In this document: positions 1-64,000 of the stretch, piece by piece | How positions within the stretch are numbered: position 1 is the first letter of the stretch | How the letters are laid out: every line of letters begins with the position of its first letter | NCBI GenBank assembly: GCA_000934665.2 | Contig: KZ538254.1 | Span: 1 to 64,000, forward strand | Length of the DNA stretch: 64,000 nucleotides | Direction of reading: 5' to 3' | Origin: Catajapyx aquilonaris | Taxonomy: Eukaryota | Made by a program: the position numbers and the translations under genes | Notes under the pieces: model-generated | Seen by the model: only the letters and a program-made list of their open reading frames with translations | Database searches by the model: none | Told to the model about the DNA's origin: nothing

Positions 1-139
1 GAAAAGAAGGCCGGCGTGGCTTACTTACTCGAGATATTGTTGCAGAAATAACCCGCTCAGCATGCCGCCATGCTGGTTCTGCCCAACCAACATGGCCACC
101 GGGGAAAAAAAAGGTAAACAAATACGTCACGGCTAAAAG

Positions 140-2043
140 GTCCATTAGTCTGATTTGCACACTAACAAAACTGTTATCAAGAATACTAGCCAAAAGAATT
201 TTTGCCCTCCCAAACTTGGCGGAATTAGTTCCAGAAGAATAGGCTGCCTTCCGCCCCGATTATTGTACACAGGACCATATTTTTACATTAACTACGGTGA
301 TACACTCCAGGCTTAATAAGTCGAAAGGCAATAAGGCATACACGGTATTTCTGGATTTAACTCAGGCATTCGACTCTGTCCCCCGCTCAAATCTTTGGCG
401 CAAACTTGAAGCCCTAGGGCTATCGGGAAGATATCTAGCAGTGTTAATGGACTTCTACCAAAAAGCCAAGATCCACCATGTGATAGGAGGAAGGAAAACT
501 CTCAAGGTCCAGATAGCCAAAGGAGTGTTTTTATACAAGGGGATCCGCTATCCCCGATACTGTTTTCACTCTACCTTCATGATTTTAAAGAGTGGTTAAA
601 TCTCAAAGTGGTCGGGGGTATCCAACTACCTGGGGATATGTACGAACTGAAAACGCTGATTTTTGCTGATGACATCATGCTGATTTCGAATAATAGATTA
701 TACATGCAAAGGATATTGAATCACACCTATGATTATTTGACAAGTAATGATTTAAAACTAAATTCTTCAAAAACCAAGGCCGTAATATTTTCAGGAAAGG
801 GGGTCAATTATCTGTAAGAGACAAGCTAACGATTAATGACACACCTGTCAAAATTGTTGCTACCTGTATAGATACCTGGGGGTAAAGTTCTCCTCGTCAG
901 GCCAATTATATTCTTAAGAGAAAGATAAAATCAGCAAGGCGAAATCGAAGATAAACGGGTCCCTCCTAATCCTCAACCAAGCAAGGCTCCCCCTTCTAAT
1001 GTCGGCAATGAATTTTATTGATTCAACGATCATATCCGTAGTCCTGTATGCTATCCCCATTTGGGGACTGAATCTATAGATATTGAAATTATACAAACCT
1101 ACGTGCTAAGGAAACTACTCGCTACGGGGCCTAGAACTGCAGGTTATCTGCTAAGACTAGAAACTGGGCGCCCCCACCGAAAATAAAAATTATTCTCCAT
1201 GCTCTCCGGTACTTGAGAAGGTTTCTGAAAATGGACCCAGACAGATTACCAAAAAAAGCGACATCCTACTTAATGTCAGCCAACAGCCCCCCGAGGAAAT
1301 TCAACTGGGTTAAGCAACTAAATTATAACCTAGAACCCTATGGCCAAACCTTAAACTACTTTGTGGAAGTAGACGATCAAATATGGATAAAAAAAATATG
1401 CCACGCTAGCACAAATCATGGTAGATAATGAAGTAATCAATGACTTGGATAGTCTTAGACGTTCAAAACTAAACCAGGATAAAATCTCTCTCTACAACGA
1501 ACATCGATATTCTCCAGCGTTTTATATGGTGGAACAAACGGCATATGTACCTGGTGTCCAACAAGAATTGTCGCAAGCGTACTTACAGTTAGTAGGATGT
1601 TGGCCTGCTTTCGAACTAACGCAAATTGGATCCCATTAAGCAAAAACCGATATGTTAAACCAGATCCCCTAGAGCTCTGTTCTCTTTGTAATCTAAGGAT
1701 GCCGGAAGTCTGGTATCATGTATTATATGAGTGCCCCATGAATATAGGTGGTAGGAATTTGCACCTGGAAAACCTTCCTCAAGTCCCCCGAAGTGATTTT
1801 GTACAGTGTTGATGGACGCCCACCCTGAAGAAATTTGTCAAACGGTTATTTAATTTTCTATCATATGTGGCCAGATGGCATCTCAATTTGTGAATCACAA
1901 CTATGTTCTCACATAACTCTCTTCATTCCCCAAGGATCCTTGGAACCTATTGTCCTTCCGATATTGTGAACTGTGTACAAGTGAGTGAAGTCCCCTCTGG
2001 TGTAGATACCTGAGGGTAATAAATATTGATTGATTGATTGATT
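140..2043 (+). mobile_element. Decayed non-LTR retrotransposon (LINE): RT domain, C-terminal Cys/His knuckle, 3' UTR and tail; probably L2/CR1/Daphne-like group
   Basis: Broken frames read SISLICTLTKLLSRILAKRI, E*AAFRPDYCTQDHIFTL, VFLDLTQAFDSVPR, IFADDIMLIS, LKLNSSKTKAVIFS and CSLCNLRMPEVWYHVLYECP, with several stops and frameshifts. Ends in a stem-loop (about 1993-2016), AATAAA (2018-2023) and an (ATTG)n tail (2025-2043). Clade is inferred. Confidence 0.9.
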
Positions 2044-2179
2044 ATATACTTTTGCTGGATTTTCAAGTTGCATTGTGTATTTTCTTACAATCTGACATCC
2101 GCAGTGTGCGTGTTGTTTGGACTTCATGCACATGCAATATGCTCCATGGGCGTAGCCACAGGGGGGGGGGGGGGCGGCT

Positions 2180-2254
2180 NNNNNNNNNNNNNNNNNNNNN
2201 NNNNNNNNNNNNNNNNNNNNNNNNNNNNNNNNNNNNNNNNNNNNNNNNNNNNNN
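2180..2254. other. Assembly gap (N run after poly-G); other N positions at 29715-29741, 53128-53130 and 63606
   Basis: N characters next to G homopolymers. Confidence 0.99.
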
Positions 2255-2732
2255 TGTAACGGTATACCCGTTACCCCACTTGTCCTCCCTTCTTACAATG
2301 CACCCTGCCTAAAACAGCCCATCTTACATACCACCCTGGAATATCCATCCTATCCCCTATTTATTGCCCTCCACCTTTCAGTCCAATTCCTGCCCCTACC
2401 TCCCATAAAAACCCTCCTTCAGTGAATGACACCCTGTTTGTCCAACTACCCAACGAGACCATCCTCTCTTGACCTCGCCACCCTCCTTCTTCTTGACCAC
2501 CCTCTTGCTTTCCCCTGCCTTTTTGAGGGGGTCTGGATTGCAACCTCCTCCAGATGACACCCATATTCCTCCTCCTGCACCTACAACATCCCCCGTACAT
2601 CCTCCCTCGATCTACATTGTAATTGTTTATCTTGCCTCAATACATCAGTTATTCCATTACTATTGACTCCCCTTATTCATTCCTCACACCCCCGTGACAC
2701 TTCCCTCCTGACTTGACGTAATAAGTGTTACA
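2255..2732. mobile_element. Probable solo LTR nested in the MITE
   Basis: 478-bp segment starting TGTAAC and ending GTTACA (TG...CA inverted ends typical of LTRs). No coding capacity. Left TSD is hidden by the N-gap. Confidence 0.5.
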
Positions 2733-2918
2733 CCAGGCAGTCAGATGGAGGATGAGGACAGGTGGGGCCCTCCTGCCCCCCCTAACCTAAATCCTGGCTG
2801 TACGTCCATGATATGCTCCATGTTACAGGTATGCCGACATTGTATATAGCCATAATTATTGCAAAGGTAACGACCAAATCAATAAGTTACTCTTACTCCT
2901 ATGGAAAAGTATTTCATA

Positions 2919-2947
2919 ACCCGAGCAACCCCGGGTATCCTGCTAGT
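2919..2947 (+). mobile_element. Helitron-like 3' terminus (5' extent not determinable)
   Basis: Hairpin ACCCG-agcaaccc-CGGGT (2919-2936) followed closely by CTAG|T (2943-2947). It sits where the left half of the adjacent MITE is missing. Confidence 0.5.
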
Positions 2948-2952
2948 ATATA

Positions 2953-3159
2953 GTAATACTTTTCAATGTATTGACTATTTGCAATCATTCTTTGGGCAAT
3001 GCCTAAAATTGATCGCAAATTCGAAATAAACCTGCACTTCATCCTGTTATATACTTTTTTTTTAAAAAATAATGGCAAACAGTTCATTGTAATTGTAATT
3101 ATTGTAATGCATTTTAATTCCTGTGGGGTCCGTAAAGACCCCACGGCACGGTTCCAGGG
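2953..3159 (+). mobile_element. Right half of a piggyBac-type MITE (same family as 20573-20855)
   Basis: Colinear similarity to about 20665-20855, from taatacttttcaatgtattgactat through ggggtcc...gaccccacggcacggttccaggg. Confidence 0.8.
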
Positions 3160-5550
3160 TTTTCCACAACTTATTGCCACAACCAGATCAAAATTAAACA
3201 CGAAAATCCGCACGAAAGTACAATTTAGCCCCGACTATACCAGGGTCCCCCACGCAGCCCTTCCCGCCTGGAAACCTTCTCTAGTCAGTGGGCAATTTGC
3301 AGAGGTCAACTAATAACACACGCACTGCTACTAAGAACGTGAAACATACAACCGAACCCCGTACACTGGAACACAGTTCGTTGTATATTAGTGTGTATAG
3401 CCTACTACTAGGCCTAGAATGCGACTCGTCTCAAGAAGAACAAATATATTCTTGTACCCAACACGTACACTGCGCCTTGCGATGCGCTGGTATGTGCCCA
3501 CGTCGCTTCCCCTGGCTGGATGAGCGCGCCGCGCCTGGGGGCGGACCTTGGTGTGGCGGGTGCGGTGTGGGCGGCCCCTGGTCGGACACGGGTCTGAACG
3601 GGGCGGCGGCCGTCTGAACACGTCTTCGCTTGAACCTTCGAACATCGGAATGAATCAAAGAAGGAGAGGGGAATCCCCCGCTCCCTCGCCTCGATCAACT
3701 ACCGATACGATTAGAACGGTGGTGATGAGTGAGTGGCCTCCAACGGCAAAGATGAGAACCTCGTCCCGTCTCCATAAGGCAACACGTGGGGTGGAGGAGA
3801 CCACGAACATGGCAGCCATTACACCACTCTAATAAGAGATCCTTGGAATGCACACGGCTACTTCTAGTAGTACACCTGATAGCCGGCGCTACTTGAAATA
3901 TTCGTTTCACAGCGCCTCATTCCAGCAGTATCCAGCTACTCTTAGTTGATTTTAGTGCGTCACAAAATATTCCTCAGTTTCTCTTCCAGTTAGCGTCAAG
4001 ATTGCTCGAAGGACCTCAGAACGTGTGGAAATTGGAGACCACCTAATATTGGCAGCTATAATGTCGAGTCCCGTGATGACGAGCAACTGTTACGAGATGA
4101 TTGCGCATTACGGTGCAGTACCAAACGCGCCGCTTACCCCATGATATGGGGTCGGTTAACACTCTGCCTTGCCTTGGGAAAACATTTATAAATCTCTCCA
4201 TTTTTTAATTTTAAGAATTTATAATGTTAATCTTACAGAGAGGAATGTTGCCTTATTGTTTCCACCATGTCATACAGTTTTACCTAAATATTATGCACAT
4301 GTAACAGAAATAGAAAAATCCTGACAGAAAAGTGCTACGAAGACCCCGACCTTCCCTATACTTGTGATCCACTGACTTTCCTGTGGACGCGAGCGAGACA
4401 ATATGAAATCAAAGCGTAGCTCCGACATACTCTGGGAGAAATAAATGCTTAGCCAGTAAAGTATCTGGCTGCGATAGTGCATGACTCCCACGAATGTCTG
4501 CAGGTGAGGCGCTCCATAACATTGATATAATTAGGGTGCGTACATAAAATATTATATTTCCGATAACGAATCAAGCCATTTGCAGATGTCTCATCAGGTC
4601 ACTTAAAGAAAATGTCTCTCACACCTCATCATCAGTTGAAAGATAATGTCATCAGGTTGCATCCCACAGAGTACACGCTTGAGAATAAGTGAAAGAATAA
4701 TGAATGACAATGCTCACGGGTCCAAGGTCCTTTTAAAAATTTATCAAGACTTCCAAACAAAAAAGGAGTTTATTCACTTTTTGCCAATACATCAAGTAGG
4801 TTAACATTTCGTCCCCCCCCCCCCCTCCCCCAAAAAATTACCATATCACATTTTAGTGCCAGGAGGGCATTAAAATAAAAACCGCAAGTTTGACTCACAT
4901 GCAAGATTATTGATGCTCGAATAACAAATTCAACTCGGCCACTCCACATAATCCTGCAGTCAATTAGCATTACTTTGAAACATGCTAATTATGATATGTG
5001 CAGATGACCCAATAAGGAACTTACCATTTACATAATCAGGTGCAACCTTTATCATTTTATCACATCCAATCAGGATTAATGGTCGAATGCAGCATTCCTC
5101 TAACTTTCGCGATTAAGACCCACTTAAGGGGACGAAAGATACTGCAGGCCACTTTGGTCAAATGTTTGCCTATGGAATTTCAATAAATAATACAAGAAAT
5201 AACACGGCGCATAATTAATCAGGTCATGACACACTTGAAGGGTGGCAGGCTGCACTTTGAGAACTGGCCTTATACTTCCTTATGAAAAAATTCTTGCGGA
5301 CAAGTTCATAATTGTAACCAAAATGTAGTCTCGAAAGAGTGGGGCCAACCCCTCAAGTAGACCATAAAATTTAGATTTTTCAACGTCGCAGGCACCACAG
5401 GAAAATAGCACCTTCTTCACTCATCAGTGACATCCTACATGACTGTGCAACTTATAATACTGGCTCACTAACCATAAGTTACTAAAAGTTACTAACCAGT
5501 AGCAGGACTAATATATCGGTACATATCAAAATTTTCAATCACAGCTAATC

Positions 5551-15309
<9,759 letters not shown>

Positions 15310-16458
15310 GTGCTCAATTTTTAAAAATGTCCTAGGTGTCCAAATGTGGATGTTGGTCAACAACAAGCCATGGGCAGCAGGGAAGATGTTGAGGTGGGCA
15401 TCAGGTCCCTCCTCCTCCTCCTCCTCCTCCTTCTGGGATGGTTGTCAGCGTACAATGTCGCCTTATTCCTACCCTCCCCAGCAGCTGATATCCCACCCTG
15501 ATGCAGCAGACTCATGTTGCGTCCAGAGGTGCAACACACTCCCAGCGTCGTCCGTCTTGCGCAACCCTTTTTTTTTGTTGTTGCTGTTGCCTTCGTCTGC
15601 TGGCTGGCGCCCGCCTGCCTGCAGTAGTTGCGCCACAGGTCGCAATAACCAGACTTGCTGTCCGGCTGGTCCCTCACTTCGCACCACCCAGTCGACTAGT
15701 ACTCTTTGCCCCCGTTTTACAGGACACTTTGGGTGGTGCCTTCCTGCTGCGACACAGACAGACAGAGAGAGACGTACCCCCCTGGGCACGGATATTCATC
15801 GGAGGATGAGCGTGATGAGTGGCAGCCATCCCACGGCCTTGGCGCCTGCATGGCCGGCCCCCCATTCAGGTGGAAACATGAAAAATTCATAATTATAGCG
15901 CAGGATGAATACCCCGGGCCGAGAGGAGGAGGACCCAGGCGTATCAATGCGAAATAAAAAAATGTGCGTGTTTAAATCGAATGTGTAAAAATAAAAAATA
16001 AAAATAAAAATAAAAAGAACGTGCGTGCATGGCTTGTCGTGTGAGTTGCTGCCCCGTTCGCTATCCACGATTTGCGCACAAGGGCCGGGTGAGGCTGCTT
16101 CCCGGTTACACGTCCCCGCACTGCCCCCGCGCTTTTTGAACGGGCTCAGGCATTTCAAAATCATTTAATACGGATGTGTAGTACAAGTTTTCGAGTTATA
16201 GATTTTAAAATCTGCACATTCTTTTTCCATCAACCTGTATACATGAAAATTGTGTCAGGTTTACGGGACTCCCTGTGAGGTGCGTGTGAAGCACTTGCAA
16301 CTTGAAAAATTCCACATTCCCACCACTTATGGGCCTCAATGACATCTCAGCTCTGTATCCTTTGGTTCGAAATTCTGCCTTTTGCTTCACCGGTAAACAC
16401 TATCAAAGACAAGGGGGTAAATCACTCGGCAGTGGAGCATACAACGGACTTGTAAAGA

Positions 16459-16512
16459 GCCGGACTTGCGCCCGGACTTGTCGGACCTGAGCCCGGACTT
16501 GGTCGGGCTTGG
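16459..16512. repeat. Degenerate tandem repeat of about five CCGGACTTG-like units
   Basis: ccggacttg-cgc-ccggacttg-tcggacctg-agc-ccggacttg-gtcgggcttg. Confidence 0.7.
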
Positions 16513-16783
16513 TGCCGATCTCAACTGCCTAGGGGCAGCCGAGGGGTCTCCGCCCATCGATACTGACCTTCCTTGTTCCTTGAGTGGGAGCACGAGTGGG
16601 AGACAAAGTCCAACCAACACCGGGGCAGGATTAATTATTAAGGGAAAAGTATGCTGGATAAAAAAACGTTTCTTTAATAATTCAAAATGGGGGCTGAATA
16701 TAAAAATACAGCTTGAGATCATAGGGGTGTTAGTACAGTGGCGGTGGTGGTGCTTCCGCCTCCTCTTCTGCGATCAACTGCAG

Positions 16784-18904
16784 TCAACTGCAGTCACTCT
16801 CTGCATCGCTGAATTGGCCCTCCTCACACGCCACCTCTGCACCCACCGTATTGCACACCACAGCACTCTCACTCTTCCCTCGCTCATTCACTGAAATCAT
16901 ATCCCAGCCCAATGATTGTGATATACAAAGTGGAAACAATACAACTGGCAGTGCACCTTCCACCGCGGTACTCACACGTGGGATCGAAATCATCTTCTGA
17001 ATCCCACGCAGCTTCTGGCTCTGCTGCAGGACCTGATTCAATGCCTCGGTCAACACTACAGGACAATATTAACCACAATTACATTGTGAAGCTGCTTTAC
17101 GCTTCATGCACCCAGCACTTGATGAACTTGCCTGAACTGATCTGATCTCTCCTCACTGCTGCATGACTCACTATCTTCTTCTCTCTCGTCCCCTGTAAAT
17201 GAAGGAATGGGTGGCATTGCAAAGGAAGAGCCTCATTATTGACATTCACACTGCCTACACCCACCTGACTCGTCTGATTCCACCGGCGGGACATCAATAC
17301 GCTCGCAGTCCCCAAGAGACTGGCGCAAGGCATCCCGCATCTCCTTGTACCTCTCAAAGTCCTCTGGCTCCACCTGAAAGTACAGCGCACATGACATGAC
17401 CCTTTGACTATAATATCTAACGAGCCTCCTCATTCCAAAGCAGGCATTGCCACTCACCGAATCCGGGCATTTGGTCAGGTCGACTTTGTTGCCTCCCATG
17501 TCAAAGGCCTTCATCCCAACCATTCGCACCATCTCCGTCTGGAATAAAGTGAGCTGGTTGTTGTGCAGATCCAAGTAGCACAATTTATCCATGTCCACCA
17601 TAGACTTTGGCATGCTGCTTATCTGAAAGCAAAAGCCAGAATTAATAAGTAACAACACTAGCAAAATACTCCTAATAACAGCATGAACACGAGGCTCATT
17701 TAAACACAGCAGGCACAGAGGAATGGGCACTCACCAAGTTGTTGCTCAGGTCAAGCCAGGTGAGCTGGGTCAGACCTTGCATGGCTTCAGGCAGGAAGAT
17801 GAGCTCATTGTCCCTCAGGCTGCACCACCTCAACTCCTTGGCCTTGCAAAAGGCGTCAGGAAGCATGGAAATGCAATTCCGGCTGAGGTCCAGCACCTCC
17901 AGGTGGGCCAGCTGAAGGAGCCAGTCCGAAATGCAGCCCAGGCCAACCCCAGGCATGTGGAGCTCCCTCAGGAGGGTCATGTTGGCAATCTCTGCGGGAA
18001 CCTCCACAATCACGTTCTGCAGGGATGTCCGCAGGCAGTCGCCATCGTTACCAATGTGCAAGACCTCCACAACAGAGTAACCTTCGCAGGCTTTCCATTT
18101 GGGCCAGTGGACCACCCCGCAGCTCTTCATTTCCAGATGCTTCAAGGAAATCCAACGTTTCATTAGGTCTCCAAAGTCAATCCGGAAGTCCAACCTGTTG
18201 TAGCTGAGGGCAGGGAATAAAACGATCCTCTTAGAAGATCACGGTACAGGCATTCCCCATTTTCATAGGAACACGAATAAATTGACCCAACTGGTATCAG
18301 CAAATATTGCTTCACATCCAAATGACAAACATGAAATTATTATTATTATTATTATAGATCATTATTATGCGGACCTGAGGACAAGCTTTCCGACCCTGCG
18401 CAGGTGAGAGAACCACCAGGGAAGAGTGCACAGCAGATTGGAGCTGAGGTCAAGGTGGCAGAGGGAGAGGCAGCTCTGGAAGTGGTCGGGTAGGGACGGG
18501 ATGGAGTTGTGGGAGGCGTCCAGACGGCAGAGGCCCTTGAGGCCGGAGAGGCAGTGGAGGGTGGTCAGCTGGTTGCGCGAGACGTCCAGGGCCTTGAGGG
18601 AAGGCATGGCGGCAATGGCTTCTTCTGGCAGTGCAGCCAGGCCGCGGCCGGACAGGTCCAGCTCCGTCAGGTTGGCATTGAGCAGGGCTTGGGGCACGGA
18701 GGGCGACGAGGGCACAGCTGCAGCTTGGGACTGGTCATCAGCATCAGGTGGTGATGATGATGGCGGCTCACCACCCTGGCCACAATAAGGTCCACTCCCT
18801 GCTGAAATGTGTGCAGGTTATTGCGTTGAGAGCAGCCGAGGAAGAGCGTTTTTCATGGCGCAGCTCGTCTTACACCCACCTGCTGCAGGAGGGACCCGAA
18901 CCAT
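16784..18904 (-). CDS. Leucine-rich repeat protein, about 480 aa, with acidic C-terminal tail; 8 coding exons
   Basis: Exons 18904-18880, 18801-18375, 18203-17735, 17622-17458, 17373-17265, 17192-17132, 17055-16976 and 16890-16784; phases consistent, total 1443 nt. Repeated LxxLxLxxN motifs (LTELDLSGRGL, LKALDVSRNQL, LCRLDASHNSI, LCHLDLSSNLL, LEVLDLSRNCI, LTWLDLSNNL, LCYLDLHNNQL). Intron 17056-17131 is GC-AG. The first exon and start codon are less certain. Confidence 0.85.
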
Positions 18905-19923
18905 GATGTCCCCTTATGATTATTACACTCCCTGGACTGCCAGGACTGTAGTTGTTGTGGGATCCCTGCAGGTGTATGCCCTCCTCCTCCTCCTATCGCT
19001 CAACTAGGCAGCCGCGGTGTGTGGCTTCAATGGAGATCCTTTTGTCACAGGCATCCGACCGAGGATGAGGACGATTCGAGGAACAATAGGAACAATGGCC
19101 CGCCCGCCCCCCACGGCACATGCTGCTGTATCGACATTCGAGGGGAAACTACCACCATCGCTATCGTCATTACTACCGCAAGTGGTGATGGGATCGTTGC
19201 TTATTGGAACTTTTAGGCGGGGTGTACGCATTTTTTAAAAATTTCAAATTGATTCATTTCAACCATGCCGACTCTGCATGGCTCTACTGACGTGGATGTG
19301 GATTGTGCGTGGTTGGATTTAATCGCAAAAAAAAAGAGGAATAAACGACTCGTTACAGGATGAATAATTCCTAGGTAAGGCAAACTTGGGAGTCATTCAA
19401 ATAAAACATGACTTTTTTATTATTGTTACAATATAGTGTTTGTCCCCTTTTCTCTCTCCAATGATCCTTGTAAATCCTTCGGCCACTTGCTACTACTAGA
19501 CTCATGATGGCTCTCCATATGATGACAAAATAATGTGCCATACAACCGGAGGCTACATATCCATATAGCTAAGAAATCATCTGACAAGCCGGCAGTCTGC
19601 TCATTCTTATACTTGCATTAAATCAAGTGCACAGGTAATCGTGACAGTTTATTGGTCATGCGTTTCTTATCAAAATCGTAGGAATAATATTCGTCTCCTT
19701 ATGCAGGAGAGGAGCTGCACAAAAAAAAAAAAAACCTTCCTTCGATTCTTCTCTAATGCAAAATTCGCACTGCATGACATCAACAGTCGGATCTCAGTGC
19801 GCTGCCCTAATCACGTGGCAACAGTAGAGCTTGTAATTTAGAGAAATAGATGAAAATGGACAATCACTATTACTTTCCTGATGAAAGCTGGATATTTCAG
19901 GACAATATATATTATCATATTGT

Positions 19924-20254
19924 GGGGAGACGGAGTGGCGCCGCGGTAACGCGCGCGCCCACGGAAGTTAAGGTCCCGGGTTCAATCCCCACCCGGGGTT
20001 CCCACCTTCTTTCGTGCAGAGTTGGGCCATCTCTGGCTTCGTTTCGGGTGGCAATTTCCGGCAGACTAAGCCACCCGGGGGAGTTCACAAAATGACGATT
20101 AGAGACATTGCACTTGCACTTTGCACATCCCCTCCCACCCACCCTTGGAGCATACTAATTAAGATTCTTCTTAAACTCGCTCCAAAAACAATTCCAAAGG
20201 TGGCAACCCACCCCCCCTAAGGAGTAGTATAACTCCCCCCGTGGGGTAATGAAA

Positions 20255-20311
<57 letters not shown>
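19924..20311 (+). mobile_element. tRNA-derived SINE with a (TA)n tail and TSD
   Basis: A-box-like TGGCGCCGCGGT (19936-19947), B-box GGTTCAATCCC (19979-19989), core shared with 13188-13258, a 3' stem-loop, then (TA)n at about 20258-20319. Direct repeat ATATATATTATCATATT at 19905-19921 and 20312-20328. Confidence 0.82.
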
Positions 20312-20322
<11 letters not shown>

Positions 20323-20572
20323 CATATTTGTCAATGTCAAGATATTTGTACAGCAGTGCAACTGAGCAGTGCAGTGGAGTTTATGTATCCAGTGTTGCCA
20401 CGCACTGAACAGTAAAAAACAGTCGTAACAAATTATTCCACTTTCCTGTCACTTTTACGGACAAACAAATTATTGGATCTTGTGGTGCAAGCAAGCCTCG
20501 AGTGTATAATTATACTTTCACGAGTCCATCAGTATTGCAAAAATAAAGACAAGGAATAATAACATTGGTTAA

Positions 20573-20855
20573 CCCTGGAACCGCACCGTGCCTGAAAGTT
20601 ATGGCAACCGTACCGTGGGGTCTTTTTGGACCCCATCCATATATTTTTTTTTTAAAAAAAACTTAATACTTTTCAATGTATTGACTATAATATGCAATCA
20701 TTCTTTGAACTATGCCTAAAATGATAGCTAATTCAAAATAAACATGCACTTCCTGTTATACACTGTAAAAAAAAGGCAAAAGTTCACTGTAATCATCATT
20801 TTAATCCAGTTTAATTCCTTGGGGTCCAAAAGGACCCCACGGCACGGTTCCAGGG
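20573..20855. mobile_element. Complete piggyBac-type MITE (283 bp)
   Basis: TTAA|CCCTGGAACCGCACCGTG ... CACGGCACGGTTCCAGGG|TTAA, with TTAA at 20569-20572 and 20856-20859. Subterminal inverted palindromes GGGGTCTTTTTGGACCCC and GGGGTCCAAAAGGACCCC. Confidence 0.85.
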
Positions 20856-21170
20856 TTAATAATACAGATTCAAAAGATGATGGTGTATAATGAAGGACTA
20901 CTGCCTTTATTCCCCAAAGTAGAAAAGATGTGTAGGGCATGCTGACTTTTATACTTTCACCTGGTTTCACCAATGTCAATACAACAACATGTCAATGGAC
21001 AGTCTGGACGAGATATATGCCAATGAAGCTGAATGCTCATAACAAAGGGACGGCAAAATTAGGGGGTTGGGATCAGAATCTACAATAACATGTAGCTATT
21101 GCACTGCATGACTGGGTGGACGAATCTTCTTTCACCTCTCCTCGTGGTGGTGGTGGTCATGTAGCGATGC

Positions 21171-24100
21171 TCAATGCGGATCACTGCTGCCTGACTTATT
21201 GTCATTCTCTGTGGTACCAGAAGGACTGTTATCTCCATTTTCACGTGATGGTGCTGCTGGTGATGGATGATGCAAACTGGCAAATGCTTCTTTAAGCTCC
21301 TCCTGCAAGAGGTGGTGGCTGTGGGCCAGCTTGTCCCTGTCCTCCCCTGGAGGTGTGGTGCTGGGCCCCACCGCAGGAACCATCCCCTTTGCCTGCTGGC
21401 TCCCTAGTGACGGGTGACTGTCATAGCCAGGCATGTCTTCCGGAGAAGTGTCAGCAACAGAGCGAGCTTGGGGTCTCTGCGGCAGCCCTGACGTCGTTGC
21501 CCTCTGAGAGACACTGGCTGGCTGGCTCTGCTGAAGATCCTCCTCCCCTTGGAACCGGTCTGCTGATGAAGAGGCATCGTGCCATTCGATAGGGGAATTG
21601 TATTCTTCCCTCTGCAGAAGCGTTGGCCTTGCTTCCCGTTGCTGAAGATCCTCCTCCCCTTGGAACTGGCCGACTGATGAATAGGCATCGTGCCATTCAA
21701 TAGGGGAATGGTATTCTTCCCTCCGCAAAAGCGTTGGCCTTGCTTCCCGTTGCTGAAGATCCCCCTCCCTTTGGAACTGGTCGGCTGATGAAGAGGCATC
21801 GTGCCATTCGTCGATAGGGGAACGGTATTCTTGATCCCTCTCCAGAAGCGTTTGCCTTGGTTCCCGTTGGCCTGGGTGTCGGGCACTCCACCTCAAATTG
21901 TGCCTGACTAATTCTTCATCAAATAAATCCACCCTCCCGTGCCTGTGCCTCCTACCATTCCCTTCATGACTGTCATGACCGGGGTGGCTTTCCTTGACCT
22001 CTGCAGCCCCAGGGTCATCCTCACTGAGCTTCCCATAATCATACTGGCTAGCCCAGTCACTGTCATTCGCACTTCCATCAGATGGTCGTCTGGCATGATC
22101 ACGTCCGCTGCTCCTTCCATGAGCACCCTCACCTCCATGAGCACCCTCGCCTCCATGAGCACCCTCACCTCCATGAGCGTGCTCACCTCCATGAGCATGC
22201 TCACCTCCATGAGAAACATCTTGTTTCTTGGATCCATTGGTGGTTCCTGCATGATTCACTCCGACTCCCTCATTCCTTCGTCCAACATTAGCAATGTGTC
22301 TTTCCAATCTTTCAACGAGATCTCGAACCAGATTTTGACGAGAAATTTGCTGGCTGTCTTCCACTTTGTGCTGGCCGCTGCTTGCCTTGTGTTCATGCTC
22401 GGCGCTGCTTTCCTTATTGTGTTCATGCTCGCCGCTGCTTGCCTTGTGTTCATGGTGGCCGCTGCTTGCCTTCTGTTCATGCTCATGTCCAGCAGAGCTG
22501 TGATTCTCATCATCCTTGTGCATGGGATATTGGCCATCCTCCCCTAACCCTCGTCCGCCATAATCCCTTGCCCCCCTTCGTGGCACATCCTGCCTTCCTG
22601 TGCCACGATGCTGACCCCGTCGAGCCCCTCTTTTTCTCAACTCCAAATCACTCTCTCCACTGGATGCTGGACTAGACAGGCTACTTTGGCTACTCAAGCC
22701 ACTCCCGCCTTCTTCCTCGTCATGATGGGGTCTTCTGCTCCTGATTTGTCCACGCCTCCTCCTGAGATAGCGATTCGTTTTTGGATTAGATTCACTAGCG
22801 ATATGACTCGAAGTATTGCACTGAACGGAAGGACCTGCCTGGTTTTCATCATCCTTCTTGCCTGTCACATTTGGCTTAGTTCTCTGACTTGTCTGGCGGC
22901 TCTCTTCCCCACCATCTCCTTCTGGGTGACCCCTAGACCGCCTCTGCTTTTCACTTGCCTTCCTGTGCACTTCTCCACGACCAGAATCCACTCCTGCAGC
23001 ACTGCCTCTATCAGGACTGCTGTCATCCTTGGAGGAAGACTCCATCCCTGTCAACTTCGTGCCGCCTGACTTCCCCCTCTTCATCCTACGACTCCTGAGT
23101 TTCATGAGTGGATCATCTCCTAATGAATCCTTCCTGACGGTGCCACCTGAATGGCTTGTCTCTCCCTCAGTTTTCTTCTCCAACCTGTCACCCGCCTCGG
23201 GGGAAGACTCCATCCCACTTAGTATTGTGCCGCTTGATTTCCTCCTCTCCATCTGACGTCTCTTGAGTTCACTGAGCGGATCGTCATCTGGTGAATCCCT
23301 CCGGAATGTGCCATCTGAAGGGCTTTTCTCACCTTGGGTTTTCTTCTCCAACCTGTCACCTGCCTTTATAGGGGGAGACTCCATCCCTGTCGTACTGCTT
23401 GATTTCCTCCTCTTTATCCGACTACTCTTGAGTTCGCTGAATGGCTCATCTCCTGGTGAATCCCTCTGGGATATGTCAGACTCACTGGCAGAAGAGCTAC
23501 TAGTCCACAAAGTGTGACTGTGAGGACGACTCCGAGTCTGTACTTCACTTCTCTTCTTCGCGCTCTGTGTAGAAGGAATCTCTGTTGGCCTGGCGCTACG
23601 TGACTTTCCCAATTCCCTCAGATATTTGTGTCTTGATGCAACCCTCTGTTGTACGACGCCTTCATCGCTTGAGCTCGAAGAGAGATCATGAGACTGCCTG
23701 GTGAGATTCTCCCCATTGCTTTCCTCTTCTGGGAGCAATGCAGTCGTGCTTGAATTTTTCCTTCTTATGCGGCTAATTCTCCGGTGTTCCAGAGGCTCAT
23801 CATCTATTGAATCCTTCCGATCTGCAGAAGTGCCACTTGCCATGAAAGTGGGATCATGAGACCGCCGGACATGGCTTTCTTTGTGAGTCTCCTTCGGACT
23901 GCTGCTCTTCTTGGGTGAAGATTTAGGCTCTCTCGTCTCAACCTGACTTTTTGCCAGTTCACTCAAACGTTTGTCCCCTGATGAAGCCCTCCTAACATTG
24001 CTACTCATCTTCCATTGATTGATGAGGTCAGTGTCGCTATGCATCCCTTCATCCTCTATGCTCCTCAAGGCTTTGCCAGACCTTGACTTTGGGCTGCCAA

Positions 24101-27100
24101 TACCTCTTTCCAGCGGCTTCTTATCGTCACCTCTGCCTTCGCGCGACATGGATGCAGCCACCTCCTCCACTATTTGCCTTGCCTTCCCCAAGTTGAACAA
24201 GCACTCTGCTTCTTGCTTCCTGAGGTGGAGCAGAACCTGCCTTGCCAAGTGCACTTGGCTCTTGTCCTCTCCACTCAAGGGTCTGCCTGGCCTCAGCTTC
24301 TGCATGCGCTCTTCCAGGTCCTTCAGCCTCTTCTCCTCCTCAAATATGACACGTAGACAGTGCACCACGCTGCTGTCTTTGTTCACCAGGGCCTTCAAGC
24401 TCTCGTCTGATGGGGACGTTGCAGAGGACTCGAGACCTTCATACACAGGGTGAAGCACAACCTCGTCTCTGGCTTCATCTTCAGCCCCTAGCTCTCCTAA
24501 GCATTTGAGGATTTTCTCCTCTTGTATCCTTCGGGACACTCCTTCCGAGTGCATCAGCCTGTCTATTTCCGTCAGCCTCAAGAGGATGGAAGCCCTGCTC
24601 TCCTGCAGCTTGACCTCATCCTGGCCACCACCTCCACCACCACGATCGTATCGCAACTGGGCAATGCTGCCTTCCAGCACCCTCAGCCGACGCTCCTCCT
24701 CCTCCCTCAGCTGGGCCAGCTGCTCCTCCAGCGCCTTCAGCCTGTCTTCCTCCGACCCTTGCTGGAAGGCCTCTTCCTCCAGCCTGCTCTTCCTCCTCTC
24801 CTGCAGCCTCTGCAGCCTCTTCTCCTCGTCCTCCTTCAGCCTCCTCAGGCTCTCCTCCAGTATCCTCATGCGAGTCATCTCCGCTGTCTGGCCTCCCAAA
24901 CTCTCCATCTTCCTCAGGCACTCCTCCTCCTCCTGCTCCCTCCTCATCCTCTCCTCCTCCAGCCTGCTCAACCTCTCCTCTTCCTCTTCCTTGAACTTGT
25001 GAAGTCGCTCCTCCAGCCTGCTCAGGTGCTCCTCCTCCTCTTCCATCCTCCGCTTCTCCCTCTCCGCCAAGCTCTTCCGTACAAGCTGCTCCTCCTTCAG
25101 AAGCCTCTGCTCCTTCTCTTCCAGTTTCTTCCTGCGAGACTCCTGAAACATGTGGAGCTCCTCTTCCTCCTCCTGCCTCCGCCTCTCGTCATCCTCCTGA
25201 CTCAGCCTCCTCCGCTCCCCCTGGATCAGGGACAGCTCCTCTTCCTCCCGCATGCTCTTCCTCCTCCTCCTCCTCCTCCACTTCTCCTTCTCCAGCGTCA
25301 GGATGGAGTCCCTCGTCTCCAGCTTCTCAGACGGAGAGGAGGCCTCCAAGAGGGGGCCAGCTGCCCTGAAATTGTCATCCAGGCACTGGAGGATCCTCTG
25401 CTTCTGCTTCAGCTTGCTCAGGCGGTCCTCTTCCTCCGCAGCTGCCTCCAATTTTCTCAGGTTCTCACTCTCCAGCCTTCTAACGTACTCAGACTCCATC
25501 TCCAGCTTGAACAAGCGGTCCGCTTTGGTGCCTGTCTCAGTCTCACTGGGAGGATGAGGCGATTTCTCCTGCGCACTTAGCAATTGTCTTTGGCTTGGCT
25601 GCTCAACTGGGCTTTCGGACGCTTTATCTGACTTTTTAGACTTTTTCCTCTCGTCCAGTATTCTTAGTGAATCTACATGACCCAATGATTTGGAACCCTT
25701 GTACCGTCGTTGCCCTTCCGTTGGTGCCAGGGGTGCCTGAGACAACCACAGCTCTACATCCTCTTCATATCGCAGCTGGAGTCTGTCCAGCTCGGAAAGA
25801 CAAGCAGTGGTCGACAACAGTTTCTCAGAACCTTCTTCCAAGTCTCTTATTCGTCCTGGGCGGGGTGAGACTGGAGGAGTTATACCCCTGGAATGTAACA
25901 TGGTCAGGTGATGTCAGACATGTCCTGATATTCAGCAGTGATGAAAATAAGTAATATCAATTAATAAGCTGCAGTTAAATTGGAGACAGGAAACATATTT
26001 TAGCTGAAAAAGTAACGCGAAAGTTGACGGCAGTGAAACATTATTCTGCTTGCCCCATCACTTTTCCAGTTTTAGAAGAAAAAAAATAGCTTCCTGGAAT
26101 CTAGGTCTAAACACTTCAAAATCAGCACTGCTGAGCTCACTCTTCTTCCGAGAAATCGGATTCGTCTCCATACTCCAGAGGATTTTTGCAACTGGTGCAC
26201 ATGTTTTCCAGCTCCGTAAAGCATGGCCTGCAGTACACGACCTTGCAATACGGAACGGGGCAGATGAAGAACCCTTTCTCATCACTCGCTTCGCCTGCCG
26301 TGCCACACACCAAGCAGTACTGTTCGTCAGGCAGGAGTCGGCTCAGGCACCTCCCAACAATGGGGATCCTGCAACACAGAAAAATGAGGAAGCCGCATTT
26401 CTGGTGATCACGTCCGTATTCAGAGAGAGACATCTTAGAGAGAAGGCCGAGATCCTTACACCCAAATGACGGCATGCGTACCTCTGAAGACAGTGCCTGT
26501 TAATGACCTTGAAGGTGGGAGATGATGCTTCACCCTTGGTCCGCTCCCTGATCTTCCTGCGGGCATTTTTGAGGAAGCCAGACCTGGTGGCCAGGATCCG
26601 GTTGAGCAGCCAGGCCGCCCTGAGTTTCTTTGTCTCAGGGTAGTACCACCCGCAGATCAGGTGGCGCATCCTGAGTACGTAGGAGCCGAATATCACCATC
26701 ACAAAGCTAACCAGGAGGAGCAGGCCTGCAAAGGAGATGTCAAGCATGCAATAAGTGATAGGTAACCAAAGAGAACCATGCACATCACCTTGTTGCACAA
26801 CTTGTTACAATTTTTGCTGTATAGGTTTACCATTAAACACACAACTGGCCTTAAATCAAAGACAAACATAATTATTATAATAACTGATTAGCAGATAAGC
26901 CTAATTGATAAAGTCCCTTTCACATCCCCAACTATATACCAATGTGTGTCATCCTGGCAAGGTCTGGAGGCCGTGGTGCAGGAAGGCAAGGGGTCGTGTC
27001 CAGGACGACTGGAGTCCCCCTCAAAGGATCCATGGTCTTGATGATGCTCCTATACACATCGGCCAGAGCACCATGGCCTTCCACGTGGGTTGAAACTCGC

Positions 27101-29336
27101 CCAGGAGCTTAAAAGTCAAATTAGGATGAGGCTCAGCCTTTGAAAAGTCCCACAAAAAATTAATCTTATTATTTTACAGCTGGTGGCTGTAGGACAGCAA
27201 TCAGCTTCTTGGTAGTCTGCAATATAAGGAAAGTCCGCAACCTCATGGAACAATAAGTCATTTTTGGCCCAGCTCATGCGAGCTGCAGCGACCAATGATC
27301 ACCTTTTTTTTTTTTCTTCTTCCAATGCAGTGCATTCCTGCCCATAATGTCACTCACCCTCAATTTTGACTGTGTAGTGACCATGTGCCTTCATCATTTC
27401 CAGAAGCCAGAAGAGGGTGTAATCTGTGGCCAGGTAAAAGCTAACTTGGACCACGCTCAGGAGCAACATGAACATCCCAAAGGCCAACGACTTTCTCTCC
27501 TTCCTCACCATTCGAAGAGAAGAGTTCTGTGAAAGGAAAAGGACGAGGTCGAGTGAGGGGGGCAAGGAAGCCATGAAAAGTACGCAGCTCCGTGCTTCAG
27601 CTCCCCCAATCGCATTACCCGAATGTACTTCTTCTTTTCCCACTTCCTGAGGGGAAGCACGGATTCTTTCCCCTTATACTTCAGCTGCAGGTCCATCTCG
27701 AGAAGCTCCTCTGACAGGTAGTAGTTGTCAAACTCGTTGCGTGCAATGTACTTCCTCCGATACACAATGGCCCTAATAAATATTGCAAGTCCAACCAGGA
27801 GACATACATGCAACATAGTGCGTTGAAAATACTCACTTGAGAAAAACCATAAGGAAGAGGACGGCAAGAGCACTGTTGATGAGGTCAAAAACCATGGATA
27901 TGTCCTTAACCTTTTCGTGGATCTCATCCATAATGTCTTCCTGCACTTCCTCGTAGGTTTTATTCTGGGTCACATTGTGCGAACTGACGTGCTTGAAGTG
28001 AAGCTGCATGTCAAACACCGACTTGGTGTATTCCACATAATGCTGGATGCCTAAGAAGACCCCCAGTAAGATGCATGCATAACCAACCCAAGCTTAATGT
28101 GATGGTCCCACTGCCTGCTGAAGGACTTACTCTCTCTAATGATTCCGACTATTTTGCTCTTGAGGAAGGAGGGTAAGGTGCAGAAGAAGTCGAGGACCTT
28201 GGCTACCTGGCAGACCTCCCTGACTACTTTCACTGCCAGGCACACGGTGCCCACCACGGGGCCCAGCTTCTTCTTGCAGTCGTCAAGCGCCGGCTGGAAA
28301 GAATTCCAACACCTGTGGTATGGCGTCCCCATGTCCTCATTGCACACGTCCACAACTCCACGCAGCCAGCCAAACGCACTCTCAATCGCATCGGCTGCAA
28401 CGAATGGGCCCGCTCCACACTTTAGAAATGGCCCAGTTGTTGGAGATGCCACCTCATCAGTGGCATATGCAACTGTGATGCGAACAGCTGGATTGAAAAT
28501 CATGGAGCATAACATACCGACTCTCTGAACTTGGGATTTGAGGTTTGCCAGGCGCTCTTGAAGCTTCCTGGCAATGTCATTCAGCTCGCTCTCCAGGTTT
28601 CTGAGCATGTCCTTCATGTTGGCAAGGGGAGCCTTTGCCGCCTGGACCAGGGCGTCCTTTGACTGGGCCAGTACCTGCTGGGTGCACGAGAGGGTTGACG
28701 TCAGGACCTCTGTGTTGTGGAGAACGTTCTTGGCTGGCCCAGACAACACCAGGATGAAAATGTAGGCCAGCAGGATTGCCCGTCCTTTGCCTGTGCAGAA
28801 CTGTGGGAAGGCCAGCAGGAAGATGCACCTGAGGCTGCTGGAGAAGGCCAGGCCAAGGGTCAGGAAGAGGCCCACTCCAGAGCACGCCATGGAAGCCGAC
28901 GTCGAGAGGATTCCCAACTCCAGCACCAAGAAGACGTAAAAAACCAATGTGATCAAGGCGCCAACTGGAAATTCCAAAGAGCATGACAAGGTTTGCTTGC
29001 ACCCCATTTCCCATTTCCAGGACACGACTAGTTCCCTGCACTCACACAAGAATCCCATGAAGGTTGTCAGAAAGTAGAGTCCCCATGCCGATGTGTCCAG
29101 AAAGTAACTCACGCATCGGAGGCTCTTGACTTTCGACGCCAGGTATTTCACACTCCTGATCGCAAATTAATACCTCAAACAACGCAATTATTGCACCATG
29201 ACAGGGTTGGTTACCTTCGACACCATGATTGATCACGTTCCTTCCGTTTAGAATATGCAGCTGCCTTGGCTTCTAGCAGCTTGGGGAATTTCCATCTGAA
29301 GATAAGGAGCCGCCACAGTGAAGACAACAGTGACAT
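21171..29336 (-). CDS. DCST2: DC-STAMP domain-containing protein (DCST2/SPE-42/sneaky family) with C4C4 RING and a ~1570-aa C-terminal extension; about 2278 aa in the long form
   Basis: Exons 29336-29215, 29155-29046, 28964-28518, 28394-28131, 28050-27837, 27772-27619, 27526-27358, 27107-26940, 26725-26482, 26368-26141 and 25887-21171; phases consistent, total 6837 nt. Family motifs RCIFLLAFPQFCTGKGR, LSGPAKN, CNEDMGTPYHRC, YIARNEFDNYY, VLPLRKWE, CLPAPRPPD, LRMRHLICGWYYP, and RING CLVC..CPVPYC..YCRPC..CTSC followed by PLEYGDESDFSEE. The core family call is strong; joining of the last exon and DCST2 versus DCST1 are inferences. Confidence 0.8.
21527..21870 (-). repeat. Coding tandem repeat, 3 x 111 bp (37 aa: QQREARPTLLxREEYxSPIEWHDAxSSxxxFQGEEDL)
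   Basis: gctgaagatc recurs at 21530, 21641 and 21752, exactly 111 bp apart. Confidence 0.9.
22117..22490 (-). repeat. His-rich coding repeats: (HGGE[H/G]A)x5 and HEHKASSG-like x4
   Basis: 18-bp units (ctccatgagc...) at about 22117-22211, and HEHEQKASSGHHEHKASSGEHEHNKESSAEHEHKASSGQH at about 22368-22490. Confidence 0.88.
23030..23470 (-). repeat. Coding tandem repeat of about 55-56 aa (2.6 copies, plus a diverged copy at about 23740-23825)
   Basis: RDSPGDEPFSELK..RRKSS..GMES..AGDRLEKKT / RDSPDDDPLSELK..RRKSS..GMES..AGDRLEKKT / KDSLGDDPLMKL..RGKSG..GMES. Confidence 0.85.
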
Positions 29337-30816
29337 CTCGACCAACGAGCATTGCAGCCAGGTGCGTTCAAGGATATTTTTCACTGTTGACAATCTCGTA
29401 ACGATGGAAACGCTCCTTCAGGAATAAACTCCCTTGCAGGGACTTCCCTGCAACGAGGAACAGACATTCTGGCGATGCCTCTTCGGCATGCAGTCGCCCC
29501 ATCGCCAAACCCTTTCCAACGCATTGGGTACCACCGAGAGACCTCAAATCATAACAACATTCCTGTCTTAGCTCCATTACCATTTTTTCTCTCTCTCTCT
29601 CTTTCTCTTTTTATTTCTTACAAGCATGTACATTACAAGATAAAGGGAGACTAAAATCCAACTGCAATCACCATGATTCATTAATTTATGCTTGGGGGGG
29701 GGGGGGGGGGGGGGNNNNNNNNNNNNNNNNNNNNNNNNNNNGGGGGGGGGGAGGGGTCAATGAGGAGGCTTTTGTTTGTCATCATCTGGCATATTGGGGG
29801 GTGGCCCACATGATTACCTCCTGGCCATGAAAATGGTCAAAAACCAGTCGAAAGCGACTAACCTTTCACTTGGTGTAAATGGAGGGGAGACTACGAATAA
29901 CCATTAGAGCGCCATCATTCTCGTGAGTGACAATAATTACTGTGAGTAACAATACATAAATGGGGGAGGGGGAAAGAAATATTGACCATTACTTTGAGTA
30001 TTAACAATGTTACCGTCTCTCTCTCTCGTCAAGTGCAAACAATTAGAATTGATTGGATCCCTCCGAACTGCTCTCCTCTTCTTTTTTTTTTTTTTCATAT
30101 ATATAAAAGGTGACCCCTGTCATATCTTTCTATTATGTACAAACTCCCATCTCACCCTGGGGGGTAAAGTAATGAGGGGAAATAACTGCGTAACAGAGGG
30201 AAAACGCCAGCCACTCACTACTCCCCTGCACTTTATGTCACGAACGTCCATCTGGTAACAACATTGATAGTAGCGACTGAAGAGGAGGGGGGGAGCGCCC
30301 TCATCTCATATTATAATAAATGTGATGTGAAAATTGGGACCTATGTATAAAATAATAATTATTATTAGCCCTTCCACTAAGCAGCAACCAAAGGAAGGAG
30401 GGGACAAGCTTGGGTTGGGGGGGGGAGACATGTTTTTTCCATCACGTTTCCTCCTCTCTTCTACATTTTTATACCAAAAGAAGGCAAAGGCCGAAGACAC
30501 TGCTGGACTCTCGTGCACATACTAGCATACTCACACATGCTCTGGATACGCATTTACTCTCACACTCGTAGCAATTGGCCTACACTGAGATGGAGATGGG
30601 AGGGAAGGGGGGAAAGTGTCGTAGGAGGTTCAAAGAGGACCGACAAACTGAAGAGGCAAAAGGGTGGTGAGGTGGGGGGGCACAGACGATGCCCAAGTCT
30701 CTTCCAGCCATACGTGATGTCCCTCCACACGTATTCACACACTACAGCACAGTGGAAAATGGAAACCAGAAACAGGAACAAAAACAGCAGGCAGAAGCTG
30801 TCCTCTCTTCCAGTGC

Positions 30817-33800
30817 TTACGAAAGCAGGTCTGGAAATACAATCAATTCATTAGCATCCACGATCAGGAGGGCTTGCAGGTGCGGTTAAACTACCTGTGA
30901 CGACTGCCGTGTCCTTGTTAGGCGGCGGCCCATTGGTGGAGACGTTGAAATTGACATTGTCCTCGTTGACCATCTTTGTCTGGGCCTCTGAGGAGGAGAA
31001 GGGGTTGGGAGCCGGGGAAGGGACCATGGGGGGCTGCGGATGGCCCAGGGAAGAAGGGGTCACCCCGATGTCCAGGAGCATTGGGGGAGGTGAGCCTCCC
31101 TCCTCCCCAACGGCCGGCTGCTGCTGGTTGCTGTTCCCATTGAGCCCTCCCAGGTCGGCCATCAGGTCCAGCAAGGCACCGCCTCCACCCCCTCCCACCG
31201 TCTGGCCAACACACGCCTTGCTCCCCTTCCTGCAAACACAACACAACAACGTCAACAACCATCGCGAACAGGCAAAAAAAGGCTGTGTGTGTTGCTCAGC
31301 CTTTTTCAAGTAAAGCTGTCTCACACACTCTGGGTGACCCAAGTGATCCCTCAATTGTCACACTTGCTGTGATATTGCTGCAATAGTCATGCCACTTTCC
31401 ACACCAGTAACACTGCCGTCATCTACAGCTTACAGGCAAGTGAATCCAATTTTTTGACGTGACAAAAAGGAACAAACCGCTGACACCTGAGTTGAAGGAA
31501 ATGGAAATTTTGCCTGGACTTAACACTTTCTCCCCCAGCCTCTCCCTCATACTTCTTGGATTACATTTCAGCGTATGACAAATTGAACACTGCCACACCT
31601 AATTGACTTGTGTGGTTGAATTCCGCATGCCAGCCAGTCCTGTTGGTCACACAGGCCCTTCTAATCTGAGCCTTTTCCAACCCTGAGGAGGTACACTACT
31701 GATGAGCATGCATTCACTTCTCCACAAGCATATGGTCACACCTTGGGTGTTCTGAAATACTTGCTAACCCTCAAGGCTCCTCTGCAGGAGCAACCCTTCC
31801 ATGCTTCAAGTCCTAAATACACCCTGACAACAACTGCTGCTGCTGCTTTATTCCACTATTCTATCACCAAATAATCAATCTACAACAAGTCCTCCTCCAG
31901 GTCTGCAAGAGTCTCTCTCTCTTAAGCACACCTTCACATCTCTAGGCACCAGTTGCTAACCACCCTTCTAATGCTAATTCCTTCCTGCAACTGTGGTCAG
32001 TCACCTACAATCTACAGGGAAAAACAGCGAGGGGAAGAGAATGATAAGAGGCAGAGAGGCCTGCCAAGTGAGGGGTGTCCTTCCTTGTCTGCCTTCCCCC
32101 TCCCCTTCACAACAATCACTCTGCTTCAAACCCGCCTGCTACAACATGTGGGTGTTGGTCACCCCGCAGAAGTGAATAAATTCTGAAATAATCAACAGAA
32201 ATATTTAACATTCTTTGTCACATTGATTTATGGAACTAACATAAATTCAGCTAACTTTAAATGTCTGCCTGGCCTGTTCATACTATTAAAAATCATCATG
32301 GAAACTACACCAAGGGCAAATCTCAGCTCATTTTAAATTAAAACTGCAATTTTCACCGGAGCAGAAACTTTTTCCAGGCTTGATTTGCAAGGGGGTAATT
32401 TGAATTTCAAGTTTCTCCTACTCATGTAAGATGAAAAAGTGAAACCACCTGTTTTTTAAAAATATTTGATCTCTGAACAGTGAATACCTGTGCTGGAAAC
32501 TTGTGAATTTGCAAATTTTTTAGCCCTTGAAATGGCCTCAGGAGGTGCTAGGAAACCTTCCAAAAATCTTGATTCTAATTATATAATGAACAATGGGAGG
32601 CGATTGCAAATTTTTTTGAAGATCACATTGTTCACACGAACAATAACTTTAATAATGAACGAGATCCTTGCGGGATGCTGTAACAAAAAGCAATTCTTGG
32701 CAAGCAGGTCTCCTTCTTTCATGGTATGGAAGTGGGGGAAGGTGGGTTGTCTCCACAGTTCTGGCAAGGCCAACCCCCCAATACACGATACACCAGGTTC
32801 AGCGCAACATAGTCTTTGCTTGAAATAAGTGGCGGTGAGTGGCCATTGATGCAGACAACAACACGGATTACAACTAGGCTGCTGCTGCCTCTACATGACT
32901 GGTGTGTACTGTGGGCATCCACTACTCTGGTGACTGCTACTGTATGCACTTGGGTGTCTGCAGTTAAACAAGTTGCACAGAGGAGGAGGAGGCTAATGAA
33001 ATTGAAAATAAAAGTTGGTGCGAGTCTGTGGAGAGAGTGTGTTGGGCACATCCAAACTTACATCACAGCTGGTAGAAGGGCCCCGAGATGAAGCTGTGTG
33101 ATGTAGGAGGCAGCGAGGATGGAAGGGGAAGAGAGAGGCAGAGATGGAGAGAGAGAAAAGTAGCAAGAAAACAGTTTCAGCATGAGGATACCAGAGCACA
33201 GCCTCGCAAACACTCAAATTGGATTTAGCTGCGCACACACGCAGAACAAAACTAACGAGGGAGGAACCAGAGGTGGTGTTTCACATTCCCATCAAGCTAG
33301 CGTAACAGGTCAATTTGGAGGCCAGGAAGCCCACTGCTAAGCTGTGCACTCAACACGCAGAAGAACAACTCTTCCCATTACGATGTTTAGCTAACTTGAC
33401 CTCAACGACAAATGAGAAATTTGAATGACTTGTATGTACAACAACTGCCTCCATGTCAACCACAGTGCCAGTGGCATGCAAATCTACCGGGGCAAATAAG
33501 GTTGTCCCTCCCTCCCTAGCCTTGCTTGAGGATGTTCAGGTACGTACTTTCAAAGCACACAACAAGAAACCAATCACATTAGGAGAGAAATGCTGTATGA
33601 GGCCTTCTCACTCCCTCTACCACCACATTGTGTCAGCAGTAACTTTGAACCATTTTAACGTAAGAGGGGAGCAGGAAAGTAATCAGGTCTCTTCCATTAA
33701 AACATATCTGCTGTGGTTAAACCTCATGCCGTCTGCGAGAGATTAGTTGGTGAGCAAGGGGGTGAGAAGCGCACAAATTCATCCAGCCAAGAGAGGTCCA

Positions 33801-36800
33801 GGAGTTGAAAGAATGTAATGGCAACAGAAAAGTGAGGGGAAAAGGGCATACGCTGCAGCCACCTGTGCGCGCAACAACCGTATTCCACCTTGTGTCTGTT
33901 GGCAGGGGAGTTAGTTAGTGACTGGGTGTGAATGGGTTCGTGCAGAGTGAGGTTACCAGCCAAAGGCAAGATGGACTCACGTGGTGGCATCTGAATTGTC
34001 CAGGAACAAATTCTGCTGCCCCCTGTTGTTGACCTCCTGCACTTGGTGGTGGTGGTGGTGGTGGCCGTTCCTCTGCGAGGGGGGCAGGGAAGACAGGTCC
34101 AGGAGGAGGTCCCCACTCCCCCCTCCTCCAACCACTCCCCCCTCCATCAGCACTGACACTCCCTCCCCACCAACACCACCCGCACTGTCACCCATCACAA
34201 TGTCCTCCCCTTGGTCCATGGGGCCACCACTGCCCCTCCCTCCAGAGTCACCTTCTTCCGAGCTGCTGCTCCCTCCACCACCCATTTCCTTGCTGCTTCC
34301 TCCATCCTCGTTACTCTCCTGGAACACACACATGCAATTAAAACTACGCTTAAGCACAGTCATGAGAATTATGACAACACAACTGCCTGATAGTGAACAT
34401 GGACTAGAGAAGTGTGAATCTTGCCATAATTATTAAGAGGTCCATGTCAACAGCCATTTCTTTCTCATTTTCTTTGTTTTTTTCGCAACAAGAAAAAAAT
34501 GCTTCACATAATCACAACTATTTGGCCTCATGCAACATGAGGTCAGATTTTTTAAGTGGCAGGAAGTGACATAATCCATCCATACACCAAGTCACCAGAT
34601 AAGAAAACAACCAAATTTTAGCACCTTTTTTTGCCACTTCCATCATTATCTGTGACGGCCCTGTCCCATTAGGTTTTTTAAAAATAACTTGGGTGTATCT
34701 TACAACTTATCCCCGCTCTATCACTTATTCGTAAGTTCATTTCAAGAATACCACCACTAGGGGCAGTTGCTACCTTGGCAGGAGTGGTGCTGGGAGGGCT
34801 CCGTCCTCCATCTCCTCCTCCGGCAGTCTCCTCATCTCCGGACGTCCCTTCCCCAGGCGTGGTGGCCCCGCCCCCACCTCCGCTGCCTCCTCCCCCGCCC
34901 CCGCTTCCCCCGGCACCCCCCTTCCCGGCCCTGGTCCTGAGCATGATGGCCTCGACCCTCTTCCTCCGCTGCTGCCTCTCCTCCTCCTCCCTGCGCAGCC
35001 TCTCCTCCATCTCCTTCCTCTGCCTCTCCTGCTCCTCCCTGGCCTTCCTCTCCTCCCTCTCTCGCTCCTCCCTCTCCTGCTGCTCCCTCTCCCTCTCCAG
35101 CCTCTCCTCCTCCTCCCGCCTCTCCCTCTCCTCAATGGCCAGCCTCAGACGCTCCTCCTCCTGCCTGCGGGCCTCTGCCTCCAGCCTCAGCTGCTCCTCC
35201 TCCCACCGCTGCGTCTCCTCCTCCTCCCTCCGTTCCCGCTCCTCCTCTTCCCTCTTGCGCTCCTCCTCCTCGCGCCTTCGCTCCTCCTCGCGCCGCTTCT
35301 CCTCTTCCCGTGCCAGCCTCCGCCTCTCAGCCAGGGCAGCCTTTGCCTCCTCCTCTGTCGTTATCCTTCCCCGCATGCTGGCTGTCACTGAAAACAAGCA
35401 TATTTATAACAATTGCCTCCTGCGTCAGACTCCCTCCAATCCATGCACAAGCTGCTACACAGTGCCACGGACACTCGAAAGAGAACACACGAGACATTTG
35501 ACGTTGAAAAAGCACCACAATGCAACGTCATATAACACAAGTGTGTTGCGTTACAAGAAGGCTACTTCAAATCATGATTTCTGCATAAAACAGGTCAATC
35601 CCACAACAACAGGCAAAATGCCAAGAAGTGTGTTGCCCACTTAGGCATTGCCTATTTCATCCTATTTATTGCCTGTACGACAGTGGCATTTAATGGTGCA
35701 AATTAAACAACTTGGGGCTCACTAATTTCAGGTTTCAACTAGCACGGTGGAATAGGGACTCTATTGTCGATATAATTCCTAATTTTTCTTGACGCAAATC
35801 GTGAAATGAGCCATACTTTTACACTACTGGTCTGCAATTCCTCCCTGGCCTGGCCAAATGCACGTGGGAAAAGTGAGCTTACTAAGTCCTTCTGTGTCCT
35901 CAGCTTCTGCATCATCACTGGTCTTCACTGCCTGCAGCAGATCCCCCTCTCCCTTGGCCTCCTCCTGCTGCACCCCCTCCTCCGACTTCTTTTCAGCCTT
36001 CTTCTCGTCTTCTACCGCAACCACCTCTGCCTCGTCTGCAGGAGCTGCTTTTGCTGAAGGCGACGGTGCAGTGGCCTCTGACTCCTCTCCTACTTCCGCC
36101 CCATCCGACGCCACAGGGGGAGGTGGTGGTGGAGATGAAGATGGTACCAGTGCCTTCTCCCCTGCTGGAGACTGGAGTGGAGTGACTTTCGGGGTTGCCT
36201 TTGGAGTGGCCCTTGGGGTTGCTCGAGGAGTCACCCGGGGAGTTGCCTTGGCTGACGGAGGCTAAGAGAAACAAGATCAAATTACAACCCACCATACACC
36301 GAGTTACAAGTGCAGTTCTAATTGAAAATGCTTCTGATCTGCTCCCCGAGGTTTTCAATTCTTCAAATAGTGTTCTGGGTCACCTACAAGAATCGCCTGG
36401 GAGAATTAAACAGTCAATCTAGTGGCACTTTCTGGGATTCTGCCAGAACCCTACTGCATTTGATGATTTCCCCATAACGTGGCTCAATTACTGCCCAAAA
36501 ACAATGCTAATTTCAGTGCCACTGCTGGTTCTGTATGACGGCATTTGATCAAACCTTGGATGTTTTTGGGGTCCTATCTCCTGAAGCACCAACAGCACTG
36601 GCGGCGGCGGCAGCAGCAGCGGCAGGCTTCCTTTGAGAGAGGTCAGGCTTGTTCCCCGGCACTGGTGGCTTCTTGGGTGGCTTCCCAGCTGCAGACCCAG
36701 CAGCAGCAGTGGCGCCCTCCCTATCCCCACTTGACCCAGCACTGCGGGTGCGGTGCAAGGAGCCCTCCGATGCAGCACCACCACCTAAAGACGGGGCAGG

Positions 36801-39800
36801 TCAAGGGGTCACTATTCCAATTCAAGGCAAAAAGGAGTGTGTTTACCTTGCCAACCGACAACAACACTCTAGCCAGGGACAAGCTCAATCTGCTCTAGTT
36901 GGCCCTGTTCACTGCAACCCACTTACTTTAAATCACAAAGGACCATTTTTGTATGACTTCATATTCTTACACCCGGCTCTAAGGGTGGTTTGCGCATCAG
37001 AACAAGTAAGTAGCCAACCCTTGTTTTAAGCAATGATGGCACCAGTGAACAAGAAGAATGAACAGCTTCCGGATCTCCCGAGATCACAAAACTGGGCCTC
37101 AACCAGCAAAGTATAAATGGACATCAAGATGAGCTGGAAATCATTCCCACGTCTTGGACAATCGAGCAGCACTGACTGTCCCTTGTTGCTAGAACACTCT
37201 TAAGAGTACGACGGTATGGCAAAGCATGCCATGAACTCAAAATAACTCTGTATTAGTTGAAAGGTCTAGCCAAGACCCATCAGAGGCTAGGATTTGACAT
37301 GGCATTGCCTTAATCCAACATCCAGGAGGGTAATATTGAACACATGTAACACCCTGTGTAGCTTGACAATGGTAATAATTACAAAGTCTAAATCCATTAA
37401 CTTCCTCAAGGTCATTTGGCTCATTATGAAAATCAAGAAGATGAGGCTGGTTAGTGCAGAGAGTAAGCAGTTTGTTGCCAAGCCAAAAGCCCTCCTCACT
37501 TTTCCTGTGGCTGCTCCTGCCTTCCCTCTCCTTGGCCGTCCTGACCGCAGCCTCGTGTGCTTGGACAGCCATTGGGCCTGACACAGCTGCAATCCCAGTT
37601 CCAGCGATGCTGACCGGCCGTGGCTTCCTGTGCCCTGCCTGCCTCTGCCTCAGGCTGACGTTCGAAGCCAAGCTGCTCAAGCTCTGCTGGCTCAGCGCAC
37701 TCTGTGGCCTGGAAGTCGAAGGGGTCGCTTCCCCTGACCTCACGCCTTCAGAGAAGCACAAGAAGAGGTGGAAAGGGAGGGGGGAGAAAAAAGGTAGCAT
37801 AGAAATTAGCTTGTGATGAAACAGAGTTGTTAGTAAGAGAATATCATGAGTCCAGATTTGTCAAGATCATCAGAGAAGGATGAAGCCATTCATCCATCCA
37901 ACCAACCAGTTTCACAATTATTAATATTACATGTGCTCAAAACTCAAAAGCTGTACACAATTATTGCGTTAGGTTATTATGTACAGTAGGCACACCACCA
38001 CTTTATTGGCACCAGTTTTGGCATATACAAGAGATCCTCGTTAAGTGAATACCTTCGGAGAGAGGACAGGTCAAGGGGGAAGTAGGAATGTTGGCTGTGG
38101 AATAGCCCAACAACGTAAGACGCACTGAAAGCAAGTGACGCCCCACATGCAACGAGAAACATGCGAAAATTCTCACCTGAGCTCTGCGAGAGAGAGAAGG
38201 AGCATAAGAACAAGAAACACGCACATCTACACACCAACCAAACACGAGGCAGACCAATTGTTATTAAAAAAGGGGCTGATATGGATCCTCCTACCTTTTG
38301 AGCAGAGGGGGTGAGCCACACCCAAGCCAAGTATACCCAAGAGACTGAAAAGGGGGCACAAGTTGTAACAAAGTTGCTCCCACCTCAGCCTCATTTCCCT
38401 TTCCCACAATTAGCTCTGTTTCCTCCACATCTCAGAAGGGCCATTACTAGAAGTACCACGCACCAAACCCCATCCCCTCCACCTGCCGCAGCAATTAGCA
38501 GAAGAGCTCCTCCTGTTACGATCTTGCGGAAGCTGCACTTCACTCCTGCCGCTCATTAACGTGAAGCCAAATTTTGCTCCCAAACAAGTGCTTACCCTCC
38601 TACGGCAAGGCCTTGCATGTCATGAAGGTGACAAGTAGGTACGTGTTATCTTACTGTACAATACGCACTGAATTAATCAGCTTTCAATTCATCTTCAATC
38701 TACCCTACCATTTACAACAACATGTGTGTGAAGCAATAAAATTAGGATTTGAAAAATCTGTATTGAGAGTTACAAAGGAAATGCTGGCAGGGTGAAGGTA
38801 ACCAGTACCCTGCCCACAGAGCGAGAGAGAAGTGAAGAGTCAGAGGAGGAGTAGACCACGCATGTACGTGTTAGTGTGTGTGTTGTGTGTATGTGCAAAA
38901 AAGGTGGGGACTCACTGGAGGCAGTGCTTGAGGCTGCCTGATGCTGCTGCGGGGAGTGTCCATTCTTGGCAAGGGGAGCCCTCCTGCGAGTGGTTGCCAA
39001 GTGCACCATGCTGCTGGATTTGTTTCGTGCCATGCTGCTTGAGGGAGACACTTGCGGGGAGTGGGACTGGGAGGAGGAGGAGTACGAGGACGGGGAGTAC
39101 GATGCCTGCTTGCCCCCCACCCTGGGCCCTGAAGCAGCCTTCATCTTCCCAAGACCGGCCAGGTGACCCATGCTCTTGGACATGCTGAGCCTGCTGCCGG
39201 CCCCTTTCCCTCCCACCCGAGAAGCATGATAGGGTTTGGGTCGAGGGGGAGACAGGACAACCTCTTTCAAGGGAGACAGCAGCTCGAGGAACCTCCTTCG
39301 CGGCTGAGCCAACTGGTCCAGACGTGTCATAGAGTACGCCCTACCTGGGGTCTTTCCGGAACTGGATGCAGCCGACGACCACTGCCCGCCACCCTTCTGC
39401 TGCTGCCCCTCCCGTAGGAACAGGGAGGGCACAGTGGGCATCAGGTCTGTCTTGCGACGACCCCTCACTGGTGGGGCCAGCACAAAGCCTGACCCGTTAG
39501 TAGCACCACCTAGACGGTGAGGAGGGGCATATCCGGTCAGTCAAGAGTGCCACTCATCTTCTGATCAACATGTTTCGCAAGCACACTTAACAAGCCACAG
39601 ATCAGACACACGGCCATCCCATACAGATGCAGACTCCCAAGTGGGCTGCCAACAAAGTAACCCTATTGTGCCTGTATCCTTGCCTCGAGGAAACCCACAC
39701 AACATTATGTAATTACTGCATGTTTTGGTTCATTAACAACACTGCGTGGCAACGCAGACTGCACAACCAAATATTACTACTACTGTACTGTACTTCCCAA

Positions 39801-42800
39801 GAATTAGAGTGCGTAAAAGTCAATTTAAGCCATGGGTACAAAAACATCATGAACTGAATTGTCTGACTATCTTGAAACAGAGGCAAAGTTTCTTCTATTC
39901 TGTATGCACTTCTTTTACAAGTCCAGTGAAACTGCCCGACAACAAACTCGCTACATTCTGCAAAACATTTTCCCAAACTGAACTCATTGCTGCCTCTTTC
40001 AAGCAGAAATACAAAATCTTGCGCCAGGACCAAACAAAAATTTCTTAATGGACCAAACTCAACAGAATCCGCACAGGCTTCACTGTATATTTACTGCTCA
40101 AATCTGTGCAATGAGAACTAATCAGGTGAAATATCAAAATGTGTCGTAATGCATTTTGCCCATTTTTAATAAATTCATGTAATCGAACTTGAAAAATCAT
40201 CCATATTTTTAACACCATGACAAGCCCATCTACATTGTCAGTGGCCAACACACAACCTGTCAACATGCCAGGTGACAGTCAGGACAGACACACACACACA
40301 CGATATCAAAAGACAGCCAGACATGTATATTGCCAAACAAGGAGAGGATGCAGGGGGGCAGTGGGCAGTACGAAGGCAAAGGCAAATGCAGCCGTGCACA
40401 CACATGTAGGCCAGCAGGCAGGCTACCATCGGGATCATCGTCATCGTCGACCTTCCTTGCAAAACCAACGTCATTCCGGGGATTTGACTTGCAAAGTGTC
40501 TGGGGTAACAACAAGACGAGCTCAATGGGTAACTGTTACGAATGGATCTGAGACGGAGCACATCATACAGCAAGGCTTCCTGGCCAGCAAACTTGTCAAA
40601 TAGGGAGGTGGGGAAGAAGGTGGGAAGGACCAGAACGAGTGGATGTCCTTTTCTTTCCATTCCGAGCAGAGTAGCAGCCGGACATACCCCTTGGAGGAAG
40701 TGAGAGTCTGAGCTGTGTTGGTGCAGCGGATTCTTGGCGGTGCTGCTGCTGTTGTTGTTGTGAGGTGCTTGGGGTGCTGGCCATCACTTGGAAGGAGGGA
40801 ACGATGGGGGAAGTGGCCAGGAGGAGCTGATGGGAGGCGCACGGGGGCAGGGACATGGACATCACAGGGAGGGGAGGAGGGGTGGGGGAGGAAGGTGTGG
40901 CCAGGGTGGGCGGGGAGGACCGCTCCTGATCACACGAAATCATTCTCCCGGATTGCTCTGCAGGGAACATACAAAAAACACAGCTCCTCTCAGCACTCCC
41001 GTCGGACCAACTCTGTCTCTCTCTCTCCTCCATTCCTAACCTAACCCCCACCCACCCGCACTCAGACCCATCTGCACAAGGGGTTGGGGGGGGAAAATCA
41101 ATAACAAAAATCCAATGGGAAACCCACCAACTCCAAACTCGCTTGCATGTGGCATGTGCATAAATTTAGCAAACAAAAAAAACTGAGCCCAATCAAGTGA
41201 ACTACCAGCTGAAACGAAAAGCTCCATTAGCAGTGGCACCAAATGAAATAAAAGTGTGTGTTGCACAAAATCCTGCCAATGAGCCCATTCATGCAAACTG
41301 GTAAACAAAATATTCAAACAGAAAATAAACCATTGCTGAAACCCACAGCTTCCGGTTAATTTTCATTTAGACATCTCCTGTGCGAGCGCACCAGGACGAC
41401 TCTCCACCTGCAACAAAATTTTTGTGATGTCCCAGCCGAGGAACACCCACAGGCAAACCAGCCCCTCATCCAAGCCCGTGCTCAACGGACAGCCCATGAG
41501 TGGTGGTCCCTTCCCATGCACTGAGACATGCATCGTGTACCTTGCTCTCCCTTCCTGTCCAGTCCGTGCGCAGAGGCTGCCCTCTTCTTCCCAACCATGT
41601 CCAGCTCCCTCTCGCTGGACCTTCTGGTCAGGCCGGCGCTTCCACCAGTTCCAGAGGGACCAGTGGTGGCAGCCGTGTTGATGGGGACGGCAGTGAGCCC
41701 CCCGTAGCTGATGTTGGTGGTGGAGGTGGCCTTTCTGGTCCCACCCCAGAAGGGCCCAACCGCAGCCTCGGTTGGCTCCAGCATGCGTGGGGTTGAGCTC
41801 CCAAAGGCAAACACAGCGGAGCTGCGCTCGTTCTTCCTCTTGGCCTCCATGCGAACGTCCCTCTCCTGCTGGGGGTCGGGGGGAAGGAAACGAGGCAGGG
41901 GTGTGAGTCTCTCTCCTGGATGTACTATGCATGCATACAAATGCAACCACCACCATCACCACCACCCTGTGCAGACCTGGTTCTTCCTGAGGATGGCCTC
42001 TCTCCTCTCCTGCTCAGCCTCCAAGATCTGCCGCTTCCTCTCCTCCACCTGCAGCCTCCTCTCGCTGTCCCGGCTCCTCAGCTCGTCTATCCTTCGCCTC
42101 CTCTCCTCCTCTTGCTGCTCACGGAACTTCTGGGCGGCCAGCGCCTGCTGCTTCAGTTCCTCCAACTTACGCTGCCTCTCGTCGTTCTGCCTCTCCTTCA
42201 GCATCCTGATCCGCTCCTCCCTCTCGCGCTGAAGTGCACCACTCTCGTGGCTCCCTAAAGCATCACCCAAACAATCTTACATTTGATCCCTCTCTCTGTC
42301 TACTGGACCCAATCCCTGGGAGAAACAACTCAAAAAATCAGGGGTTCAGTTCTTCTACCCATTTCAAATCAGTACACAAGTTGCTTCTCCTTGGTCAAAC
42401 TTTCCAGGCAACAAAAGCACATGCTCATGAATTGCATGCCAGCAGTCACGTAGTAGGATGCTGTAACCACGAGATGTCCCACAAATCAGTGCAACAGGTC
42501 GTTTTTTTTTTTAATTTTCACCCAGGCAGGAGAGCCACGTTCTGCCAGAACCACTTCACGTAGCAGTGGGATACTTCGGAGGTGGCAGTTCAATTACTTT
42601 TACGCCCGATTTAGTAGTCCCATATATACCTGAAGGCCACTTGAAATGTAAGGCCTTGCTTTTATGACTATTGGCTCACAACCACTCACAATTCCACTGA
42701 TTTCACTGACGGCATGAGCCCCATTCAAGATGAAGAAAAATCAAAACTTGTTCCGTGCCTGTATCAAAATCCCCCTGCATGGCCATGGAACGACTTTACC

Positions 42801-44973
42801 TTCAAACCTTTTCTCCCTTGCACTTTTCCACAAACAAAACAGTGTGGCCTATTCCCTTCAATCCCGAGGCAAAACCCAACTGCAGCAAAGCACTCACTCA
42901 AACGCAATGAGTCCGCTTATACTACTTCAACACTGACAAAGGTTCACATAGGGTGACCTCGCACTCTCTGCAATACTTTTTCAACACAAAGTTCAGATTA
43001 TAATTCAAGCCTGTTATTCATGCAACACGAGAGCACAATCAGTCATACGCTCAGCTCCTCATACTAAACCAAATTGACTGGCTGATTCAGTCCAATTGCT
43101 CATGAACAGTATACACTTGAATAAGGCTTGAATGAGAGGGGTTTCCACTGATGAATCATGCTGCATGATGATCACGTCACAGACACTGTCTTGTTCTTTC
43201 AAATGCTTCAATCATACTGCATCTCCTATCCAAAATCTGGGGAAGGGTTTTTTTTCTTTTCTTTTCTTTCCTTATTCTGCAATGGGTTTTGCCTCCTACT
43301 AAACATCAACTCATGCAGAACCACTACATGACCCAAAATGACCCCTACCAATGTCCAAAATGACAAAGTGACAAGACATCCTGTAAAAAAAAGATGCCCT
43401 GATGTAACAGGGAAGGTGTGGTGTGTGAGAGTTGGGTGCAAGAGTGAGTGCTGATACCGCAAGGAATAAAACGTCAGATATGTTAGGCAAGCTGCAGTGC
43501 CGTATAAGCACCGCGTTTGGTAGTATGTCTCAACACCACTCCATCAAAAGAGGCAAGCCCAAACTCTTTTTGTCATTCACTTTCAGGTCCACCCCGGGAG
43601 GCCCTACTGCTACAAGAGTTAGGTTAGGTTAGGCAGAAGAAGTGGAGGCCCACGGAAGAAGCTTGCAGGAAGCGGGACAATCACAGGAAGGGCAGTGGCA
43701 GCGGGTACAACGTACTAAACCAAAAAAAGGCGGGCAAACAAAAAGGTACCTGCTGCATCTTGGGAACCATCTTCGCAAAGAGCGGGCGGAGGAGGTGGGG
43801 GAACCTTTTCGTCCCCAGGCCCACGGGCAAACCAGTAACAATCTAAGGAAGGAGATGGGGGGAAGGGAGGGAGGGGGACGCGGGACAGATTGGGCAAAAG
43901 AAAAACTTGTCAGTGTTAGCAATACCAATATTTCTGCCCTTTTGCGTTTCTCCCCGCTGATGGCTGTATTAGATAGAACCTGACTGCTCCAGCAGGGTCA
44001 AGTTCTCTTCAGTCCAAGCCACCTGATGCTCACCACACCCAATCGAGAAACATTGTCAGCACTTGGTTTTGAAGCCCCATTTCCTCGGCCAATGCAACTA
44101 AAATCAAATCCCGAGCCAAATCCTCACCCAGAAGATGCCCTTTTCTTTCCTCTCTTAAACACCTTAATATTTGTCATATGAAATGAATGCTACGTAATGG
44201 AGGTCACCAAAAGCTTGGAATGCAGGGGGGAGGAGACACCTCAGATAAGGTCCAAATATAGTCTTTGCCAAGGAGACCTAAATACTTCAAGAAGGTACCT
44301 CTATTCATGCTTCTCCTTCCCCCCCCATTCCACCCCATCCAGGGTCAAGTGAAGAAAGCTAGTGCACTACTGCTTTTGCCGAGGTTTCACCCCTGCACCT
44401 GAGAATATCTTCAAGGGCGTGCACGATCCTTTCCCGCATATCTGGAGAGGGGCCCAGGAAAGTGATCCAGTACTTAATGTGCTTGAAAATACTGAGAGTG
44501 CACAAGGCAACGATGTGGCAAACCGAAAGGAGTCGTTCCCTAATTGAAATTCCGCAAACTCAATTCATTTCCTGTTGCAAAGGGGATAATAAATCAAGTG
44601 GGCAAGAAAGCTCCCGTCACCAAGTTGTTAAACCCAAACCACCAAGAAATAGGCATAAACAAATGTCAAGAGTGGCAGGAATTCGGGAGGAGGTTGGGTG
44701 CAGCCTCAGAGTGACTGCCTGTCAATTTACCTCTGGCTGACGCAGGACGCGCGGAGTGTCCATGTCCAGCAGAAGGGGCAGGGGCATCCGAGCAGGGGTC
44801 TGCTTCTGGCCCCTGTCGGTTCTGCCTGGGTCTCTGCTGCCCGCTGGCGTTTGACTGGTCACTGTTGCTGGCGGCAGCAGTGGCCCTGGAGGTCTGCTGC
44901 GGCTGAGGCTGCTGCTGGGGGCCTGACCCTGCTCCTGACATTGCTGCCATTGCTGGTGCTGGTGCGATGCCAG
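30817..44973 (-). CDS. ens: Ensconsin / MAP7-family microtubule-associated protein (kinesin-1 cofactor), common exons
   Basis: Exons 44973-44731, 43842-43750 (cassette), 42254-41977 (coiled coil EREERIRMLKERQNDERQRKLEELKQQALAAQKFREQQEEERRRRIDELR), 41865-41541 (VFAFGSSTPRML), 40957-40688 (cassette), 39509-38916 (RRKTDLMPTVP, RAYSMTRLDQLAQPRRR), 37745-37500 (RKPRPVSIAGTG), 36784-36555, 36261-35883 (VTPLQSP), 35387-34774 (RITTEEEAKAALAERRRLARE...RKRVEAIMLRTR), 34318-33981, 31229-30895 and 30830-30817 (DLLS*). Small extra exons may be missed. Confidence 0.9.
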
Positions 44974-47900
44974 CTGAAAACAAAAACCACAGTCAGTACA
45001 ATATGCAACTGCCTCCTCCAATAAAAGTAAAGCAAGGGGCACTGCCTTTGTGCAATTTATTTGAGACACACGCGTCATAAATAGCAGTCAGCAGGCACAG
45101 AAGGTCACACTCATTACCACCGTATCTATTGCATACATTCCGCTCAAACCTTGCCACAGTAAAACCTGTCCACAACACAAGTTTTCCCATATGTTACAGG
45201 TTTGTGTTGAACAGGACAATAATCCATCGGAGAGCCCCCTCCTTCACAACCAAACAACAAGCACATTCCCAGTCTATCCCTGTATCTTGTCATAATTTCA
45301 CCACATCTTACGTCATGGCAACATTGCAAGTTTCTTTTTAAAAATCACATTTTGACCCCATTGCAACATGAATGTCTTATCATATTGAAGGGAGTCCCGC
45401 ACTGATCCTAGACGTCAGCAATAGGAGTAATTTATCTGAGGTTATGGTCTCCCTTTTTTGTTTGCATGACACCCATTCACTTCCACCCGACAGGAGTTTA
45501 AGCCTCCCCCCTACTCTCTCCATACAAGCTCAGGTATTTCTCGTCAGTCCCTTTTACAGGGCTTATTCACCAGAACCGAAAGCACTCGTTGAGCGTGCCC
45601 ATGAGAAACCTCCAGACCATGACTTATTGCATGTCATTCTGAGATTTGCCCAATGTGATTACATCCTAATGGGTCCCAAATGAGCAATTTTATTTTTCCA
45701 CTGGCTGTAGCGCAGTTAGTTAGGTTTAGATCTTTTAATCATTAATGATTGGCGACCCTGTGTCAGTCTGCGAGCAAGTGCGTATGCATCCCATCCCAAT
45801 CTCACATTCATTGGGTCGAGACTGGCATGATGAATAGCATGGGCCCTGGCATGGGGGGGAGGGATACCAGTGTGTCAATTCCCCCAAATGGGGATCCCGG
45901 ATGACTAGCGATAAATTTACAAAAATACAACCACCTTTGGAGAGATTATGCGTTGTCCCTGCAAGCTGGCAGGAGGATTTGTTTGGCCAACGTAGGAGGA
46001 AATGGTCTGGACGTGTCGGAGGAAGTTTGCAGTGCAAACAGGGCCTGGTATAATGTAATCCCACAAGCGGCTGGCTGCTGCTGCTGCTGCGAGGATAGGA
46101 GAGGTGAGGTGAAGTGGGTAGGTAGCCAAATCTCTGGCCAATCCATCCAGGACAAACTAGATTTAGGTCCTCCCTTGCCAAACCCGTTGCCCTGAATACG
46201 TAAAACGCTGGAAATCAAGCCCTGCTTGTTTATCGCTAGGCAGCAGTAGCAGCAGGATTGCCATTACAACGGCAGGCACACACCTCTTTTCTGCATGTGA
46301 TGTATTGCTCCCATTATTTTCGCCAAAGGTTTTCCCCCCTTTAACAGTGCGGGGGTGGGAAGGCGTGAAAATTGTCGAATTCCTTTCCCCCCCCCTGCTT
46401 CTCCTGGCTGGCTGAGTTGGCTGCTGTGTCGGGTCCTATCCAACCATCCATGCAGCAAGGGAAGAAGGAATGGAGGGAATTTTTTCTTCTTTTAAGAAAT
46501 AAGGAGGAAAAAGGGAGGAAATGCCAAGGAGAAAATGGTGCTGCTTATTCCATCTCCCTTCCCCCCCCTTATCAAAAAAAGGAGGGGGGCTGCTCGAAAA
46601 GTGGTCCATTATTGATCTGGCAGGGGTATAGGGGGGTCACACACACAGAGAGAGAGAGAGGTCTTATCCATCTCTCTTCCACTTGTCTCTCTGGACACCC
46701 ACCCACTGAAATAGCCCGCATACAAGACTTGGAAGGACGAATGTGACAAAAAGGGGTCCAGAGATGGAGACAAAAAGTTCCTTTTCCTCCAGCCTCCCAA
46801 GCCACTTTCTTATCGCCAATGATCGAATTCGAGGCATGATGGTCCTGCGCCAAAAAGGGTCGATCAACCGAGATCACACCTTTAAAAGGGGAAGGATGGG
46901 ACACCCTCTGGCTCCGTGGGGGACCTAAGCACGTGCACAGGTTGGTGCACAGAGAAGTGACAATATATTGGGTACTGTGAACACATGGCCGAGTGCACCA
47001 GCTTGCGGGGATATATTATTATGATTGAATGGAACGGGTTGAGCGAGCGATCCAAATGGGTTGACAACATTGGCAGCAGTTGACGAGAGGGGGAGGTTGT
47101 CCTGGCATGATTGGGCTGGCTGGCTGGCTGGCTGGCTGGCGTGATGAAAAGGCTTTTTCCAAATAGCCGTACCGCAAAACTGTTGATCGGTGGATGGTTG
47201 GATGGACGCAACATGGGCCCTAAACCCTGCCTCCAAATTGGGTGGGTGGGAAGTGCGGAAGCGAGTGTGCATTGCACCGACACACTACTACGTGTATGTG
47301 TCGAATGCAGGTGGCATATATAGCCTATACATTCAGCAATATGTGATGGTGCCCATCGAGTGGCATCGTCCAGCATCCCCCGCAGGGATGCTGATGGTTG
47401 GCTGGATGGCCAGGAGGAAAACAGCCCCGAGGAGGTGTGTGGTCATTAGCAGCAGGTTAATTGGAAAGAGGGTGGAGAGGAGGGAGGGGAAAAGGGGGGC
47501 GATGGGCAATTACACGTGTGAGCGGGGCGGGTGCTGATAAGTGTAGCAACTGATGCGGGAAAACAGAATCATCCTGACGGGCAGGCAATCCGGCCAACAC
47601 ACCACATCCAGCTGCACTGGTATGATGATTGGAGCACTGAATGTATTGCACTGAAGAAAATATCCAGACAGGCGACTGGGGGGACCAAAGGGGAATTCGG
47701 ATGTGCAGTATACCAAGAACAGCTTCTCCTGACAAGTGGCGTGTGAATCAGAGTGCTGTGCGTTATTCCCTGGGGCCCATTTGGTGCTATGGCCTCCTCC
47801 CCCATTTATGTGAGCAGTTATTCCATTGAAAGAGGTGCAGGGTGGGTGGGGATTGGGGCGTCGTCGGGCGGAAGGGGTGCTGCGGAAGAAGGGAGGGAGA

Positions 47901-48107
47901 GCAGGTGCAGCAGCGGGGGTCGGGGATAGCGTGGTGGTGTAAGGTGTATATGGACGCCTCACCCGACACAGAAACGCACGAGGTCCGTGACTGACGCACG
48001 GGGACACGCACCCAGTGTCACAGAAACGCACACAAGCATTGGGAGAGAGGACGAGGAGCATCAGGTGCGCATGTACGTATGAAGAGGAGAGACGCGAGGA
48101 GGTATAC

Positions 48108-48165
48108 CTTCAGCGTGGGATCGTCGCAGCATCTGCCGGCACAATTCGGAGAACATGGGGCGCAT
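48108..48165 (-). CDS. Candidate short alternative first coding exon of ensconsin (MRPMFSELCRQMLRRSHAE)
   Basis: Donor GAAG|gtatac in phase 1, matching the acceptor at 44973; CpG-rich surroundings. The frame may extend upstream to 48369. Confidence 0.4.
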
Positions 48166-51100
48166 TCTACTCTTCCTGGCCCCCACCACCACTCCGGATG
48201 CTGCACCCAGACACCTGCAGCAGCACCTTCCCTTCCTTATTCCGACCGATATCACCAACAGCACCCACCGCACATCGTGGCAAGGGGAGCAGGACGACGA
48301 CGACAACGAGGAAGAGGACGGGGAGGAGGGAAAGGAGGACCGTCGTCGCGGGTTGCGCCGGCACAGCATCTATGCACATCAGATGGGCAGCGGCACAGGG
48401 TGTACTAGCTCGTGTCCATCTCCATGGCCGATGATCTGCTCTCCCACAGGGATGCTGCCCTATGCCCGCACAACACCGACGGCGACGACTCCTCTCTCTC
48501 TCTCCCCTCCCAGCACCGACGCTCCTGCTTCCTGAGAGGGAGGGGGTGGGGTGTCGACGGTGGAGGGTGGCGGTGACGGCCCCACAACCTTCCTCCCCCC
48601 AACCCCTGCTTCCCCACTGCGCCTGCCTGGCCCCCTCTCTATACTACGGTATATACCTGCCCCGCCCCGCCTCATCCGTGACACAGCGCCGCATCCATCC
48701 ACACAGACACACGGTGCGTCCCTGCTGGCGTCGGTCGGTCGGTCGGGCAGTGACCGTCGTGCATGCCCATCACCACCAGCTTCGTCAACCGACCTCCCTA
48801 TATGCCATATCTCTCCGGTACAAAGGCACACGACAATCAGCCGGTGCACGGAACATGTGGGGGCGAGTCAGGACGGGCAGGCTACAATGAGAGTCTGCTG
48901 GCTGCCTGCCTATATACTACATGCAGCTATGGCAGCCGCATCGATCTCATCTGACGCTGCCCATGAAGAGCCCGGTGCTGCTGGGAGAGGAGAGAGAAGA
49001 GAGAGTCGTCTCTCTCCCTCTCCAGCACAGCAGGCTGCCCGGAATCAAACATGAGCAAAGGTTTTGCCTCCAACGCCACTCGGAATGTACATGATCCGGA
49101 CATGCAGCACACGATGCTGCACTGAACAACGAGCGTCGGCTGGCCATAGGTCATGCAACCCAAACGTGCCGCTGCTATTCATGTCATGCTCCTCCTGGCC
49201 TGATGCTGCATCTGTATGGCACACAGGAAGGATCCGTATTCGACACCCGCGCGCCATTAATTTATAATGCGCCGGCACTCACCCCGGGGGCGGCGAAGGA
49301 TAAAGAACAGTAAAGGGGGGTGCACTCCCCCCCCTCTATATACATTCATTGGGTCGGAAGAGGTGCCCGAGGTAGGGGGTGGCACGCGACAACACCTAAT
49401 AAACACTGACCTCGCCAGTTGGTTCGTGACCATCGAGAGTTATGCCGCCCGGGCGACGCAAAGTCCTGCTCGCCGTCCATGCACCGGCAAATTAATTCCC
49501 TGCAAATTTCCCACCGCCATCCCAGCCAACTAACAGCTCCAAGTCGCGTAATAGCAACAGCGGCTAGAATAACACTGCTGTAATGAGAACAGTCAGCTGG
49601 CTGCCACCTGACATGTCCAGGAGGAGGGCAAGGCCACTCCACCAACTGGACAGGGTATATACTAATTGGATGCTGCAATAAGGCTCCAGCAGCATGGTCA
49701 ACTTCGTGTGGAGGAAGCCAACAAGAGTCACAATCTGAGTGTCAGGACTCACTGCTCTTGACTCGCATCATTCAGTTGAACTAAACAATTGCTCAAAGTT
49801 AGGTTACATGTGCATGGAAGGGACACGTGACACGTCCAGTATACGTACATCGGGGAATGACAGGGAGGGAGGGAGGGAGGGAGGGTCGCACCAGTTATTA
49901 TGTATTGCACATCGCAGCAGCCTGACTGACTGCTGAGTGACTGCAACCTTTGCCAGCTGTTCTGGTTCTCTTATCAGGACGACCAAGTTCATATCTTCGT
50001 CAGCGTGATGTCTTCCCTTCTCGAAGTATCAGCAACAGTCAAGCACAGTGCAAAAACCCGTTTATAATGGTAAGCAACATTCACGACAGGTGAATACATG
50101 CGACAATGATTGTTGCTCTCTCTTCCTGCGCGAGAGTCAACAATGACTAGCCCTTTTGGTGTGAATTGGGAAGAGCACCTGCACCTGTCAAAACCTCGTG
50201 GTTGCCACATATTGTACGACCACCAGTCGTTATTATTATTATTACCGTTATTACCAATGATTTGAATGAAAGCTTCGGAAAGATCCCAGATTGCATGCGA
50301 GCCAGGTGGAATTTTCTGTTGGTGCTAGGAAGTGAATTAATGCGAGCCCAAACGGGCATACAAATAGCACGATCTCGTTTGCGTTGTCGTTGTTGTTGTT
50401 TTCATGTTGGCAGCAATACGCCTGCTGATGGAATCACCCACAATGTTTCGGCAGCAGATGGTGATGGGGATTGGGGAGCAAAAGTTGGGAACCGTGCAAA
50501 TCGGTTTGCGGAAAGTTTTGCAAATGGACGGGCGAGTGCGAATCGGTGCGGCCATTACACAGATGACAGTCGCTGCTTCTGCTATACCCAGTTCGGACTC
50601 GAGTGGGAGGGAGTAAGGCCACTAACATGACTATAATAGTGCCGGCGCCGTCGAGTCGGCCGTCGGAAGGAAGAGGGGGGAGGGGCAGTTGTAGTGGTGG
50701 TGGTCGACGATGCTGCTTGTTCGACGTACCACCGACCTCCGACAGAAGCAGCAGCAAGGAAAGCATGATTTCTGGCTGGCTGGCTGGCCAGTCAGGCAGG
50801 CGCCTACATCACACAGTGTATGAGCCCCCACGACTCCCACCCACACAATCACATCATCGGATATAAAGCAAGAAGAGGAGGTCACCACACCTACTGCTAT
50901 AGTATATGTATACGATTATACCCGCCGCTCCATAACACACACACGGACACACGGACACCGCTTGGTTGCACGCGACCCGACCATATACCAAAGCCTGTCA
51001 TTACAAAGGCCATTCATTCCCCCCGAAAGTGTATTAGACCCATTATGTATACATCGGCTGACGACGCATGTGCACACGTTATGTATGAATCATGCAGCTG

Positions 51101-52190
51101 GGGGAGACCACTTTACACGGGTATAATGTGCAGCATGGAAACCAGTCGACATGACCATCCGCAATACAAGGAACCTGCCGCCCTAATGTGCACACATCAG
51201 TCCAAGGGCATGGGCGTGCAGGCTCATTATTATTCCAGTTATTATTCCCCATTCCCACGCATCCATTTCGCATCATCATACGCAGTGCACCCGCCCTTTC
51301 ATTCCCCTCCCATCTTCCCCAACTGTATTAAACCGTGGATCCAGCCTCTCTAAAACGATTCTTCTTATAAATTCTAGAGGCAGCAGCATCCACATCAGCA
51401 CGGACAGGTCGTAAACATGCGATAGTTACGTCTATAGCTAGATACAGTGTGCAGTGTACTATAATCGCATATCACTTGAGCGGCTGCTGCTGCTTCACTC
51501 ATATGATGCTGATGGTGGCCTCATCCATCAACTCCTACCACCCTGGCGTAAATCATCCAGATAGGAACGTAACTTAGACAAGTCCGCGGTTTAAATCCTG
51601 CCCCATTCATTGATTGCTGCAACTGGCCCAGGCTCGGAAGCTGCACACACCCTGCCCCCCCTCCCCATGCAGGGTACATCCACTCAACACCAGGCACGCA
51701 TTTCACAAGGCCAAACAAAATTAAAAAATCGCCCTCTCTGCAGCAATGCGCCACTATATGAACCACGTGTACATTCACTGCTATATGTATGGTGCTGTCA
51801 GTGCGCAACATGAACCTTACACATTTATTCAAATAAAATCCCATTCTCTCTAAATGTATATTCTCCCTTTGACATGAGAGTTGCGTGCGATTTATTTTTT
51901 TGCACTTTTTGAACAAGTCACTCCCCTCCCACAAACACATACACATCCTGCACAATGTGTGCCTGTCAAAACCTACACACTCACACTCAAGAGTAAACAA
52001 CACGTCACCCAAGTCAAACACTTGGTATATAAGTGTGGATTATCTGCTCTACACGCTACGTAAGTGAATATGGGGGCCGGTCTGATATGTTATAGTACCT
52101 CACGATGACAGCTGTTGCTCAAGGATCATGATTCACCCTTCCCCGTCTCTGTATCTCACCGCCTTGCGCACCTATATTTACACGCACGTA

Positions 52191-52566
52191 CAGGGTGCTT
52201 CAGCTCACTCTCTGGCTCTCTTGGAAAATTCGTGGCAATCTGGTTTGGAATGAGCAGTTCAGGTTATCAGCACAATTATCTCTTAATTTATTAGGCCGAA
52301 TGACAACATGCCCTGCATTGCAATGAATAACATGTATTGGGGTCCACATCGAACCCACAGGCATCTGAGGTCAATTCCCCAACCCCCGTTTTTGTGTAGG
52401 GCAGATCTGTAATGCGGTGATTTTTTTTAACAAAAATTAAATGGTGGGGCATCCAATTTGACATAACAAGAAAGTCAAAGTGACATAAAAACTAGCTTCC
52501 CAGCAAATAATGTACAGGGCCAATAAAGTCATCGACTGAACCGAACAGTGTCTTCGGAACACCCTG
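52191..52566. mobile_element. Tc1/mariner-type MITE (376 bp)
   Basis: TA|CAGGGTGCTTCA ... CGGAACACCCTG|TA: imperfect TIRs, TA TSD, non-coding interior. Confidence 0.65.
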
Positions 52567-54577
52567 TACATCTGCGTGCGTACAAGTACTGTAATCATCC
52601 GAGTGAAATCCAAGGACGAATATAAGCGGCGTCTAATCCAAGATGATCCCCACCACAGGAGAAAGAGCTACATTCCTTATTTACAGCAGGAAACCCATCA
52701 TATTCCAAAGTATAGTAAGGTGCAACACTCCCATGTATGGAGTGCCTCTGCATATATACTGGAGATTGCTGGGGGCACCCCCTGCAGCTATATGGCCAGG
52801 CTGATTCACAGCAGCCGATCCAGACGACAGCCGCTCGTTATTGCTAAGAGTGGGCTACCTGTCAATCACGACAGACTGTACATTTTTGGTCATTCGTGCC
52901 AGCCTCCGATTCCCCCCTCCTATGTACTCCTTCGAAACTACTCGAGTGATTGGGTAATTACGCCAAATATGGCGTCCGGACCGTCAGCTGGCGGCAGGAA
53001 TGCTGAAGACGGAGAAGGATGCAGCAACATTCCAAACAATCATTACGCAACGGCATCATTTCGCCAGGGCGAGACCCATTTGACAAGGACATGCCATAAG
53101 AAAAGGGGAGAAGGGGGGGGGGGGGGANNNGGGGGGGGAATATGCAGCCACACCTCGTCCCTTCTCCTCTCCGTTTATACCCTCAAAAATACAAGTATTA
53201 TTCAGCAAGTGTCCTTTACGCAACAATCCATGGACGGCGCCACAAAAGGTGTCCAATCAAAGCGCATTGGTCACACGTCTATACAGCAAGGTGCTGTCTC
53301 GCCTGACCGCAGTCACCGAACTACGTCATCGGGTCATGGACACCATTCATTCCAGCCAGTTTTCGCCTCTATAGTCACTCGCATCATGTATAAAGTCAAA
53401 TTCCCTCTGCCAATCTATTGGATCAAGTCCCCGGTGACCCTTGTTATACACATATCTGCAGGGTGTATATGATATTCCCACATTGTGATCCCATCCGTGC
53501 CATTTAAATGTCATCACCTGCTCTTTTCTCACGCGATTATTTCCCATCACTTTGGAAGGAGGCCTGGCGCTATTCCCCGATCCGGATTAATCAGACTCCA
53601 ACACTCTCCCTCCTCCTCGGTCAACAGCAGCTGCGTTGTTTCCCCTCATCTATGACCAGAAAGCGTGCTGGCCCTGCTGAGGCCAAAGGTCGTATATATC
53701 CCCACCCAAAATGACGACGTCGTGTCTCCATGTATATACCCGGGCATCGTGCAAATGTGGCACGGTCTGACATGACACACTGGGTTGGCCAACGAGTCAC
53801 GACTATATAGGACTCGGTGGCTTATTATTTGCAGCGTGTATATTGTTGTGGTGCAGGCTGTTGCTGGAAATGGTGTTGGCCACGTGGCCGCGTATACCTC
53901 ACCCACCCACCACATATCACACAGCAGGGGCCTTTATATTGCCCCTACCCACACCTGCCTGCCTCCAGTGTTATTGCATCACCTAAACAGGCCCCGACAT
54001 TCCCTGATTGCATCTAGAGCCGATTGGCCGATTAAACCCAACAACACACTCTACTGCCCCACACCTCATGGCCAATCTCTCTCCACTGATTTGCACGGTA
54101 CACGTCGGGGTTTTTTTTTTTTGCGCGCGTGTGTGTGGTGACATGGTACAATACCAGGGTGTCCTACTGTCCAAGTCCATATTCCCAGCAGGGGAGAGCT
54201 TGGGGTCAGCGCACCACCCGGCACAAATATGCATGGCGAGCAGCAGCCAGTCAGTCAGCTGGCGAAAGATGGTCCAGCAGATAACAACAACTGTGTGTAC
54301 GCAGCATCCCCCAGGGTTTTGAACCGTCAGCAGAAGAGAGGATGACGTACTGTACGTGTAACCGTGGCGATGGCTGCTCCAGTCGTGAATCGATTGGCCA
54401 ATCTAGCCTCCACATGCACCCAGAAATATTCTGCCCAAAAATTCGGTTGAAAATTCCACACAGGCTGTCCCCACCATGGATCCCGATTGGCCAGTTTCAC
54501 TCTTTTGAAAGGGAGGCACCCCACCTCTCTCTCTCTCTCTCTCTCTCCGTCCCTCCCCGACGCTGCATCATTCTCAC

Positions 54578-54890
54578 CTGAACCCGATCTTTTGTGCCGA
54601 GCAACGGCCCTGCTGGTCCCATTGTCGCACTCCCCGTTGTTGTTGATGTTATTGTTGTTGTTGTTGCTGTGGACCGTGGCGGGCTTCCCCCCTCCTGTCC
54701 TCCTGACCCTGGTGGCCCTCCTGAGTTCCGTGGGTCCCAGGTTCTCCTGAGAGAGCGAGATGGCCAGAATGCCCCGGATGGCCTCCAGCTTGTTCCTCCT
54801 CGCGACGGCGTCCTCCGTGGTCCAGCTGCATCCGAACGACGAGCGACGACCCCCTGTCCCTCCTTGCCCGGCACCGCCCACCCCTCCCAT
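54578..54890 (-). CDS. Candidate alternative first coding exon of ensconsin
   Basis: MGGVGG...RRSSFGCSWTTEDAVARRNKLEAIRGILAISLSQENL...RHKRSGS, ending TCAG|gtgaga in phase 1, compatible with the acceptor at 44973. Confidence 0.6.
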
Positions 54891-57800
54891 CACAACAAAC
54901 GCGACGACAACAACAGCACTACACCATCCGCCGACGACATGTGCGGTCCAGGCAGCAGCATCCGCCGACGGTGCAACGACCACCGGCAGTCTGTCTCCCG
55001 AACCGCGGCCCGCCTGGCACTGCACTATCTGGGATCTCCGCCAGTGATTCCCCCCCAACTACCAAACTAGTAGTGGGTAGGCAGGTACCGTGCAACTAAA
55101 AGCAGCACCAGCTCTAGCAAGCAGCACCCCCGTCCCCTTTCCCTTCCCTCTCTCCCACCCTGAGCCAAACCAACCAACCAACCAACCAACCACGACGTCA
55201 CCCAACACCGGGGCTTGGAAATAAAGCTGGCTCACTCTCGCTTTTCCCCCCGTCGCTCACTCACGTGCGGGGGAAGCCTGGCCCTGCCTCACCTTCGATC
55301 CCATTTCACTCTGACAGGAACGGCCAGACGACGGGCTCTACTGGGAACTGACCTATCACCTTGTCCCCTTCCTTCCCTTAAACCCAAACCCAGTCTCTCG
55401 ACGCACATGGCCGGGGTGCCGTCAAGTGATGGGCAGCAAACTCTATTAATGACGACGACGACCTGTGCATGAAGGGAGCCGCCTACTTTGATGATCGAGT
55501 GGCGGTGACCCAGTTTGGACCCACGATTTGGGCGCCAACGAGGGAAATCAATGACGGCGACCAACTCAGCTGACGGGCGACGGGAAGGGAAAAGGGGTGG
55601 GGGTGGGGTCGACGACGCAAGAGCAGCGCAGCATCGCAGCACGAAGACTGTGCAGCCATCTCTGACGGCACCACTGAAACTGCAACGGGTCGACAACCAC
55701 GCTTTGCAGCCATTGGAATATATCACCAGACAAGAGGGGGTGGGTGGTGCAGCAACATGCACACGGAAAGAGCTGGATTGTTCACTCCAGCCAACACTTC
55801 GAAGGCGAGAGGAAACGGTTTGTTGCATCTCTGTTTCTGTAAGGGTGAACAATCCGCGACTTCCACATTTCTAGAACACTATCGTGCACCACCCTGCTTC
55901 CCACTTAGGGGATTCTTGGCATAATTATGCGCAACAGACCTCTCGCCACACCCATGGCATCTCTATGAGGCACACGACTCATAGGAATATGCATAGATTC
56001 AAAAGAGAGATGGTTGAAGGCACTGTCGGCCGACAAGCGTTGGAAATAAGCTATTCCAAAGAGTGCGTGAGGTGCGTGCGCACCCTGCCCCTCTAAGCGC
56101 CCATGTGTCCAACAAGACGACGACAGCAACAAGTGGCACTCACGAGCAACAACAACAACATGCGACCGCTCTTAAATAAATCCGTAGAGTGAATACAAGA
56201 TGCGCAATTTCGATCTCTTCCGGCGCTAATTATTTATTCTAATCGAATCATTTTTTTTTCTCCAGTGCATGACTGGGCAGAAGTGGGTTAAAGCCCTGCT
56301 CGCAAGCAGCATGTGCACCTTGTTGCTGCCAAGAATTTGGAGCAGAGCAAACCCCCCCAATTAAAACGAGACATTCCTGGAACGAGTCCAGACCACAAGT
56401 GCACCGTATATTTGCGCCACGTGTAATGCATACATTGCTCACTCACAATAAAACACCGAGCACGAAAGAAAAAATATATGTCTCGGAGCAAGGAATGAGC
56501 ATTGTCCGCCACTAGCATGAGCATAGCGTCGTCATCATCATCCTGGCAGCAGCTCCTTTCCAGGTTGATTATTATGTATTATTATTCCACGGAACAACGG
56601 TACAGCAGCAATAACAAGCGTGCGAAGTCATCATCATTCCTCCAGCTGATATATACGGTGGGGTGAGGCAAGCACTGCCTTCCAAGTGCATCACCTGCGT
56701 GACGTCACGAGTCTGATTGGTGAGAACTAGGCCCCTCCCGTGTGACCTCAAGTCATCCCACCTGGTGGCCCCAAGGGTGGTTTTTTGTTATTGTCGCCGA
56801 CAAATATCATTAAATATTCCGGATTATAGAAGAGAGGAAAGGGGGAGTTGCCTCCGGGATCAGCCAGCCAATCAGTTCGATTCCTTCGATTTTTATTTTC
56901 TCTTTCTCATCAGAAGCCTTTCCCTGATTCCCCCTCCCCCTCTGCCCCCCACTTCTTGTCCCTTATTCCACAAAATAACGGAATGTGCTGCGTGGGAGAA
57001 ATCCGGCTGCGGTTGCTACTTGGCTCAAAAGAAACGCTCCGGTGAAGCAGCACAGTGTCAGCATAGCTTATACACTGGGCCTCCGACATCGACCTCCAGC
57101 AGCCCGTCCCATTCCGGCCAAGTCACGAGCTGTGGCCCTCGCATAACGAGACCCATTTTGGGGAGGGTCCGGGTGTGGACTCATCTCTCGAGGAACATTT
57201 CAAGCAATCAAGACGCAATCGTAAATGACCGCATTGGACGGATAAAAAACGACCCTATACCCAGAAGAAGTGAACCCACAAAATCGGAGAGCATGGGGCG
57301 TGTGCAGCACCAGCATCAATTACTTCCCAGTGCTGAAAGTGCGTATAACACCCTGTAAACACCTGGGTGTTTCCCGCAAAGCACCGACCATCGTACTATG
57401 CCCGCATGAGGAAATGAGAGAATCGCGTGTGCAAGTAATGTTGATGACGCCAGTAGCGGCTGCTCAAAGCAGACCACTCCGTGTAATATTTTAACAAAAA
57501 AGGAGGTAGGTGGCTGGCTATATAAAGGTGCGTTTATAGCCTGTAATTCCTATTCACGCTGTTCCCATGCCTTATTTTGAAGCCATAAACCCATGTATAT
57601 GGGAGGAGGACAACAAGAGACGGAGAGAGAAAGAGAATGGAGAAAAAAAAGTGAGTTATCGACGTGAACCCACAACACCGACCATGTACGGTGCCTATAT
57701 AGGTTCTCCCTCCCCCTTTCAACACAACACACGCCCATTATGTCAAGACGGAAACAGGACCCGGCGCAATCTAATCGCAATTTTTCCTTCGAGTCTCTCA

Positions 57801-60752
57801 GTGTGTACCAATTTGGTCTCGCACAGCATACTGATTAAAGCCACACGATCCTTTCTTATAATATACTGATCATGTCTTTCGAATAGGAACGGTTGTTTAA
57901 TGTTTATATTACATCTCGGATGCGCGGGAAAAAGTGCACAAGTCAAATAATAATAATTTTTTGACTTAAGCGCTTTTCCTCCCGAATCGGAGCATTCACC
58001 TCTAAGAATAATCCACCTCATTGATAAGACTTGGATTCGGGGGGGGGATCGTTTATATATATACTTAATGTACTTTTTCCCGCGCATCCTAGACATGATG
58101 TCTGAACAAACGGGTGCCATTTACGCATTGACGAGGAAACGGGACCAGGTACACAATTTGTTTGTTATAATTACTATGAACAGAACAGTTCCGAAAGACA
58201 TACCCTTATTCTTTGGGCCCCATCTCACCTTATAATTACAGGCAATTTGGGCACGTTTGTCTTAATCAAGTCAACTGTTACAAATGCGCATTACACACAC
58301 AAAAAAAACCTCATTTTTGAATCCCACTGGATCGATAACCCAAGTTTACGTCTCAAATTACAATTAATTTTCTCGATTCACTTCATGATGTTGTTCATCA
58401 GATTGAGTATGTTCATATGTACGACTGACGAGTTATTCCCCCCTGACACCAGAAGCACCCAATGTCTGACTATTGGTATCGGAGAAAGGAAAGGAAATCG
58501 ATACCTGCAATTTTGGAGGAAGAAGTTGAAAAATCACGTCCCTGAGGCAGTTCGTGCATCACCAGTTTCATGATTGGCGGGAAAAAATGGGAAAAATTCC
58601 ATTTTGTTTTTCGGTATTTAAAAAAAAAAATCTAAAAGGGGATTTTATTTTTTCAGTTCCCTACAGCATACGTATGGTAGGCTAGACATGCATGAGAGGA
58701 GGCCTGCAATTATTTCAAACTTTTATGCCTTTTTAATGCTTAAGCTGAACGTGGGTCAGCAGTATATATAGTGTCCATTGCGGTGCACTCCCCAAGTCTA
58801 AAGAGGAGGAATGTTGCACAGAAGTCATCCCAGCAGCAACCACATGAAAAAGAATCGACAATCACGACATGTGGTCATGATTGAAAAACCGGTCGCTGCT
58901 GGGTATACAACAACTAATCCATAACTTCTCTCCCTTGGAGTGTGGACTTGAGCTATGCACCACAAAAACTGGATCATCACAGAGTTGACGACTTCCTCTC
59001 TCAGAGCTTATACAATATATTGCACCTCTCTCGGTCACGTATAAAACACTCACTGCGGTGCAGCAATTCGCAGCAGGATTTGCTGATTTTCATTACTTCA
59101 CGGAGTGCCAATACTACATTTCAAGTAGCATGACCTTCCGCACTGCATAAAGGCGGAGCAATGCTTAATTGTGCATTACAGATTAATTAGTAAAAGCGGA
59201 GTCCATCATGTAAGAGGTTTGTCCTTACTAGCGCAAGTCAAGGCTGTAGGCCTCCTCAGCTGTCCCTGTTGTGAGACAGACTGTTGAATAAGGATCCCCG
59301 AACAGTAGGTTGGCCTACAAGCACCCGTCAAAACGCCATATTATGACCAACTGCAAGAATCAAACGTCATTTCTGATGAGTCCAAGTGTCGAGTACCGGT
59401 TGCTTCCTAGTTGACCGAGAGATGATCATCATCATGATTGGAAAGGTCTGACCCACTCTTACATAGATGATAGACCCCGCATGTGAGCCGGCAAAATTCC
59501 TTCCTGGAAGGTCGCGCAGGGGCTACAGGGCACAGGTCAACGCAAGACAATGCCATCGGTGCATGCATATACTGTCCAATTAGAAAAAGAAGAGAAAGGG
59601 AGCCTCCGATTTTCAGGGATCAGCACGTATATAACGATGTTGCCCCTGCTTTTGCAGGCCAATTAATTACGACCACGTGGCCCACTTCACCTCTATATAA
59701 TAGTAATATCAATTTCCGCGATACAACTCTGTCCGTCTGACCCCCAGCACCTCATTATTCCGCATCTAAGCTCGAGGAGGGGAGGAAGTACAGATACAGC
59801 AGGGTGCGGAAATTTAACATATCGGCACTTTATGAGATGGTATAGAGGAGCTGTAGGTGTCGTGATAGGTCTTCGTATAGCCTACCATGCAATTGACCTA
59901 ACTCTGTAGATGCAAATTTGCTGCCAAATGAAGAATTGTTCGCCCCAGCATCAAAGCAGTTTACGACAGGAGCAACGATCAGGCCGAAATTGTTGTGTGA
60001 GGGTGAATAACCTCCCCTCCATTGTTGCATGGAGTGCTGTGTGGCCTCTGTATATATAAGAGCATGCAAATATAATTCTGTCCCACGTGATGGTGCACCA
60101 TCGCTGTTCACGCGTGGGTGGTCAGGTGATGTCGTCCGAAGCAGCCATGGAGTGGCCACCCCCATCACGCTGTCCCACCATGCGGAACAATACCGTACAC
60201 GTTACGTAGGCAGGCAGCACAGCAGGATGCGGGAAGCGAGGAAAGAGGAGGCCCAGCCCTTGAGGGATGTATCTCCACAATGACGAATTGACTCTATATC
60301 ATTTACACAGGGTGGGTTGATGATTGCTCATCCCTGCAGCAACTGCTCGTAAGAAAATAAAAGCAGCAATGGGGACCTCCATGCACTTGGAGTTGCTGGT
60401 TGCTGGACGAAACAATCCGCAACTTGCTGTCACGGTCCCGGATCAATTTGCATCACGGCAGAGACATGTATAGTGGCGGTGCATCACATCGGACTTGTCT
60501 GTTTCTTGCCTCGAGGGGTGCCAGGCAGAGCAGAAAGGCCAGCCATTCTCACACTATATACCCACTCTATATAGCCCAGTCAGACACTCTTATATCCCCT
60601 GAAAAGGGCTGAAACTGTCACGTGCAATGTGATGCATCGCACTTCATGTTAGTCGTTGCCTGCATTACTACGAATTGGTGCGCATTCCTTCGACTGTCAT
60701 CGCAGCGGAATGTATATAAATAACACGCATGAAATGAGCCCACATCACTCAC

Positions 60753-61080
60753 AGAGCCAGATCATTCCTTGGCCGGCGTTCTCGACTCGTAGTCCGTGTG
60801 TGCGTAGGGGCAGGGGCAGGGGCAGGCTGGCCCAGAGTCCGCCCTGGGGCAGCGGGATGAAGGATGGTCGACAGAGGCGCAGTCGCAGGCTGAGAGATGG
60901 GTCCAGGCCGGCCAGATCCTGCCTGAACCTGACTCCGTCCATGCGGAGAACGGCCTCTGGAAGGAGGAACAGCTGGTCCTCCACCTCTTCCTCCTCCTCT
61001 TGCTTCTCTTGGGGCTCTTCTTCTTCTCCTTGTTCTGCCCTGCTGGTGCTGGCTTCGGTGCTAGTGGCGGCCATCAGCAT
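60753..61080 (-). CDS. Candidate alternative first coding exon of ensconsin
   Basis: MLMAATST...EEEVEDQLFLLPEAVLRMDGVRFRQDLAGLDPSLSLRLRLCRPSF...GMIWL, ending CTCT|gtgagt in phase 1, compatible with the acceptor at 44973; lies in a CpG-rich block. Confidence 0.6.
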
Positions 61081-64000
61081 CCTCCTCTTCCAGCCTAGTT
61101 GTTGCGGTGCTGGTGGAGGTTCCGACCTGGCGCAACAGCAGGTCGACGCCGGTGACGGAAGCAGGTCTGCTCCTCCTCCGTCGCCGACGTCGTCTTCTCC
61201 TGCTGGTCCTCTCTGCGCTGCTGTCGATGGGAGAATAACGAGGCGGCGTCTTGGTTCCTCTCCTCCAGATCATCGCCCTCCAGCAGCAGCAGCCTCCAGC
61301 CTGCCGCCTCCGTCGCACTGCGCCAACCAACCAACCCACACAGGCAGGGGCAGACAGACAGCCAGCCAGACAGAGTCAGATCCGGAACACCAGACTGTAC
61401 GGACACACAATATCGATTCCTCACATCCGACTACACCCAACGTGCACCCTGGCCAGCACAACAACGCACTAACACTCGACCACTCCCGTCCGCATCACCG
61501 GCGGCGCCAAATCCAGACGACCGACCGACCGACGACGGGTGCAAGGTACCGTTGGTGTATGGCCAAGGTCACCCCGTATACCGGTTTCTCCCTCCGCCAG
61601 CCACCAAAAACAAGGCCGCAAACACACTCACGCACCTGCCCGTGCCCCGGTGCACGAGACCTGTCAGGTCCGATTGCATCGGAGGAGAACGTATTGCCCG
61701 AGCACCAAGTTATACGACGACCCACTCCACTAGTAACTAGTAGGCAAAAGAGAGGAGGAGGAGGAGGAGGACTCCCTCTTTTCGGGGGGAGGAGGACGGG
61801 GGAGAGAGAGATTCAAGTGGGGAGATGGTGGGGGTGCGCCAATCAGAGCCCGGCCAGCATTCCTCTCCGCCTCAAGACTCTCTCTCTCCCTCCCTACCCA
61901 CCCACACTTTCCAGATTCTCAACCCCCCCTCTTTTCTTCCAATGATGATGATGATGATGCATCCACACCACCGACCGACCGCCTTTCTCACACTGCACTC
62001 TCGACGACGTCGCAGCACCGCCAACACCCAATTTCTCTCTCTCTCTCTGCTGGGGGACCACCAGCACCACAACCAAGGGTCGACGACCCTCCTCTTCTCT
62101 CTTCCAGAGCCGCCTCCTCCCCAAACACACACGTTATCGTCCCATCAGACCAGCGGGTAAGGACCACGTGGCTCCGACGGAAGGAACCGCCGACCGCACC
62201 CACAACCACCAAAGGCAACTTCCTCCCACACATTTCCTTCTCTCCTCTAGTATACATTATTTTCTCTCCGCATACAGCCAGCAGCAATAACAATCCAGCC
62301 CGCCCTCGGTGTCCCCCCGAGGCTTTTTTTTTTTTCAATTCTCTCCGTAAATCACGTATATTGGTTGTTTCCTACACCATACATCTTCATTGATTGGCTC
62401 CATTTTTCACCAAGTTTGCTGCAGACTCGAGCGGCAGCTGGTTGGCTGGATGTGGATCGGGTGCTGCACTGATCCAGTCCAAAAATTCAAGACGGGAAGG
62501 TCCAGCACATAAATCCCATGGTCCCACACGTCGATCAGACAGCCCCATTTTTTTGCCGCATGATTGTTGCTTCTCTTTGAGCGCGGCTGCTGGAGTGAAC
62601 AATATATTAGCATCTTGCCCCCATCAAGGAGAAATGTAATTGGGTAGCAGTGTGCACCAGCCTGTGTGCACCACCATCAGAAGGGGGGGTTTGGAGAAAT
62701 GCGAAGATGCACAGAAAGCTGTAAGGTCTTGGTGGTGTGAGTGTCGCGCTCCACAAAGTTCCTCCATGGTGAGGTATGCGGCCATCATGTTGGTTTTCAA
62801 ATACATAACCCCCCCCCTCCCCCCCCTCCCCCCCACCTCTTATCTTTATAGCCTCCAGCATGCACCATAGTCTCCTCGCTCTCTGGCTTCGAGAATCTAT
62901 TGGCTGAATTTAAGCACAATACCCTCGTCCTTTCTCCGGCCCCCTTTTCATATAGCCAATTCTGGAGTCGAGCTTTTCCGGAGAATCGCAGCTCATACAT
63001 CACCGTGATCATCAGCAACCGAGGGCAAAAGGTGGAGCAAAAGGAGGGCAGAGCTACGTAGTCAAGGGTCGTGCTGCTGTTGCTGCAGGCGGAGACAGCA
63101 TTTGACGTATCGCCCTTTTGGAAGGAAAGAGGGAGGGGGGAGGATATGGAGGGAGGTGGAGGTTGGGTGGGGTGGCACACCGGTCTTGCTTCATGCGCAA
63201 TGACTCCAATACTACTTCCGCCATCACATCACAGCTGCCCCACCACCACAACCACCTCCAGGCAGGCAGGCAGTCTCCATCTCTCAACAATGGCTATCGG
63301 GGAGGGCGTTGTCTTCATCACTGCCAAACTCATCTTCCTGCTCTCTCTCTCTCTCTCTCATTTCTACTCACACCTGACAATCCGACTCAAATATTCTCTC
63401 TTTTCGCCAATTGCACACATTTCAGGGATAATTACTCGAGGGGGACACACCCCCCACTCTTGCGCGACTTTTCCTATCATGTTCTCACCCTCCAGGCTCT
63501 CTTTTTTTTTACTCCAATACCGTTCGCTTCTTCTCTGCATGGTCATGGCCGTGTGTCGCCTGCATTTTCAAACCATGACGAATGAGGATTGGAGGGAGGG
63601 GGGGGNATGTAGAGGAGGTACAGTAAATGGGGTGAGGGGGGTGGAGGGGGGAATGCGGAAGTACGCCTGCTGTGCAATGTGTGTGTTTATATGCCCGAAT
63701 CGCCCAACTCAATGGGGATTGGTGACTTATACGTACGCATGGGCCACATTATGATGCATCGCGGGACGAGGAGGCGCAGCGAGAGGTCCCAATGTGAGCA
63801 TGGTCACGTATAAAACACATGGTGAGAGTGACATATTATATACTCCTCGAGTTCAAATGAACAAGACACGGACCATTCACTGTGCCAACCAGTTTCGAAA
63901 AGAAAAGGAACACTGGGCATGCAAATGTGACCCTGATTGTTGCTCATTCGTTATTCCAATTGGGTTGCTTCTCTACACTGCTGGTTGCTGGGGATGAACA

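Follow-up and report, generated by a model that had tools for sequence, protein, structure and literature searches.

A leucine-rich repeat protein with a near-consensus PRMT5-binding motif at its predicted C-terminus as a candidate for PRMT5 docking

The LRR gene, its upstream open frame and its relatives

The window, the whole 64 kb stretch of DNA analysed here, holds an ABCC gene and, next to it, a gene for a leucine-rich repeat (LRR) protein that is read from the minus strand and whose predicted features are listed in Table 1. The Pfam family LRR_8 was matched by exon A (E = 1.5e-18, 66.7 bits) and exon B (4e-13, 49.4 bits) above the cut-off of 27 bits and by exon C (3.8e-4, 20.6 bits) below it, which places the product among the LRR proteins. 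The best matches of solved structure were LRRD1 (1e-26 to 1e-27), SHOC2 (4e-21 to 2e-23) and RSU1, the last matched by the LRR exons at 1e-15; LRRD1 was found with exon A at 9.7e-28 and with exon B at 1.4e-26, and SHOC2 with exon B at 4e-21. The PDB matches of exon B covered query residues 44-156 only. Full-length collinear similarity to SHOC2 or LRRD1, including the non-repeat parts, was absent in the PDB and representative-protein searches, which does not support orthology. The Pfam scan gave no death-domain match in the pieces of the LRR gene. SHOC2, LRRD1 and RSU1 are matched on their canonical repeats only, whereas the gene described here would have an additional, probably disordered exon of 1,580 codons and an acidic tail.

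Table 1. Predicted features of the LRR gene in the window
Feature	Position	Strand	Description or basis
1580-codon open frame	21171..25913	-	first ATG 25901-25899; repeat-rich, with internal tandem repeats
Exon A	18375..18801	-	Ser/Pro-rich linker and first LRRs; entered in phase 1
Exon B	17735..18203	-	LRRs, including an irregular N-terminal half
Exon C	17458..17622	-	last LRRs; LRR_8 and LRR-like 11-mers
Exon D	17265..17373	-	folded part ends and acidic tail begins; no Pfam match
Exon E	17132..17192	-	61 nt if the GC donor CAG gcaagt is used; conceptual translation, splice-site inspection
Exon F	16976..17055	-	80 nt; acidic frame carries the second acidic stretch
Exon G	16784..16890	-	putative last coding exon, 34 full codons and TGA; entered in phase 1
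GQFSDAE heptad, PRMT5-binding-motif (PBM)-like	16799..16819	-	direct read; sole pattern match in the window
ATTAAA, polyadenylation-like signal	16673..16678	-	106 nt past the stop

The translation of exon A has no earlier in-frame ATG, and its phase-1 entry means that an upstream exon is required. The 1580-codon open frame probably supplies this exon, as a large coding exon at the 5' side of the LRR gene, and we infer its join to exon A; its 3' part holds several phase-1 GT donors at 21278-21185. No Pfam family was found in this frame, and its 1580 residues, probably disordered, contain 11.5% R and 6.3% K. They hold 14 RG dipeptides against ~14 expected from composition by arithmetic, and 3 GRG against ~1, and on these counts we rejected the idea that the LRR protein is itself an RG-rich PRMT5 substrate. 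A GQF at 21671-21663, in one copy of a 111-nt repeat present three times, was likewise rejected as a PBM: it is not followed by Asp-Ala, and the other two repeat copies do not have the Gly.

Searches for relatives returned matches that, on sequence comparison, are confined to canonical repeats. Exon B gave 128 matches among proteins of 274-2000 residues, all of them generic LRR proteins with at most 47% identity and none an orthologue, and no orthologue was found among the 150 matches listed from 1.84 billion representatives. In all of these 150 the best-scoring stretch started at exon B residue 18 or later, and for 148 the start was no earlier than residue 41. A metagenome scan recovered 0 relatives with exon B, and 43 generic LRR loci with 29-53% identity when part of exon A was used. 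The 1580-residue ORF had 0 matches among proteins of 869-2765 residues, and an Atlas search with its residues 5-215 gave no usable match. Identity of the neighbouring ABCC gene to the proteins listed as its matches, mostly from arthropods, reaches 42-50% at best, which makes the host probably a non-chordate with no close annotated relative in that listing; since even these nearest listed relatives are so distant, orthologues of the LRR gene are expected to be missing from the databases.

Splicing and reading frame of the terminal exons

Conceptual translation from exons A to G contains both acidic stretches quoted in the original prediction, the first spanning the junction of exons D and E (17280-17265 joined to 17192-17164) and the second lying inside exon F (17006-16980). 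From exon D onward this translation gives a tail of 118 residues with 32% D+E, 14% S and a net charge of -28. The tail holds 6 S/T-x-x-D/E sites, contains 7 G, 3 Q and 4 F, and has no Pfam domain. The LRR domain and the acidic flexible tail that were predicted to precede the motif are both present, as judged by Pfam, composition and conceptual translation.

Whether this frame is the one translated depends on the end of exon E. The donor required by the frame of the original prediction, at 17132, has GC instead of GT, and carries the full flanking consensus (CAG gcaagt). GC-AG introns make up ~1% or less of animal introns. Within exon E there are also two alternative phase-1 GT donors, after 17172 (ATA gtgagt) and after 17157 (GCA gtgagg), and weak phase-2 GT donors after 17168 and 17138. 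Exons B, C and F have gtgagt donors, with which the wrong-phase donors of exon E share the gtgag core. The ABCC gene, found by homology mapping as three separated pieces in the window, offers too few introns to serve as a local splice-site sample. The acceptor of exon G is AG (...gatttcag, then TG), and the ATTAAA at 16678 is the sole AATAAA or ATTAAA on the minus strand between 17400 and 16200. Translation of the GQF frame depends on a GC-AG intron, on the use of a weak GT donor or on exon skipping, and the splice frame is not secure.

The stronger GT donors of exon E would place GQFSDAE in the 3'UTR of the main transcript, where it would be untranslated. Splicing from 17172 or 17157 would lead into the other (+1) frame of exon F, which is open too and ends in TGA at 16890-16888; a transcript that keeps the intron following exon D or exon E, and so stops at ~17236 or 17104, would have the same outcome. 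The intron-side core of ATA gtgagt and GCA gtgagg matches that of the exon B, C and F donors, and the GQF frame depends on a non-GT donor. Codon scores and the window percentages below come from a small model trained on the same ORFs as those tested and from overlapping windows, and are indicative only. The scores make the frame of exon F ambiguous because the other frame scores 8.2 bits against 5.0 for the acidic frame, with ranges by training set of 7.2 to 12.4 and -0.6 to 5.9 bits, respectively. Under this reading, however, three open stretches with positive scores would have to be coincidences. In exon G the GQF frame alone has a positive score (+3.6 to +8.8 bits), and 34 open codons scoring as high as its 8.8 bits occur in 2.1% of 6569 presumed non-coding windows. 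An open frame with a positive score is also present in the 3' part of exon E, and in 13.8% of 6821 non-coding windows, and a stretch like the acidic frame of exon F arises as the +2 frame of a real exon in 0.46% of 3485 windows. The acidic, Ser-rich composition is also coherent across exons D, E, F and G, and the donor after 17172 would leave an exon of 21 nt, which is unusually small. We consider an untranslated heptad somewhat unlikely.

GQFSDAE as a PRMT5-binding-motif-like heptad

On the minus strand, positions 16819-16799 read GGC CAA TTC AGC GAT GCA GAG, encoding GQFSDAE, and are followed by 4 codons and then TGA at 16786-16784. This direct read, rechecked with scripted coordinates, confirmed the predicted match near the C-terminus: GQFSDAE agrees with the strict consensus GQF[D/E]DA[D/E] at 6 of 7 positions and falls outside it by having Ser at position 4. 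Gly1, Gln2, Phe3 and Asp5 are all kept, and the surroundings are acidic: Glu-Glu precedes the Gly, and Ser-Asp follows the heptad. If exons E, F and G are spliced in the acidic frame, the heptad stands at position 108 of the 118-residue tail, in a terminal, flexible region outside the folded domains.

The degenerate pattern GQFxDA[D/E] matched once on both strands of the 64 kb and in 0 of 100 dinucleotide-preserving shuffles. By arithmetic the chance of a match is ~1e-3 per window, rare for one window, yet such matches are expected somewhere across very many windows; for the acidic tail at its own composition the chance is ~2e-5. Among the 270 retrieved LRR proteins (389,246 residues), neither this pattern nor the strict motif nor a looser acidic variant was found, and a GQF within the last 60 residues occurred in one protein, in a Cys-rich context. 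A PDB search with the 34 residues of the last exon gave 0 matches at E up to 10. The heptad, its six-letter stem and two one-residue variants had no mention in the literature searched. The same literature pairs no PBM with a leucine-rich repeat, in keeping with the prediction that the combination is undescribed.

Published alanine scanning of a RIOK1 peptide indicates how the single deviation might be read. Against an IC50 of 6.0 µM for the wild type, Q15A and F16A exceeded 300 µM, D18A had 97 µM and G14A 39 µM, whereas D17A (position 4) and D20A (position 7) had 6.4 and 6.2 µM. The side chain of D17 is described there as solvent-exposed and making no contact, and E231A is reported as the sole PBM mutant of pICln that retains PRMT5 binding in cells. 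The two residues preceding the Gly are reported to be required through their backbone only. Judged by its sequence, GQFSDAE deviates at the least important position of the PBM and keeps all experimentally important ones. Because the sole deviation is at an Ala-tolerant position and Gly, Gln, Phe and Asp are kept, a PRMT5-binding peptide is biochemically plausible. The Ser had been proposed to possibly gate binding by phosphorylation, and it does stand in an S-x-x-E (CK2-type) context. Position 4 is exposed, however, and since Ala replaces its side chain without loss, Ser4 would be a poor switch, making such gating unlikely.

The arrangement resembles that of known PBM-bearing adaptors, as these are described in published accounts. 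In pICln (CLNS1A), a GQF...DA[D/E] heptad lies within a few residues of the C-terminal end, on an acidic and flexible stretch separate from the folded domain, and tethers the protein flexibly to the TIM barrel of PRMT5; the crystallised peptide ends 3 residues past the motif, as compared to 4 residues before the stop here. In contrast to GQFSDAE, pICln has Glu at position 4; its domain is PH-like rather than an LRR solenoid, any relationship in sequence is confined to the heptad, and nothing points to Sm-protein binding by the LRR protein. COPR5 also has a C-terminal PBM (residues 177-183, within the C-terminal fragment 141-184), in which position 7 is Glu and another Glu lies two residues ahead of the Gly, as here. 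It is, however, a small histone-binding protein with measured binding, whereas the protein described here, a candidate binder, would exceed 2,000 residues and has LRRs. RIOK1, the source of the scanned peptide, has a heptad of the same class, but this one is N-terminal, in a RIO kinase, and has Val-Pro before the Gly instead of Glu-Glu. COPR5 is reported to be restricted to tetrapods, and therefore PBM-bearing adaptors can arise late.

The general architecture is also similar to that of the ANP32 proteins, in which leucine-rich repeats precede a long polyanionic tail. Their LRR type and size are unlike those of the protein described here, and we know of no PBM in ANP32 tails.

Possible docking on PRMT5

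Even if the tail is translated, it is quite possible that GQFSDAE arose fortuitously in a polyanionic tail of an ordinary kind, with many CK2-type sites, and that PRMT5 is irrelevant to the protein. The tail would then have an electrostatic role, of which the acidic tail behind the LRR domain of ANP32 proteins is an example: it would bind basic partners or fold onto the surface of the LRRs or the N-terminal region with its many Arg and Lys residues. Either PRMT5 and its adaptors in this host would not use the PBM groove or the peptide would bind too poorly. The acidic and Ser content of the tail and its S/T-x-x-D/E sites are consistent with this, as S, D, A and E, which fill 4 of the 7 motif positions, are common in it; the R and K content of the N-terminal exon offers a possible intramolecular partner. 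The searches recovered no orthologue that would show the motif to be under selection. PBM conservation is documented across chordates only, which also counts against PRMT5 docking, the host being probably non-chordate. A review notes that in plants no adaptor modules of this kind have been identified, and the PBM adaptor system is for that reason not known to be universal. On the other hand, G-Q-F is not favoured by the composition of the tail, the whole pattern has a low probability there, and the heptad changes only at a tolerant position. Its distance to the C-terminus copies that in pICln and COPR5, and the PBM groove is reported to be more conserved across homologues than PRMT5 as a whole. 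The strict motif is described as unique in the human proteome to the three adaptors pICln, RIOK1 and COPR5.

We tentatively favour, as the single most likely reading, that the tail is translated and able to bind PRMT5. The gene product would be a large intracellular scaffold protein consisting of a charged, repeat-rich N-terminal region of ~1,570 residues, at least ~8 LRRs of the SHOC2/LRRD1 type and the 118-residue acidic, Ser-rich tail. Its last 11 residues, which include the near-consensus PBM, may occupy the groove of the TIM barrel of PRMT5, as pICln and COPR5 do with their own C-terminal tails. The Phe and Gln would stack in the hydrophobic pocket, the next Asp would lie opposite a lysine, and the acidic flanks would contact the basic groove. 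PRMT5 adaptors are described as working as flexible tethers, and the LRR body would be tethered to the methylosome through a flexible linker in a comparable manner. For this docking reading we infer the splice frame, retention of the groove by the host PRMT5 and the binding itself. Collectively, the sequence match makes the LRR protein a reasonable but unproven candidate for PRMT5 docking.

That the LRR domain also recruits substrates for methylation, as a true adaptor would, is a further step beyond PRMT5 binding and one that we consider rather improbable. The logic proposed here is that of SHOC2, a scaffold by which a partner is positioned for an enzyme. The known PBM-bearing adaptors are three, each choosing PRMT5 substrates with a different fold. 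A fourth, lineage-specific PRMT5 substrate adaptor class, probably in a non-chordate animal, in which a SHOC2-like LRR solenoid captures clients and a tail of ~110 acidic residues with a terminal PBM tethers them to the methylosome, is likewise a doubtful proposition at present.

The practical value is limited: the finding would have little bearing on human PRMT5 biology or drug design, and since no orthologue is detectable in model organisms, it would mainly be of use for the evolution of short docking motifs. If a fourth adaptor class of this kind were true, the PBM would be a portable docking module arising afresh on scaffolds that are unrelated, and use of its groove would reach far past the chordates, for which it is documented. 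Such an LRR-based adaptor would widen the range of substrates routed to PRMT5 and would show how easily a docking peptide can arise on new proteins.

The LRR gene and its acidic tail

Exons A to G of the LRR gene were cut by coordinate with a script and their splice-site dinucleotides were checked. Pfam LRR_8 matches in exons A, B and C confirmed the predicted LRR domain. Short introns characterise the animal genome of this window. The best solved-structure relatives of the LRR exons were LRRD1, SHOC2, Leptospira LRR proteins and RSU1 (E 1e-15 to 1e-28), and the repeats are of the intracellular 'Ras-group' type. Entry into exon A is in phase 1 and no in-frame ATG precedes it, which calls for an upstream exon. 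The natural candidate is a 1580-codon open frame with several phase-1 GT donors close to its end, which we infer to be joined to exon A. This frame matched no Pfam family, comprises 13% E, 12.7% S and 11.5% R, contains four kinds of internal tandem repeat and looks like fast-evolving disordered sequence. The stop codon of the neighbouring DC-STAMP-domain gene lies only ~235 nt from the first ATG of this frame, a tight head-to-tail arrangement of the two genes. ARAGORN detected no tRNA genes in the window.

The predicted acidic tail was also found: from exon D onward it has 118 residues, with 32% D+E, 14% S and a net charge of -28. It has six S/T-x-x-D/E sites, one of which includes the Ser of GQFSDAE, the heptad resembling the PRMT5-binding motif (PBM). 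The heptad itself was verified by direct reading of the codons and scripted re-cutting of the coordinates; it occupies tail positions 108-114 and is followed by four more codons and the TGA stop. An ATTAAA lies 106 nt past this stop, and a 3' end near 16660 fits, as the coding sequence of the downstream ABCC transporter gene begins near 14676.

Features of the LRR gene and its surroundings
Feature	Position	Strand	Remarks
Exon A	18801-18375	minus	AG acceptor, GT donor; LRR_8 E = 1.5e-18
Exon B	18203-17735	minus	AG acceptor, GT donor; LRR_8 E = 4e-13
Exon C	17622-17458	minus	AG acceptor, GT donor; LRR_8 E = 3.8e-4
Intron C-D	17374-17457	minus	84 nt, in frame, stop-free; retention would insert 28 residues, no truncation
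Exon D	17373-17265	minus	AG acceptor, GT donor
Exon E	17192-17132	minus	AG acceptor; sole non-GT donor among the exons
Exon F	17055-16976	minus	AG acceptor, GT donor
Exon G	16890-16784	minus	AG acceptor; holds heptad and TGA
GQFSDAE	16819-16799	minus
TGA stop	16786-16784	minus
1580-codon frame	25913-21171	minus	first ATG 25901; candidate upstream exon
In-frame repeats of this frame	21529-21869; 22116-22213; 22369-22484; 23027-23466		111 nt x3; 18 nt x5.4; 27 nt x4.2; 168 nt x2.6
Internal GQF	21671-21663		in one copy of the 111-nt unit; rejected, lacks the Asp-Ala a PBM needs
SINE-like sequence	19940-20110		tRNA-derived by eye; in the 2.4-kb intron preceding exon A
(AT)31 microsatellite	20258-20319		perfect; same intron
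ABCC/MRP1-type ABC transporter	5551-9279; 11743-12318; 14578-14676	minus	directly downstream of LRR gene; ~1,242 codons in one uninterrupted exon with both nucleotide-binding domains and second membrane domain
DC-STAMP-domain gene	26137-29166 (stop 26139-26137)	minus	upstream of LRR gene; PF07782 on two exons; last exon Cys-rich, zinc-ribbon-like
Glu/Arg-rich exon	34681-35403	minus	MAP7 (E-MAP-115) family, E = 4.5e-19
Frameshifted retroelement fragment	243-817	plus	two ORFs overlap in different frames; each matches reverse transcriptase RVT_1
Assembly gaps (N runs)	around 2100, 29700, 53100		X runs in ORF translations

Reading frame of the terminal exons

Reading exon F in the acidic frame, the one that leads to GQFSDAE, requires a phase-2 end of exon E. 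The phase-2 donor after 17132 (CAG/gcaagt) is a GC donor that otherwise fits the consensus perfectly; the other phase-2 options in exon E, following 17168 and 17138, are weak GT sites. At most about 1% of animal introns have a GC donor, which weighs against this frame. Exon E also contains two phase-1 GT donors, ATA/gtgagt after 17172 and GCA/gtgagg after 17157, both with the intron-side core of the exon B, C and F donors. Spliced from either site to exon F, the transcript would be read in the other open frame as far as a TGA that exon G's opening three bases make up, leaving GQFSDAE in the 3'UTR. Spliced directly to exon G, either site preserves the GQF frame.

Frames were scored with a small codon log-odds model, for which eight ORFs from the window served both as training set and, in overlapping windows, as test set. 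Exon G scored +3.6 to +8.8 bits in the GQF frame and -10 to -30 in the two others. Exon F scored -0.6 to +5.9 bits in the acidic frame and +7.2 to +12.4 in the other. In 3485 26-codon windows taken from real exons, an open +1 frame scoring at least 8.2 occurred in 1.15% and an open +2 frame scoring at least 5.0 in 0.46%; exon F is thus not decisive. Of the presumed non-coding 34-codon windows (n = 6569), 25.6% were open and 2.1% were both open and scored no lower than exon G, the corresponding figure for the part of exon E beyond 17172 (13 codons) being 13.8% of 6821 windows. These statistics, to be weighed against the rarity of GC donors, speak for exon G being translated in the GQF frame. 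Translation of the motif is likely, and its confinement to the 3'UTR unlikely.

Match to the PRMT5-binding motif

The degenerate DNA pattern for GQFxDA[D/E] matched once in the 64 kb, both strands included, and in 0 of 100 dinucleotide-preserving shuffles. By arithmetic ~1e-3 matches are expected per window, and ~2e-5 in the 118-residue tail given its composition. The match is beyond what the window would yield by chance. Any scan of very many windows would meet such matches anyway, so the motif alone is no proof; a translated tail with no PRMT5 role is a possible reading.

According to two studies, GQF[D/E]DA[D/E] is common to pICln, RIOK1 and COPR5 (10.1101/2020.08.22.256347; PMC8252068); the former places it terminally, outside Pfam domains, and in only these three human proteins. 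The adaptors serve as flexible tethers (PMC11847536). The alanine scan in PMC8252068 gives a wild-type RIOK1 peptide an IC50 of 6.0 uM, rising above 300 uM for both Q15A and F16A, to 97 uM for D18A and to 39 uM for G14A, with 6.4 uM for D17A (position 4) and 6.2 uM for D20A (position 7). There, D17 has a solvent-exposed side chain without contacts, the two residues preceding Gly are required through their backbone, and acidic residues C-terminal to the motif aid binding. In cells, pICln E231A is the sole PBM mutant retaining binding (10.1101/2020.08.22.256347).

The heptad keeps all positions that matter and departs from the consensus with Ser at position 4, the least important one. It is preceded by Glu-Glu, where COPR5 has Glu-Thr (PMC8252068), and followed directly by Ser-Asp; its distance from the C-terminus copies that in pICln and COPR5. 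This suggests that the tail peptide should bind a PRMT5 having a human-type groove. The proposed phospho-switch at the Ser is unlikely to gate binding, since position 4 tolerates Ala without loss (RIOK1 D17A; PMC8252068), although extra negative charge by the lysine-rich groove might help binding a little. The study 10.1101/2020.08.22.256347 documents PBM conservation across chordates only and describes the groove as more conserved across homologues than PRMT5 as a whole. A usable groove in C. aquilonaris PRMT5 is probable and, given this and translation, binding is reasonably likely. Taken together, these three judgements make PRMT5 docking by a translated tail a tentative reading, slightly ahead of a translated tail with no PRMT5 role.

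Relatives and a candidate PRMT5 adaptor

No orthologue of the LRR gene was found with exon B among the matches listed from 274-2000-residue proteins and 1.84 billion representatives, or in metagenome scans with exon B and part of exon A; the 1580-residue ORF had 0 matches among proteins of 869-2765 residues, and an Atlas search with its residues 5-215 likewise yielded no orthologue. The listed matches to the LRR exons were generic LRR proteins, aligned over canonical repeats only, and on that ground the protein is no orthologue of SHOC2 or LRRD1. For the well-conserved ABCC transporter, the best relatives among the matches listed were 42-50% identical and mostly arthropod (mollusc 38%, fish 39%). 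On these identities the animal is probably no chordate. With no close annotated relative in that set and a fast-evolving LRR gene, the missing orthologue is uninformative.

The architecture had been put forward as not known to be described. In the searched library, which excludes about 1.7 million PMC articles and subscription journals, no paper connects LRR and PBM: 'leucine-rich repeat' is found 0 times in the PBM papers listed, and 0 papers contain any of four related peptide strings. With 14 RG and 3 GRG in 1580 residues, the upstream region is not RG-rich and the protein is no obvious PRMT5 substrate. The original observation stands and the adaptor interpretation has partial support: heptad, tail, LRR domain and key motif positions are there, and the phospho-switch is weakened. 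That the LRR domain recruits substrates, making the protein a true adaptor, is a further and improbable step. Collectively, these results make the protein a reasonable, cheaply testable candidate, not yet a finding. If real, it would join the PBM-bearing adaptors already known, whose present members all differ in fold.

Follow-up and report, generated by a model that had tools for sequence, protein, structure and literature searches.

Analysis of the 64-kb stretch of DNA considered here (the window) revealed a DCST2-like gene whose RING-encoding exon is followed, on the same strand and after only 253 nt, by a very long open reading frame. We think it somewhat probable that this giant frame really is the terminal exon of the DCST2-like gene and that it is connected to the RING exon by a splice that we infer from the sequence. 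The resulting protein would carry a tail of 1,571 residues behind the membrane-spanning body and RING-like finger typical of its family.

The DCST-like gene

The body of the upstream gene is modelled as seven exons encoding about 685 residues. In these, P0001 denotes a frog DCST2 protein used as a tblastn query.

28131..29007, minus strand: exon 1, first three hydrophobic segments and a large loop; donor AGA/gtaagt
27837..28050, minus strand: exon 2; phase-2 donor CAA/gtgagt
27619..27772, minus strand: exon 3, in which the DC_STAMP domain begins; Pfam PF07782, E 1.3e-08, on the frame 27505-27969
27358..27526, minus strand: exon 4; PF07782, E 1.1e-10, on the frame 27353-27673
26940..27107, minus strand: exon 5, preceded by a 250-nt intron; tblastn match to P0001 residues 507-564
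26482..26725, minus strand: exon 6, last hydrophobic segment and end of DC_STAMP; PF07782, E 3.3e-09, on the frame 26346-26804
26141..26368, minus strand: exon 7, C4C4 RING-like finger, then the acidic end ...SDFSEEE; tblastn match to P0001 residues 620-721

The six established introns measure 80, 64, 92, 250, 214 and 113 nt. The start codon at 29007 is tentative; the frame of exon 1 is open up to 29166, with another ATG at 29058. The exon 1 region matches P0001 residues 124-364 in tblastn (E 9e-24). On the three exon frames that match PF07782, the scores are 35.4, 42.1 and 37.3 bits (gathering cut-off 25), covering positions 1-42, 39-95 and 150-190 of the 191 in the profile. Six hydrophobic segments are found in the 685-residue model by the crude method of a 19-residue Kyte-Doolittle mean of at least 1.6; for DCST1 and DCST2 of mouse and zebrafish, the available part of PMC8989947 gives five or six predicted helices. 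The eight cysteines of exon 7 (C18, C21, C36, C41, C46, C49, C57 and C60) are invariant in all four sequences of an alignment comprising this gene, two frog DCST2 proteins and one limpet DCST1. The DCST C-terminal non-canonical RING finger is described with six invariant cysteines in the same part of PMC8989947.

Three DCST relatives were retrieved from 4912 candidates. The best protein matches are the two frog DCST2 proteins (E 3e-17 and 1e-16, 24-26% identity); the limpet DCST1 match has an E value of 5e-10 and aligns over three exons. Summed tblastn scores are about 292 bits for frog DCST2 versus about 163 for limpet DCST1, these comparators coming from different phyla. We conclude from the sequence that the upstream gene is a member of the DC-STAMP/DCST family, as the initial annotation had claimed and as the Pfam matches on three exon frames, the tblastn matches to frog DCST2 and the eight invariant RING cysteines bear out; it appears to match frog DCST2 better than limpet DCST1. 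A tblastn search of the 64-kb window with limpet DCST1 and frog DCST2 found no second DCST locus, the sole one lying at 26140-28998. Mouse Dcst1 and Dcst2 are adjacent according to the accessible text of PMC8055269; unlike in mouse, no adjacent DCST1 partner lies within the window, and adjacency is a vertebrate synteny trait rather than a strict requirement.

The giant open reading frame

The frame downstream of exon 7 extends from stop to stop over 21171..25913 on the minus strand, 1580 codons in the open reading frame listing, which recovers the length and position of the stop-free frame described previously: 4,717 nt, counted from the first base after the acceptor (25887) through the last base of the stop codon (21171).

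21174..25887, minus strand: giant exon of 1,571 codons behind the acceptor ttccag/G; stop codon at 21173-21171

Several features suggest that these 1,571 codons are coding; to judge from length, repeat periods, stops in the other frames and codon use, the frame looks so. In 500 mononucleotide shuffles of 21000-26136, the longest frame reached at most 254 codons (mean 123), against the 1580 observed. Stops number 58 and 103 in the two other sense frames, and 43-45 in each of the three antisense frames. The repeat periods are divisible by 3 in nine out of nine rows returned by Tandem Repeats Finder. Synonymous codon use correlates with that of the pooled ABCC and DCST codons at r=0.74 in frame, compared with 0.66 and 0.30 out of frame; the DCST and ABCC genes give a comparison value of r=0.65 with each other.

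Might the frame be untranslated, as a DCST 3' UTR or intergenic sequence held open by its purine- and repeat-rich composition, or as a recently dead gene? The coding strand is T-poor (16% T), which lengthens open frames generally, and the antisense strand of the region has a 359-codon frame. Homologues are lacking in the libraries searched, and pN/pS among internal repeat copies of the tail is 0.42-1.49 (five pairs), which points to weak constraint on the tail sequence. We nevertheless consider this explanation highly unlikely, given that shuffles of the same composition never exceeded 254 codons, that stops are plentiful in the other sense frames, that every repeat period is a multiple of 3 and that in-frame codon use matches that of the real genes of the window.

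The proposed junction between the RING exon and the giant frame

The sites that bear on a join between the two frames are these.

26135..26140, minus strand: candidate donor GTGAGC, with an in-frame TGA (26139-26137) inside it
25888..26140, minus strand: gap of 253 nt and 38% G+C that would be intron 7 or else an intergenic spacer
25899..25901, minus strand: in-frame ATG in the context gACCATGt, four codons after the frame opens and 14 nt upstream of the acceptor
20906..20911, minus strand: nearest canonical AATAAA on the 3' side of the RING exon, some 260 nt beyond the giant-frame stop

The RING exon ends ...TCGGAAGAAGA/GTGAGC, with its last base at 26141, and the giant exon begins ...TTACATTCCAG/GGGTAT, with its first base at 25887, both on the minus strand. 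The initial annotation had placed a donor GAAGA/gtgagc at 26141, an acceptor at 25887, a phase-2 intron of 253 nt and an in-frame ATG at 25901, and all of these can be read in the sequence. Joining 26141 to 25887 in silico preserves the frame and reproduces the junction peptide predicted there, and the complete eight-exon model reads through without a stop to give 2,256 residues. Phase compatibility by itself is a 1-in-3 event.

Splice sites were assessed by eye and by pyrimidine content. Among 11 AG sites tested in or just past the gap, 25887 alone opens the long frame, the others adding 1-33 residues. Its pyrimidine tract is modest (0.65). Competing acceptor-like sites, with first exon bases at 26003, 25968 and 25924, would give short endings; that at 26003 (ttactttttcag; pyrimidine 0.75) looks stronger, and the protein would end one residue later. 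The codon directly after ...GAA GAG is TGA, a usable stop for the RING exon if the gap is left unspliced. An in-frame TGA at this point is, however, an automatic consequence of a phase-2 GTGAG donor, and this is also seen at exon 2, whose phase-2 donor CAA/gtgagt likewise creates an in-frame TGA.

The gap fits an intron, since the introns of the gene itself span 64-250 nt and include examples of 250 and 214 nt. As an intergenic spacer it would be an outlier, because the other gaps between recognised coding frames nearby, 18817 to 21171 and 29007 to 34681 (frame ends rather than mapped gene ends), are kilobases long. Of 13 poly(A) hexamer types sought in the gap, none was present, and neither AATAAA nor ATTAAA was found between 26137 and 21171. 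With the first AATAAA at 20911, the DCST transcript has no evident end before the giant frame. Frog DCST2 has about 130 charged residues beyond the end of its alignment to exon 7, which indicates that a post-RING tail is normal for DCST2. Taken together, the gap length, the absent poly(A) signals, the TGA within the donor and the unique acceptor favour a single transcription unit, as far as sequence features can tell. Of the fusion proposed in the initial annotation, the DCST family, the donor, the acceptor, the phase and these one-transcription-unit features stand; the join itself is what we infer.

The chief rival is that the giant frame is a separate intronless orphan gene, of about 1,575 residues from the ATG at 25901, with a promoter located either within that 253-nt spacer or in the DCST gene itself, and that the DCST protein ends at the TGA at 26139-26137 after about 685 residues. 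We regard this as possible, if rather unlikely. The ATG has A at -3 and C at -1 and -2, so the frame could start by itself, and a stop codon directly follows exon 7. A length of 685 residues is usual for the family (frog DCST2, 851; limpet DCST1, 824; zebrafish Dcst2, 709 in the available part of PMC8989947), and the tail is without similarity to any DCST tail compared. Moreover, the spacer is AT-rich with TATA-like strings when read by eye, and coding frames of several kilobases that lack introns lie close by, an ABCC frame of 1242 codons being one. Against this, a separate gene would need both a DCST 3' end, for which the spacer offers no poly(A) hexamer, and a promoter within 253 nt, in a region where other gaps between recognised frames run to kilobases. 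It would also make two coincidences of the GTGAG straddling a true stop and the CAG acceptor that lies, in compatible phase, 14 nt past the ATG. If transcription started early in the spacer, short upstream frames would moreover arise from the ATGs at about 25996 and 25921.

An operon-like arrangement can also be envisaged, in which the two frames share a primary transcript, a leader is trans-spliced at 25887 or at an upstream acceptor, and the tail is translated separately, beginning at whichever ATG comes first behind that acceptor. The tight spacing and common orientation of the frames and the acceptor-like sites in the spacer are compatible with it, and trans-splicing is possible in what appears to be an invertebrate-like metazoan, the best ABCC identities being only 35-50%. 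We consider it very improbable all the same: the first methionine after 25887 is tail residue 130, which would leave 129 open codons unused, the upstream gene has no poly(A) hexamer in the gap, and neither a leader sequence nor any other sign of an operon was seen in the window.

Homologues of the tail were sought in Pfam, the PDB, two large protein libraries and the ESM Atlas, and none was detectable. Nor does the start of the tail resemble the frog DCST2 tail. The libraries searched thus give no comparative support for the join.

Predicted architecture of the tail

The principal features of the tail are as follows.

24648..25526, minus strand: helical region, tail residues 121-413 (AlphaFold2, single sequence)
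23027..23466, minus strand: 168-nt (56-residue) repeats, 2.6 copies, each a DDPL-like acidic stretch followed by an RRKSS-like basic one
22369..22484, minus strand: 27-nt (9-residue) His-rich repeats, 4.2 copies
22116..22213, minus strand: 18-nt (6-residue) Gly/His-rich repeats, 5.4 copies
21529..21869, minus strand: 111-nt (37-residue) repeats, 3.0 copies, 88% matches

For the tail, the prediction is some 290 helical residues and then about 1,000 that are disordered and rich in repeats. AlphaFold2 gives three long helices, at tail residues 121-180, 190-329 and 335-413, with pLDDT of about 85-95 and a pTM of 0.23, in support of the helicity previously ascribed to the E/R/K-rich region. Windowed composition confirms that region together with the Ser/Arg/Asp-rich and His-rich regions. 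The second predicted helix (140 residues, pLDDT about 90-95) is 63% charged and 20% strongly hydrophobic; it has 35 opposite-charge i/i+4 pairs and no heptad signal, the periodicity power at 3.5 being 0.04. The helix at 335-413, whose periodicity peaks at 3.6, is predicted to be amphipathic and might instead pair into a coiled coil. No hydrophobic segment is present in the tail, where the maximum 19-residue Kyte-Doolittle mean is 0.83.

Tandem Repeats Finder returned nine rows, with periods of 111, 18, 27, 168, 33, 24, 3, 24 and 24 nt. The initial annotation spoke of three kinds of tandem repeat; the repeats are indeed present, but there are at least four kinds, of 37 residues (three copies), 6 residues (5.4), 9 residues (4.2) and 56 residues (2.6). 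A degenerate earlier copy of the 168-nt repeat starts near 23822.

A putative model and its significance

If the DCST2-like gene does end in the giant frame, a 253-nt phase-2 intron would be removed between a donor after 26141 and an acceptor before 25887, giving a product of about 2,256 residues: a six-pass DC-STAMP/RING body of about 685 residues and the 1,571-residue tail. The published topology of the family's RING end would place the tail in the cytoplasm. There the 140-residue charged stretch, of the ER/K single-helix type, may act as a stiff spacer, and the disordered part, with its acidic-then-basic RRxS-type motifs and His-rich repeats, may form a multivalent binding platform, phosphorylation-sensitive and possibly metal-sensitive. 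Helix and platform would connect the DCST complex of the membrane with sperm structures lying beneath it; sperm expression, like every functional role of the tail, is presumed, as are the rod or scaffold and the sperm structural or fusion-regulating module proposed in the initial annotation. If the gap were retained, or another of its acceptors used, the same gene would yield a short DCST protein of the ordinary kind.

More speculatively, and with considerable doubt on our part, an orphan 1,571-residue module may have been welded in an animal lineage to the RING end of DCST2, wiring the complex for membrane fusion and adhesion to the sperm interior, with alternative acceptors possibly switching between tailed and tail-less forms. 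In this module, a stiff charged helix about 40 nm long would precede a repeat array on the kilodalton scale, perhaps responsive to phosphorylation and metal. To our knowledge, DCST2 is older than any other component of the machinery for sperm fertilisation.

In the parts of the literature available, the RING end of DCST proteins is described only as an intracellular non-canonical RING. If the fusion is real, a large cytoplasmic effector domain would be seen in a DCST protein for the first time; it would offer a natural handle on the role of the cytoplasmic RING side, pointing to cytoplasmic partners, and the tailed variant would be a testable system for the function of the RING end. If the giant frame is a separate gene, the finding is less remarkable: a large, intronless, fast-evolving orphan protein encoded beside a sperm gene.

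Comparison with known systems

Members of the DCST2 (DC-STAMP domain-containing protein 2) family include vertebrate DCST2, C. elegans SPE-42 and Drosophila DCST2. The present protein shares with them the DC_STAMP domain, six hydrophobic segments and the C4C4 RING-like finger with its eight aligned cysteines and, like frog DCST2, would have a charged tail after the RING. If fused, however, its tail would be some 12 times the length of the frog tail and the whole protein would have about 2,256 residues compared with 709-851. The tail sequence is unrelated to that of frog, the body identity is only 24-26%, and the N-terminal cytoplasmic part is here either short or incompletely modelled. DCST1, the E3 ubiquitin-protein ligase DCST1, has Drosophila Sneaky and C. 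elegans SPE-49 as relatives and follows the same domain plan. Limpet DCST1 has an N-terminal SH3 domain by Pfam, which the present protein lacks, and ends about 30 residues after the RING.

ER/K single alpha-helix spacers occur in myosin VI, myosin X and caldesmon. Tail residues 190-329 are predicted to fit their pattern, as one long E/K/R-rich helix with i/i+4 pairing and neither a hydrophobic seam nor a 3.5-residue hydrophobic periodicity; unlike the examples named, the helix is Arg-rich rather than Lys-rich. The E/R/K-rich composition is similar to that of the charged helical domain of the MAP7 family, of which Pfam found no match in the tail even at E≤10. A MAP7-family frame, with no significant similarity to the tail (best BLASTP E 0.61), lies 9 kb upstream on the same strand.

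A DCST family gene of seven exons

Three separate exon frames on the minus strand of the window carry successive parts of the Pfam DC_STAMP domain profile (E = 1.3e-08, 1.1e-10 and 3.3e-09, all above the 25-bit cut-off). With the 371-codon exon frame as the query, a word-seeded search returned 3 matching proteins from 4912 candidates, namely two frog DCST2 proteins of 851 residues (E = 3.3e-17 and 1.1e-16; 26% and 24% identity) and a limpet DCST1 of 824 residues (E = 5.3e-10). Aligned with the window by tblastn, the frog and limpet relatives give six to seven collinear pieces running from 28998 to 26140. Seven exons were set from the frame switches and GT-AG introns.

Exons of the DCST-like gene (frame-switch reading, GT-AG introns)
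29007-28131, minus strand, exon 1
28050-27837, minus strand, exon 2
27772-27619, minus strand, exon 3
27526-27358, minus strand, exon 4
27107-26940, minus strand, exon 5
26725-26482, minus strand, exon 6
26368-26141, minus strand, exon 7

Introns 1-6 are 80, 64, 92, 250, 214 and 113 nt long. The start codon is placed tentatively: the frame stays open as far as 29166, with a second ATG at 29058. Runs of N interrupt the window in four places (2180-2254, 29715-29741, 53128-53130 and 63606), 106 bases altogether. The second of these lies some 700 nt upstream of the tentative start, within a C-rich stretch, and given this run the assembly may be incomplete at the 5′ end of the gene.

A simple Kyte-Doolittle scan picks out six hydrophobic segments in the encoded 685-residue body, and eight cysteines of exon 7, the RING exon, are invariant across the alignment with the three relatives. 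These features agree with PMC8989947, where DCST proteins are described as crossing the membrane several times and carrying a non-canonical RING inside the cell at the C-terminus. As the domain, the multi-pass character and the RING cysteines all pass, we conclude from the sequence that the body represents a new DCST family member. Its assignment to DCST2, as opposed to DCST1, is no more than suggested, by the higher scores of the frog proteins among the three relatives. In the mouse, Dcst1 and Dcst2 form an adjacent pair, whereas here there is a single DCST locus in 64 kb, tblastn revealing no second DC-STAMP gene (DCST1 partner) within the window. Among PDB sequences, nothing matches exon 1 at E ≤ 1.

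Coding character of the long downstream frame

Beyond exon 7, the initial annotation had reported a long stop-free frame, and an ORF listing with the standard code duly places one at 21171..25913 on the minus strand, 1580 codons from stop to stop. Its final 1571 codons, from a candidate acceptor at 25887 to the stop at 21171, are referred to here as the tail. The coding strand is purine-rich, with T accounting for only 16%. Composition does not explain the frame: in 500 shuffles of 21000-26136 the longest open stretch never exceeded 254 codons (mean 123), and the remaining five frames of the same stretch contain 43 to 103 stops. Tandem Repeats Finder gives nine repeat rows in the region, with periods of 111, 18, 27, 168, 33, 24, 3, 24 and 24, all multiples of three. 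In its synonymous codon use the frame correlates with the window's ABCC and DCST codons at r = 0.74, the shifted frames giving 0.66 and 0.30; as a yardstick, DCST against ABCC gives r = 0.65. On the strength of the shuffles, stop counts, repeat periods and codon use, the frame is therefore taken to be protein-coding now or until very recently. The same observations weigh against its being untranslated, which we regard as improbable.

The arginine codon AGG is far ahead (RSCU about 3) and CTG is preferred for leucine in the tail (21174-25886), DCST (28132-29007) and ABCC (5557-9279) alike, all on the minus strand. Antisense to the Glu/Arg-rich part of the tail runs a Pro/Leu-rich open frame of 359 codons (24501-25580, plus strand), which is most readily understood as a side effect of the purine richness of the coding strand, not as a gene of its own.

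Composition and predicted structure of the tail

Composition in 100-residue windows divides the tail into five regions, numbered from the acceptor.

Regions of the tail
Residues 1-200, mixed composition
Residues 201-400, Glu/Arg-rich (about 30% Glu, 20% Arg)
Residues 401-600, more hydrophobic
Residues 601-1100, Ser/Arg/Asp/Lys-rich
End of the tail, His/Gly-rich and repeat-rich

The Glu/Arg/Lys-rich, Ser/Arg/Asp-rich and His-rich regions previously noted from the sequence are recovered in these windows, and the helical region proposed with them is also predicted by AlphaFold2. Run on the single sequence without an alignment, the program predicts three long helices at residues 121-180, 190-329 and 335-413, with pLDDT values mostly of 85-95 in the helix block; the pTM of 0.23 indicates that there is no compact fold. 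The 140-residue helix is 63% charged, with 35 opposite-charge i/i+4 pairs and no heptad signal, and as modelled it resembles an ER/K single α-helix in its charge pattern. With a helix rise of 0.15 nm per residue, it alone would span about 21 nm. The third predicted helix has an amphipathic pattern and might pair with another. Models from a single sequence, these included, are weak evidence.

Residues 601-1571 are predicted, again from the single sequence, to be disordered (mean pLDDT 38; 866 of 971 residues below 50), the exception being one confident helix near residues 1174-1206. Each of the 56-residue repeats consists of an acidic DDPL-like stretch and a basic RRKSS-like stretch. The tail has 14 sites of the form R-[RK]-x-[ST], the pattern preferred by PKA and other basophilic kinases, and its two short His-rich repeats may be metal-binding. 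Values of pN/pS between repeat copies range from 0.42 to 1.49 over five pairs, a weak or mixed constraint that could fit a fast-evolving disordered region. No hydrophobic segment is found in the tail by the Kyte-Doolittle scan.

Relatives of the tail were sought widely. Pfam gives no family for the frame as a whole at E ≤ 0.1 and none for five segments of it at E ≤ 10, and PDB sequences give no match at E ≤ 0.1. In a library of 5.8 billion protein clusters, none of 8000 scored candidates (864-2750 residues long) reached E ≤ 0.001; HMMER with tail residues 1-1200 found no match at that threshold among 1.84 billion representatives, and the ESM Atlas yielded no usable match for the whole tail or for residues 400-640. 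The MAP7-like frame 9 kb upstream is unrelated to the tail by sequence comparison. The library searches with the tail did not return the window's own protein, so that gene models of this genome are evidently absent from the libraries, and the best library matches of the ABCC neighbour, spread over arthropods, molluscs, amphioxus and fish, are only 35-50% identical. An under-sampled lineage may thus partly account for the missing homologues.

The junction: one gene or two

The initial annotation had proposed that the DCST body is spliced to the tail. The sites it named are present: a donor reading TCG GAA GAA GA/GTGAGC, with 26141 the last base before GT, and an acceptor reading TTACATTCCAG/GGG TAT AAC, with 25887 the first base after AG, 253 nt apart. 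Their phases are compatible, the split codon taking two bases from the upstream exon and its third from the downstream one, and joining them in silico produces the anticipated junction peptide within an uninterrupted frame of 2,256 codons. Donor, acceptor and phase are thus borne out; the proposal as a whole is partially supported and unproven.

Several circumstantial points favour a single gene. The 253-nt gap is about as long as the two longest introns of the gene (250 and 214 nt), and its G+C content of 38% falls inside the 35-55% range of the six established introns; the other gaps between recognised coding ORFs near the locus are 2-5 kb. The in-frame TGA following exon 7 is part of the GTGAG donor, as it is after exon 2 (CAA/gtgagt), and since a phase-2 GTGAG donor always creates such a stop, it does not point to a terminal exon. 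The gap contains none of 13 kinds of poly(A) hexamer, and neither AATAAA nor ATTAAA occurs from the RING exon to the end of the long frame. An AATAAA first appears at 20911, some 260 nt past the stop, so that DCST transcripts have no obvious place to end ahead of the frame. When the exon-7 donor is joined in turn to each of 11 AG sites within the gap or shortly beyond it, 25887 alone opens a long extension, and the rest add 1 to 33 residues. Moreover, the frog DCST2 proteins continue for some 130 charged residues past the end of the exon-7 alignment, which implies that a post-RING tail is normal for DCST2. Read-through of the TGA in a retained gap was ruled out, the next in-frame stop being five codons on.

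Other observations count against the join. The pyrimidine tract at 25887 is only moderate (0.65), phase agreement alone has a one-in-three chance, and sequence comparison reveals no relatedness between the tail and the frog DCST2 tail, nor anything tying it to any DCST tail. The acceptor-like sites at 26003, 25968 and 25924 on the minus strand (pyrimidine fractions 0.75, 0.70 and 0.65) would end the protein after 1, 12 and 33 further residues, respectively; that at 26003 looks stronger than 25887, and all three are a possible source of short isoforms. An in-frame ATG with a good A at −3 lies at 25901, 14 nt before the acceptor, and would serve a tail encoded by a separate single-exon gene, a reading that we consider possible but rather doubtful in view of the intron-like gap and the missing poly(A) signals. 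Less probable again is an operon-like arrangement of the DCST gene and the long frame. Overall, the sequence evidence leads us to favour, with some reserve, a single spliced gene encoding body and tail, with alternative short isoforms likely.

Such a fused protein would be a new form of DCST. The 851-residue frog and 824-residue limpet relatives are far shorter than the 2,256-residue model, and zebrafish Dcst2 is given as 709 residues in PMC8989947. A search of the open-access literature, main texts only, on DCST C-terminal extensions and disordered regions turned up one general review and no report of a giant-tailed DCST. Domain accretion in DCST has a precedent of sorts in the SH3 domain of the limpet DCST1.

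A possible role for the tail

With an intracellular RING end, as described in PMC8989947, and with no hydrophobic segment following it, a fused tail would project into the sperm cytoplasm. There, the charged helices might act as a stiff spacer and the repeat-rich disordered part as a multivalent platform, responsive to phosphorylation and perhaps to metal, the two together linking a membrane DCST complex to sub-membrane structures. The choice of acceptor in the last intron could then yield tailed and tail-less forms.

Neighbourhood of the locus

Upstream of the DCST gene, and on the same strand, is a MAP7 (E-MAP-115) family frame at 34681-35403 (minus strand; Pfam E = 4.5e-19). Downstream of the long frame, again on the same strand, three adjacent frames at 17239-18817 (minus strand) encode leucine-rich repeats (LRR_8, up to E = 6.8e-19). 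An ABCC/MRP-type transporter occupies an uninterrupted frame of 1242 codons at 5554-9279 (minus strand), with two ABC_membrane and two ABC_tran domains and MRP1 as its best PDB match. A single coding exon of 3.7 kb is unusual for the ABCC/MRP family, and the frame may be a retrogene or a sign of an intron-poor lineage.

A possible tRNA-derived SINE lies at 19920-20050 (minus strand), where a G+C-rich stretch is similar to a tRNA 3′ half (GGTTCGAATCC-like when read on the opposite strand); neither ARAGORN nor Rfam, the latter at its gathering thresholds, reports anything in the window, this stretch included. Just past the AATAAA at 20911 sits a MITE-like element (20573-20866) with 30-nt inverted arms (20606-20635 and 20820-20849) that are 93% complementary. 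Both of its outer ends are TTAACCCTGG, and to judge from its TTAA ends it may be of the piggyBac type.
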